This document shows positions 1 through 64,000 of a stretch of DNA of 64,000 nucleotides, piece by piece. Both the position numbers and the translations under genes were made by a program. This DNA is from Candidatus Latescibacterota bacterium. Lineage in GTDB: Bacteria > Latescibacterota > UBA2968. The DNA lies in contig OZ241986.1 in assembly GCA_965204375.1 (NCBI GenBank), forward strand, positions 4,992,001 through 5,056,000, written 5' to 3'. Each line of letters begins with the position of its first letter. Within the stretch, counting starts at the first letter, position 1. The notes below the pieces were generated by a model. It had not been told where the DNA came from. It saw nothing but the letters and a program-made list of their open reading frames with translations, and made no database searches.

Positions 1-1
1 A

Positions 2-979
2 ATTTACATGGGCATCTTGATGAGTACTTCCGTGGGATTCTTGTTGCTGGGCATGGTATGGACCTGGCAGTTGACCGGCACGCTGGAATTTGCGCCGGGC
101 GGTATTCTAACCGGCAAAGCGAGCGAAGGTATTGTAATCGTCCTCCTCGGTCTCTATGCCTTTGGAACCGGCAAAGCGGCGTTGATGCCATTCCACCGAT
201 GGTTGCCCGCGGCAATGGTCGCACCCACGCCTGTCAGCGCATTGCTACATGCAGTAGCCGTGGTAAAAGCCGGCGTATTTACGATAATGAAAGTGGTGAT
301 CTACCTCTTTGGCACAGACCTGCTTTCGAATGCGGGTCTTAGCGAATGGCTGACCTATATCGCTGGCTTCACCATACTGGTGGGATCGCTGGTAGCGATG
401 ACAAAGGACAACTTGAAAGCACGTCTGGCGTATTCCACAATCAGCCAGTTATCCTACATCGTGCTGGGAGCGTCGCTGGCAAATGATCTGGGTGTGCTGG
501 GCGGCAGCATGCACATCGTAACGCACGCCTTTGGCAAAATCACCCTGTTCTTCTGTGCCGGAGCCATCCTGGTCGCTTTGCACAAAACAGAAATCAGCGA
601 CATGAAAGGCATTGGACGGCAGATGCCCTTTACGATGTTCGCCTTTTTGATCGGCTCTCTGAGCATTATCGGAATTCCGCCTTTTGCGGGTGCGTGGAGC
701 AAGTGGTATCTGGTTATGGCTTCTATTGAAGCCCATCGCTATGTGGCCGCGGGCGTATTGCTCATCAGTTCCCTACTCAATGTCCTCTATTTATTGCCAA
801 TTCCCATCTATGCATTTTTTGCGTCTGCAACCAATGACCATCACACAGACGGTCTGCACGAAGCACCGCTTGCGTGCGTACTCCCCTTATCATTTACAGC
901 CGTCGGCTGCCTGGTACTCTATATCTATCCCGAACCTATCCTGAACTTGTTGCTCATGATCGGAGGGGCCATGCCATGA
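2..979 (+). CDS. mrpD: Mrp/Mnh Na+/H+ antiporter subunit D-family protein (5' partial, open at window edge)
   Basis: Proton_antipo_M motifs KAALMPFHRWLPAAMVAPTPVSALLHA, LAYSTISQLSYI, HAFGKITLF; polytopic membrane protein. Confidence 0.85.
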   Translation: MYMGILMSTSVGFLLLGMVWTWQLTGTLEFAPGGILTGKASEGIVIVLLGLYAFGTGKAALMPFHRWLPAAMVAPTPVSALLHAVAVVKAGVFTIMKVVIYLFGTDLLSNAGLSEWLTYIAGFTILVGSLVAMTKDNLKARLAYSTISQLSYIVLGASLANDLGVLGGSMHIVTHAFGKITLFFCAGAILVALHKTEISDMKGIGRQMPFTMFAFLIGSLSIIGIPPFAGAWSKWYLVMASIEAHRYVAAGVLLISSLLNVLYLLPIPIYAFFASATNDHHTDGLHEAPLACVLPLSFTAVGCLVLYIYPEPILNLLLMIGGAMP

Positions 980-1254
980 ACCATTCCGAATCCCCAAAAC
1001 AGAATGAACGCTTGTTGGACCACCTCGGCGCCGTGCGCTGGTTGATCTTGGGCTTCTTCGTGTGGTGTGCGTTGTTGGTCCTGACCGACCTCATCGTGCA
1101 TCGGCACTTGACTTTTGCCGAAGGCGAATTGCCAATTGAAGGCCGATTTGGATTTTACGCCATTTACGGATTTGTCGCTTATTTGATGATTGTCTGGGGC
1201 TCCATACTCTTGAGAAAAGTGCTGTTACGGTCGGAGGACTATTACGATGAGTGA
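976..1254 (+). CDS. small two-TM membrane protein of the mrp operon
   Basis: ATGA overlap with upstream stop, overlaps next start; two hydrophobic helices, C-terminal R-EDYYD. Confidence 0.7.
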   Translation: MNHSESPKQNERLLDHLGAVRWLILGFFVWCALLVLTDLIVHRHLTFAEGELPIEGRFGFYAIYGFVAYLMIVWGSILLRKVLLRSEDYYDE

Positions 1255-2998
1255 GGTTCATCCCGCACTGATCCTGCTGGCGGGCGGCCTGCTTTTATTT
1301 TGCCTGCCAACCACACCGCGCCGCATCGTGTCGGTATGCTTGCCAGTGCTCGGATTTTTAAACCTGCTGACCATTTCCGATGGCACCTTGTGGCACATCA
1401 CCTGGGGCGGCTACGAACTGACCGTACTGCGTGCGGACCGCTTGAGCATGCTATTTGGATATCTGTTCCATCTGGCGGCTTTTATCGGCGCAATTTACGC
1501 GCTACATCTCAAAGACCGGTTGCAGATCGGCACGGCATTGATCTACGCGGGATCGGCAGTTGGGGCGGTATTTGCCGGCGATCTGATCACCCTATTCATC
1601 TTCTGGGAACTCCTGGCGATCACATCGGTATTCCTCGTGTGGGCGCGCGGCGGTGAGCGCGCACTGCGGTCGGGAATGCGCTATCTGGTCATGCACATCT
1701 CGTCGGGCTTGCTACTCCTGCTCGGCGCGGTATTCTACTATTTGAACACAAAATCTCTTGCCTTTGATCACATCGGACTAAATGAGGGACATCACTACCT
1801 GATATTTTTAGCCTTTGGAATCAAATGTGCCTTTCCCCTCCTCCACAACTGGCTGATTGACGCCTATCCAGAATCCACGCCCGTAGGCACGGTATTTTTG
1901 AGTGCCTTTACAACCAAAGCCGCTGTATATGCCCTCGCGCGCGGATTTGCTGGAGAAGACCTGCTCATCTACATCGGCACCATCATGACCATCTTTCCGA
2001 TATTCTACGCAGCCATCGAAAACGATATGCGCCGCGTATTGAGCTACAGCATGATCAACCAGATCGGATTTATGGTCGCGGGCATTGGCATCGGAGGCGC
2101 ACTGGGCATTAACGGCGCAGTATCGCATGCATTCAATGACGTGCTATTCAAAGGACTGCTATTCATGTCCATGGGCGCTGTCTTATTTTCCACCGGGCGT
2201 ATCAATGCCTCAGAACTGGGTGGCCTTTACAAGTCCATGCCCTGGACCTGTGCCTGCTGTATTGTAGGCGCAGCATCCATATCCGCAATTCCCCTGTTCA
2301 ACGCGTTTATCAGCAAATCCATGGTCATGCAGGGCGTCGCGGACAGTGGCGCTGTGACAATCTGGCTGGTGCTCTTATTTGCATCGGCGGGCGTGCTTCA
2401 CCACGCAGGCGTCAAAATTCCATTTTTTTCATTTTTTGCGCACGACGCCGGGATTCGCTGTCGCGAAGCACCCCTCAACATGCGGATCGCCATGACGATT
2501 TCTGCCATACTCTGTATCGTCATAGGCGCCTATCCACCGCTGCTCTACAACCTGTTGCCGCATCCCGTAGATTACGTGCCCTATACCACGACCCACGTCG
2601 TGCTCCAACTTCAACTGGTCTTCTTCGCAGTGCTGGCATTTGCGGTACTGATGTTGACGAGTGAAATCGACATATATCTGGAAGCGCAGAAGAAGCGAGG
2701 TATTGTCGGGATACTCCTATTAATAGGCAAGCACCCTCCCGAATTGCCCGGTGTAAATCTCGACTTCGACTGGATTTATCGACGCGCTTTACCCAAAGGT
2801 ATTCGCGCCATAGTCCGCACAGGCGGGCTGGTCGTGAATCGTTTTTTTGCGGAAGCAAAGGCGTTGATTCAAAAACTCATTGCGGGTATTCAGGCGCAAC
2901 ACAATAATAGGGGATTGTTTGGCCGCTCGTGGCTATCGCAAAGCAATGTGCTCATCGCAATTATTTTTCTTGCAATTTATCTGATTTATTATTTTTAG
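1247..2998 (+). CDS. mrpD: Na+/H+ antiporter subunit D (second MrpD paralog)
   Basis: FWELLAITS, KCAFPLLHNWLIDAYPE, LSYSMINQIG, FKGLLF motifs. Confidence 0.85.
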   Translation: MSEVHPALILLAGGLLLFCLPTTPRRIVSVCLPVLGFLNLLTISDGTLWHITWGGYELTVLRADRLSMLFGYLFHLAAFIGAIYALHLKDRLQIGTALIYAGSAVGAVFAGDLITLFIFWELLAITSVFLVWARGGERALRSGMRYLVMHISSGLLLLLGAVFYYLNTKSLAFDHIGLNEGHHYLIFLAFGIKCAFPLLHNWLIDAYPESTPVGTVFLSAFTTKAAVYALARGFAGEDLLIYIGTIMTIFPIFYAAIENDMRRVLSYSMINQIGFMVAGIGIGGALGINGAVSHAFNDVLFKGLLFMSMGAVLFSTGRINASELGGLYKSMPWTCACCIVGAASISAIPLFNAFISKSMVMQGVADSGAVTIWLVLLFASAGVLHHAGVKIPFFSFFAHDAGIRCREAPLNMRIAMTISAILCIVIGAYPPLLYNLLPHPVDYVPYTTTHVVLQLQLVFFAVLAFAVLMLTSEIDIYLEAQKKRGIVGILLLIGKHPPELPGVNLDFDWIYRRALPKGIRAIVRTGGLVVNRFFAEAKALIQKLIAGIQAQHNNRGLFGRSWLSQSNVLIAIIFLAIYLIYYF

Positions 2999-3219
2999 AA
3001 GCCGTTTACATGTTTGAAACATTGGACTTATTTTTGGTTTTTATTTTACTTTTTTTTATGTTTAAGAAATCCCAATGAAACATCACTCTCATATATTATA
3101 GAAAGGAGAAAAGGAAAACTAAAAGTGTCAAAATCCAAAATATGGTCTGTGTGTACGCCACAAAGTTTTGCATACAGGTCATAATGCATCACTGTGTATA
3201 AACTCATCAGGAGGGACTT

Positions 3220-3963
3220 ATGAAGAAATTATGTGGCATTTTGCTTGCAGGAATTTTTCTAATCGCCCCTGCAAATGCTCAGATGTCGGTCGGTATTACT
3301 CTGGATAGCTATACGGGATATATTTGGCGTGGTTACGTGCTCGGAGCCGATGACAAAATCGTGGCCCAGCCGGGTATTGAGGTGGGATTCGGTGAAACGG
3401 GTTTGTCTTTAGGCGCGTGGGGATCGTGGTTTGTGCAGGACCGCGTTGATGACAGAAATCCCGATGCCCAAACCCAAAATGTCGATGAACTCGACTTTTA
3501 TGCCGACTATTCGAGGACCTTGAGCGACGACCTGGGCCTGGGCATTTCCATCGGTTATATTCAATATGTATTTCCCAGTGCGTCTGAAGACGCAAACCAC
3601 TCAGAAGAAGCTTATATTGGGCTATCTCTGGACAACGCCATATCACCTGCAGTGACATTTTATTACGACTTTGGTCTGGTCGAGGCCTGGTATGTGTCTT
3701 TGTCGGGAGGCTATGACATTCCGCTCGGCTCAGAAGATGGGCAAGTATTGAGTATCGGTGCAAGTGTTGCAATGAGCAATTACGTAGATGAAACAGGTGA
3801 AAATAAAACGGGTTTTAACGATCTCACAGTTACAGCTTCTCTCAGTTGTAATGCGTGCGCAATTTCGATAGCGCCAACCATTGGATTTTCTTATGCCGAC
3901 ACAAAAATCAACCCCGACAACCGCACTATTTGGGGAGGCGTGAACATCGGCTTTTCGCGGTAA
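3220..3963 (+). CDS. TorF/Gcw_chp-like outer-membrane beta-barrel porin
   Basis: Signal peptide (ANA), YIWRG, QPG, ELDFYADY, EAY motifs, C-terminal beta strand with aromatic residue; RBS AGGAGG. Confidence 0.7.
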   Translation: MKKLCGILLAGIFLIAPANAQMSVGITLDSYTGYIWRGYVLGADDKIVAQPGIEVGFGETGLSLGAWGSWFVQDRVDDRNPDAQTQNVDELDFYADYSRTLSDDLGLGISIGYIQYVFPSASEDANHSEEAYIGLSLDNAISPAVTFYYDFGLVEAWYVSLSGGYDIPLGSEDGQVLSIGASVAMSNYVDETGENKTGFNDLTVTASLSCNACAISIAPTIGFSYADTKINPDNRTIWGGVNIGFSR

Positions 3964-4039
3964 GTTATTCAATTCTCGATCCGGGTCGGCATTTCTGGTT
4001 TGCTTCGTGGCGTGGTTAATCAGATGCGACCAGGCGAGG

Positions 4040-4073
4040 AGGGGAGACCTTTTGAGGTCTCCCCTTTATTTTT
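4040..4073 (+). terminator. intrinsic terminator
   Basis: AGGGGAGACCT-tttg-AGGTCTCCCCT followed by T-rich run. Confidence 0.75.
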
Positions 4074-4087
4074 GGGGATACAAACAA

Positions 4088-5383
4088 ATGCAAATTGTCG
4101 AAACAGATTTAGAAATTCAGCGCGAGCCATTCGCACGGCCCTTTGCGTTTAAGGGATCGGCTTTTCACGAAAAGTGGAATCTCGTCGTGCGTTTGAAAGA
4201 TGCCGATGGGTATGAGGCTTTTGGGATAGGTGGTTTGGCCGTACTGTGGTCAGATGCTACCGTATTTGCTGCACATACGGAAATGGGCGGCAATTTGCTC
4301 CAGGCGTCTCTCCTGGAATTTGCACTACAGCACATCAAGGGGAGAGAATTTGCCGATCCAATCGCATTGTTCGACACCATTGAAAACGAAGTCTTTTCTT
4401 ATGCCAAAGCGATTACCGGCCAGGGGGATTTGCGCCGAACATTTGCGCTAATTGCACTGGTAGCACTGGACAACGCCGCATGGGTCTTGTATGCAAAGCG
4501 GAGGGGATTGACGACCTTCGACGCCTTAATCCCGGAAAAATTTCGCCCATTTTTATCCCATCGCCAATCGCATGTCGCGCTCGTACCCGCAGTGAGTTAT
4601 ACCCTGCCCATAGATGAATTGCGGGCAATTTTAGATAGCGGAGCGTACATACTAAAAATCAAAATTGGGCATCCGGGAGATGAAACCGAAATGGTAAAAA
4701 CAGACATGGCCTGTCTGTCGCAGATTCACAGTCTGGCATCTCAGTACGAAACGGAGATGACCGATTCGGGCCAGGTGCTCTATTATCTCGATGCCAATGG
4801 TCGTTATGGCGAAAAAAACAGCATGTCGCGCTTATTAGATCATGCGGACAATGAAGGTATTCTGGATCGCATTGTCCTGATTGAAGAACCCTTTTCGCGC
4901 CCAGCAGATATCGATGTACACGGCTTGCCTGCCCGTTTTGCAGGGGATGAAAGCATCGAAACCGTTGCGGATGTACACACCCGGTTGGAGCAGGGATATG
5001 GCGCTATGGCGATCAAACCCGCGGGTAAAACCCTCTCATTGGCTTTTCGCATGATCGAAGCAGTAAATAGTGTACCGTGTTTTGTGGCGGATAATGCGTG
5101 TGTACCCGTACTGGTGGAATGGAACAAAAATGTGGCCGCGCGATTGCCCGCATTTCCCGGTGTGAAAGGGGGACTGATGGAATCCAATGGCCCGGAAAAT
5201 TACGGGACATGGGATCACATGCTCTCGGAATATCCCATGCCCAATGCATCGTGGTTGCGACCCAGAGGTGGTGCTTATGTGTTGGATGAGAACTACTACC
5301 ATCAAAGCGGAGGGATTTTTGAAGAACCGACCGCGTACACGCGATTATTTAAAAATAGAACCACATTGGGCTGTGGTAAATAA
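4088..5383 (+). CDS. enolase-superfamily protein (L-Ala-D/L-Glu epimerase/mandelate racemase-like)
   Basis: KIKIG, YLDANG, IEEP, DES, AIKP metal/catalytic motifs; ATG at 4088 downstream of the terminator. Confidence 0.7.
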   Translation: MQIVETDLEIQREPFARPFAFKGSAFHEKWNLVVRLKDADGYEAFGIGGLAVLWSDATVFAAHTEMGGNLLQASLLEFALQHIKGREFADPIALFDTIENEVFSYAKAITGQGDLRRTFALIALVALDNAAWVLYAKRRGLTTFDALIPEKFRPFLSHRQSHVALVPAVSYTLPIDELRAILDSGAYILKIKIGHPGDETEMVKTDMACLSQIHSLASQYETEMTDSGQVLYYLDANGRYGEKNSMSRLLDHADNEGILDRIVLIEEPFSRPADIDVHGLPARFAGDESIETVADVHTRLEQGYGAMAIKPAGKTLSLAFRMIEAVNSVPCFVADNACVPVLVEWNKNVAARLPAFPGVKGGLMESNGPENYGTWDHMLSEYPMPNASWLRPRGGAYVLDENYYHQSGGIFEEPTAYTRLFKNRTTLGCGK

Positions 5384-5433
5384 TGATGTGATACACAATA
5401 TCTGGCGCATACTTGATAAAAAAAAAAGTAATC

Positions 5434-5712
5434 TTGACTTAATAAAAACAATGGCTTATTTTAATGCCGTCTTTGTGGTAAAACCCATCAATCCCCCCGA
5501 GACAAGCAGGTGACTCCGATTCCCCATCGGATATTCTCAGTCATCTTTGAATAGCTTATCTGTACTCCCCGATCCAATTCTATTTACCATACAAGAGAAC
5601 TCGCTATTTTGGTTTTGACAAGATAAAAACCCGGGGGCGAGTTGACTCAATGCAGCCGGATTCCCGCGGAATCATCTCTCCCAGGCTGTGTGAGTCGTTT
5701 GCCCCCGGGCTG
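5434..5712 (+). ncRNA. putative structured small RNA with sigma70-like promoter
   Basis: TTGACT-17-TATTTT at ~5434-5462; hairpin TCCGAT/ATCGGA; long rod 5630-5709; no convincing ORF. Confidence 0.35.
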
Positions 5713-5736
5713 ATTTTAAGCGGTTTCTAAATTTTT

Positions 5737-6216
5737 TCACTTGTGATAACTTTCACCTCTGATAATCGTGAAAGCGCGATAGAGTTGCTCGAGCAAGATA
5801 ACGCGCGCCAATTCGTGCGGAAAGGTCATAGGTGAAAGTGACAAATGCCAATCTGCACGCGACAAAACTCGAGATGCAAGCCCAAAAGGGCCGCCAATGA
5901 GAAAAATGAGGCGGCTTTTTCTTTGTACGCGCAGATAGTCCAGGCGTTTGGCTAAAATTTCAGAACTACACAATTTGCCAGAAGGCCCGAGAGCAACCAC
6001 AGTGGCATCTGGATGCAGCGCGCTTAAGAGACGATGGCCTTCCTTTTCGATAATATCAGACACACGGGCATTTTTGCCACCGCGCTCTTCGCGTACTTCA
6101 ATCTCATCACAAGCGACGTAGTGCTTCAGCCGTTTGATATAATTTTGCGCGGCATCTCGATAACACGCGTCTTTGAACTTACCCACAGTGAGCAAAGTGA
6201 TCTGCATATTTGCCAT
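5737..6216 (-). CDS. rlmH: 23S rRNA (pseudouridine1915-N3)-methyltransferase
   Basis: SPOUT motifs FLIGGPFG, LSLSPMTFPHELARVILLEQLYRA, C-terminal YHK. Confidence 0.95.
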   Translation of the reverse strand: MANMQITLLTVGKFKDACYRDAAQNYIKRLKHYVACDEIEVREERGGKNARVSDIIEKEGHRLLSALHPDATVVALGPSGKLCSSEILAKRLDYLRVQRKSRLIFLIGGPFGLASRVLSRADWHLSLSPMTFPHELARVILLEQLYRAFTIIRGESYHK

Positions 6217-6325
6217 TATACTCAGATTTGATATGTTTTACAAGAAACTTGTTCACCGCCCCAAAAAACGGTATAATATCAAGATGCAAAAATTTTCTCT
6301 CACCTCATTCTTATAGAATAGAACC

Positions 6326-8098
6326 ATGCGCTCTCGATTTTTGACATTTTTTACGATCTGCATACTATATGGATCGAGCTGTGCCGAGTTGTACATGTCC
6401 GTCGATGATATCCAGCGCGGCATGAAAGGCGTTGGCCGCACGGTATTTCAAGGCACCCGCATCGATACATTTGGCGTCGAAGTTTTGGGTGTTTTACGCA
6501 ATGTCTTTGGCCCAAAAAGCGATATGATTCTCGCCCGGTTATCCGGTGGCCCCATGGCGCAAACGGGTGTCATCGCCGGCATGAGTGGCAGTCCGGTATA
6601 TATCGAGGGCAAACTCGTCGGCGCAGTCGGCTACAGCATTGGTGCATTCGCCGAAGAACCAATTGCGGGGATCACGCCGATTGGCGAAATGATGACGGTG
6701 CTTCAACGCACATCGCGGGACACCTTGTCGGACGCGACTTATGGATCTGCGCCGTGGAATGGACAAATAGATGGCGTACATGGCGGTGTGCTAAAACCCG
6801 TGGCTGTACCTTTAATGCTCTCGGGATTTGCTCAGCAAGTGGTCGTGGAATATCGAGAAGAATTGTCAAAATACGGCCTGTTGCCCATGCAGGGTGGAGG
6901 TGGAACAGACCCATCCCTATCTGTCGGTCCATTTGAACCGGGCGCGCCTCTGGGCGTGCAATTGGTCCGGGGCGACCTCAGTGTCACGGGTATTGGCACG
7001 CTGACGCATCGCGTGGGTGATAAGGTCGTGGGATTTGGGCATCCCCTGTTATTTGGCGGCCGCACGGCGATGTCTATGACCGCAGCATTTATTCACGAAG
7101 TGATTTCCAGCCAGATGCTTTCGTTTAAGGTGGGCACTGCATCGCGACATATCGGTGTGATTTTACAAGATCGCGCACCGGGCATTGCTGGCGTAATAGG
7201 ATCTGAAGCAGAAATGATGCCTGTGCGTATCTCTGTCGTATCTCCCAACCACGATGCTTCGTTTAATATGGAGGTATTTCGACACAGAGAATTGGGCCCG
7301 TTGCTGGTGCGAATGGCCGTAGCGACCTCTGTTATCTCCGCTGAGAAATTGACGGGTGAAACCACTGTTGCAGGACAATTGACGTTGCACATGCCCAAAC
7401 GCGAACCCGTGATTCTAAAAAATAAGTACGCAGGGACTCAGGGGCTTGGGTTGGCGGTATTGGGCTTGACACAACCCCTTGCGCAAGTGATCCAGAATCC
7501 TTTTGTCGATGCCAATATTGACTCGGCTATATTTCAATTATCCGTTGAGGAACGCACCCAAAGTGCGCGTATTGAAGGGCTGCGATTGGATCGTTCGCGC
7601 TACGAACCGGGCGATACAGTACACGTCTCTATTGCGCTGGCTCCTTTGCTGGGCAAGCGCGAGACCGTAGATGTCGCCTTGCCAATTCCCGGGTTTATGG
7701 CATCAGGACGTTTGATATTGCAGATTGTAAATGAACGCGAACAGCGATTACAAGATATGAAACGCTCCTCTTATCAACCCAAAACACTGGATGGACTGAT
7801 TGGTCTGATCGAGAAATCGGGGCGCAATGATGTGCTCATTGCGAGATTCATAGCTTCTCGCCCCAGCGTGACAATGGGCGGACACGAAATTTCGGGACTG
7901 CCCACTTCGGTTCTGTCAGCACTATCACTGGCACGTGGATCAGATGTCGTGCAAAAATCACAGCAGTCGGTGTATAGCCAAAAACACGTACGGACTAACT
8001 ATGTATTGACCGGCAGTCAAACGGCACTTCTGGTCGTGGGCAAAGACGGTAGTGCAACATTTTCAAGCAGGAGAGGTTCAGGTGAAGAAAAAAGATAG
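6326..8098 (+). CDS. SpoIVB-like peptidase S55 domain protein, secreted
   Basis: GVIAGMSGSPVYIEGKLVGAV, GTLT...GFGHP; N-terminal signal peptide. Confidence 0.8.
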   Translation: MRSRFLTFFTICILYGSSCAELYMSVDDIQRGMKGVGRTVFQGTRIDTFGVEVLGVLRNVFGPKSDMILARLSGGPMAQTGVIAGMSGSPVYIEGKLVGAVGYSIGAFAEEPIAGITPIGEMMTVLQRTSRDTLSDATYGSAPWNGQIDGVHGGVLKPVAVPLMLSGFAQQVVVEYREELSKYGLLPMQGGGGTDPSLSVGPFEPGAPLGVQLVRGDLSVTGIGTLTHRVGDKVVGFGHPLLFGGRTAMSMTAAFIHEVISSQMLSFKVGTASRHIGVILQDRAPGIAGVIGSEAEMMPVRISVVSPNHDASFNMEVFRHRELGPLLVRMAVATSVISAEKLTGETTVAGQLTLHMPKREPVILKNKYAGTQGLGLAVLGLTQPLAQVIQNPFVDANIDSAIFQLSVEERTQSARIEGLRLDRSRYEPGDTVHVSIALAPLLGKRETVDVALPIPGFMASGRLILQIVNEREQRLQDMKRSSYQPKTLDGLIGLIEKSGRNDVLIARFIASRPSVTMGGHEISGLPTSVLSALSLARGSDVVQKSQQSVYSQKHVRTNYVLTGSQTALLVVGKDGSATFSSRRGSGEEKR

Positions 8099-10112
8099 AA
8101 TATTGAGAGCGGGGATGACACATGTGCTGCTTTTTATCTTCCTTGGAACAATCGCAAACGCGGTGTCACCCAAAATTTGGCGAGAAGATTCACAGACGGC
8201 TTTCCTGAAAGGAGAACCCGATGGCGTGTCGCTCACTCGGGAAGGCACAGTGACATTGGCGCCATCCTATAAACGGGTAGCAGATACAGGTGAAGACTTT
8301 GTGTGGGCACTATCTGTAGATAAGGAAAAAACCCTGTACATCGGAACCGGTAATAAAGGTCGAATTTACATGCTCAAACCCGACAGCGATCGGGCAGAAC
8401 TGTTATTTGATTCCCCCGATTCCGCAACAGTTCACATTTTTAGCCTCGCCATTGGCGCAGATGGTGCTGTTTACGCGGGCACATCGCCGGGCGGGCTGAT
8501 TTATCGCATTGCACCGGGACGAGAACCCACGGAATTTTGTCAGACAGGTGATCGCCATGTATTTGCAATAGTCGCACGTCCAGACGGTGGCTTATACGCG
8601 GGTACAGGCGGTGACCAGGGACGCGTTTTGAAAATTGACAAACAGGGCAAAGTCACCGCGCTCTACGCGTGCAAAGATCCCAATGTGGTATCGCTCGCGA
8701 TAGGTGCTCAGGGCGACCTCTATGCGAGCACAGATAACAGCGGCCTGATTTATCGGGTGCGCGATCAGGGTGGTGCAGATGTACTTTACGATGCCCGTGA
8801 AAAAGAGATTCACTCGCTGAGTGTAGCGCCAAATGGCACAATTTACGCAACAGCGATGGCGCAAAGCGGTCGGACAGAAGGAAATGGAAGAGAGCAAAAA
8901 AGGTCAGATCAATCCGGCGCAACACTGTATGCGATCCGACCTTCGGGATTGGCAATGCGACTTTGGATCACCGATGATCCGATGTTGTTGGATTCCGTAA
9001 TAGATCCCGATGGAACAGTAAAAGTCGTTACGGGAAAACACGGGCGCGTGTATCGCGTTTGGCCCGATGGCAACGCCACTTTGCTCGCAGAATTAAAAGA
9101 TGTAAATCCCTGGGTAATGATTGCCGCACACAATAATGCAATGTGGATTGGATGTAGCGGATCAGGAGAAATTTATCGAATAGAAAAAGAATTTGCTCGG
9201 GAAGGGCAACTCACTTCTGAACCTTATGACTTTGATCGGGTATCGCATTGGGGGCGCGTATCGTGGCAAAGCGAAACACCAGCAGAAACATCGGTCGCTG
9301 TTCAAACGCGGTCCGGCAACAGCGAAGAACCCGACGATACGTGGAGCGCGTGGTCAGAGCCAATCACCACATCGGGAAAACCTATTACCAGTCGCCCAGG
9401 GCGTTTTTTGCAATATCGGTTGATATTGAAGACACAATCAGAAGATGCGACACCACTGGTGCGTTCTATCAAACTCGCGGGCTTGCAGGACAATGTTCAT
9501 CCCAGAATATTACGGGTTAAAGCCGAGGCCGACCAATCTGGTAACGAAGGTGAAAATTCAGAATTTATGGAAAAAGGCGTGTGGAAAATTGATTGGACTG
9601 CCGGTGATGCCAACGACGACGCCTTGATTTATACCCTGTATTTTAGAAGTATTGGCGAACCGCACTGGCGGCTGTTAAAAGACGACTTGAAGACCTCACA
9701 TTATTTTTGGCACACCGAAGCTGTTCCCGATGGCACGGTCGAAGTTAAGGTCGTCGCATCAGACCGGTTGGACAATCCCATCGAATTAACAGCCGAGGCG
9801 GTCAGCGCGCCCTTTGAGATTGATAATTCGGCACCAACTGTGCAGTTGCACAACATAAGGCAGATCGACAAAAAAGTACGCGTAACCGGTTCAATCCAGG
9901 ACGCTGCCACTGCAATTTACAAGGCAGCGTACTCACTCAATTCCGACGATTGGAAGGTGGTCTTTCCCACTGACCAGATATTTGATTCGCCGACAGAGAC
10001 ACTGAATTTTTCTATTCAAAATCTGAAAACCGGCTCTTATACACTCGTAGTAAAAGCGGAAGATGCACTGGGCAATGTGGGTGTTGGAAAAACCGTTTTT
10101 GAAGTGAAATAG
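8082..10112 (+). CDS. secreted beta-propeller protein with C-terminal Ig/FN3-like domains
   Basis: Repeated LYxGTG...GxIY blades, TRSGN...PDDTWSAWS, D.LGN; GTG start behind AGGAGAGG overlapping the S55 gene. Confidence 0.7.
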   Translation: MKKKDRILRAGMTHVLLFIFLGTIANAVSPKIWREDSQTAFLKGEPDGVSLTREGTVTLAPSYKRVADTGEDFVWALSVDKEKTLYIGTGNKGRIYMLKPDSDRAELLFDSPDSATVHIFSLAIGADGAVYAGTSPGGLIYRIAPGREPTEFCQTGDRHVFAIVARPDGGLYAGTGGDQGRVLKIDKQGKVTALYACKDPNVVSLAIGAQGDLYASTDNSGLIYRVRDQGGADVLYDAREKEIHSLSVAPNGTIYATAMAQSGRTEGNGREQKRSDQSGATLYAIRPSGLAMRLWITDDPMLLDSVIDPDGTVKVVTGKHGRVYRVWPDGNATLLAELKDVNPWVMIAAHNNAMWIGCSGSGEIYRIEKEFAREGQLTSEPYDFDRVSHWGRVSWQSETPAETSVAVQTRSGNSEEPDDTWSAWSEPITTSGKPITSRPGRFLQYRLILKTQSEDATPLVRSIKLAGLQDNVHPRILRVKAEADQSGNEGENSEFMEKGVWKIDWTAGDANDDALIYTLYFRSIGEPHWRLLKDDLKTSHYFWHTEAVPDGTVEVKVVASDRLDNPIELTAEAVSAPFEIDNSAPTVQLHNIRQIDKKVRVTGSIQDAATAIYKAAYSLNSDDWKVVFPTDQIFDSPTETLNFSIQNLKTGSYTLVVKAEDALGNVGVGKTVFEVK

Positions 10113-10113
10113 T

Positions 10114-10143
10114 ATCCGCAGATGGACGCAGATGGACGCAGAT
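10114..10143 (+). repeat. dispersed ATCCGCAGATGGACGCAGATGGACGCAGAT repeat (copy 1)
   Basis: Same 10-mer-periodic motif at 15741, 19641(-) and 37792. Confidence 0.8.
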
Positions 10144-10159
10144 AAAAAGGCGAGAGCAG

Positions 10160-10894
10160 GTGACGACTGGCGAGCTGAGCGGACTGATCACTAACTCCCG
10201 AAAGCTATACATGAATGAAGCTGAAACCAAATATCGGTCAACTGGATTGCCTTTTGTCACCTTAAAGCTGGCGCAAACACTGGACGGCAACATCGCCACC
10301 TGCACGGGCGACTCGAAGTGGATCACATCAAAAGCATCGCGTGTGCGCGGGCATCAACTTCGCGCAGAAGCCGACGCAATTCTGGTCGGGCGCGGCACTG
10401 TGATGGCCGACGACCCGGAATTATCCGTGCGATATGTCGATGGATGTAGCCCGACAAAAATCGTTCTGGATTCTCAGCTAAAAATTGGACTAAACGCCAA
10501 AATTTTTAGCGGGGCACCTCTGATTATAGCAACCGCTGAAGAAGTGTGCAAAAAACGGATGAAAGAACGAAAAAAAAAAGGAGCGCAGGTCTGGCAGTTG
10601 CCAATACTGAATGGTCAAATAGACTTGAAGGCGGTCTTGCAAAAAGCCGCCCTATCGGGATTGCAACACGTCCTGATTGAAGGCGGCAGTCGCGTGGCTG
10701 CATCGGCATTGCGCCTGGGCCTGGTAGATCGAATAGCCGCATTTGTCGCACCCAAAATCTTGGGCGCGGGAATACCCGCAATCGGATCATTAGATATTGC
10801 TTCAATAACCGATGCAATTGCACTCGAAAACGTGAAAGTCGAATCCATCGGCGATGATTTTCTATTCACTGCTCGCGTTGCGAAACCGCACTGA
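10160..10894 (+). CDS. ribD: RibD reductase domain only (5-amino-6-(5-phosphoribosylamino)uracil reductase); start may be ATG 10211
   Basis: PFVTLKLAQTLDGNIA, SKWIT, ILVGRGTVMADDP, LIEGGS; no HAE/PC-C deaminase motif. Confidence 0.8.
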   Translation: MTTGELSGLITNSRKLYMNEAETKYRSTGLPFVTLKLAQTLDGNIATCTGDSKWITSKASRVRGHQLRAEADAILVGRGTVMADDPELSVRYVDGCSPTKIVLDSQLKIGLNAKIFSGAPLIIATAEEVCKKRMKERKKKGAQVWQLPILNGQIDLKAVLQKAALSGLQHVLIEGGSRVAASALRLGLVDRIAAFVAPKILGAGIPAIGSLDIASITDAIALENVKVESIGDDFLFTARVAKPH

Positions 10895-10925
10895 TTGATC
10901 ATGTCGTAAATCAGGGAGACGCAAA

Positions 10926-11249
10926 ATGGCAACCGATGAACAACTGAAAAGTTATGCCGAATCGCTCCCACCCATTTATCGGGAAATCTTGACTGCCTTT
11001 CCGCGCCTGGAACCCGGTCGCAAACAGGGCTACGGTCTCGCTTTTCAAACTCTTGAAGTAGATTTGAAAAGCTATAACTTAGGAGAGATCGTCCAGGCAT
11101 GCGAGCAGCTACAGCAACACGAACTTGTAGAGGTTAAACACAAAATATTTGTGCATCCGACGCAGCTTGGCGAGCACCTGATCGGTATCATTACTGGCCA
11201 TAACGCGCCGGTAATCCAGGTGCCGGAATTGCCTGCACTGCCAACTTAG
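10926..11249 (+). CDS. hypothetical 107-aa protein, possible winged-helix (copy 1)
   Basis: RBS GGAG; tandem paralog of 11260-11583; helix-helix-hairpin pattern ending HPTQLG. Confidence 0.7.
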   Translation: MATDEQLKSYAESLPPIYREILTAFPRLEPGRKQGYGLAFQTLEVDLKSYNLGEIVQACEQLQQHELVEVKHKIFVHPTQLGEHLIGIITGHNAPVIQVPELPALPT

Positions 11250-11259
11250 GAGATACAAA

Positions 11260-11583
11260 ATGGCAACCGATGAACAACTGAAAAGTTATACCGAATCGCT
11301 CCCACCCATTTATCGGGAAATCTTGGCCGCCTTTCCGCGAATAGCTCCCAGCCGCGGACCGGGCTACGGGCAAACATATCAAACTCTTGAAGTAGATTTG
11401 GAGAGCTACAGTTTTGGAGAGATCATCCAGGCATGCAAGCTGCTAGAGCAACGTGACATAGTCGAAATTAAACACACTAATTTTGTGTGTCCAACAGAGC
11501 TTGGGGAGCGCCTTATCGGTATCATTACAGGTCAAAGTGCGTTGGAAGTTCGAGTGCCGGAGTTGCCGGCACTGCCAACGTAA
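11260..11583 (+). CDS. hypothetical 107-aa protein, possible winged-helix (copy 2)
   Basis: RBS AGGAG; same length, shared MATDEQLKSY start and VPELPALPT end with copy 1. Confidence 0.7.
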   Translation: MATDEQLKSYTESLPPIYREILAAFPRIAPSRGPGYGQTYQTLEVDLESYSFGEIIQACKLLEQRDIVEIKHTNFVCPTELGERLIGIITGQSALEVRVPELPALPT

Positions 11584-11593
11584 AGGAACTGTC

Positions 11594-12202
11594 GTGTTCT
11601 GGCAACTTCAGTCCTTCCCTGTTTGTACCCATCATGTATTTCTGTCCTACTGTCGCGAAGATATGGAATGGCTGGCAGATCCTTTGAGTGAGGCATTGCG
11701 CCGTGAAGACATCAGTCCTTGGCTTGATCGCCATGATTACCCCTATGGTCGCACTTCACTCGCGGCACTCCGTGACGGAGTGTTGAAATGTCGTCATACT
11801 GTGTTCCTCGTAACTGATGCGATGCTGGATCAGCCGCGAGGCTGGGGGATAGTGGAACTCGCCTGGGCCGATCTATTGCAGGAGAATTTGCACATGGCTA
11901 GCGGTGTCCTACAAAACATTATGCTGCCGCTACTTTTCCTCCCACGAGACGATGAGCGACTCTTGCGTTCAGTCTGGCAATCGATCCGCGATCGCGCTGC
12001 CTTCCATAGTCCACAGGATGGAGACGCTATAGATTGGGCCGTTCGTCAGATTGACTTATTTATCCGGCGAGAAGAAAAACGAGGACAGGATATTTTTAAT
12101 GGGATTCGGTACGATTCCCTTACATACGCTCGCTTAAAGGCCCAACCAGGACTTATCGAACGATTTACGGCTCAGCACCCCAAGCCCGCACCCGTTCAGT
12201 AA
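11594..12202 (+). CDS. TIR-domain protein (TIR_2-like)
   Basis: HVFLSYCRED, PWLDRHD, W..VELAWA (putative catalytic Glu); GTG start behind AAAGGA. Confidence 0.75.
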   Translation: MFWQLQSFPVCTHHVFLSYCREDMEWLADPLSEALRREDISPWLDRHDYPYGRTSLAALRDGVLKCRHTVFLVTDAMLDQPRGWGIVELAWADLLQENLHMASGVLQNIMLPLLFLPRDDERLLRSVWQSIRDRAAFHSPQDGDAIDWAVRQIDLFIRREEKRGQDIFNGIRYDSLTYARLKAQPGLIERFTAQHPKPAPVQ

Positions 12203-12214
12203 GGCTAATTGCTT

Positions 12215-12859
12215 ATGTTTACTGGCATTGTAGAGGAAGTGGGAACAATTCGGCATATTGAATCGCGCGCGGGTTATCAGCGCACGACCATAGCAGCAAA
12301 GCAAGTGCTCAATGGCGTAAAAATAGGCGACAGCATTGCCATTGAAGGTGCGTGCCATACCGTCGTACATTTTGATGCCGACACATTTGCGATCGAATCC
12401 GTAGCAGAAACACTGCAAAGAACCACATTGGGTGATTGCCGCGTGGGCAGCCGCGTTAATTTAGAGCGATCTTTAAAACTCGGCGACCGCCTCGACGGTC
12501 ATCTCGTTGCCGCACACGTCGATGGCGTGGGGCGCGTGACAGGCCGCACAGAATCTCCCGATCAAATTTTATTTGAGTTTGAAGTACCGCTTGAGTTGGC
12601 CCCTTATATTGCTGAAAAAGGCTCTGTCACCGTCAACGGAATCAGCCTGACAGTAGTTTCAGTAACAGACCGCACTTTTTCGATCGCGGCAATTCCGCAC
12701 ACGCTAAAAGTTACGACATTATCGGAAAAATATCCGGGTGACCGGGTAAATATCGAAGTGGATATGATCGCGCGTTACCTGGAGCGATTGGTGCAACCTG
12801 GGAATGGAAAAAATATGCTCACGGAAGATCGCATTGGGGCGATGATGAGCGACCGTTAA
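12215..12859 (+). CDS. ribE: riboflavin synthase alpha chain
   Basis: [40 protein letters not shown]. Confidence 0.95.
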
Positions 12860-12876
12860 TTTACAGAGAGATATAT

Positions 12877-14127
12877 ATGGGCAAAATCGCAACAATCGAA
12901 GACACCCTCGAAGATATTCGAGCGGGAAAAATCGTCATTGTGGTCGATGACGAAGACCGGGAAAATGAAGGCGACTTCATCATGGCCGCGGAAAAGGTCA
13001 CACCTGAAGCCATTAATTTTATGGCGCGCCATGGACGCGGACTGATCTGTCTGCCCGCAACCCCCGACCGCCTCAAAGAACTCGACCTGGACATGATGGT
13101 CAATACCAACACAGCGCTTCACGGCACGCCATTCACGGTGAGCATCGACGCGCTCTACGGCGTGGCAACCGGTATCTCCGCACAGGACCGGGCGGAAACC
13201 ATTCGACAATTTGTAGATCCCAAATCGCAGCCTGAAAATTTTGGCCGACCAGGTCATATTTTCCCCCTTCGCGCAATGCCCGGCGGGGTCTTGCGGCGAG
13301 CGGGACACACAGAAGCAGCGGTAGATCTGGCGCGTTTGGCCGGCCTGTATCCCGCCGGTGTACTGTGTGAAATACTAAATGAAGACGGCACCATGGCACG
13401 TTTGCCACAGCTTTTGGAAATTGCCGACCAATTTGGCTTGAAAGTGACGACCATTCACGATCTAATTGCCTATCGCCGTCGTTTCGAAAAACTGGTGCGC
13501 TGTGTCGAGCAAGTAGATATGCCCACGCGATTTGGCGTATTTCAATTACACCTGTATGAAAGCGACGTAGATGAACGCGAACACGTCGCACTGGTAAAAG
13601 GCGATCTTTCCGGCGATGCACCCGTAATGGTGCGGATGCACTCCGAATGCCTGACGGGCGACTCACTCGGCTCATTGCGCTGTGACTGCGAAAAAAACTT
13701 ACACTCAGCACTCGAGATGATCGAAAAAGAAGGACGCGGGGCACTGGTGTATATGCGGCAGGAAGGGCGAGGTATTGGCCTGCGGGCAAAATTACACGCG
13801 TACAAACTGCAGGAAGAGGGATATGATACCGTAGAGGCCAACCTGAAACTCGGATTTAAAATGGACGAACGAGACTATGGCATTGGCGCGCAAATTTTGT
13901 CGGATTTGGGAATCAGCAAAGTCGCACTCATCACCAATAATCCATCAAAGCGCGTGGGTCTGGAAGCGTATGGAATAGAAATTATAGACAGCATCCCGGT
14001 CGCCATTCAGGTCAACAAATGGAACCTGTCATATATGCGAACCAAGCAGGAAAAAATGGGGCATTTGTTTAAAGAGGACGAATTGCAATTAGGCGATGAA
14101 GGAGATAGTGATGCCCAAAGTTTATGA
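12877..14127 (+). CDS. ribBA: bifunctional DHBP synthase / GTP cyclohydrolase II
   Basis: [40 protein letters not shown]. Confidence 0.96.
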
Positions 14128-14587
14128 AGGTCAGTTATCGGCAGAAGGCATGCGATTTGGCATTGTGGTGGGGCGATTCAATGCGTTTATCAGCAAAGAA
14201 TTGCTCGGTGGCGCGCTCGATTGTATTGCGCGACACGGTGGCGACACAGATGCCATAGACGTGGTATGGGTGCCGGGAAGTTTTGAAATTCCCACGATGG
14301 CACAAAAAATGGCGCAAAGCGGTCGATATGACGCGCTGATCTGTCTGGGCGCAGTAATCAGAGGTAGCACGCCGCATTTTGACTACGTATGCAACGAAGC
14401 TTCAAAAGGGGTGGCGTCCGTTGGCCGCGAAACAGGTGTGCCCACCATATTTGGCATTTTGACAACCGACACCATTGAACAGGCGATTGAGCGGGCGGGA
14501 ACAAAAGCCGGGAATAAGGGCTGGGAAGCCGCTCTGGGCGCGATTGAAATGATTGGCGTTATCGCCGCCTGGGAGGCGGAAAAATGA
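14111..14587 (+). CDS. ribH: 6,7-dimethyl-8-ribityllumazine synthase
   Basis: [35 protein letters not shown]. Confidence 0.96.
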
Positions 14588-15006
14588 TTAAATCGAGGCG
14601 CAAAGCGCGTCAGGCTGCGTTGCAAGCACTCTACTGGACTGCAAGTGTGGGCGATCCAGTACAACAGACAGCGCAGACCATGTGCATCCGCGCACGCCTT
14701 TCGGCATCAACCTCGGATTTTGCGATCAATCTGGCTCAAACAGCCTGGGAACACCGCGAAGAACTGGACGCATCTATTGAACCCGTGCTGGAAAATTGGT
14801 CATTGGACCGGGTTTCGCGCATCGACCGAATCGTGCTCTGGATAGCCCTTGCGGAAATGCGCTATTTCAAAGATATTCCCTACAAAGTCTCTATTGACGA
14901 AGCCATAGAACTGGCCAAGCAATTTAGCGAAGCCAATGCTTCTAACTTTATCAACGGTATTCTCGATACCCTGTCCAAGATGAATGCGGAACAACCCAAT
15001 GGATAA
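14584..15006 (+). CDS. nusB: transcription antitermination factor NusB
   Basis: [30 protein letters not shown]; follows ribH. Confidence 0.93.
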
Positions 15007-15733
15007 TATTGGACGCATTGCAATTTTTTCAGATGTACACGGGAATCTCGAAGCCTTGCAAACCGTGCTGGAAAAAATTGCAGAAGCACAGGTGGATCGG
15101 ATTATTTGTTTGGGCGATATGGTCGGATATGGCGCAGACCCCAATATATGTATAGAGCGTGTGCGCGAAGTATCGGACCTCGTGCTGGCGGGCAATCACG
15201 ATTGGGCAGCTGTGGGCCTGGAAGATCCGGGGTTTTTCAACCCCGTGGCACTGGCGGCAATACAATGGACCGTTCAAATGCTGAGTGATGAGAACGCCTC
15301 GCTATTGCGTTCTTATCAACCCTTTCAAAATGAATCTGCTTATTGTTATGCCCACGCTTCGCCAATTGAACCCGAGTTGTGGCACTATTTATTCGACCCC
15401 GAAGATGGCTGGTCAATGCTCGCTCAAACCAATTTCGAGATGTGTTTTGTCGGGCATTCTCACCGTGCATTTGTGTGCTCGGCATCTCAAAAAACAGTAC
15501 TTACGCGCGAAGGAGAAGTCCAGTTGTCCGACAATGATCGCTATCTCGTAAATGTTGGCAGTGTAGGACAACCTCGCGACGGCGATGCGCGGGCGGCTTT
15601 TGTCGTTTGGGATCGGGAAAATGGGAACCTCCAATTGCGCCGCGTGTCTTACGATGTGGCAACAGCACAGGCCAAAATTCTATCCGCGGGACTTCCGCCT
15701 TTTTTGGCCGAACGCATCGAACTTGGGATGTGA
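14999..15733 (+). CDS. metallophosphoesterase family protein
   Basis: SDVHGN, LGDMVGYG, GNHD, GHSH, NVGSVGQPRDGD. Confidence 0.9.
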   Translation: MDNIGRIAIFSDVHGNLEALQTVLEKIAEAQVDRIICLGDMVGYGADPNICIERVREVSDLVLAGNHDWAAVGLEDPGFFNPVALAAIQWTVQMLSDENASLLRSYQPFQNESAYCYAHASPIEPELWHYLFDPEDGWSMLAQTNFEMCFVGHSHRAFVCSASQKTVLTREGEVQLSDNDRYLVNVGSVGQPRDGDARAAFVVWDRENGNLQLRRVSYDVATAQAKILSAGLPPFLAERIELGM

Positions 15734-15740
15734 AGGTAGG

Positions 15741-15800
15741 AAGTGGGATCCGCAGATGACGCAGATGGACGCAGATGAAGAAGAAGGGCTGGGAAGTGAA
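15741..15800 (+). repeat. ~60-bp dispersed repeat (CGCAGATG family, long copy)
   Basis: Near-identical to reverse complement of 19641-19700. Confidence 0.8.
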
Positions 15801-15893
15801 ATTAAGTACCTCCGTCATTGCGGCACGCTTAAAGCCGCAATCCAGTGGGGGTAGTGGGGAGTCCCCTCACTTCATTATCCACAGGACAACAAT

Positions 15894-18800
15894 ATGAACT
15901 TCCTGACAAAAATTTTCGGCAGCAAACACGATCGGGACGTAAAGAAAATGCAACCGGTTGTGGATGAAATTAATCAACTCTACGAAGAATATGCCTCTTT
16001 GTCCGACGAGGCATTAAAGGGCAAAACAGCGGAGTTCCGCGTGCGCATTGCCGAAGCGACTGATGATGCTCAAAAGGAACTCACGCAACTCAAAGAAGAA
16101 TTGGCCGCGTTGCAGCGAGACGAAGACCGCACCGAACAATTGGAAACCATTGCCGAAATCGAAACCGAAATCAAGGATATTGAGCGCGATGTGCTCGATG
16201 AAATTCACCCAGAGGCATTTGCTGTCTTTAAGGAAACGTGCCGGCGCTTCAAAGAGCGGGAGAAGTCCTGGGACCGGGCTGGCGATCAAATCGTATGGCA
16301 TGAAATACCCTATGACGTGCAATTGATCGGTGCGACCGTATTGCATCAGGGCAAAATCGCCGAAATGGCCACGGGCGAAGGCAAAACACTGGCTGCGGGC
16401 CTGGCATTGTACTTAAACGGCTTGCTCGGGCGCGGCGTACACCTCGTCACCGTAAACTCCTACCTCGCCAAGCGCGACGCCATGTGGCTGGGCCCCGTGT
16501 TTCTGTTCCTGGGCCTCACCGTAGGCGTCATTCAGGATCGCGCGTTGGGCGTGGAAGGTTTTATTATGGAAGAAGAGGGTAAAGACGGGTATCGCATGCG
16601 CGCGTGTGACCACAAAGACGCCTGTCTCATGGATATCGTGTACGGTACAAAAGACCAGTTTGGTTTTGATTACCTCTACGATAACATGGCGATTCGCCCC
16701 GAAGACCTGATACAGCGCGAGCACTATTTTGCAATTATTGACGAAGTAGATAGCATCCTGATCGACGAGGCGCGCACACCGCTGATCATTTCGGGACCCG
16801 TGTCGGAATCCACGTCACATCGGTATGAAGAAATGCGTCCGCTGGTCGAAAAATTGGTACGCGCGCAAACCCGGATTGTAAATAATATTTTAAAAGATGC
16901 AGAAGAAGAACTCGAGTCTGGCGATGAATACGAAGCCGGCATCTTGTTATTGCAGGTCCAGCGCGGAATGCCCAAAAACGGACGCTTTATGAAGCGCCTT
17001 CAAGAAGAGGGCATCAAGCGCCTCGTGCAGCGGGTTGAATCCGATTATATCCGCGATAAGCGCACGGGAGAGCTGGACGAAGACCTCTATTTTAGCATCG
17101 ATGAAAAAAGCCACATCATCGACCTGACAGAAAAGGGACGCGACGAAATCAGCCGCAATCCAGACGATTTTGTGTTGCCAGACCTCGATGAAGTACTTCG
17201 GGATATCGAACAGAATAAATCGCTATCAGATGCAGAAGAAGACCAGGCAAAAGAAGCCGCCTATCAGGATTATGGAGAAAAGAATGAGTCTATCCACAGC
17301 GTGCGAAAATTGTTGCAAGCCTATTCTCTATACGAAAAAGACGTGCAATATATGATCGACGACGGCAAGGTCGTCATCGTCGATGAATTTACGGGACGGC
17401 CACAGCCCGGACGCCGTTTTGCCGATGGATTGCACCAGGCATTGGAAGCAAAAGAAAAGGTAAAAGTCGAACGCGACACGCAAACCGTGGCAACGATTAC
17501 ATTGCAAAATTACTTCAGGCTCTATGACCGACTGGCGGGAATGACGGGCACTGCCGAAACAGAAGCAGAAGAATTTCATCAAATCTACAAGCTCGATGTG
17601 GTATCGATCCCAACGCATGAGCCAGTGCGTCGCATTGATTTTAACGACTGGATCTACCGCACAAAACGCGAAAAATACAATGCCCTACTCGATGAAATCG
17701 TGCATTTGCACGAACAAAAATTGCCAGTCCTGGTCGGCACAATTTCCGTTGAAACCTCCGAGTTGATCTCGCGGATGCTCACGCGCAAAAAAATCAAACA
17801 CCAGGTACTCAATGCCCGGCAAAATGTACAGGAAGCGCAGATTATTGCACAGGCCGGACAACCCGGTGCCGTGACAATAGCAACCAATATGGCCGGGCGC
17901 GGCACAGATATCAAACTGGGACCCGGCGTCATAAAAGCACCCGAAGAACACCAGTGTGCATTGATTGCAGATCCCGATAACACCCGGCCCCTGTGTCCCT
18001 ACATAGACGAATACGGATGTCGGGATGAAGTCCCGTGTGGATTGAATATTATCGGCACCGAACGGCACGAATCCCGGCGCATTGACCGGCAATTGCGCGG
18101 TCGCTCTGGGCGGCAAGGGGACCCGGGAAGCTCGCGGTTTTTCATCTCACTGGAAGACGATTTGATGCGCCTATTTGGATCCGAGCGCATTGCCCGCGTC
18201 ATGGACCGCCTGGGAGCCGAAGAAGGCGAAGTGATCGAACACAGCTGGGTGACAAAGTCCATTGAGACCGCGCAAAAACGGGTTGAAGCGCGCAATTTTG
18301 AATTTCGAAAACAGGTGCTGGATTACGACGACGTCATGAATCAACAGCGCGAAGTAATTTACGACAGACGCAGACACGCGCTGGAAGAAGAAGATATATC
18401 GGCGATGATCAGCGAGATGATCGACGAAACCGTCGATGCACTACTCGATATTCATATACCGCCCGACGCACATCCCGAAGACTGGAATTTTGATGGCTTG
18501 ATGGACGATCTGCGCAATGTGTTTTTGCAAGCCCCCATCATACCCGATGAAGATCTGCCCCAATTGCGCGAAGCGGGTTTGCGAGATCGCGTGTTGCGCG
18601 GGATTCGCGAGGCTTATGATCGCCGCGAAAGGGTCCTTGGAGAAGACCGCATGCGCCAGATAGAACGCATGATTTACCTGAGCGTCTTTGATGAAAAATG
18701 GAAAGAACACCTCCGCGAGATGGACGATCTGAAAGAGGGCATTGGCCTTCGCGGTTATGGACAAAAAAATCCATTGATCGAGTACAAGCGCGAAGGTTAT

Positions 18801-19112
18801 GAAATGTTTGTGGCATTGCTCGAAGACATCAACCGCGAAACCCTGCGATTGTTATTCCGCATTTCTGTTGAAGAAACACCGGCACAACCGCGCACCCAAC
18901 AGCCCGCCCGCCTGTCATTGGAACACCGCGATGCCACGGGAATGGGCTTTGCTGGCATGCCCGAACCCGGTCAAGATGAATTGACCGCCAATTCTACAGA
19001 AGGCGATGCGCCGAAGAAACAGCCCGTGCGCGTTGGAAAAAAGGTGGGGCGAAACGCGCCGTGTCCGTGTGGCAGCGGCAAGAAGTTCAAGCATTGTCAT
19101 GGAAGAGTTTAA
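15894..19112 (+). CDS. secA: preprotein translocase subunit SecA
   Basis: EMATGEGKT, IDEVDSILIDEARTPLIISG, ATNMAGRGTDI, QLRGRSGRQGDPG, SEC-C CPCGSGKKFKHCH. Confidence 0.98.
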   Translation: MNFLTKIFGSKHDRDVKKMQPVVDEINQLYEEYASLSDEALKGKTAEFRVRIAEATDDAQKELTQLKEELAALQRDEDRTEQLETIAEIETEIKDIERDVLDEIHPEAFAVFKETCRRFKEREKSWDRAGDQIVWHEIPYDVQLIGATVLHQGKIAEMATGEGKTLAAGLALYLNGLLGRGVHLVTVNSYLAKRDAMWLGPVFLFLGLTVGVIQDRALGVEGFIMEEEGKDGYRMRACDHKDACLMDIVYGTKDQFGFDYLYDNMAIRPEDLIQREHYFAIIDEVDSILIDEARTPLIISGPVSESTSHRYEEMRPLVEKLVRAQTRIVNNILKDAEEELESGDEYEAGILLLQVQRGMPKNGRFMKRLQEEGIKRLVQRVESDYIRDKRTGELDEDLYFSIDEKSHIIDLTEKGRDEISRNPDDFVLPDLDEVLRDIEQNKSLSDAEEDQAKEAAYQDYGEKNESIHSVRKLLQAYSLYEKDVQYMIDDGKVVIVDEFTGRPQPGRRFADGLHQALEAKEKVKVERDTQTVATITLQNYFRLYDRLAGMTGTAETEAEEFHQIYKLDVVSIPTHEPVRRIDFNDWIYRTKREKYNALLDEIVHLHEQKLPVLVGTISVETSELISRMLTRKKIKHQVLNARQNVQEAQIIAQAGQPGAVTIATNMAGRGTDIKLGPGVIKAPEEHQCALIADPDNTRPLCPYIDEYGCRDEVPCGLNIIGTERHESRRIDRQLRGRSGRQGDPGSSRFFISLEDDLMRLFGSERIARVMDRLGAEEGEVIEHSWVTKSIETAQKRVEARNFEFRKQVLDYDDVMNQQREVIYDRRRHALEEEDISAMISEMIDETVDALLDIHIPPDAHPEDWNFDGLMDDLRNVFLQAPIIPDEDLPQLREAGLRDRVLRGIREAYDRRERVLGEDRMRQIERMIYLSVFDEKWKEHLREMDDLKEGIGLRGYGQKNPLIEYKREGYEMFVALLEDINRETLRLLFRISVEETPAQPRTQQPARLSLEHRDATGMGFAGMPEPGQDELTANSTEGDAPKKQPVRVGKKVGRNAPCPCGSGKKFKHCHGRV

Positions 19113-19133
19113 AGTCAATGAGGAGATGAGTAT

Positions 19134-19604
19134 ATGAAGTCGCGTGAAAATTTGTTGGATGATGCGCGTCAAAATATTCCGGAAATGACCGTGCAGGAAG
19201 TACATGAGTACATAGAAGAAGGCAAGAATCCCGTATTACTCGACGTGCGCGGACTGGACGAATGGGAACGCGGACACTTAAAAGGATCAGTACACATACC
19301 GCGCGGTGAATTGGAATACAAAGCTGAAGAGGCAATGCCCGACAAATCGCGTGAAGTCATTGTAATCTGCGCAGGCGGCGTGCGATCCCTTCTCGCTGGC
19401 GAAACCCTGAAAGCCCTGGGATACGAAAACGTGATCTCGATGGACGGCGGATATGGAGATTGGGAAGATGCGCATTTGCCGGCTGAAATACCGCCGCCAC
19501 CGGAAGAAACGGGTGCGCCAGAAACCCCCGAACTGCTCAAAGAACAAATTGATCATCTGGAAAAAGTATTGGCTCAGAAAAAAACGAAGTTGGCTGATAT
19601 GTAG
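19134..19604 (+). CDS. rhodanese-like domain protein with C-terminal helical tail
   Basis: LLDVRGLDEWERGH, CAGGVRS, MDGGYGDW. Confidence 0.88.
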   Translation: MKSRENLLDDARQNIPEMTVQEVHEYIEEGKNPVLLDVRGLDEWERGHLKGSVHIPRGELEYKAEEAMPDKSREVIVICAGGVRSLLAGETLKALGYENVISMDGGYGDWEDAHLPAEIPPPPEETGAPETPELLKEQIDHLEKVLAQKKTKLADM

Positions 19605-19610
19605 TAATGA

Positions 19611-19635
19611 CGGGCGAGGCATGCCTCGCCCCTAT
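19611..19635 (-). repeat. REP-like palindrome
   Basis: GGGCGAGGC-at-GCCTCGCCC with a TAGGGG foot on the minus strand. Confidence 0.5.
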
Positions 19636-19640
19636 AGTCG

Positions 19641-19700
19641 TTCACATTTCCCAGCCCTTCTTCATCTGCGTCCATCTGCGTCCATCTGCGGATCTCACTT
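19641..19700 (-). repeat. ~60-bp dispersed repeat (CGCAGATG family, long copy, inverted)
   Basis: Reverse complement AAGTGAGATCCGCAGATGGACGCAGATGGACGCAGATGAAGAAGGGCTGGGAAATGTGAA matches 15741-15800. Confidence 0.8.
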
Positions 19701-19707
19701 TTTACAC

Positions 19708-19771
19708 TTGCACAAATATTGACGCTTCTGTATATTTTCCCGCCTTAGCACTCAACAGGATGAGTGGCTAA
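19708..19771 (+). promoter_or_regulatory. groESL promoter and CIRCE (HrcA operator)
   Basis: TTGCAC-17-TATATT (19708-19736); TTAGCACTC-aacaggat-GAGTGGCTAA (19745-19771), close to TTAGCACTC-N9-GAGTGCTAA. Confidence 0.8.
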
Positions 19772-19830
19772 TAACATATAACAAGTTAAATTTATTACAT
19801 TTAACCAACTGTTTTTCAAGGAGGGTTCTC

Positions 19831-20118
19831 ATGAATGTCCGTCCGCTTTCCGATCGCATTCTGGTGCGACGGGTGGATGCTGAAGAGCAAGTGAAGGGAG
19901 GCATTATCATCCCCGATACTGCTAAAGAAACGCCTCAGGAAGCAGAAGTCATTGCCGTTGGACCGGGCAAACGCAATAAGAACGGCGACGTGATCGCGCC
20001 AGCGGTAAAATCTGGGGAAAAAATTTTGATAGGCAAATACGCCGGCACAGAAATTGAAGTTGACGGCGATGAGTACGTAATCGTAAACGAAGACGACGTA
20101 TTGGGCATTATTCAGTAG
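19831..20118 (+). CDS. groES: co-chaperonin GroES
   Basis: RPLSDRILV, GGIIIPDTAKE, AVGPG, KYAGTE. Confidence 0.97.
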   Translation: MNVRPLSDRILVRRVDAEEQVKGGIIIPDTAKETPQEAEVIAVGPGKRNKNGDVIAPAVKSGEKILIGKYAGTEIEVDGDEYVIVNEDDVLGIIQ

Positions 20119-20133
20119 AAGGAGATTGGTGTT

Positions 20134-21759
20134 ATGGCAAAACAGATTGCCTATGGAATAGATGCTCGCGAGCGTATTCTCGACGGTGTAACGCTCTTGA
20201 GCAAAGCCGTGAAAGCCACTTTGGGACCTGCTGGACGAAATGTGGTTGTCGCCAAATCCTGGGGATCCCCCACTGTGACAAAAGACGGCGTAACCGTAGC
20301 AAAAGAAATCGAACTCGAAGACGCCTACGAAAACATGGGTGTACAGATGGTCAAAGAAGTCGCTTCCAAGACTTCTGACATTGCGGGCGACGGCACAACC
20401 ACAGCGACAGTACTCGCCGAAGCGATCTTCCGCGAAGGCTTGCGCAATGTAACTGCCGGAGCCAATCCGATGGATCTCAAACGCGGTATCGACGCGGCTG
20501 TTGCATCCGTAGTCAAAGCATTGGAAGACCAGAGCCAGCCGGTAAAAGACCGCAATTCAATTGCACAAGTAGGGACAATATCCGCCAACAGTGACAGCAG
20601 TATTGGTGAAATTATAGCTGACGCAATGGACAAAGTCGGCAAAGATGGCACAATCACGGTCGAAGAGGCCAAAAGCATCGAGACAACGCTGGATGTGGTC
20701 GAAGGAATGCAGTTTGACCGCGGTTATCTATCGCCCTATTTTGTGACCGATCAGGAAAACATGGAAGCCATACTGGAAGACGCGCTGATTCTTATTCACG
20801 AGGCAAAGTTGTCAAACATGAACGACCTGTTGCCTCTCCTCGAAAAAGTTGCCGGTGCTGGCAAGCCGCTTCTGGTCATTGCCGAAGACGTCGAAGGTGA
20901 AGCCCTCGCCACTTTTGTCGTCAACAAAGTGCGCGGCACCCTCGCTGCCTGTGCGGTAAAAGCACCGGGATATGGCGACCGCCGCAAAGAAATGTTGGGT
21001 GACATCGCCGTGCTAACAGGTGGACGCGTGATAACGGAAGACCTCGGCATTAAGCTCGAAAATGTCGAAATCAGCGACCTCGGGCAGGCCAAGCGCGTGG
21101 TGATCGACAAAGACAACAGCACAATCGTAGAAGGCGTGGGATCCGTAGCCGATATCCAGGGCCGAACGAGCCAGATTCGTCGGCAGATTGAAGAGACCAC
21201 CTCTGACTACGACCGCGAAAAACTCGAAGAGCGATTGGCAAAATTGGCCGGAGGTGTGGCTGTCATCAACGTTGGTGCGGCAACCGAAACCGAGATGAAA
21301 GAAAAGAAAGCCCGCGTCGAAGATGCACTCCACTCCGTGCGCGCTGCAGTTGAAGAAGGCATCGTGCCCGGCGGCGGGGTCGCTCTCCTTCGCAGCCTTG
21401 GCGCATTGGACGAAACGGATGTGCAGGGCGACCAGAGCACAGGCGTAGATATCGTGCGTCGCGCACTGCAAGCACCGCTGCGTCAGATCGCCGATAATAC
21501 CGGCGCAGAAGGCAGCCTCGTCGTGCAAAAAGTGAACGAGGGCGAAGGCGCTTACGGGTTTAATGCACGCACCGAGCAATACGAAGACCTCGTAGATTCC
21601 GGTGTAATTGATCCCACAAAAGTGGTGCGCACTGCGATGGAAAATGCAGCGTCCATCGCGGGACTATTATTGACAACCGAAGCTCTGGTGACAGATATGC
21701 CAGAAGAAAACGAAGGTGCTGCGCCCGCCCACGATCCCCATCACGGACACATGCACTAA
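20134..21759 (+). CDS. groEL: chaperonin GroEL
   Basis: [44 protein letters not shown]. Confidence 0.98.
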
Positions 21760-21790
21760 ATCGGATTGTCAAAATATGCTCGACTTCCAC

Positions 21791-21822
21791 AAAGGGGCTG
21801 ACTGCTGGTCAGCCCTTTTTTT
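21791..21822 (+). terminator. intrinsic terminator after groEL
   Basis: AAAGGGGCTGAC-tgctg-GTCAGCCCTTTTTTT. Confidence 0.85.
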
Positions 21823-21908
21823 ATGTTTGGTTGAATTTGTGGGCAGTTTTATCTATATTATGCAAAGACTTAAACCAAATATGAGCTAACCATTTGCGAA
21901 AGGATATT

Positions 21909-23105
21909 ATGGCAAAATCGAAAACACAGGCTGAAGAACCCCGGAAAACACAAGGCGCGACATCCACAGCAAAAAAAGCAAAACGTCCGTCAAAAAAGCA
22001 GGCAACCAAAAAAACAGCCAAAAAGCCAGCAAAGAAGACGAACACCAGGTCTTCTACACCGCGTGCCACAAAAAAACGATCATCCAAAAAGCCTGCGAAA
22101 AAGCAGCCATCTAAAAAAACAGCTAAAAAGCCAGCAAAGAAGACGAATACCAGATCTTCTACACCGCGTGCAGCCAAAAAGCAGGCAACCAAAAAAACAG
22201 CCAAAAAACCTGTGAAAAAGGCTGAAAGGCCTGCCGCACAGGAAGAGCGCACGGTAATTTCATCGCCGCCATCCAGACGACGTAGCGCAAAGAAAAAGCC
22301 CGAAGCAAAAACTTCTGTTGATCAAAATCAACAAGCTGGCGACGCTGCGCAAACGCCCCAGAATGTGCAATCAGAAGAAATGCAATGGGGGCGTCGGACA
22401 AAGCGATCAGCTCCAATTGGCTGGGAAGATCACGCAGGTGGAAGCGCACCTGTACAACCGGCTCGACGGCAGGACGCGAATGCGGAGAACCAACCCGTTG
22501 AAGCATCTGCAGAACCAGTAGAAACACCACCGCAAGCGCGAACTGAAACGCCTGCTCAGGACAAGCGGAATGAACCAAAAAAAGAAGATACTCGCAATGT
22601 GCAAAAAGACACGCGCAAAGTATCTCGCCCGCCCAAAGGACGCAATCAGGGCAACCAGAACAAACAGCGGCCTTCAAAGCGCAGCAGCGATCGCAGTCGG
22701 AATCGTAGCCAGAAACCCGAACAACCATCGAACAGATTGACACAAATATTGGCGCAATCGTGGACCGAAGACAAAACGCGGCAATTCATCAGCGAAGGCT
22801 TTCTCGGCAGTTTGTCGCCCGAACTGGTCAACAATGGAAATAGTGAATCCATCCCGGACACTGAAAGGCTCAAAAAGCCCCTGGAAATGATCCGCAAAGT
22901 TCTGGCCGACGAGTGTATGGTAGCCGACGATGTCACAGATCTGATGTTGCTCGACGTGGTGATGAATGCCCTGTCAGACCGCATTGACGTGTGCCGCCTG
23001 CAGGCCGAGTCCAACTCACTGGCGGATATAGACGCGATCTTAGAATTGCGCTACAAAGCCGATCGGCGATTGATAGAAGCGGTAAATGCCCTGAAGAATG
23101 CATGA
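21909..23105 (+). CDS. protein with histone H1-like Lys/Ala-rich repeats and a helical C-terminal domain
   Basis: KKTAKKPAKK repeats, low-complexity middle, ordered C-terminus; ATG behind AAGGA. Confidence 0.65.
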   Translation: MAKSKTQAEEPRKTQGATSTAKKAKRPSKKQATKKTAKKPAKKTNTRSSTPRATKKRSSKKPAKKQPSKKTAKKPAKKTNTRSSTPRAAKKQATKKTAKKPVKKAERPAAQEERTVISSPPSRRRSAKKKPEAKTSVDQNQQAGDAAQTPQNVQSEEMQWGRRTKRSAPIGWEDHAGGSAPVQPARRQDANAENQPVEASAEPVETPPQARTETPAQDKRNEPKKEDTRNVQKDTRKVSRPPKGRNQGNQNKQRPSKRSSDRSRNRSQKPEQPSNRLTQILAQSWTEDKTRQFISEGFLGSLSPELVNNGNSESIPDTERLKKPLEMIRKVLADECMVADDVTDLMLLDVVMNALSDRIDVCRLQAESNSLADIDAILELRYKADRRLIEAVNALKNA

Positions 23106-23126
23106 GACCTATAGCCGCCAACATCG

Positions 23127-23162
23127 AAAGCCCCGTCTGACAAAGGTCAAACGGGGCTTTTG
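23127..23162 (+). terminator. intrinsic terminator
   Basis: AAAGCCCCGT...ACGGGGCTTTT. Confidence 0.7.
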
Positions 23163-23288
23163 TGTGAAGGAACGCAACGATGACTTCAATAACTCGGGCA
23201 ATCGAGAATAGTCTCAAGCCGCTTGCTGCGCGGGCTAAGCGAATTGTGGGTAGAGGTGGAACGCGCCATTTGAACGGAGATTTGACGT

Positions 23289-24062
23289 ATGCAAAACAAA
23301 ATCACAATCGAACCCCGTTACTACCGCTGGCACGTTGACAAAGGCGTCGTCTGGATCGAAAAGAACACGAGCTATGCCCACCTCAACTGGGAAATTCCGA
23401 TAGAGCAAACAGCACTCGTCCTGGTCGATGTGTGGTCGCATCACTACCTGAAAGACACAGCAGCCCGGTCCGAGGAAATCGTACACAACAAAATTGTCCC
23501 CCTCCTATGCGCCTGCCGAAAAGCGGAAATGCCCATCGTTCATGCGCCGGCACCGCGACTGGCTGAAGCGCATCCATCCTGGGTGAACCTGATCGAAAAG
23601 AGAGACGTATCCACCGACGCCAAAAACAACTGGCCCCCCACCGCCTTTCGCAGCAAAACGGGAATATATGAAAACTATGCGCGACCCATAGAACCGCGCG
23701 AAGAAGAACTCACCGAAATCCGCGCCAGACTCGCAATGCATCCCCTCGTACAGGTAGAGGGAAAAGAAGCCGTCATCTCCACGGGCGAAGAACTCCACTG
23801 CTGGTGCAAACAACAGGGCATCCTCTTCCTCTTTTTTCTCGGCTTCAACACCAATGCCTGCATATTGATGAGAGACTACGGAACCCTCGCAATGGGGCGC
23901 CGCGGATATGAAATCATCCTCCTGCGGGACTGCACCACGGGAATGGAATCTTTTGAAACGCACGAAAACCTCGGACAGACGCGGGGCGCCGTACTCTTCC
24001 TGGAAATGTTCGGACACTACTCTTTGACATCAGAGGAACTGATCGCGGGATTACCGGGATAA
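23289..24062 (+). CDS. isochorismatase/cysteine hydrolase family protein
   Basis: TALVLVDVW, PIVHAP, GFNTNACI, LLRDCTTG. Confidence 0.8.
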   Translation: MQNKITIEPRYYRWHVDKGVVWIEKNTSYAHLNWEIPIEQTALVLVDVWSHHYLKDTAARSEEIVHNKIVPLLCACRKAEMPIVHAPAPRLAEAHPSWVNLIEKRDVSTDAKNNWPPTAFRSKTGIYENYARPIEPREEELTEIRARLAMHPLVQVEGKEAVISTGEELHCWCKQQGILFLFFLGFNTNACILMRDYGTLAMGRRGYEIILLRDCTTGMESFETHENLGQTRGAVLFLEMFGHYSLTSEELIAGLPG

Positions 24063-24133
24063 ATCATGCTATCATTCGCAGATTAAGAGAGGGTGTTTTT
24101 AATGTCTCACGTCTTTCGTCTCACCGCCTTTTT

Positions 24134-26119
24134 ATGACCGCAGAACAAACATATCCAATCGCAGATTCGCCAGATCCTGCGAACAAAGGTGTTACAGTCC
24201 GGTCGCTGATCTTTGGGCTTGTGCTGGTTGTTACAATCAACGCACTGGCAACAGTCGCGCGATATATCATGCACAGCTCCTTCATGGCATACAGCCACAT
24301 GCCCATGGGCAATCTGATGCTCACACTGCTGTGTTTGATCGTCTGCAGTGTGCTCGCGTGGTACTTTGGCAAACGCTTTGCCTTTTCTCCGAGCGAATGG
24401 CTCGCGATCTTTTCTATGGGCTTTATCTGTTCGCTCGGTCCCACATACGGGGTAAGCGGATATCTGGTCGGCGTCATCGTAACCCCCTACTATTTTTCCT
24501 CGCCCGAAAACCGGTGGGCAGAGTTTTTGCACCCGCACTTGTCCGAATGGATCATACCGTCCAATCGCGACGGCGCAATGAACTGGTTCTACGATGGCTT
24601 GCCCGCCGGTGCGCCCGTACCCTGGTCTGTCTGGCTCGGACCTCTCTTCTGGTGGTTCACCTTTGTATGTGCCGTGGCACTCGCCTGCTTTTGTGCCTCG
24701 GTCATCATGCGCAAACAATGGGCGGAATACGAAAAACTGGTCTATCCCGCCATGGAACCCATCGTCGAACTGACCACCCAGCCGGGCACGGGTCGCACCT
24801 ATTTGCCTGAGTTTATGCAGGGACGAATGTTCTGGACCGGATTTGGCGTGGTGGGCGTGATATTCGTCTGGAACATCATCGCGTGGTTTCATCCCGCGCT
24901 GCCAAAATTTCCAACCGCTGCCGGCACCTGGGTACCCATTGGCCGGAATTTTCCGCCGCAATGGGTATTCATAAGCACCGTGGGAATATGCTTTTCGTAT
25001 TTTGCAAGCCTGGAATTATTGTTCAGCATGTGGCTCTTTGATCTCATATTCATCGTAGAATCCGGCATCCTCGATCAACTGGGCATAACAGCCTTTAACC
25101 GCTATTACGCCTCCAAACGCTATCTCTGGCAAACAACGGGCGCGTTTGTCGCCCTATCTCTGTGGTGGGTGTGGATAGCGCGGGCGCATCTGAAACAGGC
25201 ATTTCAAAAAGCGCTCCATCCAAAAAGCGAGCATATAGACGACAGCCGAGAACTCATATCCTATCGCGCAGCCTTCTGCTATCTCGCCGCTTCAGTCGCC
25301 TACGCACTGGTCTGGTTATCCGCAGCGGGCATGGCGTGGAAAGTTCTCGCCATCCTGTTGCCATTCATGTTTCTGTCCTATGGTGCCGTATCGAAAATTC
25401 TGGCCGATTCCGGACTTATTTACGTCAAGGCACCATCTACTGCCTGGACACTGACAACCGCGCTTATGGGCGGTGCCCGCGCCATACCAGCGGCGTCTCA
25501 TGCCATGATCTATCCGGCATCTGTCGCCATTGATCACTTCCGCGGATTTACCTTTTCCGTGGGCACGCACCTCAACCGCCTGTCCGACTTCATCTCCGGC
25601 AACAAACGCCCCCTCTTCGGCGGCCTCTGCGTGGCTTTTGTGGTCGGCATCGTCTCATCCACCCTCTTTACAATCTGGCTGGGCTATCGCATTGGTGGGT
25701 ACAATTTCTCGCCAAACTGGCTCATCATTCGCGCGGGCATAGGCGGATATCAAAATTCCGTCAACGCGATTATATCGCCACAGCCGATGGAAGAGATCGA
25801 CTACTGGTTCTTTCTTATCGGAGCATTCGCCATGTACGCCCTGTTATTCCTGCGATACCAATTCACCTGGTGGCCCCTGCACCCCATTGGCCTCGCCCTA
25901 TCGGGCACCGGACTCGCCCGCCTCACCAGCTTCACCATCTTTGTCGCCTGGCTCATCAAATTCACATTATTGCGCATTGGCGGAGCACCCTTTTACCGCC
26001 GCTCAAAGCCATTTTTTATCGGCATGCTCGTGGCATACGTCCTGTCAACCGCCCTGGGCCTCATCGTAGATGCGATATGGTTCATGCCTCAGGGACACAC
26101 CGTTCACAAATGGTATTGA
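24134..26119 (+). CDS. DUF6785/DUF6784-type multi-TM protein (possible peptide transporter)
   Basis: VPWSVWLGPLFWW, RKQWAEYEKLVYP, WWPLHPIG, PFFIG motifs; many TM helices. Confidence 0.7.
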   Translation: MTAEQTYPIADSPDPANKGVTVRSLIFGLVLVVTINALATVARYIMHSSFMAYSHMPMGNLMLTLLCLIVCSVLAWYFGKRFAFSPSEWLAIFSMGFICSLGPTYGVSGYLVGVIVTPYYFSSPENRWAEFLHPHLSEWIIPSNRDGAMNWFYDGLPAGAPVPWSVWLGPLFWWFTFVCAVALACFCASVIMRKQWAEYEKLVYPAMEPIVELTTQPGTGRTYLPEFMQGRMFWTGFGVVGVIFVWNIIAWFHPALPKFPTAAGTWVPIGRNFPPQWVFISTVGICFSYFASLELLFSMWLFDLIFIVESGILDQLGITAFNRYYASKRYLWQTTGAFVALSLWWVWIARAHLKQAFQKALHPKSEHIDDSRELISYRAAFCYLAASVAYALVWLSAAGMAWKVLAILLPFMFLSYGAVSKILADSGLIYVKAPSTAWTLTTALMGGARAIPAASHAMIYPASVAIDHFRGFTFSVGTHLNRLSDFISGNKRPLFGGLCVAFVVGIVSSTLFTIWLGYRIGGYNFSPNWLIIRAGIGGYQNSVNAIISPQPMEEIDYWFFLIGAFAMYALLFLRYQFTWWPLHPIGLALSGTGLARLTSFTIFVAWLIKFTLLRIGGAPFYRRSKPFFIGMLVAYVLSTALGLIVDAIWFMPQGHTVHKWY

Positions 26120-26320
26120 TCGAAACTATTGCGGTGTGATTACTCCCAACGATAGAGCAGTTGGGCTTCTTGGTGGTCAATCCACCTGACTTTGTAATCC
26201 CAAAGTCAATATGTTTATCGCAGCATTATGGTCTCTGTCCGTCGTATAGCCACACTTTTTACAACGATGCACACGCTGAGAAAGTGGTTTCTTTTCTCTG
26301 TGTCCGCATGCCGAGCAATC
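26120..26320 (-). ncRNA. predicted omegaRNA (reRNA) overlapping tnpB 3' end; boundaries approximate
   Basis: Inferred from established TnpB architecture; scaffold would end at TCAC 26136 and the guide read into the flank ACCGCAATAGTTTCGA. Confidence 0.45.
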
Positions 26321-27295
26321 TTGTGACGTATAATCAGGCTTGACAGCTTTGAATCCAATACCAGCTTCTTCCGCTTTGTATTCGAGACAATGCCGAAACA
26401 GGGACCACGCTACGTCTGCTATTGATTTAGCCAATCGCCTGTTCTTTTGCATCTTTTGAACTTTCAGCTTCTCTACGGCTATAAAGCCGTGACGATTGAC
26501 CACTTTTCTTGATTCTTGATGGGCAAAGTTATGTCGCTTATTACGGATACGCTCATGCACTCTTGCAACAACCTTACGTGCTCTCTCTCGTCTCTTTGGA
26601 CAGACCTTTTTCGCCGTGTCCCATTTGCGCTGTGCTTTGGCAAGCGTCTTTTCCTCTTTTCTAAAGAATCGCTGGTTGGCTATTTTCTCGCCGTCACTGG
26701 TTACAGCAAAGGAATTAAGACCAACGTCAATGCCTATGGCAGAGCCAGCATCCGTTTTTTCAGGCGCGTCGCCCATATCACAAGAGATAGACGCAAACCA
26801 TTTGCCAGTAGCCGTGCGAGTGATGGTGCAAGATTTAGGAATGCCGTCAAGGGGCCTGTGCTGGACAACACGAATACAACCTATTTTGCCCAAACGCAAG
26901 CCTTTATCGTCTAATCGGCAACCGTTGGAAAATTGAGGATAGGTGATAGAATCATAGCGATTCTGTCCTTTGTATCTGGGAAAGCCGGCTTTCTCGCCTG
27001 TCTTTGCTCTTTCTTTGAGACGGCGAAAGAATCCTTTGAATGCCAAATCAACCCTTGTTGATACTTGTTGCAATGCCTGAGAATATACTTCCTTTAATGT
27101 AGGACGCTGTTGTTTCATCAGTGGTATTATTTTGTTCTGTTCATAACGAGACAGAGACTTATTTTCATTTTTCCACGCCTGTATTCTCGCACAGAGAAAT
27201 TGGTTAAACAGCAATCGACATTCTTCAATATGCGCCATCAAGATATTCTCTTGCTTTTTCGTTGGACGCAATCTGTATTTGAATGACTTAACCAT
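26177..27295 (-). CDS. tnpB: RNA-guided endonuclease TnpB
   Basis: KSFKYRLRPT, GFPRYK, RuvC GIDVG / AVEKL / DRDHNAAINI, Zn finger CSAC-CKKC. Confidence 0.93.
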   Translation of the reverse strand: MVKSFKYRLRPTKKQENILMAHIEECRLLFNQFLCARIQAWKNENKSLSRYEQNKIIPLMKQQRPTLKEVYSQALQQVSTRVDLAFKGFFRRLKERAKTGEKAGFPRYKGQNRYDSITYPQFSNGCRLDDKGLRLGKIGCIRVVQHRPLDGIPKSCTITRTATGKWFASISCDMGDAPEKTDAGSAIGIDVGLNSFAVTSDGEKIANQRFFRKEEKTLAKAQRKWDTAKKVCPKRRERARKVVARVHERIRNKRHNFAHQESRKVVNRHGFIAVEKLKVQKMQKNRRLAKSIADVAWSLFRHCLEYKAEEAGIGFKAVKPDYTSQDCSACGHREKKPLSQRVHRCKKCGYTTDRDHNAAINILTLGLQSQVD

Positions 27296-27301
27296 AAGTA
27301 A

Positions 27302-27330
27302 AATATACACTTATGCACGCACTATGTCAA
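27302..27330 (-). promoter_or_regulatory. sigma70 promoter of tnpB (probably leaderless)
   Basis: Minus strand TTGACA-17-TATATT, 6 nt before ATG. Confidence 0.6.
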
Positions 27331-27713
27331 GCGATATAGCAACGCTCATATACGCTAAAGCTACAAAGGCTATTGGATAACTTATTGTTCGCAAGCTATA
27401 TCATGTCAAAATTTATTCCCTTGCCTTCAGATATGCGCTTGGCTAATTTATTTCATCTTGTCATCGTTTAATTTTACTTTGTACACCTATGGGACTGTGA
27501 AGTAAAGCTGGGTTCTGAGGAATAATCTCATACTCCTGTAAATAGTCCCAATTAGCAATCAGACTTTGGCAAATAGGCGAAGGCAGACTTGTTCGCGCGG
27601 ATCATTAAAGTGCGACCCGGCCTGCCTTTTTTGTAAAGGTTAGTAGCCTTAATTTTATTTGGAACACGCTGTTTTTTTATGTATGATAACATCTGATTTT
27701 TAGATTGCACGAC

Positions 27714-28061
27714 ATGTGGCCTGTTGAATTTTACCAAAATGAAAACGGACAAGAGCCTGTCAGAGACTTTTTGCTTTCGCTTCACCCAAAGCCAAGAGGA
27801 AAGGTCTTGCAGGTGATTCAGATCCTTTCAGAGTTTGGTATCAATCTCCCCTTTTCCTATTCGAGTCAAGTTGAGGGAAGGCTGAGAGAACTGCGAGCGG
27901 GTTATGGCAAAAATCAATATCGCGTTCTGTACTACTGTAATGCGAATCGCGTTTTTGTCCTGTTGCACGCATTTGAAAAACGAAGCCAGAAACTTCCGCA
28001 AAGAGAAATCCGAATTGCGATGGAACGCATGATGGCTGACCGGAAACAACAAGAGGGATAA
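27714..28061 (+). CDS. higB: RelE/HigB-family toxin (Gp49-like)
   Basis: VEFYQNENGQEPVRDFL, LRELR, YRVLY, LLHAFEKRSQKLP. Confidence 0.85.
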   Translation: MWPVEFYQNENGQEPVRDFLLSLHPKPRGKVLQVIQILSEFGINLPFSYSSQVEGRLRELRAGYGKNQYRVLYYCNANRVFVLLHAFEKRSQKLPQREIRIAMERMMADRKQQEG

Positions 28062-28065
28062 AAAT

Positions 28066-28371
28066 ATGGCACGCCAGAAGACAAGTACTCAGACATTTCT
28101 CGAAGAACAATTGAAAGATCGAGAAGTCGCAGAATCATTTTACCAGGGACTTGATGAACTGCGGCTTGCGGTTAAAATTGCTCAACTGCGGCAACGTCGA
28201 GGATTAACACAAGCGCAATTAGCAGCGAAGCTGGACACCAGTACACCGGTAATTAGCAGATTGGAAAACCGTGGAAATTGTACCATCAGTACCCTTAAAA
28301 AGGTCGCCGAAGCATTGGACGCGGTAGTGCAAATTGACATCGTGTCTAAAGAGTCACGCCCTGGAATGTAA
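28066..28371 (+). CDS. higA: XRE-family HTH antitoxin (HigA-like)
   Basis: LRQRRGLTQAQLAAKLDTSTPVISRLEN, TISTLKKVAEAL; follows the toxin. Confidence 0.85.
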   Translation: MARQKTSTQTFLEEQLKDREVAESFYQGLDELRLAVKIAQLRQRRGLTQAQLAAKLDTSTPVISRLENRGNCTISTLKKVAEALDAVVQIDIVSKESRPGM

Positions 28372-28411
28372 TTGAAACAATGGACACATCTGATTTTCTG
28401 AAAGGAACACC

Positions 28412-31400
28412 ATGAACCGTCGCATCGGTTGGTTGGCATTGATCGGGGTTGCTGTATTTGGGTTTGGCGCGGTCATCTCAGGACCCGATACGGTTGACCC
28501 TTTGCTACGTAATGTGCTGGGATTGCAAACACCCGAACCCGTAGAACCAGCCCCAGTACCGGGTGCCGAAGTCGTAGCTGATCTCGTAAAGCGCGAAATC
28601 ACAGAAGCAGAAGTGCGCGCATTAATGGCCACCTTCACCCAGTATAAATCCCGCGTTCCGGGCTATCCGGGACACGATGCCGCCGCGCAATTTATCGAAC
28701 AACGCTTTCGCGCACTTGGCTTAAAAAACGTAGAAACAGAAACCTACGGCGTAACTTCACCCGTAGATGAAGGCAGCCAATTGACCATCATCTCCTCCGG
28801 CGAAGTCTTTCCGCTATCCGGGCTATGGCCCAACCTGGTCAAAACCTCCACCTTGCCACCGGGCGGCGTGCGAACGCGCCTGATCGACGGAGGCGACGGC
28901 GAATTTAAAGCATTCGACGGCAAAGAAGTGGAAAATACCGTCGTACTCCTGAACTTTAACACCTGGAACAAATGGCTCAACGCCGCAGTACTGGGCGCAA
29001 AACAAATCATATTTATCGCCCCAGATACCACATCCTATACACAGGCCGAAACAAAATTTTTGCAAGTACCCAACAGCGTAGAGCGATTCTGGATCGACCG
29101 CGAACACGGAGAACAATTGCGCGCGCTCCTATCAGACCAGGGCGAAATAGAAGTACAACTCGAATCCCGGATGCCCTGGAAGAAAGACGACGTCGCCAAC
29201 GTACTGGGCTGGGTTGAAGGATCGGACCCAGAACAGAGCAAAAAAATCGTCGTCATCAACGCCTACTACGACGCCATGTCCGTCGTACCCGCACAGGCAC
29301 CCGGCGCTGAAATGGCGTGTGGCATCGTCGCACTCATGCGCCTCGCTGAACATTTTCAAGCGCATCGCCCCAAATACACCGTGCTCTTCCTCGCATCGTC
29401 CGCACACCACCTGGGATTTCGGGGTATATGCGACTTTCTGAACCGGCACTCGCGCAAAGAAAAGCACTTTGCCGCACTCATGACCGAACCCATTGACATC
29501 GACCTGTTCATCGGGCTGGACCTCTCCAGCCAGACAGACGAAATGGGCGTATCGACCCAGACCGCCGGGTTTGGCGTCAATACAGCGGTCAATTATTTCT
29601 CCACGCGATTTTTTGCCACATTTAGCAAATCCTTTGTACGCTATGCAACCGCCATTGCCGAAGGCATGGGCGTGCCGTCAAAAGACGTCATGGTCGATGG
29701 CATCAACCCCAAAGGCGGCATGACCTGGGACATGTACATCCCCGGCGAAAATATCAAAAGCGACAGCGAAGTCGTACTCTATGCGGGCACCCCCGCACTC
29801 TCATTGTCAACCGTGAACGACGCGCGATTCAGGGTGGATACCCCTCTGGACCGGGCCGAGTATATAAACTACGCCAACCTGACCAAACAGATTCGCGTAC
29901 TCGCGGGCATGCTGGATCTATCGTTCAACGACGGGGAATTTTTGCCCGACTACAAGCTGGACCCCATCGATCGCATGCGCGGCCTCAAGGGATATGTGCG
30001 CACCTTCCCGCGGCGCAGTATCACACCCGATAAAGCGCGCCCAGGCGCAATAGCCGCCATGCGGATGGGCCTGGAAAAATCGATCAAAGGCGTGCGGCGC
30101 ATTTACTACGACCTCGCAGATGAAAACGGCGAATACTATATCCCGGGCGTGGCAGAGCGCCGCGTACACGTGCGGGCGTACTATATCGATCCCCACAGCG
30201 GCGAAATCACGTACGCGCCCAACCAGGGACGGCAGGGCAAAATCTACAGCGGCCATTTCAACATGAACTGGTGGATCACAAAACAAACCGTCATCCTGTT
30301 CCCCTGCGTAGCAACCGATTTCTACGACACTGTCGATCCCCGATATCTGAACACCTTATCCGACATCAGCGTCTATGGCGTGGGCAATACAGCACCGCAA
30401 GAATACGGTTATGACATCGGGTTTGGGCCGGACGAACCCGTCGGCGTGGTCTATACATCGCCCGGAGAAAAAGTAAAAATAGCCATGCGCGCAGGCGCAA
30501 TCGGCGTGCGCTATTTGCTACTCAACTCAAAAAGCGCGGATAACGAGTGGGATGCCCGGGGCGAGGGATTTCAAACCCTGTCATCAGGCGCACTAATCCG
30601 CACGCCCTATCAGGCGGCGCGAGATATGTGGATGTTGAACGAGTCGCGCATGCGAAAACTGCGCCAGTACTCAATTGAAAATCAGCGACTGGAAGTATTG
30701 CACGCGCAGGCCAAACAACATTTAGACGAAGCAGAAACCGCACTGCAAGAAAAACAATGGGATGCCTTTGTAAAACACACGCGCGCGGGCATGGGCATTG
30801 AATCGCGGGCATATCCAGACGTAAAAACAACGCAAAACGACGTCATCCGCGGCGTAATTTTCTTCATGCTCCTGGTCATCCCCTGCGCGTTTTTCCTCGA
30901 GCGGTTGCTCTTTACCTTTTCCGATATTCGCATGCAAATCGGTGGAATCGGCGCGGTCTTTGTCGTCATCTGGATATTCCTCTCACAGGTACACCCCGCA
31001 TTTGACCTCTCCAATCCCTTTGTAATATTGCTGGCTTTTGTCATCTTGGCACTGGCGATCTTTGTCATCTCGATTCTATCGGGCCGGTTCAACGAAAACA
31101 TCCGGCGACTCCGCAGCGCCGAGGTATTATTGCACGAAACCGACGTGGGGCGAATCAGCGCATCAGTCGCGGCATTTCAACTGGGCATTGCCAACATGAA
31201 AAAGCGCAAAATGCGCACATGGCTAACATTTGCAACCCTGGTACTCCTCACCTTTACCGTGCTGTCCTTTACCTCTATCAAATCGGCACTGGAATTTCAC
31301 CAGCTTCACCGCGATGTGGAAGGCCCATATCCCGGCATACTGATCAGAAGCAAATTCTGGGGACCACTGGAAGACACAGCTTATGATTATGCGCGGATAA

Positions 31401-32938
31401 ATTTCAAAGACAGAGGCACCGTAACGCCTCGAAGCTGGTATATTGCGACACGAGAAGACAAAAAATCAAAAGCCGTAATCCGGTATGGAAAGAAAAATTC
31501 CCGCGTCCAGGGGATCTTGGGACTGGCGCCAGAAGAAGCCCAGGTGACGCAGGTCGATACCTTATTGCGGATCGGACGCTGGTTTCAACCGGGCGAGTCA
31601 GCCTGTATTTTGCCCGATCGAATAGCGGAACTCCTAAGTATCACAGAACAAGACGTCGGCAAAGCGCACATTCGCCTCTTTGGCAAGCAACTCACAGTAA
31701 TCGGATTGATCGACTCTGAGAAAATGCGTCGATTTGTCGATCTGGATGAAGAACAGATAACGCCGGCAGATTTTCAGGTTACCGAAGACGAATTTATCAC
31801 CGCCATGTCGCAGACCGAGACCCGCGAACGGCAGGGCTTGGAGCGCCCCGAAGTCGATACCGTACCATTTGAGCATCTGGACCCCGATGATACCCTGATC
31901 GTATCCTATGCTCTGTTGCGCGATGTGGGCAGCCCACTGCAGTCCGTAGCCGTGCGGTTTCAAGAAGAAGTGGATGTAGAAGCCGAGATCAAATCATTCT
32001 TGTCGCGGTTATCAGTCGTATTATTCGCCGGCATCCCAACAGCAGATGGCGGCATACGCGTCGCGGTTTACAGTTCCCTGGGCGATACGTCTATGCAAGG
32101 CATGGCCAATTTGTTCATCCCCATTCTGGTCGCCGCGCTGATCGTACTCAATACTATGATGGGATCTGTGTACGAGCGCTTCCGCGAAATCGGCATCTAT
32201 TCCTCCGTGGGATTAGCACCTGTACACATCGCCTTCTTATTTATCGCCGAGGCATGTGTTTACGCTGTTTTGGGAACTGTTGCCGGATATCTTTTGGGAC
32301 AAAGCGTCGTCAAAATTTTACTGTGGCAAGATGCCCTGCAAGGGCTTACCGTGAACTATTCGGCGCTCTCGACCGTGACCTCCTCCATGCTGGTTATGCT
32401 GGTGGTTTTGCTATCGTCGCTCTATCCCGCGCGTCAGGCATCCATGATGGCCGTGCCCGACGTAACGCGCCGCTGGAAGTTCCCCGAGCCTGAAGGTGAC
32501 CGCTGGCATTTTGAATTTCCATTTACCGTGGGCGGCAAAGACGTATTTGGCCTTTCCGTATTCCTCGTCGATTATTTCCAGGCACATGCAGGAGAGAGTC
32601 TGGGCACATTTTACACCGATGGCGCGCGGTTTGGCGCGATTGAAACCGAAACCGGACAGGGACATACCATTGACACAACAATCTGGCTGGCACCTTATGA
32701 TCTGGGCGTAAGCCAGCAGGTGCATTTTGAAGCTTTACCCACGGGTGAGCACAATATTTTTGCCATGGCATTGACCATAGATCGGCTCTCGGGCGATGCC
32801 TCGTCATGGCGGCGAGTCAACCAGAACTTTATGAACGCGCTGCGCAAACAATTTCTGATCTGGCGCACCGTGGCACCAGAAGATAAAGCGCAGTACACGG
32901 AAAAAGGACAGATGATGCTCGCCGGGGCTACAGTTTAA
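28412..32938 (+). CDS. large membrane protein: M28-peptidase-like domain plus FtsX-like permease
   Basis: SRVPGYPG, NAYYDAMS, PGAE N-terminal region; SVYERFREIGIYSSVGLAP FtsX motif; multiple TMs. Confidence 0.75.
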   Translation: MNRRIGWLALIGVAVFGFGAVISGPDTVDPLLRNVLGLQTPEPVEPAPVPGAEVVADLVKREITEAEVRALMATFTQYKSRVPGYPGHDAAAQFIEQRFRALGLKNVETETYGVTSPVDEGSQLTIISSGEVFPLSGLWPNLVKTSTLPPGGVRTRLIDGGDGEFKAFDGKEVENTVVLLNFNTWNKWLNAAVLGAKQIIFIAPDTTSYTQAETKFLQVPNSVERFWIDREHGEQLRALLSDQGEIEVQLESRMPWKKDDVANVLGWVEGSDPEQSKKIVVINAYYDAMSVVPAQAPGAEMACGIVALMRLAEHFQAHRPKYTVLFLASSAHHLGFRGICDFLNRHSRKEKHFAALMTEPIDIDLFIGLDLSSQTDEMGVSTQTAGFGVNTAVNYFSTRFFATFSKSFVRYATAIAEGMGVPSKDVMVDGINPKGGMTWDMYIPGENIKSDSEVVLYAGTPALSLSTVNDARFRVDTPLDRAEYINYANLTKQIRVLAGMLDLSFNDGEFLPDYKLDPIDRMRGLKGYVRTFPRRSITPDKARPGAIAAMRMGLEKSIKGVRRIYYDLADENGEYYIPGVAERRVHVRAYYIDPHSGEITYAPNQGRQGKIYSGHFNMNWWITKQTVILFPCVATDFYDTVDPRYLNTLSDISVYGVGNTAPQEYGYDIGFGPDEPVGVVYTSPGEKVKIAMRAGAIGVRYLLLNSKSADNEWDARGEGFQTLSSGALIRTPYQAARDMWMLNESRMRKLRQYSIENQRLEVLHAQAKQHLDEAETALQEKQWDAFVKHTRAGMGIESRAYPDVKTTQNDVIRGVIFFMLLVIPCAFFLERLLFTFSDIRMQIGGIGAVFVVIWIFLSQVHPAFDLSNPFVILLAFVILALAIFVISILSGRFNENIRRLRSAEVLLHETDVGRISASVAAFQLGIANMKKRKMRTWLTFATLVLLTFTVLSFTSIKSALEFHQLHRDVEGPYPGILIRSKFWGPLEDTAYDYARINFKDRGTVTPRSWYIATREDKKSKAVIRYGKKNSRVQGILGLAPEEAQVTQVDTLLRIGRWFQPGESACILPDRIAELLSITEQDVGKAHIRLFGKQLTVIGLIDSEKMRRFVDLDEEQITPADFQVTEDEFITAMSQTETRERQGLERPEVDTVPFEHLDPDDTLIVSYALLRDVGSPLQSVAVRFQEEVDVEAEIKSFLSRLSVVLFAGIPTADGGIRVAVYSSLGDTSMQGMANLFIPILVAALIVLNTMMGSVYERFREIGIYSSVGLAPVHIAFLFIAEACVYAVLGTVAGYLLGQSVVKILLWQDALQGLTVNYSALSTVTSSMLVMLVVLLSSLYPARQASMMAVPDVTRRWKFPEPEGDRWHFEFPFTVGGKDVFGLSVFLVDYFQAHAGESLGTFYTDGARFGAIETETGQGHTIDTTIWLAPYDLGVSQQVHFEALPTGEHNIFAMALTIDRLSGDASSWRRVNQNFMNALRKQFLIWRTVAPEDKAQYTEKGQMMLAGATV

Positions 32939-32964
32939 TATGGAACTTTTTTTCTGAAAAAACG

Positions 32965-32993
32965 TTGACTTCTGAGATGATAAAGGGTATCTT
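32965..32993 (+). promoter_or_regulatory. cspA promoter, followed by a ~160-nt 5' UTR
   Basis: TTGACT-17-TATCTT. Confidence 0.55.
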
Positions 32994-33157
32994 TGCCCTT
33001 GTATAAAGGGTATTTGTGCCCAGGTGTTAAAGAATGTGTTGTTTTGTTTCCTGTACAATCGGCCTGAAAAGACGGTATGGCAAGAATCGAAACTTCTGAT
33101 TCTTGCCTTTTTTCGTTCTGATGTGCAATTTTCGATGTAGAAAGGTGGTGAAGTACG

Positions 33158-33358
33158 TTGGCAGAAGGAAGAGTTAAGTGGTTTAACGACGCCAAGGGGT
33201 TCGGTTTTATCGAGCAAGAAGGCGGCGAAGATGTTTTTGTCCATTTCTCTGCGATTCAAGCAGAAGGCTTTAAGTCTTTGTCCGAAGGTGACCTGGTCGA
33301 ATTTGACATTACCCAGGGTCCTAAAGGGCTCCAGGCGGCGAATGTCACCAAGCAATAA
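33158..33358 (+). CDS. cspA: cold-shock protein (TTG start)
   Basis: [32 protein letters not shown]. Confidence 0.95.
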
Positions 33359-33383
33359 TCTGAAATAAATTCAGAGTTAACCA

Positions 33384-33419
33384 AAAAGCACCACCTCTTT
33401 TGAGATGGTGCTTTTTTTA
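33384..33419. terminator. bidirectional intrinsic terminator
   Basis: AAAAAGCACCA...TGGTGCTTTTT between convergent genes. Confidence 0.8.
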
Positions 33420-33977
33420 TACGCGCTTAATACAAAAATCCGAAAACCGTATCCAGTGATCGCCTTCTTCCGGACCATTATAGCACTGAATACTCACCTG
33501 ATCATCGCCCGGAGGAGGCAACTCACCCGAAGCCGCAGTCTGAAATACGGTCTCACCCTCAGCGCGAAACTGCGCTTCCCAGGTGCTCGCAGTGACAATA
33601 AGCCGCAAACGAACGCTCTGCGTCGGCATCGGCTGCTTCCCGGGAATAATGTACAAATCGCCGTCAATGAGTTCCTTCACTTCTTTGAATACCGGTTCCC
33701 CATTGTGATACCACGTAATACCCGCCTGTTCGTATTGCTGCGTCGGCTGGCTGTGATTGGTAATCGTAACCTCGACCGCATACGCACCCTCACCGCGATC
33801 TGGCGCGGACCGAAGCAAAGCGTTCTGTACCGTATCTTTCACACCGGGACGCACGCAAATCTCCAGACCCCCATCCCGAATCCGCCAATCATCGGGATGT
33901 TCCCGCAACCACGACCAGCCACTGTCCAGCCCGCCGTCGAATGTGTCCTGAAAAATGATTTGTCCATCGCTCATCAT
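33417..33977 (-). CDS. DUF1349/concanavalin-like beta-sandwich protein
   Basis: FQDTFDGGLDSGWSWLRE, QQYEQAGI; ATG behind AGGAG. Confidence 0.65.
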   Translation of the reverse strand: MMSDGQIIFQDTFDGGLDSGWSWLREHPDDWRIRDGGLEICVRPGVKDTVQNALLRSAPDRGEGAYAVEVTITNHSQPTQQYEQAGITWYHNGEPVFKEVKELIDGDLYIIPGKQPMPTQSVRLRLIVTASTWEAQFRAEGETVFQTAASGELPPPGDDQVSIQCYNGPEEGDHWIRFSDFCIKRV

Positions 33978-34173
33978 AAATCTCCTATTCAGAATTGTCA
34001 GATGATTTCCCGCGCTCATGGTCGAGAAATTCCAGACGGACTTCAAGTATTTTTTTTGACCCCTTCCCGGGATACCGATTTTGAAGAAGTTACTTTTTGC
34101 GTATAATTTATACGTAAAAACGCCATTGCAAATCGCGACCTGCCAGAACTTTAATAAGGACCTGACAATTAAA

Positions 34174-35127
34174 ATGAAAAAATACTTTTTACTCTTCACT
34201 CTCCTATTGTTATTCGGTTGCCGACCACAGGTCTCTGACGAACAAATCACAGTCTGTTCTTTCAACATCAAATTCGTCGGACTGTACAAAAAGAAAGACA
34301 ACGAAGCACTTGCCCGATTGGTCGGAAAATACGACATGGTCATCGTCCAGGAACTCGTTTCCCCACCTGATAACGGTCAATACTGCGATGGCACACCCTA
34401 TAGTGAAGACCCTGAAGCCGATGCATTCTTCGATGCCATGAGCGCACAGGGCTTTGATTACTCCCTATCTTGTGAAGACACGGGAAGAGGCGAAAAAATC
34501 CACAACAGAGGATCGAGCACCGAATGGTCCGTCGTCTTTTACAAACCCGACAAGCTGAAAATTGCCAATGACCTGCCCCACGGATTCCTATCAGAAGACC
34601 GCTCTGCCCATCCCGTATATCCCCGCGTGCCACACGCCCACGGCTTCCGCACTATAGATGGCAAAATGGACTTTGTCGTCATCAACGTCCACTTATCCCC
34701 CGGCAAAAACAAAAAAAACGCACGCAAAGCCGAACTTTTGAGCATCGCCCAGTGGATCGATCTCAATGACGCGCAAGAGCAGGACTTCTACATCGTAGGG
34801 GATATGAACATCGAAAACGCCGCGGAACTTCAAGCAGCAACACCGCGAGGATTTGTATCGCTCAACGACGAATGCCGAAAAACGAACACATCGGTCAAAA
34901 GCAGCAAACCCTATGACCACGTCATGTACCGCCCGGCCAGGTTAGACGAGATAGACGAGGCATTTGATTTTCAAGTCATCAACCTCATCGACCAGATGCG
35001 CAGCACCTGGCGAGGCTCCGAAACCTATCCCGGCGACCCGTACAATGGGAATCTATTTGCACAGCACTACTCGGACCACCACCCCGTGTTATTCCGCCTC
35101 AACATCCCGAGCAAAGATGACGACTAA
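34174..35127 (+). CDS. endonuclease/exonuclease/phosphatase (DNase I-like) lipoprotein
   Basis: Lipobox LLFGC; SFNIK, IVQEL, NVHL, GDMN, YDHV, SDHHPV. Confidence 0.85.
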   Translation: MKKYFLLFTLLLLFGCRPQVSDEQITVCSFNIKFVGLYKKKDNEALARLVGKYDMVIVQELVSPPDNGQYCDGTPYSEDPEADAFFDAMSAQGFDYSLSCEDTGRGEKIHNRGSSTEWSVVFYKPDKLKIANDLPHGFLSEDRSAHPVYPRVPHAHGFRTIDGKMDFVVINVHLSPGKNKKNARKAELLSIAQWIDLNDAQEQDFYIVGDMNIENAAELQAATPRGFVSLNDECRKTNTSVKSSKPYDHVMYRPARLDEIDEAFDFQVINLIDQMRSTWRGSETYPGDPYNGNLFAQHYSDHHPVLFRLNIPSKDDD

Positions 35128-35135
35128 GGACAGAA

Positions 35136-35477
35136 TCATGCATCTTCCGACAGCGCTGGAACCCGGGACTCGAAGAAATCGGACGCGAGCATAATTTGAT
35201 CTTGCTGGTGCACCACAAGCCCCTTAACGCGAGGCAGATAGTCATTGACCCATCGAGGATCGCTACGGACAGCCTGCCGCGCCTGATCAAAATGGGTATA
35301 ATCGCGATATGCCCAAATGTGAACAACGCGATTTAATTTTCCAATATCGGTATAATACCACCCGGCAAGTTTGACGCCGTAGTCTTCGCGCAGCGGAAGT
35401 GCCACCTCGCGCACTGCATCCATATAGGCTTGCAAAGCACCGGGATTCAGGTCGTAGGTCCGCATGTCGTAAATCAT
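35136..35477 (-). CDS. NIPSNAP family protein
   Basis: IYDMRTYDLNPG, GKLNRVVHIWAY, DPRW. Confidence 0.88.
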   Translation of the reverse strand: MIYDMRTYDLNPGALQAYMDAVREVALPLREDYGVKLAGWYYTDIGKLNRVVHIWAYRDYTHFDQARQAVRSDPRWVNDYLPRVKGLVVHQQDQIMLASDFFESRVPALSEDA

Positions 35478-35492
35478 AGGAAATCTCCAGGA

Positions 35493-35530
35493 GAAGTGTG
35501 AAGTAGGAAGTGTGAAGTGTGAAGTGTGAA
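35493..35530 (+). repeat. heptamer tandem repeat (GAAGTGT, about 5 units)
   Basis: gaagtgt gaagtag gaagtgt gaagtgt gaagtgt; same family as 43254 and 48518. Confidence 0.8.
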
Positions 35531-36087
35531 TAAGAAAAGGAATTATTCATAACATATAACACGAGAATCATTGACATCATAATTTAGTAGAAAAATCCCA
35601 CAAATACTCAGCTTTTTTATACCTCTCCATATTTTTGTACCGAGATCCATTTTTTTCTCTCGAAATTTGACACCAAAAACGTTTGCAGCCCGTCTAAGTG
35701 TTCGATTAGCTTAATACAGATCCCCATGAACACAACGACCGGGCCGAGATATCCCTTCACTCCATGCCCGGTCTTCGGGGGCGGCAAGGTAAATGGTATC
35801 CCTCCCTGCCGTCCCCTCATTTTTTAGGCAACAACGCCCACATTATCCGTTGAGATAATATCAGAAAAAATTTACAGACGCTATATTGCCCCATGTACTC
35901 AATTTCCGTATATTGATTTGGCTCAGGCAAGTTATTTCTCTGTCCCGCTGATTGGACGATGGATAAAACGGTCATTGAGGAAAACCTGTGAACACCACGA
36001 TACATACGATTCACACGGTACGGATGCCTAAATCGTTACCTGATTGTTAGAATTGACAACGCACTACGTTTTTATAGGAAATTTGGG

Positions 36088-36537
36088 ATGGATGAGTATC
36101 AGTTGTTGAGTAAATGGAGCCTGAATTATCACACTCGAGAAGTCGCGATCCGAGAAGCATCTATCATTGCCTGGTACATGGGCTTTCAACGGACAAAGAC
36201 CCTCACCCAGGATGATCTCGGGGCACTGATTGCCCACGCTGACACTTCGGGCATTCCCACAAACGAGTTGAGAAGCTTCCGACGTGCCGACCTGATTATA
36301 AAGGCTACGGATCCGAATGGCGCAACGTGCTATATCGCCGTGGAAATCTCCTTCACCGTTAATGGTCGAGATACCACGCGTGCGCGCCGCAACGCTGCGT
36401 TCCTGACTAAGTTCACTGGTGATCGGTCCTATCCCGCCGTTGCCGGCCTGCGCCGAGATGACCGGATCCATGATCTTATCGACTCTGGCGAGGTGTTCTG
36501 GTATCAACTGGATGCGGAAGTTCTGGAAGTGGAATAA
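36088..36537 (+). CDS. hypothetical protein, PD-(D/E)XK-like fold; possibly N-terminally truncated
   Basis: RADLII...YIAVEISFTV..RD..RA pattern. Confidence 0.5.
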   Translation: MDEYQLLSKWSLNYHTREVAIREASIIAWYMGFQRTKTLTQDDLGALIAHADTSGIPTNELRSFRRADLIIKATDPNGATCYIAVEISFTVNGRDTTRARRNAAFLTKFTGDRSYPAVAGLRRDDRIHDLIDSGEVFWYQLDAEVLEVE

Positions 36538-36600
36538 TCACCTGATAGAATTGACCTCGACTATTGAACTACAAAAAGAATGCCCCAGTGTCAAAAATAA

Positions 36601-36629
36601 TTGACACTATTTTTATATTCCTATATATT
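36601..36629 (+). promoter_or_regulatory. sigma70 promoter driving a gene-less structured transcript
   Basis: TTGACA-17-TATATT; -35 is half of palindrome AGTGTCAA-N6-TTGACACT. Confidence 0.65.
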
Positions 36630-36635
36630 TTTAGC

Positions 36636-36775
36636 ATTGCCCCTTCAGACATTCAGTGCTGAAGCCCCCGGACTTGTTAGTGGGTCCGGGTTGAATTTGT
36701 AAATAATTAACCACCCCTGTTGCTTCGGGAGCAGGGCGCGAAGCCGTATAGAATTCTATACGGCTTCTGCATTTT
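36636..36775 (+). ncRNA. putative two-module structured RNA; 3' module is a copy of the NYN gene leader
   Basis: Four hairpins; 36690-36775 nearly identical to 56837-56922; no downstream + strand ORF. Confidence 0.55.
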
Positions 36776-36785
36776 GGAAATCGTG

Positions 36786-37103
36786 TCACTCATCTAACAG
36801 ATGCTGAAATGCTTCAAGACTGGACACCTGGACCGCCGCGCGGAGCAACTGCTTGAGGCGTTGCAAATCTTCAATGGCCGAAATGCGAGCAGATAGAGGG
36901 TCAGTCTCGCGGAGATCAAATCGAATCTCCAATACGTCAAGTATGTCTGTCTTCAAGAGCGCGTTCTCTAACCCCCTGCTCAAAGCTTTCCTCTCTGCTT
37001 TGTTGGGTAAGGGATTGAAAAAGGGATGATTCGCGGATGAGGTCCATGTGGGATTCTCTTTGTAAAGTATTTTATACTCACTGACCGTTTGTTGTACTCC
37101 CAT
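36786..37103 (-). CDS. hypothetical protein with Rpn/DUF4351-like C-terminal helices
   Basis: ILDVLEIRF...IEDLQRLKQLLRAAVQVSSLEAF. Confidence 0.45.
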   Translation of the reverse strand: MGVQQTVSEYKILYKENPTWTSSANHPFFNPLPNKAERKALSRGLENALLKTDILDVLEIRFDLRETDPLSARISAIEDLQRLKQLLRAAVQVSSLEAFQHLLDE

Positions 37104-37509
37104 TTTGATCTTCTAAGGCAGCGCGTATGGCTTCTATGTCAATATCCGGATGCATTTTTTTAACGATAGCAATGGTTTCCTCATGTCCTTTTCTTTGCCC
37201 ATCTTGGAAGCGTTTTTCAAGATATCTTTCAGTCTCAGCACGGATTTTTTGAACTGGGACGATCATGAGATTTACCCCCTCTATAATGAAGAATGATAGA
37301 GTGATAGCAGAGAGACCTATAGATCCTATAATACTGATTATCGCAATAATTGCATCGTAATCAGGTTTAGTAATTTTGCACCAATTGTACCAAAGGACCA
37401 GTGCCAGAGAAGAGACAAAGAACAGTACTGCTAAAGCTATCAGCCATGTTCTTTCTGTGTCTCCAGTGCTCCAAATCGACACCCTTTCTTCGTCTGTTTT
37501 CTCCGTCAT
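37078..37509 (-). CDS. hypothetical two-TM membrane protein
   Basis: Two hydrophobic helices, charged C-terminus. Confidence 0.5.
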   Translation of the reverse strand: MTEKTDEERVSIWSTGDTERTWLIALAVLFFVSSLALVLWYNWCKITKPDYDAIIAIISIIGSIGLSAITLSFFIIEGVNLMIVPVQKIRAETERYLEKRFQDGQRKGHEETIAIVKKMHPDIDIEAIRAALEDQNGSTTNGQ

Positions 37510-37791
37510 TCTGTTGTGCCTTTTCACTTCAATATACTTTCCCTATATAAGTATAGAGAAAATAGATTTCTAATGCAATTTCGGCCTGGGTATGGTTTCA
37601 ATGTCTGCCATAAGAGAGGCCTCAGGTCTGAGAGTTGGTCGTACTTTGGACGAACTCAACAGTCAGAACCCAAGCAAATATCAGGCCAATGTCACAAAAT
37701 TGAGTGATAAAAGGAGACTCGACAGAAACGCAGGCACCTCATTATGCTTTCAATATGCAGTATTGGGCTTTTGTTCACAACTTGAATTTAA

Positions 37792-37821
37792 ATCCGCAGA
37801 TGGGCGCAGATGGGCACAGAT
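37792..37821 (+). repeat. CGCAGATG-family repeat (degenerate copy)
   Basis: ATCCGCAGATGGGCGCAGATGGGCACAGAT. Confidence 0.7.
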
Positions 37822-37934
37822 GAAAGGCAAAAGTGTATATTTTGATCGATGAATGAATGGTATGGTGAAAGAATTGTTCCCTGGATCGCGGCTTAACACC
37901 CTGTCGCGATGACAGCGATGTTGATGCAAATCTA

Positions 37935-37984
37935 AAACAAAAGGCCGCAAGTATTGCTCAATTGCAACAAAAACTTACGACCTA
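37935..37984 (-). terminator. intrinsic terminator (probably the original tRNA-Gln terminator)
   Basis: Minus strand AGGTCGTAAGT...ACTTGCGGCCT (G-U pairs) then TTTGTTT, right after the duplicated tRNA 3' end. Confidence 0.6.
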
Positions 37985-38062
37985 AAAAAAATTGGTTGCC
38001 CGACTGATGCACTCACTGAATTTTTTACCGTATAGGTCTTCTTTCCCATCGACACCTGTTAT

Positions 38063-40960
38063 TTAAACGTCAATCCGCGTCGATTTACCGCCATGAACGC
38101 TCGGCTCGGCGCACCATTGGTCGCGCAAAATGGAGAGGGGTTCAAGAGTTGCTTCGGGCAGGCGCAACAGGTCCACCAGGACCGCACGGTCAAGAGCTTT
38201 CCGAGTTTCGTCCCGATACGCTTCGTTGGCTGGTAGAAACTCCGCTTCCTCGAATGCTTCAAAGATGTCCTCGGCTTGAGCGATCTGCTCCTCACTGAGG
38301 GAGCGTGGGTCCAACACCGTTAGACGAGGTAGTTGAGTGATTGTGAGAATCGCACGGCCCTGTTGCTGTCGAGATCCAATCCACCAGAAGGCGAGGAGGC
38401 CCAATGTTGTATTGGACCACAAGACCAGGGGTACGGTCCACTCGTCTTGTGCCGGGATAAAGTTAGGCCATGCTCGACCACCAATCGTTTTGGCTGGCGT
38501 GAGACAAGCAGTGAGGCTTTGCGAGTTGATCCGAAAATCGAGGTTGAAGTGTAGCCGTGAGGCAGTTGTGTTCCACACCTCAATAGCGTGAGCGTCACAG
38601 TCGGGGCGGACTTCTCCCTCGCTATCGGGGAGGACGACGAGGCTCCGTTCACGCTGGGCATCGTGGCCCCATAAAACCGGATACTGCGGCACGCCTTGAA
38701 TGGGGATGATTTCAAACGGTCCTCGCGGTGCTCCATTGGTAGTTCCGGAGATGTCGCGGTGAAGCAGACCTGTCTTGCCGATAGCTCCGAGGTGAATTGT
38801 GGAAAGTGGCGTGGAGTAGCCTTGGGGTAGCCGAAGCCTTCCTGCTTCCAGCCCAAGAGCGGTATCGGCGAGTGTGGTTTCACGGAGGGACGCACAACCG
38901 CCCTGGCTTAAAGGTGCCCGAATGTACGTGCCGATGGTCTGGTGATTTCCTACATTCAGCCGCCCTTGCCGATCTTGAGGTGAGAGGTGACTTACCGCCC
39001 GCGCTGTCTCAAAGGCTTCCGCGAGGTTGTGTGGCCGGTGATAGAGATTGACAAACAGCGTTTCCCCACATCCCTGTTGTCCACCGCGGCACTTGTTGGC
39101 CACCACGAGGGCTTCGGCCATGCCTGTATCGGCTGAAAAGGCTCGATCTGTCTGACCGTGCGCTGCAATAGTCAGCACGACCAAGTCCTTGTACTTGCTT
39201 TCCAGCAAGCGACGGGCGTCCTTCCAAGAACTACCGCTCACACACGCCGCTGGCAGGACCAGCGCGAGGACACCGCCGGGCTTAGTCTTGATGTGGGCGA
39301 GGTCAATGAAGTTGGACGCCAGCCCTGCGTTACCGTGGCCGACCGGATTGACTAACTGCCGACGGATCTGAGCTAGCCGTTTGGACATGGCCTGTTGTTC
39401 ATCTTCACTTGTACCCAACCCGGCAAAAGACGGTACTGGCACCTCGGCCTTCTCATGGTTGGTTGGTCGTGTGAAGGGGGGATTCATAATTACCAGATCA
39501 GCCGTTCCGGAGGGGAGGATCATGTCCTGGCTTCCCTCGGCTTCCACATCTGCACCCGTACCGCGTGCCACATGGATGCCTGTTCCAAACAGCGATGGTG
39601 CTGTGTCATCCTCAATGAGGTCGAGAGCACCCAGGGCCATGGTATGCCGCTTTTCTTGGCTCTGCTGTCCATAGGGCAAAGTGTGGACACGAGTGTTACC
39701 AAAGGTTGTGCCCGGATGAGTGCTCGATAGCATGGATGCGGTAAGATGCGTTGCGGCTGGCATGATGTCGGCAGCGATGAGGGCGTGTTCCATCATCTTA
39801 GTGTGCAGCACCTGATCGTCACCGCCAATTCGCCGATGACGCGAGGCCAAGGCACGGTACGCCGCCGAGAGCAGAGTGCCGGTTCCGCAGGCAAGGTCGG
39901 CGACCTGGAGACGGGTGAGGGCATCGGGGTTGGACCAATCCGTTACCGCGTCGAGGCGTGATACGGCCAACTCACCGAGTAGCGCAGCAGATGTCGGTAG
40001 CGTGTAGAATGTGGCGAGGAACTTCCGATCAGCAATAAGCCTCTGGAACATGCGCCCAGAGAGGTCGTGTAAGGTGGTAGCTCCTAAGCCAGCTAAATCA
40101 CTGGCTGCCTGAGCGAGACGATTGAGAACTACATGCGCGGTGCTGTCGGCGATAGGCAGGAGCAGGTCGGAGGCAATGCGGAAGATCGGATAGTAATTGA
40201 TATTGTCGAGGATATGCTGCCAGCAGGCGAGCAAGCGGCTTTTACTGACATCGTTGCGGCCAGGAATACGCAATTCGTCGATGGTTTCGATACCGTGCGC
40301 GTCAACAATAGCGGTGTGGAAGACGAGGGCGTTGGCGACAATGGCCATGGCCATACGCGAGGTTTGCTCACCATCTTCTTGATGGAGGGACTGCGCCATT
40401 CTCTCCAGCGCATGGATGCTGGCTGTTTCGCGTAGCTTGCCAGCGGCTTCGCCTATGCTCTGTTCCAGAATTTGCGTTCCCTCAGCAAGCAGCCGTTCAG
40501 ACAGTGCGACGTTTTCAATGCAGGCAGCAAGATCAGCAATACTACCGGTAAGCCAACCCTCAGACGGCCAGCGCACGACAGTATCCTTTTCTTGCAGTGA
40601 GAAGGTACAGTAACGGAACTCAGCGGTTTCGATTTGCCGCTTTAGGTCTCCCTGTGGCGCACGACTCAGTTCTTGTGGGACCTGGACAGCTATGGTCTGC
40701 TCTATCAAGTCGCCGTTGTACTCCAAGAATTTTCCCAAACGAGCCGTAGCATCTGCTTCGACGCTACGCGCTGGTATAAACTCTGTCTCGATAATGACTG
40801 GTACACCGCCTGGAGGACGAATGACAATATCCGGTTGCAGGACGGTCTCTCGGAGGACATCCCGTTGCTCCACACCGACGTGATCGCGCCAGCGTGGATG
40901 CTTGGTCTGTAGTACATCTAATAGCCGGACATTGAAGGCGATTTCGTTGGTTTTGGGCAT
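38063..40960 (-). CDS. type IIG-like fused restriction endonuclease / N6-adenine methyltransferase
   Basis: N-terminal QPDIVI...IIETE; FYTLP; DLACGTGTLL (motif I); IMNPPF (motif IV); C-terminal TRD-like region. Confidence 0.75.
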   Translation of the reverse strand: MPKTNEIAFNVRLLDVLQTKHPRWRDHVGVEQRDVLRETVLQPDIVIRPPGGVPVIIETEFIPARSVEADATARLGKFLEYNGDLIEQTIAVQVPQELSRAPQGDLKRQIETAEFRYCTFSLQEKDTVVRWPSEGWLTGSIADLAACIENVALSERLLAEGTQILEQSIGEAAGKLRETASIHALERMAQSLHQEDGEQTSRMAMAIVANALVFHTAIVDAHGIETIDELRIPGRNDVSKSRLLACWQHILDNINYYPIFRIASDLLLPIADSTAHVVLNRLAQAASDLAGLGATTLHDLSGRMFQRLIADRKFLATFYTLPTSAALLGELAVSRLDAVTDWSNPDALTRLQVADLACGTGTLLSAAYRALASRHRRIGGDDQVLHTKMMEHALIAADIMPAATHLTASMLSSTHPGTTFGNTRVHTLPYGQQSQEKRHTMALGALDLIEDDTAPSLFGTGIHVARGTGADVEAEGSQDMILPSGTADLVIMNPPFTRPTNHEKAEVPVPSFAGLGTSEDEQQAMSKRLAQIRRQLVNPVGHGNAGLASNFIDLAHIKTKPGGVLALVLPAACVSGSSWKDARRLLESKYKDLVVLTIAAHGQTDRAFSADTGMAEALVVANKCRGGQQGCGETLFVNLYHRPHNLAEAFETARAVSHLSPQDRQGRLNVGNHQTIGTYIRAPLSQGGCASLRETTLADTALGLEAGRLRLPQGYSTPLSTIHLGAIGKTGLLHRDISGTTNGAPRGPFEIIPIQGVPQYPVLWGHDAQRERSLVVLPDSEGEVRPDCDAHAIEVWNTTASRLHFNLDFRINSQSLTACLTPAKTIGGRAWPNFIPAQDEWTVPLVLWSNTTLGLLAFWWIGSRQQQGRAILTITQLPRLTVLDPRSLSEEQIAQAEDIFEAFEEAEFLPANEAYRDETRKALDRAVLVDLLRLPEATLEPLSILRDQWCAEPSVHGGKSTRIDV

Positions 40961-41078
40961 CTTTTTTCTCTTTTTATTGCAAAGTCTATTCCGTTGAGGG
41001 AGTTGTGGTTATTGGGCATTGAAAATTGCAACATCCTATATTAAACCGTTTCATCCACCGCCTGTGCCGCCCTTTGGA

Positions 41079-41246
41079 TTACGCGGTCTCCAAAAAGTTA
41101 AGGCCAGAGGCATGTTGACCTCCGGCCAGAATTTCATCTATTACAGCGGATGGTGCAATAACTCGAGAATACAATCTGGGCAATAGATTGAGTCGGTTCA
41201 CACCAGCCAACGCAATGAGTGGACTGGAATCTGCGATTAGAAACAC
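41079..41246 (-). pseudogene. truncated DUF3368 (PIN-like) protein
   Basis: IADSSPLIAL...LLPRLY..VIAPSAVIDE, stop after only 55 aa. Confidence 0.6.
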
Positions 41247-41247
41247 G

Positions 41248-41499
41248 TCATTTATAACCAAATTCTGTATCGAGTTGATCATCATCCAGATCAACAACAG
41301 AGATATTCAATGCACTGACCTTTGTGAGAAACTCGGGCTTGCTTAAACTGGATAACTCCGCTGCTTTTCCAGCAGAAATCCGGCGGAGTTCAAAAAATTT
41401 CAACGCCAATAGAAAGCGTGCTTCTCGTTCAAAGACTTCGGGTTCTTGCCCGGTGATCAAGAGCAGGTCTTCAGAATATGGGATATTTAATGTTTTCAT
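41248..41499 (-). CDS. UPF0175 family protein (putative antitoxin)
   Basis: LALKFFELRRISAGKAAELSSLSKPEF; paired with the DUF3368 gene. Confidence 0.8.
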   Translation of the reverse strand: MKTLNIPYSEDLLLITGQEPEVFEREARFLLALKFFELRRISAGKAAELSSLSKPEFLTKVSALNISVVDLDDDQLDTEFGYK

Positions 41500-41547
41500 A
41501 TTTTACCCCATCAGAGTGCGGGTAGAATCAAAGCTCAGCAAAAAAAT

Positions 41548-41621
41548 TGGTTGCCCCCCAGGGATTCGAACCCCGATTCTACGGTCCAGAGCCGCATGTC
41601 TTGCCATTAGACGAGGGGGCA
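41548..41621 (-). tRNA. tRNA-Gln(CTG)
   Basis: TGCCCCC acceptor, anticodon loop CTCTGGA, GGTTCGAATCC, encoded CCA. Confidence 0.95.
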
Positions 41622-41658
41622 AAAATATATAATTAAAGTTTCGGAATAGCACGCACCA

Positions 41659-43080
41659 TTATGAACCCAAAACCTCCAGTGCCTTTTTCAGCCGGCGAAT
41701 ACAGGTTTCCCGCCCGAGCACAGCCATCAGTTCAAACAACCCCGGTCCAAACCCAACGCCGCAAAGCGCGAGCCGCGTGGGATGAATGAGCCTGGAAGCC
41801 GAAATCCCCAATTCACCAGATAGTGTGCGCGTCACACCCTCGATATCGCCTTCACCAAACGAATCCAAATCCTGCAAGCGTTCAATCATCAACTGAACGC
41901 GCTCGGGGGTATCCGTCTTCCAGTTCTTCTTAGCCGTCTTTGCATCATACGCCTCCGGATCCACAAAAAAATAACCCGTATGCTTCAAATCCTGAAGCGT
42001 ATGCAACCGCGGCTGCAACAACGCCGCAATCTTCATCAACTCATCCCGCCGCTCAGAAGCCTCTGCCTCCGTAAGCCACCCCTCCGCAACCCAAATCGGT
42101 ATCGCATCATCCAGAACCGCATCCACCGGACGAAGACGCATATGCTCGCCATTGAGCCAGACCAACTTCTTCTCATCAAAAATCGCATCTCGCTTGAGCA
42201 ACCCCGCAACAGAAAACGCCCCGGTCAGTTCATCTTGCGCAAACACTTCGCGCTCATCCCCGGGTGCCCATCCCAACAGCGCGAGATAATTGAACATCGC
42301 ATCCGACAAAAACCCCCGCTCACGATACTCCGAAATCGTCGTCGCGCCGTGACGCTTGGACAACTTGCTGCCATCGGGACCCAAAATCAGCGTCGAATGT
42401 CCATACTCCGGCACCATCCACGAAAGCGCCTCAAACAGCATAATCTGCTTCGGTGTATTCGACAAATGATCCGCAGACCGCAACACCAGATTCACGCCCA
42501 TATCGTGATCATCCACCACCACCGCGAGATTGTAAACAGGCGAACCATCGGGCCGCAACAAAACAAAATCTTCCACCTCAGCATTATCCCAACGCTGCAC
42601 ACCCCGAATGCGATCGTGCCAGACCGTCTCACCCGCAGGCACCTTAAACCGCACGACCTTTGGCCGTTCCTCGGCCTCATAAGCCGCCTGCTGTTCGGGC
42701 GTCAAATCCCGATTATAGCGTACGCGCCGCTTCTCTATCTGCGCCTGCCTGCGCATCGCATCGAGTTCTTCGGCAGTCTCATAGCCGTAATACGCATGAC
42801 CCGTCTCCACCAGACGCTCCGCGGCCTGCTTATGCGCCTCGGCATTGCGCGACTGAAACACTGGCTCGGCGTCAAAATCAACACCGAGCCAGTTCAAACC
42901 GTCCAGAATCGTCTGAAGCGACGACTCTGTAAAACGCTCTCGATCTGTATCTTCCACGCGCAACAGCAACTTTGCCTTATAGTGCTTCGCGTAAAGATGA
43001 TTAAAAATCGCCGTTCGCGCATTCCCCACGTGAAACCCACCAGTGGGAGACGGCGCAAAACGCAAAACCGTGTCTGACAT
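41659..43080 (-). CDS. gltX: glutamate--tRNA ligase
   Basis: RFAPSPTG.FHVGNARTA, LRVEDTD, KLSKRHG. Confidence 0.96.
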   Translation of the reverse strand: MSDTVLRFAPSPTGGFHVGNARTAIFNHLYAKHYKAKLLLRVEDTDRERFTESSLQTILDGLNWLGVDFDAEPVFQSRNAEAHKQAAERLVETGHAYYGYETAEELDAMRRQAQIEKRRVRYNRDLTPEQQAAYEAEERPKVVRFKVPAGETVWHDRIRGVQRWDNAEVEDFVLLRPDGSPVYNLAVVVDDHDMGVNLVLRSADHLSNTPKQIMLFEALSWMVPEYGHSTLILGPDGSKLSKRHGATTISEYRERGFLSDAMFNYLALLGWAPGDEREVFAQDELTGAFSVAGLLKRDAIFDEKKLVWLNGEHMRLRPVDAVLDDAIPIWVAEGWLTEAEASERRDELMKIAALLQPRLHTLQDLKHTGYFFVDPEAYDAKTAKKNWKTDTPERVQLMIERLQDLDSFGEGDIEGVTRTLSGELGISASRLIHPTRLALCGVGFGPGLFELMAVLGRETCIRRLKKALEVLGS

Positions 43081-43113
43081 CTAAAATAACCTATTAATTA
43101 ACCGCTTATTTTT

Positions 43114-43205
<92 letters not shown>

Positions 43206-43253
43206 GCTCTAAAAAAGAACCACCGAAAAGTAACAAAGGACGTGTGTAAATGC

Positions 43254-43338
43254 AAGTTAGAAGTGAGAAGTAAGAAGTGAGAAACCCCGCCCAACCGCCC
43301 AAAGGCGGGTGCTTCTTCACCCTTCATCCTTCACACTT
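43254..43338. repeat. composite heptamer element (AGAAGTR)n-core-(CTTCACA)n, copy A
   Basis: Core CCCGCCCAACCGCCCAAAGGCGGGTGCTTCTTCAC shared with 48518-48704. Confidence 0.75.
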
Positions 43339-43342
43339 AATA

Positions 43343-43430
43343 TGGCGGTGGGGGTGGGATTCGAACCCACGGACCCGCGAGGGTCAACGGTTTTCAAGAC
43401 CGCCCGATTCGACCGCTCTCGCACCCCACC
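43343..43430 (-). tRNA. tRNA-Ser(TGA)
   Basis: GGTGGGG acceptor, anticodon loop CTTGAAA, long variable arm, GCCA end. Confidence 0.95.
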
Positions 43431-43443
43431 ACATCGCCCGAAA

Positions 43444-43472
43444 AGTATAGACAAGCGCCCCATCTGTGTCAA
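43444..43472 (-). promoter_or_regulatory. sigma70 promoter of the tRNA-Ser/tRNA-Ser/gltX/tRNA-Gln unit
   Basis: Minus strand TTGACA-17-TATACT. Confidence 0.75.
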
Positions 43473-43624
43473 GCGGTTTGTATCAACTCATCGCAACCAC
43501 ACTTAAATTCTGTTTTTCTTTTATTTATCAATCAAACATCCAATAATCTCCGCTGCTTACATCCGCCAAAAAAGGGTTTGCGTTGCCCGTGCCCTTCCTG
43601 TATTTTTAGGCACAAACTTGTAAC

Positions 43625-45244
43625 ATGACCCAGAAAATCTCACACCGCGCGTACGACCTCGCATCCTCCCCTATGATTGAGCTTATCACCGGCTCCCAGA
43701 TGGCATCCATTGACCGTCGGGCAATTGACAGTGGTGTGCCGGGCATAGAACTCATGGAAGCCGCAGGTCAGGGTGTAACCCGGGTAGTAGAAAACCTGTT
43801 GGGCGAACTCCAAAACCGGCACATCGTCATCCTGTGTGGCAAAGGCAACAATGGTGGCGACGGTTTTGTCGTTGCCAGACAAGCTGCCCAAAGCGGTGCA
43901 AAAGTCCAGGTATTCACAGCCACATCCGCCCGGGAAATAACAGGCGATGCAAAAACCAACCTCGACCGACTGTCTCCGGACATCGTGCAGCCGGTTGATC
44001 GCATCGCAACAGTACAAAACGCGTTGACCAATGCCGACATCGCCGTTGACGCGCTTTTAGGCACGGGTATTCAAGGACCTCCTCGCGGCATATACGCCGA
44101 ACTTATAGACGCACTCACCCGCGCCAAATGCCCCATCGTCGCCGTGGATATACCCTCTGGACTCGACGCCGATACGGGCCAAATCGAAGGACCCTGTGCA
44201 ACCGCAACGTGCACGGTCACATTTGCACTGCCCCGCATTGGACACTTCTTCTATCCCGGACGCGCCCGGTGCGGCAAATTGCACCTCATCGACATCGGGA
44301 TACCCCCCTCGGCGATTGAGCGCGAACGCATCAGTACCTACCTGATCGACAACCGCCGCTGCGCTCACCTGCTCCCCCAACGGGAACCCGACGCACACAA
44401 AGGAGATTGCGGCAGAGTATATATCCTCGCCGGATCTGTGGGACTCACAGGCGCGGCGGCACTCTCGGCAAACGCGGCACTCAAAGGAGGCGCGGGCCTC
44501 GTCACACTCGGCGTACCCAAAAGCCTCAACGACATACTCGAAACCAAAGTCACAGAAGCAATGACCCACCCGTTACCCGAAGTCAAAAAAGTCAGATGCC
44601 TGTCCCTGCGCGCCCGGGGCGAAATACAACGCGCCTGTCGCACAGCAGACAGCATGGCCATTGGACCGGGCTTAGGGACCCATCGAGAAACCGTCGAACT
44701 CATCCGCCGCCTCGTGCGCGACTGCGTTTGTCCCGCAGTCATCGACGCCGACGCCCTCAATGCCCTCGCCGGAGACCTCGATGTGATCCGTGCCTGTGAA
44801 ACATCCCTGGTACTCACCCCGCACATCGGGGAATTTGCGCGCCTGACCGGATACAGCATTGCCGAAATACAACGCGACCCCATAGTACGCGCCATAGAAT
44901 TTGCCTCCGATGTCGGAGCTACCATCGTCCTGAAAGGCGCGCCAACCATCGTCGCAACGCCAGAAGGCGAAACGCACATCAACCCGACCGGCAACCCGGG
45001 AATGGCCACCGGCGGCACAGGAGACGTACTCACGGGCCTACTGGCCGCACTCATCGGTCAGGGACTCAACACCTCAGACGCCGCATGCACAGCTGTCTAT
45101 CTCCACGGCCTTGCCGCTGACATCGCAGAGAAAAAAACGGGACACATAAGCCTCATCGCCAGTGACATCATCGAAAACTTTGCCGCTGCTATACATCAGA
45201 TACGCAGCAGCACAGGCTGTTTTGATTTGCACCTTACCACCTGA
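43625..45244 (+). CDS. nnr: bifunctional NAD(P)H-hydrate epimerase/dehydratase (start may be 43673)
   Basis: LMEAAG, CGKGNNGGDG, DALLGTG, HKGDCG, IGPGLG, DADAL, TPHIGEF, GGTGDVL. Confidence 0.93.
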   Translation: MTQKISHRAYDLASSPMIELITGSQMASIDRRAIDSGVPGIELMEAAGQGVTRVVENLLGELQNRHIVILCGKGNNGGDGFVVARQAAQSGAKVQVFTATSAREITGDAKTNLDRLSPDIVQPVDRIATVQNALTNADIAVDALLGTGIQGPPRGIYAELIDALTRAKCPIVAVDIPSGLDADTGQIEGPCATATCTVTFALPRIGHFFYPGRARCGKLHLIDIGIPPSAIERERISTYLIDNRRCAHLLPQREPDAHKGDCGRVYILAGSVGLTGAAALSANAALKGGAGLVTLGVPKSLNDILETKVTEAMTHPLPEVKKVRCLSLRARGEIQRACRTADSMAIGPGLGTHRETVELIRRLVRDCVCPAVIDADALNALAGDLDVIRACETSLVLTPHIGEFARLTGYSIAEIQRDPIVRAIEFASDVGATIVLKGAPTIVATPEGETHINPTGNPGMATGGTGDVLTGLLAALIGQGLNTSDAACTAVYLHGLAADIAEKKTGHISLIASDIIENFAAAIHQIRSSTGCFDLHLTT

Positions 45245-45262
45245 TTTTGGACCCTATTCCCA

Positions 45263-46711
45263 ATGCCCAAGCGAACCGACCTCAAAAAAATAATGCTCAT
45301 CGGCTCTGGTCCCATCGTCATCGGACAAGCCTGTGAATTTGACTACTCCGGCACGCAAGCCTGCAAAGCCCTCAAAGAAGAGGGATACGAAGTCGTACTG
45401 GTCAACAGCAACCCCGCCACCATCATGACCGACCCCGAAATGGCTGACCAGACTTATGTCGAACCCGTCACACCCGAAGTATGCGCGGCAATCATCGAAA
45501 AAGAACACCCGGATGCCCTCCTCCCAACCCTGGGCGGACAAACGGGCCTCAACACCGCCATGGCCCTGCACGAACAGGGAACACTCGAAAAATTCAATGT
45601 CGAAATGATCGGCGCAAAACCACACGCCATTGAAAAAGCGGAAAACCGCGAAGCCTTTCAAAAAGCCATGAATAAAATTGGCCTCGACTTTCCCAAAGGC
45701 CGATTCGCCTACACCCTCAAAGAAGCACTCGACATCACGGCTGAAATCGGATTTCCCGCCATCATCCGCCCATCCTACACCCTGGGCGGCACAGGCGCTG
45801 GCACCGCGTACAACATCGAAGAATTCAGACACGCTGCTGCACACGGACTAAGCCTATCGCCCACCTCTGAGATCCTCGTAGAAGAATCCATCATCGGCTG
45901 GAAAGAATTCGAGCTCGAAGTCATGCGCGACCAAAACGACAATGTCGTCATCATCTGCTCCATAGAAAACTTCGACCCCATGGGCGTACACACGGGCGAC
46001 TCTATCACCGTGGCACCGGCGCAAACGCTTACCGACAAAGAATATCAGGAAATGCGCGATGACGCCATCGCCTGCATCCGCGAAATCGGCGTGGAAACCG
46101 GCGGCTCCAACATCCAATTTGCTGTAGATCCCAACACGGGCCGGCGCGTCGTCATAGAAATGAACCCCCGCGTATCCCGCAGTTCTGCACTCGCCTCAAA
46201 AGCCACGGGCTTTCCCATAGCCAAGATAGCCGCCAAGCTCGCCATTGGATACACCCTGGACGAAATACAAAACGACATCACGCGCGAAACACCCGCCTCT
46301 TTTGAACCCACCATCGACTATTGCGTCATCAAAATCCCGCGCTGGACATTTGAAAAATTTCCCCAAACCGCTGATCTGTTGGGCACACAAATGAAATCAG
46401 TAGGTGAAACCATGGCCATAGGTCGAACGTTTAAAGAAGCATTGCAAAAAGGCTTGCGCTCTCTCGAAACTGGGCGCGCGGGATTTGGCGCCGACGGCAA
46501 AGACATCCATCCCAACACCCTCTCGCGCGAAGCCCTCGAACGCGGCCTGCGCGAACCCAACTCGCAGCGATTGGCCTATCTCAAAACGGCTTATGACGCG
46601 GGACTATCCGTACAGGAAATTTTTGACGCAACCAAAATTGACCCCTGGTTTCTCGACAACATGCGACAACTCGTCGAAGTAGAAAAAGAACTCGCCGCCC
46701 TGATGGACTAA
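45263..46711 (+). CDS. carB: carbamoyl-phosphate synthase large subunit, N-terminal half
   Basis: [49 protein letters not shown]. Confidence 0.9.
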
Positions 46712-46713
46712 CC

Positions 46714-48537
46714 ATGACAAAACAGCACACACTCAACGACTTAAAATCGCGCATCACGCGCGCAGACCTGCTCAAAGCCAAACGATATGGCTTTTCCGAC
46801 CGCCAACTGGCACACCTGTGGCGCAGTGACGAATGGGCTGTTCGCGCCCTGCGAAAAGAACTCGGCGTCGCACCCGTATTCAAAACCGTAGATACCTGCG
46901 CGGCCGAGTTTGAAGCCTATACACCGTATCACTATTCGACTTATGAGACAGACAACGAAGCCATCCGATCCGACCGCCAAAAAATCATGATCCTGGGCGG
47001 CGGTCCCAATCGCATTGGACAGGGTATTGAATTCGACTATTGTTGTTGCCACGCCTCCTATGCCCTCAAAGAAGACGGATTTGAGACCATCATGGTCAAC
47101 TCCAACCCCGAAACTGTCTCCACCGACTACGACACATCCGACAAACTCTACTTTGAACCGCTCACTGCCGAAGACGTACTCAGCATTGCCGACGTTGAAC
47201 AACCCGACGGCGTCATCGTTCAATTCGGCGGACAAACACCGCTCAACCTCGCGCGCGACCTCGAACGCGGGGGCCTCAACATCGCCGGCACATCGCCCGA
47301 CGCCATCGACCTGGCCGAAGACCGCAAGCGCTTTGGCGCACTCATCAAAGAACTGGGCATACGACAACCCGAAAACGGCACCGCAGTAAGCACCGACGAA
47401 GCAATCGCCATAGCCGAACAAATCGGATATCCGGTCCTCGTGCGCCCCTCTTACGTACTCGGTGGCCGCGCAATGGCAATCGTATATGACCGCGAAGCCC
47501 TCATCGCCTATATGCGCAATGCCATAGAAGCCTCTCCCGAGCGGCCCATCCTCATCGACCGATTTTTAGAAGACGCACACGAATTTGACGTCGATGCCGT
47601 AGCAGATCCAACAGCAGTCGTCATCGGCGGCATCATGCAACACATCGAAAGTGCGGGCGTACACTCTGGCGACAGCGCCTGCGTCTTGCCCCCTTATCAG
47701 ATCTCCAACACCAACCTCAATGAACTGCGAAATCACACCCACGCCCTGGCCAGAGCACTCAATGTCGTTGGCCTCATGAACATTCAGTTTGCCATTCAAG
47801 GCGAAGACGTATTTATTATAGAAGTCAACCCCAGAGCATCGCGCACAGTGCCCTTTGTCAGCAAAGCCATTGGCGTGCCCCTTGCCAAAGTCGCTGTCCG
47901 CGCAATGGTCGGGCGCACACTTGTAGAACAGGACTTTACCCGGGAAGTACCCATCAACCACATTGCCGTCAAAGAAGCCGTCTTGCCCTTTAACAAATTT
48001 CCCGGCGTTGACACCGTTCTCGGTCCCGAAATGAAATCCACCGGCGAAGTCATGGGCATAGACACCGACTTTGGCCTCAGCTTCCAAAAAGCGCAACTCG
48101 GCGCAGGTGTGCGCTTGCCCCAGGAGGGAACCGTATTTTTAAGCGTCAATGACCTCGACAAAGAAGGACTTGTACCCATTGCCCAACAACTATCCGACAT
48201 GGACTTTCGCCTCATTGCCACAGGGGGAACCTGCGCATTTCTAAAAAGTCACAACATCGCCTGTAATCGGATCTTCAAAATTCAGGAAGGGCGCCCAAAC
48301 ATCCTCGACGCCATCAAAAATGGCGAAATATCTCTCATGATCAACACGCCCGCAGGAGAACAATCCCAGGCCGCCGACCCTGAAATCCGCAAAGCCGCCG
48401 TTCAATACGGCCTGCCCTACACAACCACCTTATCGGGAGCCGCCGCCGCTGTTGCCGGCATCCAATCGCTCAAAAACAACAGCGCAATTCGCATCCGTTC
48501 ACTCCAGGACTTTCATAAAGTAAGAAGTAAGAAGTGA
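46714..48537 (+). CDS. carB: carbamoyl-phosphate synthase large subunit, C-terminal half
   Basis: GFSDRQLA, VDTCAAEF, GGGPNRIGQGIEFDY, EVNPRASRT, MGS domain. Confidence 0.9.
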   Translation: MTKQHTLNDLKSRITRADLLKAKRYGFSDRQLAHLWRSDEWAVRALRKELGVAPVFKTVDTCAAEFEAYTPYHYSTYETDNEAIRSDRQKIMILGGGPNRIGQGIEFDYCCCHASYALKEDGFETIMVNSNPETVSTDYDTSDKLYFEPLTAEDVLSIADVEQPDGVIVQFGGQTPLNLARDLERGGLNIAGTSPDAIDLAEDRKRFGALIKELGIRQPENGTAVSTDEAIAIAEQIGYPVLVRPSYVLGGRAMAIVYDREALIAYMRNAIEASPERPILIDRFLEDAHEFDVDAVADPTAVVIGGIMQHIESAGVHSGDSACVLPPYQISNTNLNELRNHTHALARALNVVGLMNIQFAIQGEDVFIIEVNPRASRTVPFVSKAIGVPLAKVAVRAMVGRTLVEQDFTREVPINHIAVKEAVLPFNKFPGVDTVLGPEMKSTGEVMGIDTDFGLSFQKAQLGAGVRLPQEGTVFLSVNDLDKEGLVPIAQQLSDMDFRLIATGGTCAFLKSHNIACNRIFKIQEGRPNILDAIKNGEISLMINTPAGEQSQAADPEIRKAAVQYGLPYTTTLSGAAAAVAGIQSLKNNSAIRIRSLQDFHKVRSKK

Positions 48538-48704
48538 GAAGTGAGAAGGCCCCGCCCAACCTCTCAAAGGCTGGTGCTCCTTCACACTTCCTACTTCACA
48601 CTTCACACTTCACACTTCACACTTCACACTTCACACTTCACACTTCACACTTCACACTTCACACTTCACACTTCACACTTCACACTTCACACTTCACACT
48701 TCAC
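48518..48704. repeat. composite heptamer element, copy B, with ~18 CTTCACA-type units
   Basis: (AGAAGTR)4 + CCCGCCCAACCTCTCAAAGGCTGGTGCTCCTTCAC + long CACTTCA array. Confidence 0.85.
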
Positions 48705-48705
48705 T

Positions 48706-50826
48706 ATGTCTCGTCTCATCTACATCGCGTCCCTCTGCTTCCTCTGTCTGGCATCCTGCAAAAGCGTGTATTACAACACCTTTTACAATGCCAAACAACA
48801 GTACAATATCGCCGAGCAAAAACGCGTCGAATCCCAAACCCCCGGCAGCCGGATAACGCCTGCGACCTATAACGCGCTCTACCAGCGGGCCATTGTCAAA
48901 GCATCCATCGTGCTCAAATACTTTCCCGATAGCAAATGGTTCGACGACAGCTTGCTACTCATCGGCAAAGCGTCTTATTGGCGCGAAGATTACACCGAAG
49001 CACTGACCAAATTTCAAGAACTGCAACAACTCTTCCCCCAAAGCGAACTAATCCCCGAAACGCGCTACTGGCAGGGCCTCGCACTCTGGGCAATGAACCG
49101 CACCAATGAAGCGCGGACTACATTTTCTCTTTTTGATAAAAAAATCAATCCCGAATTGTACGGTCTATCAAATCTGGCACTCGCGGAAATGGAAGCCTCA
49201 CAGGGCAATAAAGAAGAGGCGATCATATCCTATAAAGCACTGCTCGAAACACTCGACAAAAAGCACAAATTGCGCGCGCGCGCCTGGCAAGGCGTGGGCA
49301 ATAACCTTCTCGAATTGAACCGATACGACGAAGCACTTGAAGCCTACGAAAACGTGCTAAAATCAAAACCCGATACCAGGACAAATTTTGAAACCCGCGT
49401 CAAAATTGGCGAAACCCTCGAGCGCCAGCAGAAATACGATGAGGCACTGGACGCGTACCAAAAAATATTAAAAATCAAACGGCTTCGCATTTACGAAGCC
49501 GAAATCCGCCTCAAACAGGCGCGTATATATCAACTGAAAGATCAGGTTGAAACTGCGGAAGAAATCTACAATGACGTCGGGAAAAAATACCCCCGCAGCG
49601 AATACAGCGCAGCAGCTTTTTATCGTCTGGGCCTCATCGAACAAAAATCGCGTAAAAACCTGGAAACAGCCAAAGAACTATTCGAAAAAGCCGTTCGCGA
49701 AGATCGAAGTTCAGATGAGGGCACACTGGCTTTACAACGGCAAAAAGATCTCGTAGCACTCGAACGCTATACCAAACAAGCCGAGAAAGTCGAAGACCCG
49801 CAAAAAGCACTGGGCCCGCTTTTTGATCTCGCCGAATTATACCTCTTTAATCTCGGCGAACCCGATTCTGCCCTGAGTATTTATCAGCGCGTATTGAGCC
49901 TGACCGACACGACTGACCTGGCACCCAGGGTGCGTTATGCCATTGGACTTATTTATGCCGACAGCCTGAAAAATGAAACCGCAGCGCGCGAACAATTCCA
50001 ACTGCTCCTCGACCAATATCCCAATACCTCTTATGCCGTTGAAGCTCGGACGCGCCTCAATCAAAAACACGCCGATGATGCCCTGGCAGAAACGCGATTT
50101 TTAGACGCTGAAAACCGCATCGCAGAAGGCACACCCACACGGGATATTTTACCCATCTATCAACAAATAGCCGACGAATATCCCAACAGCCTCTTTGCCC
50201 CAAAGGCACTTTTTGCCCTCGCCTGGACCTACGAAAATGACCTGGACCAACGCGAACAGGCAAAAACTGTTTACGAACAAGTGCAGGAGCGATATCCCCT
50301 CACACAATACGGCAAAATTGCAACCGACAAACTCAAGGGCAAATTTCTCGACCCTCCGCCCGAGCCAGCAGACTCCACCCAAACACAACCGTCTGATACC
50401 CAGTCAGATACAACGCGGTCAGATACAACGGAGATTCAACCCGACACAATACAGACGAGAACACAAAAAATAACCCGAACACAAAAAACAGTCTCCCCAA
50501 AACCCGCCTTCAAACCCGATGTCATTATCGGAGGCGGTATCATGGAAGCCGTAGATGCCGATGAAGAACCTCAAATTTTAGAAGAAATCGAACCCGAATA
50601 CCCCGAAGAAGCCAGAGCCGAAGGCAAACCCGTCACTGTCTTCTTGCGCTTGCTCATCTTAAAAAACGGCAACGTGGGCGAAGTCCACGTAATTTCGGGA
50701 CCCGAACTATTTCACAGCGCCGCAGTGGAAGCAGCAAAACAATACACCTTTGAACCCGGCATACACGAAGACGCGCCGCGCGACATGTGGATAGACATAT
50801 CCATCTACTTTGAACCGCCAGAGTAA
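48706..50826 (+). CDS. TPR-repeat lipoprotein with C-terminal TonB-like domain
   Basis: Lipobox LASC, YYNTFYNA, many TPRs with YP.S motifs, PEYPEEARAEG...AAKQYTFEPG. Confidence 0.8.
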   Translation: MSRLIYIASLCFLCLASCKSVYYNTFYNAKQQYNIAEQKRVESQTPGSRITPATYNALYQRAIVKASIVLKYFPDSKWFDDSLLLIGKASYWREDYTEALTKFQELQQLFPQSELIPETRYWQGLALWAMNRTNEARTTFSLFDKKINPELYGLSNLALAEMEASQGNKEEAIISYKALLETLDKKHKLRARAWQGVGNNLLELNRYDEALEAYENVLKSKPDTRTNFETRVKIGETLERQQKYDEALDAYQKILKIKRLRIYEAEIRLKQARIYQLKDQVETAEEIYNDVGKKYPRSEYSAAAFYRLGLIEQKSRKNLETAKELFEKAVREDRSSDEGTLALQRQKDLVALERYTKQAEKVEDPQKALGPLFDLAELYLFNLGEPDSALSIYQRVLSLTDTTDLAPRVRYAIGLIYADSLKNETAAREQFQLLLDQYPNTSYAVEARTRLNQKHADDALAETRFLDAENRIAEGTPTRDILPIYQQIADEYPNSLFAPKALFALAWTYENDLDQREQAKTVYEQVQERYPLTQYGKIATDKLKGKFLDPPPEPADSTQTQPSDTQSDTTRSDTTEIQPDTIQTRTQKITRTQKTVSPKPAFKPDVIIGGGIMEAVDADEEPQILEEIEPEYPEEARAEGKPVTVFLRLLILKNGNVGEVHVISGPELFHSAAVEAAKQYTFEPGIHEDAPRDMWIDISIYFEPPE

Positions 50827-50828
50827 CA

Positions 50829-51629
50829 ATGCCCGAAATCCCAAACTTCATCTCCGAAACAGCTATTGTCAAAAAAAATGAACCCATCGCACAGGGCATC
50901 TACCTCATGCGCCTGCACGCGCCCCGGCTTGCAACCGCCTCTCGCCCGGCGCAATTTCTGCAAATCCTGACTGATCCCGGCCTATCGCCATATCTTCGCC
51001 GACCCTTCAGCGTATTGCGCGCAGACCGCAAAGCCGGATGGCTCGACCTCATCTACGACGTCATCGGTCCCGGCACCGAGCGCTTATCCCATGCCCAATG
51101 CGGCGACCAATTTGACGTCAGCGGACCGCTGGGCAACCCTTTTGCCCCCCCGAAAACCAAACGCATCCTCCTCGTCGCCGGTGGCGTCGGCCTCGTCCCC
51201 CTCGCATTTTTGGCGTGGGAACACCCCGACCGCCGTCCCGACATGATCTACCTCATGGGCGCGGCAAATGCCGCGCGCCTGCCCGACATGTCCGCACTCT
51301 TACCCGCAGATCTACCCCTCCACATCGCCACTGATGACGGTAGCGTGGGACACCGCGGATTTGTCACAGAACGCATTGCCGAACACACCCTCCCAAACCA
51401 CACCACCATCCTCACCTGTGGTCCCCATCCCATGATGGCGCGCGTAGCCGACATCGCCGCCGAATTAAACACCCCCTGTTTTGCCTCCCTCGAAAACCAC
51501 ATGGCCTGCGGTTTTGGCGCCTGTGTCGGATGCGTGGTCGAATACAAAACCTATCCCACCGAAGACCGCCGCTATCGCTGCGTCTGCCTCGAAGGACCCG
51601 TCGTCAACGCCCACGAAATTGTGTGGTAA
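50829..51629 (+). CDS. pyrK: dihydroorotate dehydrogenase electron transfer subunit
   Basis: LRRPFS, GPLGN, AGGVG, CGPHPM, MACGFGACVGC, C.EGPV. Confidence 0.9.
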   Translation: MPEIPNFISETAIVKKNEPIAQGIYLMRLHAPRLATASRPAQFLQILTDPGLSPYLRRPFSVLRADRKAGWLDLIYDVIGPGTERLSHAQCGDQFDVSGPLGNPFAPPKTKRILLVAGGVGLVPLAFLAWEHPDRRPDMIYLMGAANAARLPDMSALLPADLPLHIATDDGSVGHRGFVTERIAEHTLPNHTTILTCGPHPMMARVADIAAELNTPCFASLENHMACGFGACVGCVVEYKTYPTEDRRYRCVCLEGPVVNAHEIVW

Positions 51630-51801
51630 AAGCGGGTATAGTCCATTGACTTTTTGCTGTGATCGCATATCTTCATCACAAGAAGCCAATCCCTATCCGG
51701 AACACCTGAATCTCAAGCGACCACACCTTCGGATAATATCCATTGGGGCATTGCTTATCTGCGCGAAGACCTGCGCCTGCTGACAAAATACAGAGGGAAC
51801 C

Positions 51802-53349
51802 ATGAACAAACGCAGACTGCCCATCGGCATCCAGACCTTCAGCAAAATTCGGGAGGAAAACTACTACTATGTCGATAAAACAGACCACATTCGACGGCTG
51901 CTCGACGAGGGCACGCACTACTTTTTATCGCGTCCACGTCGCTTTGGCAAAAGTCTGTTTCTGGATACGCTGAAGGAACTGTTTGAGGGCAATGAACCGC
52001 TGTTTGAGGGGCTTCATATCTACGATCATTGGGACTGGAGCGTTCGTTATCCTGTTGTGCGCTTGAGCTTTGGCAGGGGCAATTTCAAAGAAGCGGGATA
52101 CCTGCTGGCGAATGTGATGGCGCAACTGCACACCATAGCGGAAGAAGCCGGTATTGCACCGCGTTACGATACGGCGCCGGAGTGCTTTAGCGATCTGATT
52201 CGGGTATTGCATCGGCAGGCTGGGCAGCGCGTGGCTGTTCTCATTGACGAATACGACAAGCCGATCCTTGATGCTCTGGAAGTACCGGAGGTTGCACGTG
52301 CCAACCGCGATTTTCTGCGCGGTCTATACGCGACCATCAAGGATAGCGATGCTCATATCAAGTTCACATTCCTCACGGGCGTCAGTAAATTCTCCAAGGT
52401 ACATCTGTTCTCTGGTCTCAACAACCTCACAGATATTACCATTGATCCGCGATATTCCGCCTTATGCGGCTACACCGAAGAGGACCTCGACACGGTATTC
52501 GCGCCAGAACTGCCTGGTCTGGATCGAAACGAGATCCGCGACTGGTACAACGGCTATAGTTGGCTGGGCGAAGATAAGGTGTACAACCCCTTCGACATCC
52601 TCCTGCTCTTTGACAAGCGCACCTTCGGCACGTACTGGTTCGAGACTGGCACGCCCACCTTCCTCATTGAGACCCTGTTCAAACACCGTGTCAGTTCCTT
52701 GAAACTCGACGAAATGATCGGCAGTAGCGACTTGTTATCCACCTTCGATGTAGATGAAATCGCGACCGAGGCTCTGTTGTTTCAAACCGGGTATCTGACC
52801 ATTACAGGTGAGGAGAACCTCGGCGGCGAATCCCTGTACCGACTGGGTTATCCCAATCGGGAGGTGCGCCAGAGCCTCAACCGAAGCCTATTGCGCTATC
52901 TGGTAAAAGACGCCACGCGCCAGATGGCGAACAGTGTCCAACTCTACCGCCTGATAGAAGCCAATGACTTTGCCGGTCTCGAGACCTTATTCCACGCCTT
53001 CTTTGCCAGTATTCCCTACGAGTGGTACACCAACAACGACATCGCCAGTTTTGAAGGCTACTATGCCAGCGTGTTCTATTCCTATTTCGCGGGCCTGGGT
53101 CTCAATATCACCGTAGAGGATAGCAGCAGCTATGGGCGTGTGGATATGGCTGTTCACTTCAACGATAACATCTACCTGTTCGAGTTCAAGGTGGTGGAAC
53201 TGGCGTCTGAGGGCGCGGCAATGGCGCAATTGAAGGAGAAGGGATACGCGGACAAATACCGGAGTCTGGACCAGCCGATATACCTGATCGGGGTAGAGTT
53301 CAGCAAGGATACCCGCAATATAACGGCCTTTGAAGTCGCACGCGCCTGA
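51802..53349 (+). CDS. AAA-ATPase-like domain plus C-terminal PD-(D/E)XK nuclease (PDDEXK_9/DUF1703 type)
   Basis: LPIGIQTF, YYVDKT, SRPRRFGKS, LIDEYDKP, GRVD...FEFK, Q..EKGYA. Confidence 0.88.
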   Translation: MNKRRLPIGIQTFSKIREENYYYVDKTDHIRRLLDEGTHYFLSRPRRFGKSLFLDTLKELFEGNEPLFEGLHIYDHWDWSVRYPVVRLSFGRGNFKEAGYLLANVMAQLHTIAEEAGIAPRYDTAPECFSDLIRVLHRQAGQRVAVLIDEYDKPILDALEVPEVARANRDFLRGLYATIKDSDAHIKFTFLTGVSKFSKVHLFSGLNNLTDITIDPRYSALCGYTEEDLDTVFAPELPGLDRNEIRDWYNGYSWLGEDKVYNPFDILLLFDKRTFGTYWFETGTPTFLIETLFKHRVSSLKLDEMIGSSDLLSTFDVDEIATEALLFQTGYLTITGEENLGGESLYRLGYPNREVRQSLNRSLLRYLVKDATRQMANSVQLYRLIEANDFAGLETLFHAFFASIPYEWYTNNDIASFEGYYASVFYSYFAGLGLNITVEDSSSYGRVDMAVHFNDNIYLFEFKVVELASEGAAMAQLKEKGYADKYRSLDQPIYLIGVEFSKDTRNITAFEVARA

Positions 53350-53405
53350 ATAAATGACAGGCGCATTATTTCTATTGTGTCTTTGCGTAACAAAAGGAAT
53401 AGGAA

Positions 53406-55028
53406 ATGCGATTTGGTACCATGTTGTTGGTATTAACAGTCTCAATGATAACGCAATCGTGCAGAATTGAGTCTCCATTTTTTGTTAACATCGTTGCAAG
53501 CCAGGTAGTGTATGGCTATACTCTTGGGGAAGGACCATCTCCATTCAAACTTCAAAGCAGCATTGCACTCAGAATGCAAAACGGTTTTAAGGACACCCTC
53601 ATCATTGGAGATGATTCAGGAACCCGTCATGGAGTACGCATGAGAAATGTCATGCATAATAATGTGGGCATCCCTCTTAAGAATCTTGTGTTCTTCAGTA
53701 AATTTGGGTATATCGATTGGGATGTGGGCACCAGAGAAAATCGTGGATTACGTCTCCTTACCTCGGGGAGGTATGAAATGTTACGAAAAGCAACTCGAGT
53801 AGTGCATGTACCGAAATTCACACCGTTTGAGTCCTCACACAATGTGCCAAGAATACGAGAAAACACCATACTGTTTGTTGTGGGAGTTGGTAACATGATA
53901 GGTTCATTTAATGAAGACCGGGATATGTACAACATTAACCATGTGGTATGGAATGATAGGGGTCTTGGACCATACTACACGCCAAGAGAAAACTACAAAG
54001 ATGTCCTGGAGGCATATAATACCGGCAAAGTCATTGCAGCAACATCTGCGCTGATAACAGATGCAGGGACAGTCAAGCCGTATAAAGAGGTAGTATCCTG
54101 CGGGGATATCAAAGAATCATGTTTTACTGTACTAGAATCATTTTATACTTCCAGTGCTTCAGCTCATCTTGCCGGAATATCCTTTTATCTGGCACAGTTT
54201 TGGGAAACACCGGAAGAGATAGTTGATGTGTTGAAGTCCTGTGCAATAGATATTGGAGAACCAGGAGTTGATCGTGAATTTGGTCAAGGAGCGGTAAATC
54301 TCTGGTGTCCCAGGGTCCTGAAAAAAGAAGTGGAGATGGTTTCAGAATATCTGGGAAATACAGGAGAAAGAGGGGAAACATTGCAAGGAGGAAATCTTGA
54401 AGGTCTCTGGAGAGCTGACAGCACTACTCTGCAGGTATATATCCCAAGATCGCTAAAAGAAACCACGAGGGCTGAATATCAAGGAGGAACGGTAAATGGC
54501 ACAGTGGAGTTTGCGGGTGGTATGGCAACAGCAGATTTCACCGCAAGAGGGGTGATAAAGGCAGGATTCCTCATGCTCACTCGACCCATTGAAGCAACCG
54601 CTGAAGATGTGATTCGGTTTGAAGAGGCATACACCGTTGATCAGGAAAAGATAGCAGCTGGTGATCAATCCTTTAGCTACACAGCAACAAGAGATTCTCT
54701 GCATTTGGTGCGAACTTTCTCGCTGAATGAAGCGCTGTCCTTGTTACCAGATCCTCTGGGAAGCATGGTAGACATGGCATCACCTGATTTCTTTGCTGAT
54801 GACCCCATACAACTGAGAATGAGTTTTTTGAGAGAAAAATCTTTTCTTCTTGGTGACTTTAACGAAGACGGCAGGGTTGATACTGCTGATTTCTTACTGT
54901 TCGTTGATACCTTTGGATCATCCCGAGGAGATATATCATTTGATGAAACCATGGATCTCGTCCCTGACGGCATCATCAATGTTGCTGACTTCATCATCTT
55001 TATTGATCAATTCGGCAAAACAGCATAA
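53406..55028 (+). CDS. lipoprotein, divergent subtilase (S8)-like, with C-terminal dockerin-like/EF-hand pair (paralog 1)
   Basis: Lipobox-like TQSC; GDDSG, RHG, GVGN, YTSSASA, DIGEPGVDREFGQG; GDFNEDGRVDTADFLLF. Confidence 0.6.
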   Translation: MRFGTMLLVLTVSMITQSCRIESPFFVNIVASQVVYGYTLGEGPSPFKLQSSIALRMQNGFKDTLIIGDDSGTRHGVRMRNVMHNNVGIPLKNLVFFSKFGYIDWDVGTRENRGLRLLTSGRYEMLRKATRVVHVPKFTPFESSHNVPRIRENTILFVVGVGNMIGSFNEDRDMYNINHVVWNDRGLGPYYTPRENYKDVLEAYNTGKVIAATSALITDAGTVKPYKEVVSCGDIKESCFTVLESFYTSSASAHLAGISFYLAQFWETPEEIVDVLKSCAIDIGEPGVDREFGQGAVNLWCPRVLKKEVEMVSEYLGNTGERGETLQGGNLEGLWRADSTTLQVYIPRSLKETTRAEYQGGTVNGTVEFAGGMATADFTARGVIKAGFLMLTRPIEATAEDVIRFEEAYTVDQEKIAAGDQSFSYTATRDSLHLVRTFSLNEALSLLPDPLGSMVDMASPDFFADDPIQLRMSFLREKSFLLGDFNEDGRVDTADFLLFVDTFGSSRGDISFDETMDLVPDGIINVADFIIFIDQFGKTA

Positions 55029-55066
55029 TGTTCTTTTCTTTTTTTTTCCTTTGAAGGTTCATACTC

Positions 55067-55098
55067 ACCCCCACTCTATGAGTGGGGGTTTCTTTTTT
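55067..55098 (+). terminator. intrinsic terminator
   Basis: ACCCCCACTC-tat-GAGTGGGGGT then TTCTTTTTT. Confidence 0.75.
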
Positions 55099-55195
55099 GT
55101 GTTTTTGCAAAAACCATATCTTATGACATAATATACAGTGATACCGCAGTGTATCACTGTGGACCTTTACAATTAAAAAAGAAAGGAGTTACACC

Positions 55196-56773
55196 ATGCA
55201 TACTGCTAAGGTGTTTGCGGTACTTGCTGCAGCAATGCTGCTGCAATCCTGCAGGATTGAAATGCCTTCGTTGATTCATATTATTAGTAATTATGTACCG
55301 AATGCTCTGGAGCATCCGAATATGTATAACTTTAGTACAAGTAAAGCGGTTACACTGCAAGGTGGCTTCAAAGATACGCTCATTCTTGGTGATCCATGGG
55401 AGTGGCATGCATCGCTTATGCATAATGTGTTAACCAGGTGGCGCATTCCTGAAGAAAGTATTCTTCTCTTTGGAGATTTTGGATTTTCTGCTGGAGACGG
55501 TAATGAAGGATTACGCCTCCTCATATCAGGTGATTACGAAGAACTGCGCAAAGCGACACGCGTTGTTGCTCTGCCGATGTCTCCTCCTTTTACAGAGCCA
55601 GTGGATGTGCCGAGGGTACTGCGTACGAACACACTGTTTGCCTTAGCAGCCGATAATATGGATGATTACCATGAAGGGGATCGTGATTTCTACAACATTA
55701 ACCATGTCGCCTGGAGTCACCGCAACCCTGAAGTAGATCAGATGTTTAAGATATACTACCAGGCCATTCTGGATGTCTACAACACGGGTAAAGTCATAGC
55801 GGCAACTTCAGCGCGTGTGACTGAGGCAGGGGAGGTTAAGCCGTTTGAGCATGTCGTGCAGTGCGGAGACATTAAAGAGTCTTGTTTCACGATGATTCCA
55901 GAGCAAACCACCTCAAGCACTTCCACCCGCCTCGCCGCCATGTCCTTCTACCTTGCACAGTTCTATGCAACACCTGAGGAGATCATTGATGTTCTCAAAG
56001 AATGTGCGATAGATGTCGGAGAACCCGGAGTAGACAGAGAATACGGCAGAGGTGTCGTAAATCTTCTGTGTCCCCGTGTACTGCACAAAGAGTTAGAGAT
56101 TGTCGGAAAGCACCTGGAACGAGAAGCAACAAAGGAAATGTTCACAGGAGGAGATCTTGTCGGCACCTGGGAAGCAAAAGAAACAGACCTGCAGGTACAT
56201 ATACCTCAGGTACTCAGAGAAACTGTGGAGACCACGTATACAGGTACCGTCACCGGTACGCTTGCGTTTACAGAGGAAACAGTGCAAGCAGACATCAGTC
56301 TGCAGGCATCCATTGCCGCTCACTTCCTTCTTCCCCTCAAAGCGAAAGCAGAAGATGTGATTAAAACAGAAGGCATCTACACCACTGAAGACCATCAGGT
56401 TACTTTTCCGGAGGGAAGAGTATTCACCTACCATGCGACCGATGATTCTCTCTCGTTAACCCGGCACCTCTCTTTAACTGATATCCTCCGTCTTCTTCCA
56501 GGACACTTCGGTTCCATGGCAGAGCAGCACGGAAAAGAGTTACTCAGTGATCCTGTGGCAATCACCTTGCGTTTCAGGAAAGCACGAATACCCGGTGACT
56601 TTGACAACAATGAGGTTATCGACTTCGCCGACTTCCTCCTCTTCATTCAGGCATTCGGATCTGTTCGGGGAGATGCAGTGTTTAACGAAAGAATGGATTT
56701 GGTGCCTGACGATATGATTAACTTTGCCGATTTCATCATATTTATTGAAAATTTCGGGAATTATGTAGGATAG
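55196..56773 (+). CDS. lipoprotein, divergent subtilase-like, with dockerin-like tail (paralog 2)
   Basis: LQSC; WHAS, AADN, TTSSTS, DVGEPGVDREYGRG; GDFDNNEVIDFADFLLF; collinear with paralog 1. Confidence 0.6.
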   Translation: MHTAKVFAVLAAAMLLQSCRIEMPSLIHIISNYVPNALEHPNMYNFSTSKAVTLQGGFKDTLILGDPWEWHASLMHNVLTRWRIPEESILLFGDFGFSAGDGNEGLRLLISGDYEELRKATRVVALPMSPPFTEPVDVPRVLRTNTLFALAADNMDDYHEGDRDFYNINHVAWSHRNPEVDQMFKIYYQAILDVYNTGKVIAATSARVTEAGEVKPFEHVVQCGDIKESCFTMIPEQTTSSTSTRLAAMSFYLAQFYATPEEIIDVLKECAIDVGEPGVDREYGRGVVNLLCPRVLHKELEIVGKHLEREATKEMFTGGDLVGTWEAKETDLQVHIPQVLRETVETTYTGTVTGTLAFTEETVQADISLQASIAAHFLLPLKAKAEDVIKTEGIYTTEDHQVTFPEGRVFTYHATDDSLSLTRHLSLTDILRLLPGHFGSMAEQHGKELLSDPVAITLRFRKARIPGDFDNNEVIDFADFLLFIQAFGSVRGDAVFNERMDLVPDDMINFADFIIFIENFGNYVG

Positions 56774-56798
56774 TGACCAAAGGAAAAACTAAAAACCA

Positions 56799-56827
56799 TT
56801 GACATTACTGTCCTATTGTTGTATTGT
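56799..56827 (+). promoter_or_regulatory. sigma70 promoter of the NYN unit
   Basis: TTGACA-17-TATTGT (an additional TATAAT at 56831). Confidence 0.65.
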
Positions 56828-56836
56828 GTATATAAT

Positions 56837-56922
56837 GTTGAATAAAAAATAATTTACCACCCCTGTTGCTTCGGGAGCAGGGCGCGAAGCCGTATAGATT
56901 TTCTATACGGCTTCTGCTTTTT
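56837..56922 (+). ncRNA. structured leader / putative antitoxin RNA upstream of NYN gene
   Basis: CCCTGTT-gc-TTCG-gg-AGCAGGG hairpin, then GAAGCCGTATAGA/TCTATACGGCTTC stem and T-run; second copy at 36690. Confidence 0.6.
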
Positions 56923-56932
56923 AGGAGATTTG

Positions 56933-57592
56933 ATGAAAACCTATATTTATATTGATGGGCTTAATTTATATTATAGAGCCGTGCGAGGGACGCCTTATAA
57001 GTGGTTAGATATAGCTACATTATTTCAAACAATGTATCCCCACAACAACATTTGTAAAATCAAATACTTTACTTCAATTGTAAAATCGCGCCCTGATGAT
57101 CCAGGGAAACCAGGACGCCAACAGATGTTCTTGCGGGCTTTAAGAACTTTTCCACATATTGAAATCATTGAAGGAAAATTTCAGATGAACAAAGCCAGAA
57201 TGCGATTGGTTTCGCCAGACCCTAATGGCCCTAATACCGCAGAAGTTTGGAAAACAGAAGAAAAAGGATCAGATGTCAACATAGCTGTCCATTTATTAAA
57301 CGATGCTCATAGTAAAAATTTTGATGTTGCTGTTCTTGTATCAAATGATTCTGATTTCGCCGAGGCTATACGAATTGTAACCCAAGATTTAAACTTGCAG
57401 GTAAGCGTGGTATCTCCTACTGGCGCAATCAATCCTAATACAGGTGATCGAGAACCAGCCAGAACTTCAAGAACCCTTCAACAATATGCTTCATCTGTAC
57501 GTCGAATTCGGTCGGGTATTCTCGCAAGCAGTCAGCTTCCTAATGTATTGACTGACTCTAAAGGGACTTTTCGCAAACCACCGGAATGGTAA
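56933..57592 (+). CDS. NYN-domain (PIN-like, LabA/DUF88) ribonuclease
   Basis: YIDGLNLYY, EEKGSDVNIA, VSNDSDF acidic active-site motifs; RBS AGGAG. Confidence 0.88.
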   Translation: MKTYIYIDGLNLYYRAVRGTPYKWLDIATLFQTMYPHNNICKIKYFTSIVKSRPDDPGKPGRQQMFLRALRTFPHIEIIEGKFQMNKARMRLVSPDPNGPNTAEVWKTEEKGSDVNIAVHLLNDAHSKNFDVAVLVSNDSDFAEAIRIVTQDLNLQVSVVSPTGAINPNTGDREPARTSRTLQQYASSVRRIRSGILASSQLPNVLTDSKGTFRKPPEW

Positions 57593-57707
57593 TAAAACCA
57601 CAAACCTTTGGTCACTATCCTACATAACTCCCCAATATAACTACCTTTGAGGTCATATCTGCGTAACTCGCCTGGTGTTCATCCAGGCACCACAACTACC
57701 TTCCTGC

Positions 57708-57735
57708 ATGCCCTGTGTTCTTCAGGGCATTTTTT
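57708..57735 (+). terminator. intrinsic terminator
   Basis: ATGCCCTG-tgttctt-CAGGGCAT-TTTTT. Confidence 0.6.
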
Positions 57736-57961
57736 GTGTACTTTTTCCAATAATCCCCCTATTTCATTCCAATCCCAACTGTTTCATTTGAAACACTTAC
57801 TGTGTCATTTGAAACAGTTGGCCGCATGCTCAATTTTCGGCATTTTCTAAAAATGCGCTCTCCTGCAAGCAGTTACGGATTTTTCGGGTTTTTGGCACGC
57901 TTTTTGCGCTATATAAAGGACACGAAGTTTCAATTTCAAACCATACAGGAGGGCGTTTCTC

Positions 57962-58807
57962 ATGATACACCAGTCCGTAGAACGCAAAGAAAAACTCCAT
58001 CTGCTTAAAGAAAACCTATCAAAACGCATCGACACCCTGCTCATCGGTCCAATCGGCATAGGCAAAAGCCATCTCCTCGCGCAAGTCGATGCAGACCATG
58101 TACTCAAAGTAAAAACCCTATCCCCAATAAAAGAAGCCCTCATAAATATTGCGGAAGAACTTCACAAAAGTGGAAAACTTTATCCGCATATTGAGGACTT
58201 TGAAAAAATCAAAAAACGACACACCCGCGAAACCATTCAAGCATGGACAGACATAGTACTCGACTCAGTGACAAAAAACGAATGCGTATTAATCGTAGAT
58301 GACTTATCCGACATAACGCCCTCTGTCGGGCGACTAATCGACAAACTCAACCGCAAATACATCATCATAGCCGCCCTGCGCGAAATCAAAAAAACGTACG
58401 AAAAACACTTCTGGAAATTCGACCGCATAGAAATAGAACCCTTATCCACCCCCGAAGCAAAAAACCTGATCTGGCAATGTACTGCTGGCGCCGACATAGA
58501 AGATTACCACATGACCGAAACATCCATATTACAACAAAGTGCTGGCAACCCGCGCGCCATCATCGAAATCGTCGAAAGACTCCGCAAAGAACCCGCCGTA
58601 ACCCGATCCGTCGTGCAACATGTATCTCACACAGGCGCCCGAAACCAGATTGACCTCACCTTCATAGTCGTCCTCCTCTTACTCGCAGTCGTCGCAGCGC
58701 GATTCTTCATGCGTGGCATCGGGAGCATGGAAGGCTATGTGCTCGCTGGCATCGGCAGCGCGATCCTCGTAGGCATTCGATTCTTCATGTACAGGTTCAA
58801 ACGATGA
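57962..58807 (+). CDS. P-loop ATPase with two C-terminal TM helices
   Basis: GPIGIGKS Walker A, LIVDDL Walker B, AGNPRA, hydrophobic C-terminus; RBS AGGAGG. Confidence 0.7.
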   Translation: MIHQSVERKEKLHLLKENLSKRIDTLLIGPIGIGKSHLLAQVDADHVLKVKTLSPIKEALINIAEELHKSGKLYPHIEDFEKIKKRHTRETIQAWTDIVLDSVTKNECVLIVDDLSDITPSVGRLIDKLNRKYIIIAALREIKKTYEKHFWKFDRIEIEPLSTPEAKNLIWQCTAGADIEDYHMTETSILQQSAGNPRAIIEIVERLRKEPAVTRSVVQHVSHTGARNQIDLTFIVVLLLLAVVAARFFMRGIGSMEGYVLAGIGSAILVGIRFFMYRFKR

Positions 58808-59985
58808 CCGCACCGACACACATAGCATTTGGACTGCTCACCGTGGCGGGATCCTTTTCGTTCTTCTCCATGCCCCTTCACCGCAACCTCCCCGCTGTCG
58901 CCTGCGCCATCATAGGAAGCGTGCTCCCGGATATAGATTCGCCAAAGAGCTATATCGGTCGCGTGCTCCCTTATGCATCCATCCCCATTGAGAGGCAATG
59001 GGGACACCGCACAATCACACACTCGCTACCTTGCCTGATCGCCCTATCGGTTATGATCTGGCCCCTGCTCATTTGGCAAACCCCGTGCTATGCGGCCCTA
59101 CTCCTGGGCTATATGAGTCATTTAATCGCCGATTGCGCCACCAGGAGCGGCGTACCCCTATTTTATCCCCATTCAGCGGCCTGTGTCTTCCCCGGCAGCG
59201 CGAAATACAGAATCAAAACCGGATCTGTGGGAGAACGCTACCTGTTAATCGGGCTCGTATTCATGCTCCTGATATTCCTGCCCATATTGCACATGGGAGG
59301 CATCTGGAAATCATTCAGATACCTCATGGCCACGCCCTCTGCTGCATACGCAGATTACCGACAAGCCGACACAGAAACCATCTTAACCTTTGAAGGACGC
59401 TGGCGACACACGCGGGAGCACGTACGCGGAGAAGGTGTGATCCTCGATGCCAGATCCACCATGTTCTGGATCGTAGTCAAAGGACAGGTTCAAACATGCG
59501 GAGAACACGGCGCCATCTTACCGGGCAAAGTGCGCGTGCGCGAAACAGATCGCCCCGTACAAATACAGACGCTCCAGTTGAAAAACGAAACATGGGAGCA
59601 ACTGGTAAATCAGATCCCCAAAAACAGTTTTGTATCTGGACAACTCAAAGCAACTGAAACATTCTCCCCCAGGCGCGAAACTCCCAATGCCATCACCGTC
59701 ACCTCCCGGTCATTGAAATTTCAATTTGCCCGAAAAGGGGACATCACGCGGCTTCAGCCCGTCTCTCAAAATTTATCAGAACGCGTAAAAAATCTATCAG
59801 AGGAAATATTGAGAATTTGTGAAAAACTGGAAATCGCAAAAATGGCTTATCCGCCAGTTCACTACCTCGAACTGAGTCGAATGGAACAAGAAATTACAGA
59901 AAAAAGAAAAAAAATCGAAAAACTGAAACGCGCCCAGGTACGATTCAGTGGCACATTACACATTCGCATACCGGGAGAGACATAA
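58804..59985 (+). CDS. YdjM-like inner-membrane metal-dependent hydrolase with C-terminal extension
   Basis: PTH, GSVLPDIDSPKS, HRTITHS, GYMSHLIAD, GVPLFYP; ATGA overlap with the ATPase. Confidence 0.75.
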   Translation: MTAPTHIAFGLLTVAGSFSFFSMPLHRNLPAVACAIIGSVLPDIDSPKSYIGRVLPYASIPIERQWGHRTITHSLPCLIALSVMIWPLLIWQTPCYAALLLGYMSHLIADCATRSGVPLFYPHSAACVFPGSAKYRIKTGSVGERYLLIGLVFMLLIFLPILHMGGIWKSFRYLMATPSAAYADYRQADTETILTFEGRWRHTREHVRGEGVILDARSTMFWIVVKGQVQTCGEHGAILPGKVRVRETDRPVQIQTLQLKNETWEQLVNQIPKNSFVSGQLKATETFSPRRETPNAITVTSRSLKFQFARKGDITRLQPVSQNLSERVKNLSEEILRICEKLEIAKMAYPPVHYLELSRMEQEITEKRKKIEKLKRAQVRFSGTLHIRIPGET

Positions 59986-60040
59986 TGCGCGAAAAATGCA
60001 GAACATCCCCTATTCGCTCGCGCAACGGCGACAAATGTTT

Positions 60041-62500
60041 TCAGGCATTTCGGAAAAACTCAATACGCCTGTTAATATCCCTCGCCACCTCAAGAACCTC
60101 CACAGGTGCACGAACCATCTCGCCGGAACGCTGTCGTAAGGCAACAATAAGAGGTTCCAACGCATCGGATTTCCCCCTGGACAGGAGAATATCGACAAGA
60201 TCAGGCTCCGAGGCACCGTTTGCGATCAAATCGGGCACGAGTTGTAGTATCTCGTACATCATCGTCTCATTGTCAGGTAGGAACACCGCATACGCCGACT
60301 GAAACACATCCATAGCCATCCGTAGTCTGTTCCTTAGCAGCAGTGCCAAAGCATGGACATACTTTGCTCGCCATACAAACACCACCTTCTCATCGTCAGC
60401 CAACGCACCGAGTCTTCCCTCAAGCTCTTCACTTATGAGCATAGCTTCTTTCATACGCCCTACCTTAATTTGTATCATACCCTTTTGGGACAATGCCCAG
60501 GCGATCAGAACCCGGATCGCTGGCACATCGCTGGTACCAAAACGCTCGATCACTTCCTCATACGCAGATACTGCCAGCCCCAACTCTCCCAGTTGGGCTT
60601 GCAAATCTCCCTTTTGGGACAACGCATAGGCGACCATAAGCTGAATCCCCGATGCATCGCTGGAGCCAAAACGGGCAATCACCTCTTCATATACAGACAC
60701 CGCCAAACCCAACTCTTTCTGTTGGACTTGCAAATCTCCCTTTTTTAACAGCGCCAGAGCGACCGGAAACTGGAAATCGGGAGCGTCGCTGGTACCAAAA
60801 CGCTCAATCACCTCCTCATATGCCGACATCACCAACCCCAACTCTCCGAGTTCATATCGCGCTCTTGCCCCGTGGATCAATACGCGGGCCATCCGCGCCA
60901 GGAGTGTATGGTCGCTCGCGTCGTCGAAACGCTCAACCGTCTCATCGCAAACCGCGACCACCCTTTGGAAATCCTCCAATTTTTCATAAGCAATAGCCCT
61001 CATATGCAATATGTAGGCGACGAGAGACTCTGGCATCAGAGATGCATCCACGCTTCCTGAAGCGATAAAATGGTCCCCAATCTCGATAACCCTCTCGTAT
61101 TCTCTCTCATCGAGTGCCGTTTGGATCTCCTCTTTTAAACGCAGTTCCGCCGCAAATGGCGAATTTGCTGTCGCCCTGTCCGATATGTGTTCGATGGCCG
61201 ACCAGGCCACGCGCAAAAAATTGTCCTCAACCTGCGGTTGTTCGGCGAGCGCACGCTCAATACCCTCGCGAATAACCTTTGACTCCGCCGCCGCCAAACT
61301 CAGCCGACCAGACATCTGGTACAACTCGCCTATCCCGTAGAACGCCATCATGAAATGGATCAGATTCCTCATATCTGTCGCCTCGTCGCGCTCGCGCCGC
61401 AACTTGTAATAGATGCTATAGAGAGGTTCCCCTGCGGCGTACAATCGCTTCCTTCCAGCCCCCTCCACGACGACCGCACCCCGGTTGACAAGCCGACCGA
61501 GCATAGTCGATACGGGCCGAACCCCCATACGCGCCCGCGCCGCGATCTCGCTCGTACTCGACGGTCGCCAAAAATCAATCAACGCGAGATACACGCGGCG
61601 CTCGCTCCTGGGCAAAGCCTCCAGATAACCGCGAAAATACTCGGTATGCTCATCAACCAGCGTCACCAGTTCTTCCATCAACTGGCGCAACGACCTGTGC
61701 TGCGCGAACTCGGCAACCATAATCAGGAGGCGGGGATTGCCACCGGTCAGAATCTCGAGCGGCCTGATCTCCTGTTCAGTCACCGCATCGCCGCTGACCA
61801 CCTGCCACAGACGGCAACAGTCCTCGGTACTCAGCGGTTCCAGATCGACAATTCGGAACAACTCAAAAAACGGCTCCGCCGCATTTTCCAGACCCTCAAA
61901 GCGACTCGTCGCAGTAGCGATCAGCACGATCCGAGGCTCGGACTCCAATGCGCCGCGCAACTGCCAGCCAAAATCGTCATCTATATCTTCGCAGAGCGTT
62001 TGCAGGTTTTCGACCATAAGAACGAGTTTTTTGCCCAACCGGTCCGCCGCGTCCAGAACAGCGGCACGGGCGCGATCCGCGAGCGCATCCTCATCCCAGT
62101 GATCGGTCAGATCGGCATGCGCCTCTCGCAACTCCTGTGCGAGCGCGGAATCGTACTTGACGCTCTCCCGCGCAAGATAGAACAGCGTCTCGAGCCAAAA
62201 ATCTGCAAGATTGAATATCTCGTGACTCTCCTCCATAAACCGAACCGACAAAAAACACATAGAGAGTTCCTTATCAGCATTCAACTCCGCCGAGACGCGC
62301 GCGAGCAACATCGTCTTTCCCCGCCCCCGAGGCGCGACCACCAGAACGTGCTGGCACGATGGTGAACCGATATTTCTGCGCAGCACCCCAAGCACCGTAT
62401 CGAGTTCGTGTTTCCTCACCGCGAACTGATCAATCACCTCTTCGTCGGACTGGAACGTCCCCGGATTGAACTTGCGGATTGGACGATCAGACTTGTTCAT
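60041..62500 (-). CDS. STAND-like ATPase + winged helix + TPR-repeat protein
   Basis: APRGRGKT, LMVENL, TGGNPRL, wHTH STSEIAARA, tandem ~40-aa repeats AYEEVIERFG. Confidence 0.75.
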   Translation of the reverse strand: MNKSDRPIRKFNPGTFQSDEEVIDQFAVRKHELDTVLGVLRRNIGSPSCQHVLVVAPRGRGKTMLLARVSAELNADKELSMCFLSVRFMEESHEIFNLADFWLETLFYLARESVKYDSALAQELREAHADLTDHWDEDALADRARAAVLDAADRLGKKLVLMVENLQTLCEDIDDDFGWQLRGALESEPRIVLIATATSRFEGLENAAEPFFELFRIVDLEPLSTEDCCRLWQVVSGDAVTEQEIRPLEILTGGNPRLLIMVAEFAQHRSLRQLMEELVTLVDEHTEYFRGYLEALPRSERRVYLALIDFWRPSSTSEIAARARMGVRPVSTMLGRLVNRGAVVVEGAGRKRLYAAGEPLYSIYYKLRRERDEATDMRNLIHFMMAFYGIGELYQMSGRLSLAAAESKVIREGIERALAEQPQVEDNFLRVAWSAIEHISDRATANSPFAAELRLKEEIQTALDEREYERVIEIGDHFIASGSVDASLMPESLVAYILHMRAIAYEKLEDFQRVVAVCDETVERFDDASDHTLLARMARVLIHGARARYELGELGLVMSAYEEVIERFGTSDAPDFQFPVALALLKKGDLQVQQKELGLAVSVYEEVIARFGSSDASGIQLMVAYALSQKGDLQAQLGELGLAVSAYEEVIERFGTSDVPAIRVLIAWALSQKGMIQIKVGRMKEAMLISEELEGRLGALADDEKVVFVWRAKYVHALALLLRNRLRMAMDVFQSAYAVFLPDNETMMYEILQLVPDLIANGASEPDLVDILLSRGKSDALEPLIVALRQRSGEMVRAPVEVLEVARDINRRIEFFRNA

Positions 62501-62528
62501 TACACATTCCTCAGTATTTATTAAATCG

Positions 62529-62633
62529 TTGTCAACGAAACTGTTGACAAAATAATATTTGGAAAAAAAATGTCAACCAAATTGTTGACAAAAATAATAT
62601 AAGAAAAACTTTTGTCAACCAAATTGTTGACAA
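62529..62633. repeat. three tandem palindromes TGTCAAC-N6-GTTGACA
   Basis: Starts at 62530, 62571, 62613 (41-42-bp period). Confidence 0.85.
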
Positions 62634-62786
62634 AAACTAACCTGCTATATAAATCATTCTCTACCATTAAGATACGACATGAAATACCGCGCATTGCCAT
62701 TGCGCGAGCACTATACAAAATCGGCCTTGATAAATTCCAAGTCTCCATGTATCTTCATTGTATCTACTATTCAAAGGAGAAAAGAT

Positions 62787-63029
62787 ATGGAAACCCGTGT
62801 GCAGAAATGGGGCAATAGTTTAGCCCTGCGAATTCCCAAACCACTCGCTGTCCAAATCGGGCTTGAACCCAATTCACCGGTCGAATTATCGCTGCGTGGT
62901 AAGGAGTTGGTCATTGAACCTGTAAAGCCATCTGACTTGAAATTGGACGACCTTTTATCCCAGGTAACGGAACATAACTTACACGGTGAAGTAGATACTG
63001 GACCTGCGACAGGCGGTGAAATATGGTGA
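62787..63029 (+). CDS. mazE: MazE/AbrB antitoxin
   Basis: VQKWGNSLALRIPK, HGEVDTG...GGEIW. Confidence 0.92.
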   Translation: METRVQKWGNSLALRIPKPLAVQIGLEPNSPVELSLRGKELVIEPVKPSDLKLDDLLSQVTEHNLHGEVDTGPATGGEIW

Positions 63030-63382
63030 CGCCAGACGAGTACGTTCCACAGCGCGGCGATGCGGTCTGGATCAACTTCAATCCACAAGCAGGACATGAG
63101 CAAGCCGGCCGTCGCCCCGCCGTTGTGCTCTCACCGGGAGCTTATAATGGCAAAACTCATTTGGCTATACTCTGCCCAATTACCAATCAAGTGAAGGGGT
63201 ATCCCTTTGAGGTCGTCATTCCCGCCGGGTTAAACGTGACGGGTGTTATTCTGTCAGATCAGGTCAAGAACATGGATTGGCGGACGAGGAATGCAACGCT
63301 GATATGTCCTTTGCCCGCAGAGATAGTGGATGCGGTTTTACAAAGAGTCGGAACGCTCCTATCAAGGGAACATGGACCGTGA
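63023..63382 (+). CDS. mazF: MazF endoribonuclease toxin
   Basis: YVPQRGDAVWINFNPQAGHEQAGRRPAVVLSP, CPIT..KGYPFEV. Confidence 0.93.
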   Translation: MVTPDEYVPQRGDAVWINFNPQAGHEQAGRRPAVVLSPGAYNGKTHLAILCPITNQVKGYPFEVVIPAGLNVTGVILSDQVKNMDWRTRNATLICPLPAEIVDAVLQRVGTLLSREHGP

Positions 63383-63394
63383 TGGAAATACCAT

Positions 63395-63640
63395 TTGACC
63401 CATTTGTGCGAGACTGGCTATGTCGTAGATAGATGGGAAGCCGCTGGAAGAATCGGAACGCTCATACCTCTGGACTATATCCAATGGCTAAAGAGCCTGC
63501 ATATAAACTGGATCGGCCTATCCGTCGCGCTGCATTACGACGACAGCATGGACAGCACGGTCGAGTGCGTGTACGCATCAGATGTAGATATTCGCACTTT
63601 TACCGATGACGCACTCAGACGGCGTATGTGTCCTATATAG
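63395..63640 (+). pseudogene. fragment of a larger protein (glycoside hydrolase TIM-barrel-like)
   Basis: DYIQWLKSLHINWIGLSV...TFTDDALR resembles an internal segment; no good start, early stop. Confidence 0.3.
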
Positions 63641-63646
63641 AAACCC

Positions 63647-64000
63647 CTACTCCTCCTCCACCGGCAACATCACCCTGAACGTCGTCCCCACGCCCTGTTC
63701 ACTCTCCACAGCGATTTGCCCATTGTGCTTGCGAACAATAGCATAAATAATCGACAACCCCAAACCCGTACCTCGGTCTGCATCCTTAGTCGTAAAAAAA
63801 GGCTCAAAAAGACGTTGCCGGGTCGCCCCATCCATCCCAACCCCATTATCCTCCACCTCGATAACAACCGCATCGTCCTCAGCCCGCGCCCGGATCCAGA
63901 TCCACTTATCGTAACCTATCCCCTCCATCTCAGCACGCTCATCCACTGCATCCCGAGCATTTGACAGCAAATTGAGAACCACCTGCTCGAGCGGATGCGG
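63647..64000 (-). CDS. sensor histidine kinase, C-terminal HATPase_c (5' partial)
   Basis: QVVLNLLSNARDA, VEDNGVG, FEPFFTTK, GTGLGLSI, GTTFRV. Confidence 0.92.
   Translation of the reverse strand, partial: PHPLEQVVLNLLSNARDAVDERAEMEGIGYDKWIWIRARAEDDAVVIEVEDNGVGMDGATRQRLFEPFFTTKDADRGTGLGLSIIYAIVRKHNGQIAVESEQGVGTTFRVMLPVEEE

What the first reader, a model, noticed from the sequence alone, without database searches (positions are those of the whole stretch)
56799..57592. Candidate new RNA-antitoxin / NYN-ribonuclease system (type III TA-like)
Seen: the order is promoter, ~85-nt structured RNA, terminator-like stem with T-run, RBS, then a NYN nuclease with intact acidic motifs. No protein antitoxin is adjacent, the RNA recurs as an orphan at 36690, and the unit is bounded by inverted repeats. 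Established: type III TA loci (ToxIN, CptIN, TenpIN) have this RNA-terminator-RNase layout, but their toxins are not NYN/PIN folds. Inference: a NYN RNase held in check by, or autoregulated through, its own upstream ncRNA, possibly for abortive infection. I know of no description of this, but novelty is unverified.
Basis: partly seen in the sequence, partly recalled or inferred. Interest (0 to 1): 0.85.

Follow-up and report, generated by a model that had tools for sequence, protein, structure and literature searches.

The report
Small RNA paired with NYN nuclease
A small, tightly folded RNA gene sits beside this ribonuclease-like gene here and beside its relatives in many unrelated bacteria, plasmids and prophages, pointing to an undescribed RNA-plus-nuclease pair that may work like a toxin held in check by an RNA antidote.

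Summary
The order is promoter-like site (56799-56827), two-hairpin RNA (56854-56924) ending in an intrinsic terminator, RBS, then a 219-aa NYN nuclease (56933-57592). The unit lies between 31-nt inverted repeats, and a second RNA copy without NYN lies at 36708-36777.

The RNA is a conserved family that Rfam 15 lacks.
- Covariation: 18 of 21 pairs in the seed alignment show compensatory changes, 20 of 21 in 79 sequences.
- Linkage, NYN first: a covariance model finds the RNA beside NYN in 78 of 80 metagenome loci, 31 of 41 viral contigs and 5 of 5 named plasmid or prophage records.
- Linkage, RNA first: 14 of 16 hits in another bacterial class lie beside NYN or NYN remnants.
- Orientation: tandem upstream in 57 loci, divergent in 16, convergent in 5. 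It usually has its own promoter, so it is a separate RNA gene, not only a leader.

The protein is PADLOC candidate HEC-09, which was tested without phage protection; the passages read name no RNA.

Best reading (about 0.5): a trans-acting RNA partner that restrains the nuclease, type III toxin-antitoxin-like. It is not a member of that class: there are no tandem repeats and the toxin fold differs. Function is untested.

Earlier notes of this scan reported NYN leader hairpins in other genomes.

The parts
56753..56783 (.). Left arm of the 31-nt inverted repeat bounding the unit. It overlaps the stop codon of the upstream ORF 55196-56773.
   Evidence: 94% complementary to 57605-57635. The core GGGRATTATGTAGRATAGTG recurs in the genome, 9 places with at most 2 mismatches against 2 for the reversed control. 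It also flanks a 4.7-kb segment holding an IS1595-type transposase and the NYN unit of G010.
56799..56837 (+). Promoter-like region of the small RNA: -35 TTGACA 56799-56804, -10 TATTGT 56822-56827, alternative TATAAT 56832-56837.
   Evidence: (10 of 12). Support comes from relatives: 46 of 77 RNA homologues have a site of at least 9 of 12 ending 4-14 nt before the model start, against 3.7% of shuffled upstream regions.
56854..56924 (+). Small RNA motif (model R1). It has a C-rich 5' tail, hairpin 1 at 56861-56882 with a UUCG loop, and a GCGA-based terminator hairpin 2 at 56884-56917 with U 56915 bulged. The U-run is 56918-56922.
   Evidence: 68.7 bits, E 1.4e-20. Fold. Covariation. Terminator scan.
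56923..56927 (+). Shine-Dalgarno AGGAG. It directly follows the terminator U-run and lies 5 nt before the ATG.
   Evidence: Read directly from the sequence.
56933..57592 (+). NYN-domain nuclease gene of 219 aa, the PADLOC HEC-09 family.
   Evidence: Pfam PF01936, E 9.3e-13. PADLOC PDLC04163, E 5.3e-37, full length. AF2 model with pLDDT 91.1. Best fold matches are 2qip and the MARF1 NYN domains 5yaa and 6fdl. Invariant D8, D114, D139 and D141.
57605..57635 (.). Right arm of the inverted repeat.
36601..36629 (+). Promoter-like site of the orphan RNA copy: TTGACA-17-TATATT.
   Evidence: 11 of 12. The same promoter and about 70 nt of 5' extension precede RNA plus NYN in relatives L010-L013.
36708..36777 (+). 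Second copy of the RNA, with no NYN gene beside it.
   Evidence: 65.1 bits; 95% identity. Terminator at 36740-36767. No NYN match nearby.

Best explanation
The locus is a self-contained two-gene module made of a small RNA and an NYN metallonuclease.

The RNA is about 65-88 nt. It has its own sigma-70-type promoter and its own intrinsic terminator. It folds into a C-rich 5' tail, a 9-bp hairpin capped by UUCG, and a second hairpin whose base (GCGA...UC-U/A-GC) is conserved in sequence.

Shown:
- The RNA family exists.
- It covaries.
- It is linked to this NYN clade in both search directions.
- It occurs in three orientations.

Inferred:
- The RNA acts in trans as the nuclease's dedicated partner. 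Most likely it is an inhibitory, pseudo-substrate-like ligand made in excess over the protein, which is the logic of a type III toxin-antitoxin pair.
- Where the RNA lies in tandem, as here, NYN can be transcribed only by read-through of the RNA's terminator. Its ribosome-binding site abuts that hairpin. The same element therefore also keeps nuclease synthesis low and places the RNA on the 5' end of every NYN mRNA.
- Loss of RNA supply would free the nuclease. That could follow plasmid loss or a phage-induced shut-off of transcription.
For: RNA structure
- RNAalifold finds 18 of 21 pairs with compensatory changes in 27 seed sequences.
- 94.5% of cells are paired against 76.2% in shuffles, 0 of 500 shuffles reach any measure, and slid registers give 37-50%.
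- In 79 sequences fitted to the model, 20 of 21 pairs are compensatory and 94.7% of cells are paired.
- G-U pairs are common, for example UG in 39 of 75 rows at one pair. That fits an RNA read from the promoter strand.

Linkage, starting from NYN
- An R1 hit lies beside NYN in 78 of 80 metagenome loci.
- The same holds in 31 of 41 viral-contig loci and 5 of 5 named plasmid or prophage records.
- All 11 intact NYN genes of this clade in 61 related genomes have one. In one of them two ISL3 copies lie between RNA and gene.

Linkage, starting from the RNA
- In 151 genomes of another class there were 16 hits.
- 10 lie beside intact NYN, 1 beside an NYN cut by the contig end and 3 beside degraded NYN.
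- 1 could not be assessed and 1 is an orphan.

A separate gene acting in trans
- 57 loci are tandem, 16 divergent and 5 convergent.
- A promoter-like site of at least 9 of 12 lies 4-14 nt upstream in 46 of 77 hits, against 3.7% of shuffles.

Toxin-like asymmetry
- The RNA persists beside disrupted NYN genes in G002, G004, G006 and G012 and in L188, L194 and L197.
- It also persists alone in the window orphan, G001, G015 and G054.
- No intact NYN of the clade lacks the RNA among the 61 relatives, and only 2 of 80 do in metagenomes.

Dosage and throttling
- The gap from RNA end to NYN start has a median of 12 nt, which leaves no room for a second promoter.
- Extra tandem RNA copies occur in L078 and L145.

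Mobile, addiction-type settings
- NYN relatives lie on 451 plasmid records, including a 3461-bp ColE1-type E. coli plasmid.
- One lies in a prophage, between two helix-turn-helix genes and the immunity repressor.
- No protein partner is conserved.

Catalytic residues are invariant.
Against: - No experiment or expression data bear on this. No RNA-seq run holds the locus.
- HEC-09 was clonable in E. coli with its native promoter region and gave no phage protection (passages read). Toxicity and defence are therefore both unproven.
- Known type III antitoxins, as I recall them, are tandem repeats processed by the toxin. Here there is one unit.
- Divergent and convergent layouts are not known for type III systems (recalled).
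- Two closed hairpins with a UUCG loop should make a stable RNA, whereas antitoxins are usually the labile partner (inference).
- Orphan RNAs and RNAs beside decayed NYN genes could simply be relics that small, stable hairpins outlast.
- The 80 metagenome loci are the best 80 of 571 confirmed and many are kin, so the counts overstate independence.
Confidence: 0.5

Rival explanations
1. The RNA is an obligate subunit of a ribonucleoprotein: a scaffold, activator or specificity factor. The NYN protein is inactive or mistargeted without it, much as bacterial Ro (Rsr) works with neighbouring Y RNA genes or Cas9 with tracrRNA.
For: - The RNA gene takes variable orientation next to the protein gene. 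That is typical of RNP partner genes such as Y RNA with rsr and tracrRNA with cas9 (recalled), and not of type III TA.
- Co-occurrence is near-obligate.
- More distant NYN clades carry different but similarly built RNAs, which suggests co-diversification.
- Several unpaired positions are strongly conserved, which suggests a protein-contact surface: A3 97%, C8 100%, GCGA 89-100% and the bulge.
Against: - The RNA has almost no variable single-stranded stretch that could guide anything, since its stems vary only by compensation.
- The terminator-then-gene layout, with the RNA made in excess, is not needed for a 1:1 cofactor.
- Intact RNA copies beside dead NYN genes, and orphans that keep their promoters, fit less well.
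Confidence: 0.2
2. The element is only a cis-acting leader and attenuator of the NYN mRNA. It sets expression by termination and by occluding the RBS, perhaps with NYN cleaving or binding its own leader, as RNase E and RNase III do with the rne and rnc leaders.
For: - 57 of 78 loci are tandem, with a median of 12 nt between RNA end and start codon.
- In the window the SD directly abuts the terminator.
- Earlier scan notes read NYN hairpins this way.
Against: - 21 of 78 loci have the RNA on the opposite strand or downstream. There it cannot be part of the 5' leader.
- Orphan copies with their own promoter and terminator exist.
- A second NYN clade has the RNA always divergent, and once in three tandem copies.
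- The leader role can be true in tandem loci as an added function.
Confidence: 0.12
3. The small RNA is an antisense regulator of type I TA kind. Its C-rich 5' tail pairs with the G-rich ribosome-binding region of NYN mRNA.
For: The 5' C-run is the most conserved unpaired stretch. Among the 78 translation-initiation regions, 15 contain GGGG and 20 contain GGAG.
Against: Predicted duplex energy between each RNA tail and its own NYN start region is -5.4 kcal/mol. That is no better than with non-cognate start regions at -5.47, and little better than shuffled ones at -4.69. Most of the C-run is already paired within hairpin 1.
Confidence: 0.05
4. The hairpins are DNA-level signals of a mobile cassette, either recombination or transposition sites or a repeated extragenic palindrome, and NYN merely travels with them.
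For: - The unit is bounded by IS-type inverted repeats in G000 and G010.
- The module lands in unrelated contexts, plasmids and prophages.
- The reverse strand also folds well, z = -5.10.
Against: - Frequent G-U pairs would be A-C mismatches on the other strand.
- A promoter upstream and a U-run downstream lie consistently on one strand.
- There are only 3 copies in the 6.3-Mb genome.
- The IS-type repeats are genus-specific and lie outside the RNA.
Confidence: 0.05

Closest known systems
Type III toxin-antitoxin systems (ToxIN, CptIN, TenpIN). Names and properties are recalled, not from a call.
   Same: - The gene order is promoter, small RNA, intrinsic terminator, then a ribonuclease-type gene, with no protein antitoxin. 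The window has it and so do 57 of 78 related loci.
- The RNA is presumably made in excess.
- The modules lie on plasmids and prophages.
   Different: - The RNA is one two-hairpin unit, not a tandem-repeat array. Two units occur in only 2 loci, L078 and L145.
- The protein is an NYN (PIN-like) metallonuclease, with no ToxN, CptN or TenpN match.
- 21 of 78 loci are divergent or convergent.
- Inhibition and processing are untested.
HEC-09, an Hma-embedded candidate defence gene (Payne et al., bioRxiv 10.1101/2024.01.29.577857; passages read)
   Same: It is the same protein family: PADLOC PDLC04163, E 5.3e-37, covering profile positions 5-202 of 203. It has the MARF1-like NYN fold with conserved aspartates.
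   Different: - The passages read describe a single protein and mention no RNA.
- It gave no protection against the phages tested.
- Here it is not embedded in an Hma system. The neighbours gave only a weak Avs2 hit.
- The RNA partner is the new element.
Rsr (Ro60) with adjacent Y RNA genes, and Cas9 with tracrRNA (recalled)
   Same: A protein gene keeps a dedicated small structured RNA gene beside it, in variable orientation.
   Different: The proteins are unrelated. The RNA here has no guide-like or tethering single strand. Function is unknown.
Autoregulatory 5' leaders of ribonuclease genes, rne and rnc of E. coli (recalled; also named in earlier scan note e1-1278124)
   Same: A structured element lies directly upstream of a ribonuclease gene and could throttle it in tandem loci.
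   Different: The RNA has its own promoter and terminator. It works from either strand or from downstream, and it exists as orphans.
LabA/MARF1-type NYN domains (PDB 2qip, 5yaa, 6fdl)
   Same: Fold match: Foldseek E 5.7e-9 to 3.2e-6 and TM 0.72-0.74 on the target.
   Different: Only 10-19% identity. The protein has an extra C-terminal beta-rich part, about residues 165-219, ending in an invariant Trp. A PDB sequence search with the family profile found nothing.

Membership tests
Type III toxin-antitoxin | RNA antitoxin gene directly upstream of the toxin gene, separated by an intrinsic terminator, with no protein antitoxin. | tested here: met
   Window: RNA 56854-56924, terminator 56886-56914, NYN from 56933. 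The layout is tandem in 57 of 78 related loci and other in 21. No conserved protein neighbour.
Type III toxin-antitoxin | The antitoxin is an array of tandem direct repeats of about 34-40 nt (recalled definition). | tested here: not met
   No tandem repeat in 56700-57000 and no direct repeat within the RNA. There is one model hit per locus except L078 and L145.
Type III toxin-antitoxin | The toxin belongs to the ToxN/AbiQ, CptN or TenpN endoribonuclease families. | tested here: not met
   Pfam gives only NYN. PADLOC gives HEC-09 and NYN. The fold matches are NYN domains.
Type III toxin-antitoxin | The toxin is growth-inhibitory, cleaves the antitoxin precursor and is inhibited in an RNA-protein complex. 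| not testable with these tools
   It needs expression, binding and cleavage assays.
NYN domain nucleases (PF01936) | A profile match above the curated cut-off, a PIN-like fold and conserved acidic metal-binding residues. | tested here: met
   49.4 bits against a cut-off of 24.2. Fold matches 2qip and MARF1. D8, D114, D139 and D141 are invariant in 27 sequences.
PADLOC HEC-09 | A full-length match to model PDLC04163. | tested here: met
   E 5.3e-37, residues 4-219 on profile positions 5-202 of 203.
PADLOC HEC-09 | Embedded within an Hma (helicase-methylase-ATPase) defence system, as originally found. | tested here: not met
   The upstream neighbour is a dockerin-like secreted protein. The downstream neighbours are a P-loop ATPase and a YdjM-family protein. 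PADLOC gives only a weak Avs2 hit, E 0.005.
Any Rfam 15 RNA family | A covariance-model match at the gathering score. | tested here: not met
   The window has only 3 tRNAs. In 56700-57000 nothing scores better than E = 1. The plasmid and prophage loci give only RNAI and ALIL, elsewhere in those loci.
Intrinsic (Rho-independent) terminator | A GC-rich stem-loop followed by a U-run. | tested here: met
   A 13-bp stem with 6 GC pairs, then TGCTTTTT. Across the family the U-run is often short: the longest T-run is 3 or fewer in 29 of 58 tandem hits.

The most novel reading that the evidence does not exclude
Stand-alone NYN nucleases across bacteria, plasmids and prophages each work with a dedicated, co-diversifying small hairpin RNA as one unit. 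At least three RNA types were seen here:
- R1;
- the divergent CCCCCCC/GACGCYCC type;
- the AGCGAUUAAGUU type of Klebsiella, Pseudomonas and Salmonella plasmids.

This would be a new class of RNA-protein system. It would be either a new toxin-antitoxin type, with a PIN-like toxin neutralised by a non-repetitive hairpin RNA, or a ribonucleoprotein nuclease whose RNA is required for activity or targeting.
Probability: 0.3. Interest if true: 0.9.

Novelty: new variant of a known kind. Interest (0 to 1): 0.8.

Why it matters
This NYN family is large. A word-indexed search returned 4596 clusters at E <= 0.001, and relatives lie on 451 plasmid records, including many from Klebsiella, Xanthomonas and E. 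coli. It is listed as a candidate defence gene, HEC-09, whose only test was negative.

- A conserved, dedicated RNA partner changes how such genes should be annotated. Some database ORF calls run straight through the RNA.
- It changes how they should be cloned: with or without the RNA, and in which orientation.
- If the RNA is an antitoxin, type III-like logic extends to PIN-like nucleases and to non-repetitive RNAs.
- If it is a cofactor, this defines a new bacterial RNP.
- In both cases the question is directly testable, because a natural example sits on a 3.4-kb E. coli plasmid.

Tried and rejected
- **RNA-seq evidence.** No RNA holder is listed for window 56700-57700.
- **PDB sequence search** with the family profile found 0 hits. 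The fold search was used instead.
- **Genome contigs pattern scan** with the single protein returned only 2 loci. The genome search and the alignment-based scans replaced it.
- **Regex and MFE screens** for the motif were too noisy and were replaced by a covariance model.
- **Antisense pairing test.** The first run gave meaningless energies because 'no duplex' values were not capped. The repeat gave no support for pairing.
- **Rfam** at permissive threshold gave only chance-level matches.
- **Earlier findings** looked up by sequence and by place gave nothing relevant.
- **Literature.** No paper links NYN with an RNA antitoxin, type III TA or a structured RNA motif. They might show how much upstream sequence was cloned with HEC-09.
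- **Complex prediction** was not used, because no protein-protein claim is made.
- **** failed on a parameter (a locus given where a genome handle was needed). It was redone properly.
- **Rejected reading: ordinary terminator of the upstream gene or a REP element.** The RNA has only 3 copies in the genome, its own promoter and cross-phylum covariation.
Full report
**What is in the window**

Reading 56400-58000 with the scans gives, on the + strand:
- a TTGACA-17-TATTGT promoter-like site at 56799-56827, with a TATAAT at 56832-56837;
- a C-rich stretch;
- hairpin 1 at 56861-56882, a 9-bp stem with a UUCG loop;
- hairpin 2 at 56884-56917, where the scan calls a 13-bp stem at 56886-56914, followed by UUUUU at 56918-56922;
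- AGGAG at 56923-56927;
- ATG at 56933, opening a 219-codon ORF that ends at 57592.

The 87-nt stretch 56836-56922 folds at -34.9 kcal/mol, z = -5.48. The ORF is an NYN domain protein (Pfam E 9.3e-13). A 31-nt, 94% inverted repeat brackets the unit at 56753-56783 and 57605-57635. A 95%-identical copy of the RNA lies at 36701-36775 with no NYN gene beside it. The promoter-like match is not above chance on its own, since the region has 4 sites against 3.6 expected.

**The protein**

- PADLOC matches it end to end to HEC-09, E 5.3e-37.
- Payne et al. (bioRxiv 10.1101/2024.01.29.577857; passages read) describe HEC-09 as a MARF1-like NYN protein embedded in Hma systems.
- They cloned it with its native promoter region. 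It protected E. coli against none of the phages tested. The passages mention no RNA.
- An AlphaFold model has pLDDT 91.1. Its best matches are the LabA-like protein 2qip and the MARF1 NYN domains.
- D8, D114, D139 and D141 are invariant in 27 homologues.
- The family is large: 4596 clusters at E <= 0.001 among 4810 candidates.

**The RNA is a conserved family**

Upstream regions of NYN homologues from the same genus are nearly identical in the two hairpins. Homologues from an Anaerolineales MAG (52% protein identity) and a Deltaproteobacteria MAG (46%) keep both hairpins through compensatory changes.

| Alignment | Pairs with compensatory change | Cells paired | Controls |
|---|---|---|---|
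| 27 diverse seed sequences | 18 of 21 | 94.5% | 76.2% in shuffles; 0 of 500 shuffles reach any measure; slid registers 37-50% |
| 79 sequences fitted to model R1 | 20 of 21 | 94.7% | 75.0% in shuffles; 0 of 500 shuffles reach any measure |

The second alignment is fitted to the model and so leans towards it. G-U pairs are frequent. That favours an RNA read from the strand that carries the promoter and the U-run.

Conserved unpaired features are an A at model position 3 (97%), the C just before hairpin 1 (100%), the UUCG loop (91-100%), the GCGA at the base of hairpin 2 (89-100%) and a bulged U or A two pairs from that base. Rfam 15 has no such family.

**Linkage to NYN, in both directions**

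Starting from NYN:
- R1 finds the RNA in 78 of 80 metagenome loci. The misses are L071 and L101, and L101 has only about 100 nt of upstream sequence.
- It finds it in 31 of 41 viral-contig loci with a near-full-length NYN. I left out 7 of the 48 loci, L179-L185, because their matches were partial or weak. Two of the 10 misses have no upstream sequence held.
- It finds it in 5 of 5 named records, searched with filters off:

| Record | Position relative to NYN | Bits |
|---|---|---|
| Mycobacterium phage prophiGD43A-1 | convergent | 64.3 |
| Paenarthrobacter plasmid pYJN5-4 | convergent | 48.4 |
| Leptospira weilii plasmid pLiSL18 | tandem upstream | 41.7 |
| E. coli 3461-bp plasmid pKMi006_5 | tandem upstream | 26.9 |
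| Phaeobacter piscinae plasmid pP18_h | tandem upstream | 20.7 |

In 61 related genomes there are 24 R1 hits in 17 genomes. Set against the NYN matches, they divide as follows.

| Setting of the R1 hit | Hits |
|---|---|
| Beside an intact NYN | 10 |
| 2.9 kb from an intact NYN, with two ISL3 transposase genes between | 1 |
| Beside a disrupted NYN: G004 and G012 truncated; G002 and G006 split, in G006 by an IS carrying a 370-aa transposase-like ORF (family recalled as IS5-like, no Pfam run) | 4 |
| Strong hit without NYN: the window orphan, G001, G015, G054 (neighbours read) | 4 |
| Weaker hit, 27-44 bits, whose neighbours I did not inspect | 5 |

No intact NYN of this clade lacks the RNA in that set.

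Starting from the RNA, in 151 genomes of the class that holds L006, there are 16 hits in 15 genomes:
- 10 lie beside intact NYN;
- 1 lies beside an NYN cut by the contig end;
- 3 lie beside degraded NYN;
- 1 cannot be assessed;
- 1 is an orphan.

**It is a gene of its own**

- Among the 78 metagenome loci the RNA is tandem upstream in 57, with a gap to the NYN start of median 12 nt and range -2 to 111.
- It is divergent upstream in 16, gap 52-112 nt, and convergent downstream in 5, gap -1 to 15 nt.
- A promoter-like site of at least 9 of 12 ends 4-14 nt before the model start in 46 of 77 hits, and one of at least 10 of 12 in 37 of 77. In shuffled upstream sequence the figures are 3.7% and 0.3%.
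- The transcript is therefore predicted to begin a few nt before the C-run and to end at the U-run, giving about 60-75 nt. The window copy is longer, about 78-88 nt, because of a longer 5' leader.
- In tandem loci there is no room for a second promoter, so NYN must be transcribed by read-through. The U-run is often short: the longest T-run is 3 or fewer in 29 of 58 tandem hits.

**Context**

- No protein family recurs next to the module in 131 flanking ORFs of the 80 loci.
- Those neighbours mix housekeeping genes, transposases and integrases, restriction-modification parts, NOV_C, RES and Gp49.
- NYN relatives lie on 451 plasmid records and on a prophage, between two helix-turn-helix genes and the immunity repressor.
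- In this genome the unit is bracketed by a repeat (GGGRATTATGTAGRATAGTG) that recurs in the genome.
- That repeat also brackets the NYN unit of G010 and a 4.7-kb segment with an IS1595-type transposase.
- The unit therefore looks like a transposase-less cassette that moves with IS-type ends. That inference is not proven.

**Mechanism**

I favour a trans-acting RNA partner that restrains the nuclease, type III TA-like, with confidence about 0.5. The grounds are these:
- co-occurrence is near-obligate;
- there is an asymmetry, in that the RNA survives without NYN or beside dead NYN genes, while intact NYN almost never lacks the RNA;
- the terminator-then-gene layout gives the RNA in excess and the nuclease at a trickle;
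- extra RNA copies occur occasionally;
- the module sits in plasmid and prophage settings.

All of this is inference; nothing shows toxicity, binding or inhibition.

Against it:
- there is a single unit instead of repeats;
- the non-tandem layouts are not known for type III systems;
- the RNA is predicted to be very stable;
- the published phage test of HEC-09 was negative.

Rivals:
- An RNP cofactor or scaffold (0.2).
- A purely cis leader (0.12). It is contradicted by the 21 non-tandem loci and by the orphans, though it may be an added role in tandem loci.
- Antisense control of the RBS (0.05). It has no support: cognate -5.4 against non-cognate -5.47 kcal/mol.
- A DNA-level mobile-element signal (0.05). 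It is contradicted by the G-U pairs and by the strand-consistent promoter and U-run.

**Comparison with known systems, and novelty**

It works most like a type III TA locus, but it fails two defining features of that class as I recall them: a tandem-repeat antitoxin and a ToxN/CptN/TenpN toxin. It should not be filed as a member. The protein family is known as HEC-09 and as NYN.

I found the RNA partner in neither Rfam 15 nor six full-text searches. Those searches cover only open-access papers and preprints.

Earlier notes of this scan reported NYN-associated leader hairpins in other genomes (e1-146658, e1-1278124). They are unchecked AI notes. They agree with what I tested here on different DNA.

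**A wider pattern, noticed but only partly followed**

- A more distant NYN clade (30-34% identity; loci L020-L032) carries a different small RNA. It has a CCCCCCC tail, a hairpin with a UAGUA-like loop and a GACGCYCC terminator. It was divergent in all 11 loci where the pattern scan found it (L020-L022, L025-L032), and present once in three tandem copies.
- NYN genes of 28-33% identity on Klebsiella, Pseudomonas, Xanthomonas and Salmonella plasmids have the order promoter, structured RNA, terminator, NYN, with a third RNA type.
- If this holds up, 'NYN plus its own small RNA' is a general rule for this superfamily.

Noticed in passing
L020-L032 (for example own genome G000:C1:5100542-5101144, outside the window): A second NYN clade (30-34% identity) has its own small RNA gene: a CCCCCCC tail, a 9-bp hairpin with a UAGUA-like loop, and a GACGCYCC...GGGGCGUU terminator. 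It was divergent from NYN in all 11 loci where the pattern scan found it (L020-L022, L025-L032). 8 of 17 pairs show compensatory changes in 12 sequences. L021 carries three tandem copies.
   Followed up: partly
L133 (K. pneumoniae pHKU57_3), L137 (P. aeruginosa p2), L136 (X. campestris), L135 (S. enterica 5.2-kb plasmid): NYN genes of 28-33% identity on these plasmids are preceded by a promoter, a third type of structured RNA and a strong terminator directly before the start codon. The RNA has a CAACCCC...GGGGUUG stem enclosing AGCGAUUAAGUUCAC. It is nearly identical between Klebsiella and Pseudomonas. Only 4 sequences were compared.
   Followed up: partly
window 56753-56783 / 57605-57635; L121, L122, L123, L036: The repeat GGGRATTATGTAGRATAGTG is dispersed in the genome. 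It brackets the NYN unit in two genomes and a 4.7-kb segment with an IS1595 (ISXO2-like) transposase. This suggests transposase-less cassettes mobilised in trans.
   Followed up: partly
window 36636-36707 and L010-L013: The orphan RNA and the NYN-linked RNAs of four relatives share an extra 5' extension of about 70 nt. It has two more hairpins (CUUCAG...CUGAAG and CCCGGAC...GUCCGGG), each preceded by a C-run. It may be a degenerate second unit. Model R1 does not detect it.
   Followed up: no
L128 280-410 (E. coli plasmid pKMi006_5): Upstream of the detected RNA unit lies a second, shorter look-alike: CCAGCG-UUCU-GCGCUGG, then CGCGAGGG-CAA-CCUCAGC. The plasmid may therefore carry two tandem units. 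R1 did not report it at E <= 1.
   Followed up: no
L015 (G006) and L016 (G002): The NYN gene is split at about residue 86 by an insertion of about 1.2 kb. In L015 the insertion carries a 370-aa transposase-like ORF (family recalled as IS5-like; no Pfam run); L016's insertion was not read. The RNA upstream is intact.
   Followed up: partly
Proteins P0041, P0090, P0095: Some database gene calls for NYN homologues carry N-terminal extensions such as 'PPAASGAGCEAV'. These are the RNA motif read as protein, an annotation artefact.
   Followed up: partly
window 57775-57821: A 21-nt unit, ACTGTTTCATTTGAAACA-like, is present twice as a direct and inverted repeat. It lies about 140 nt upstream of the P-loop ATPase and YdjM gene pair (57962-59985) and is probably an operator.
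   Followed up: no
window 53406-55028 and 55196-56773: Two adjacent paralogous proteins of about 530 aa, apparently secreted, with dockerin-like C-termini and otherwise no Pfam family.
   Followed up: no
window 26180-28368, 51802-53346, 60044-63379: Mobile and defence-type genes surround the region:
- a TnpB/OrfB_IS605 gene;
- a Gp49/HTH pair;
- an AAA-ATPase_like plus PDDEXK_9 protein;
- a STAND-like AAA_16-TPR protein;
- a MazE/MazF pair.
   Followed up: no
window 38063-40960 (-): A 965-aa ORF has no Pfam hit at E <= 0.001. It contains an NPPF motif, which suggests an N6-adenine methyltransferase (motif recalled, not tested).
   Followed up: no
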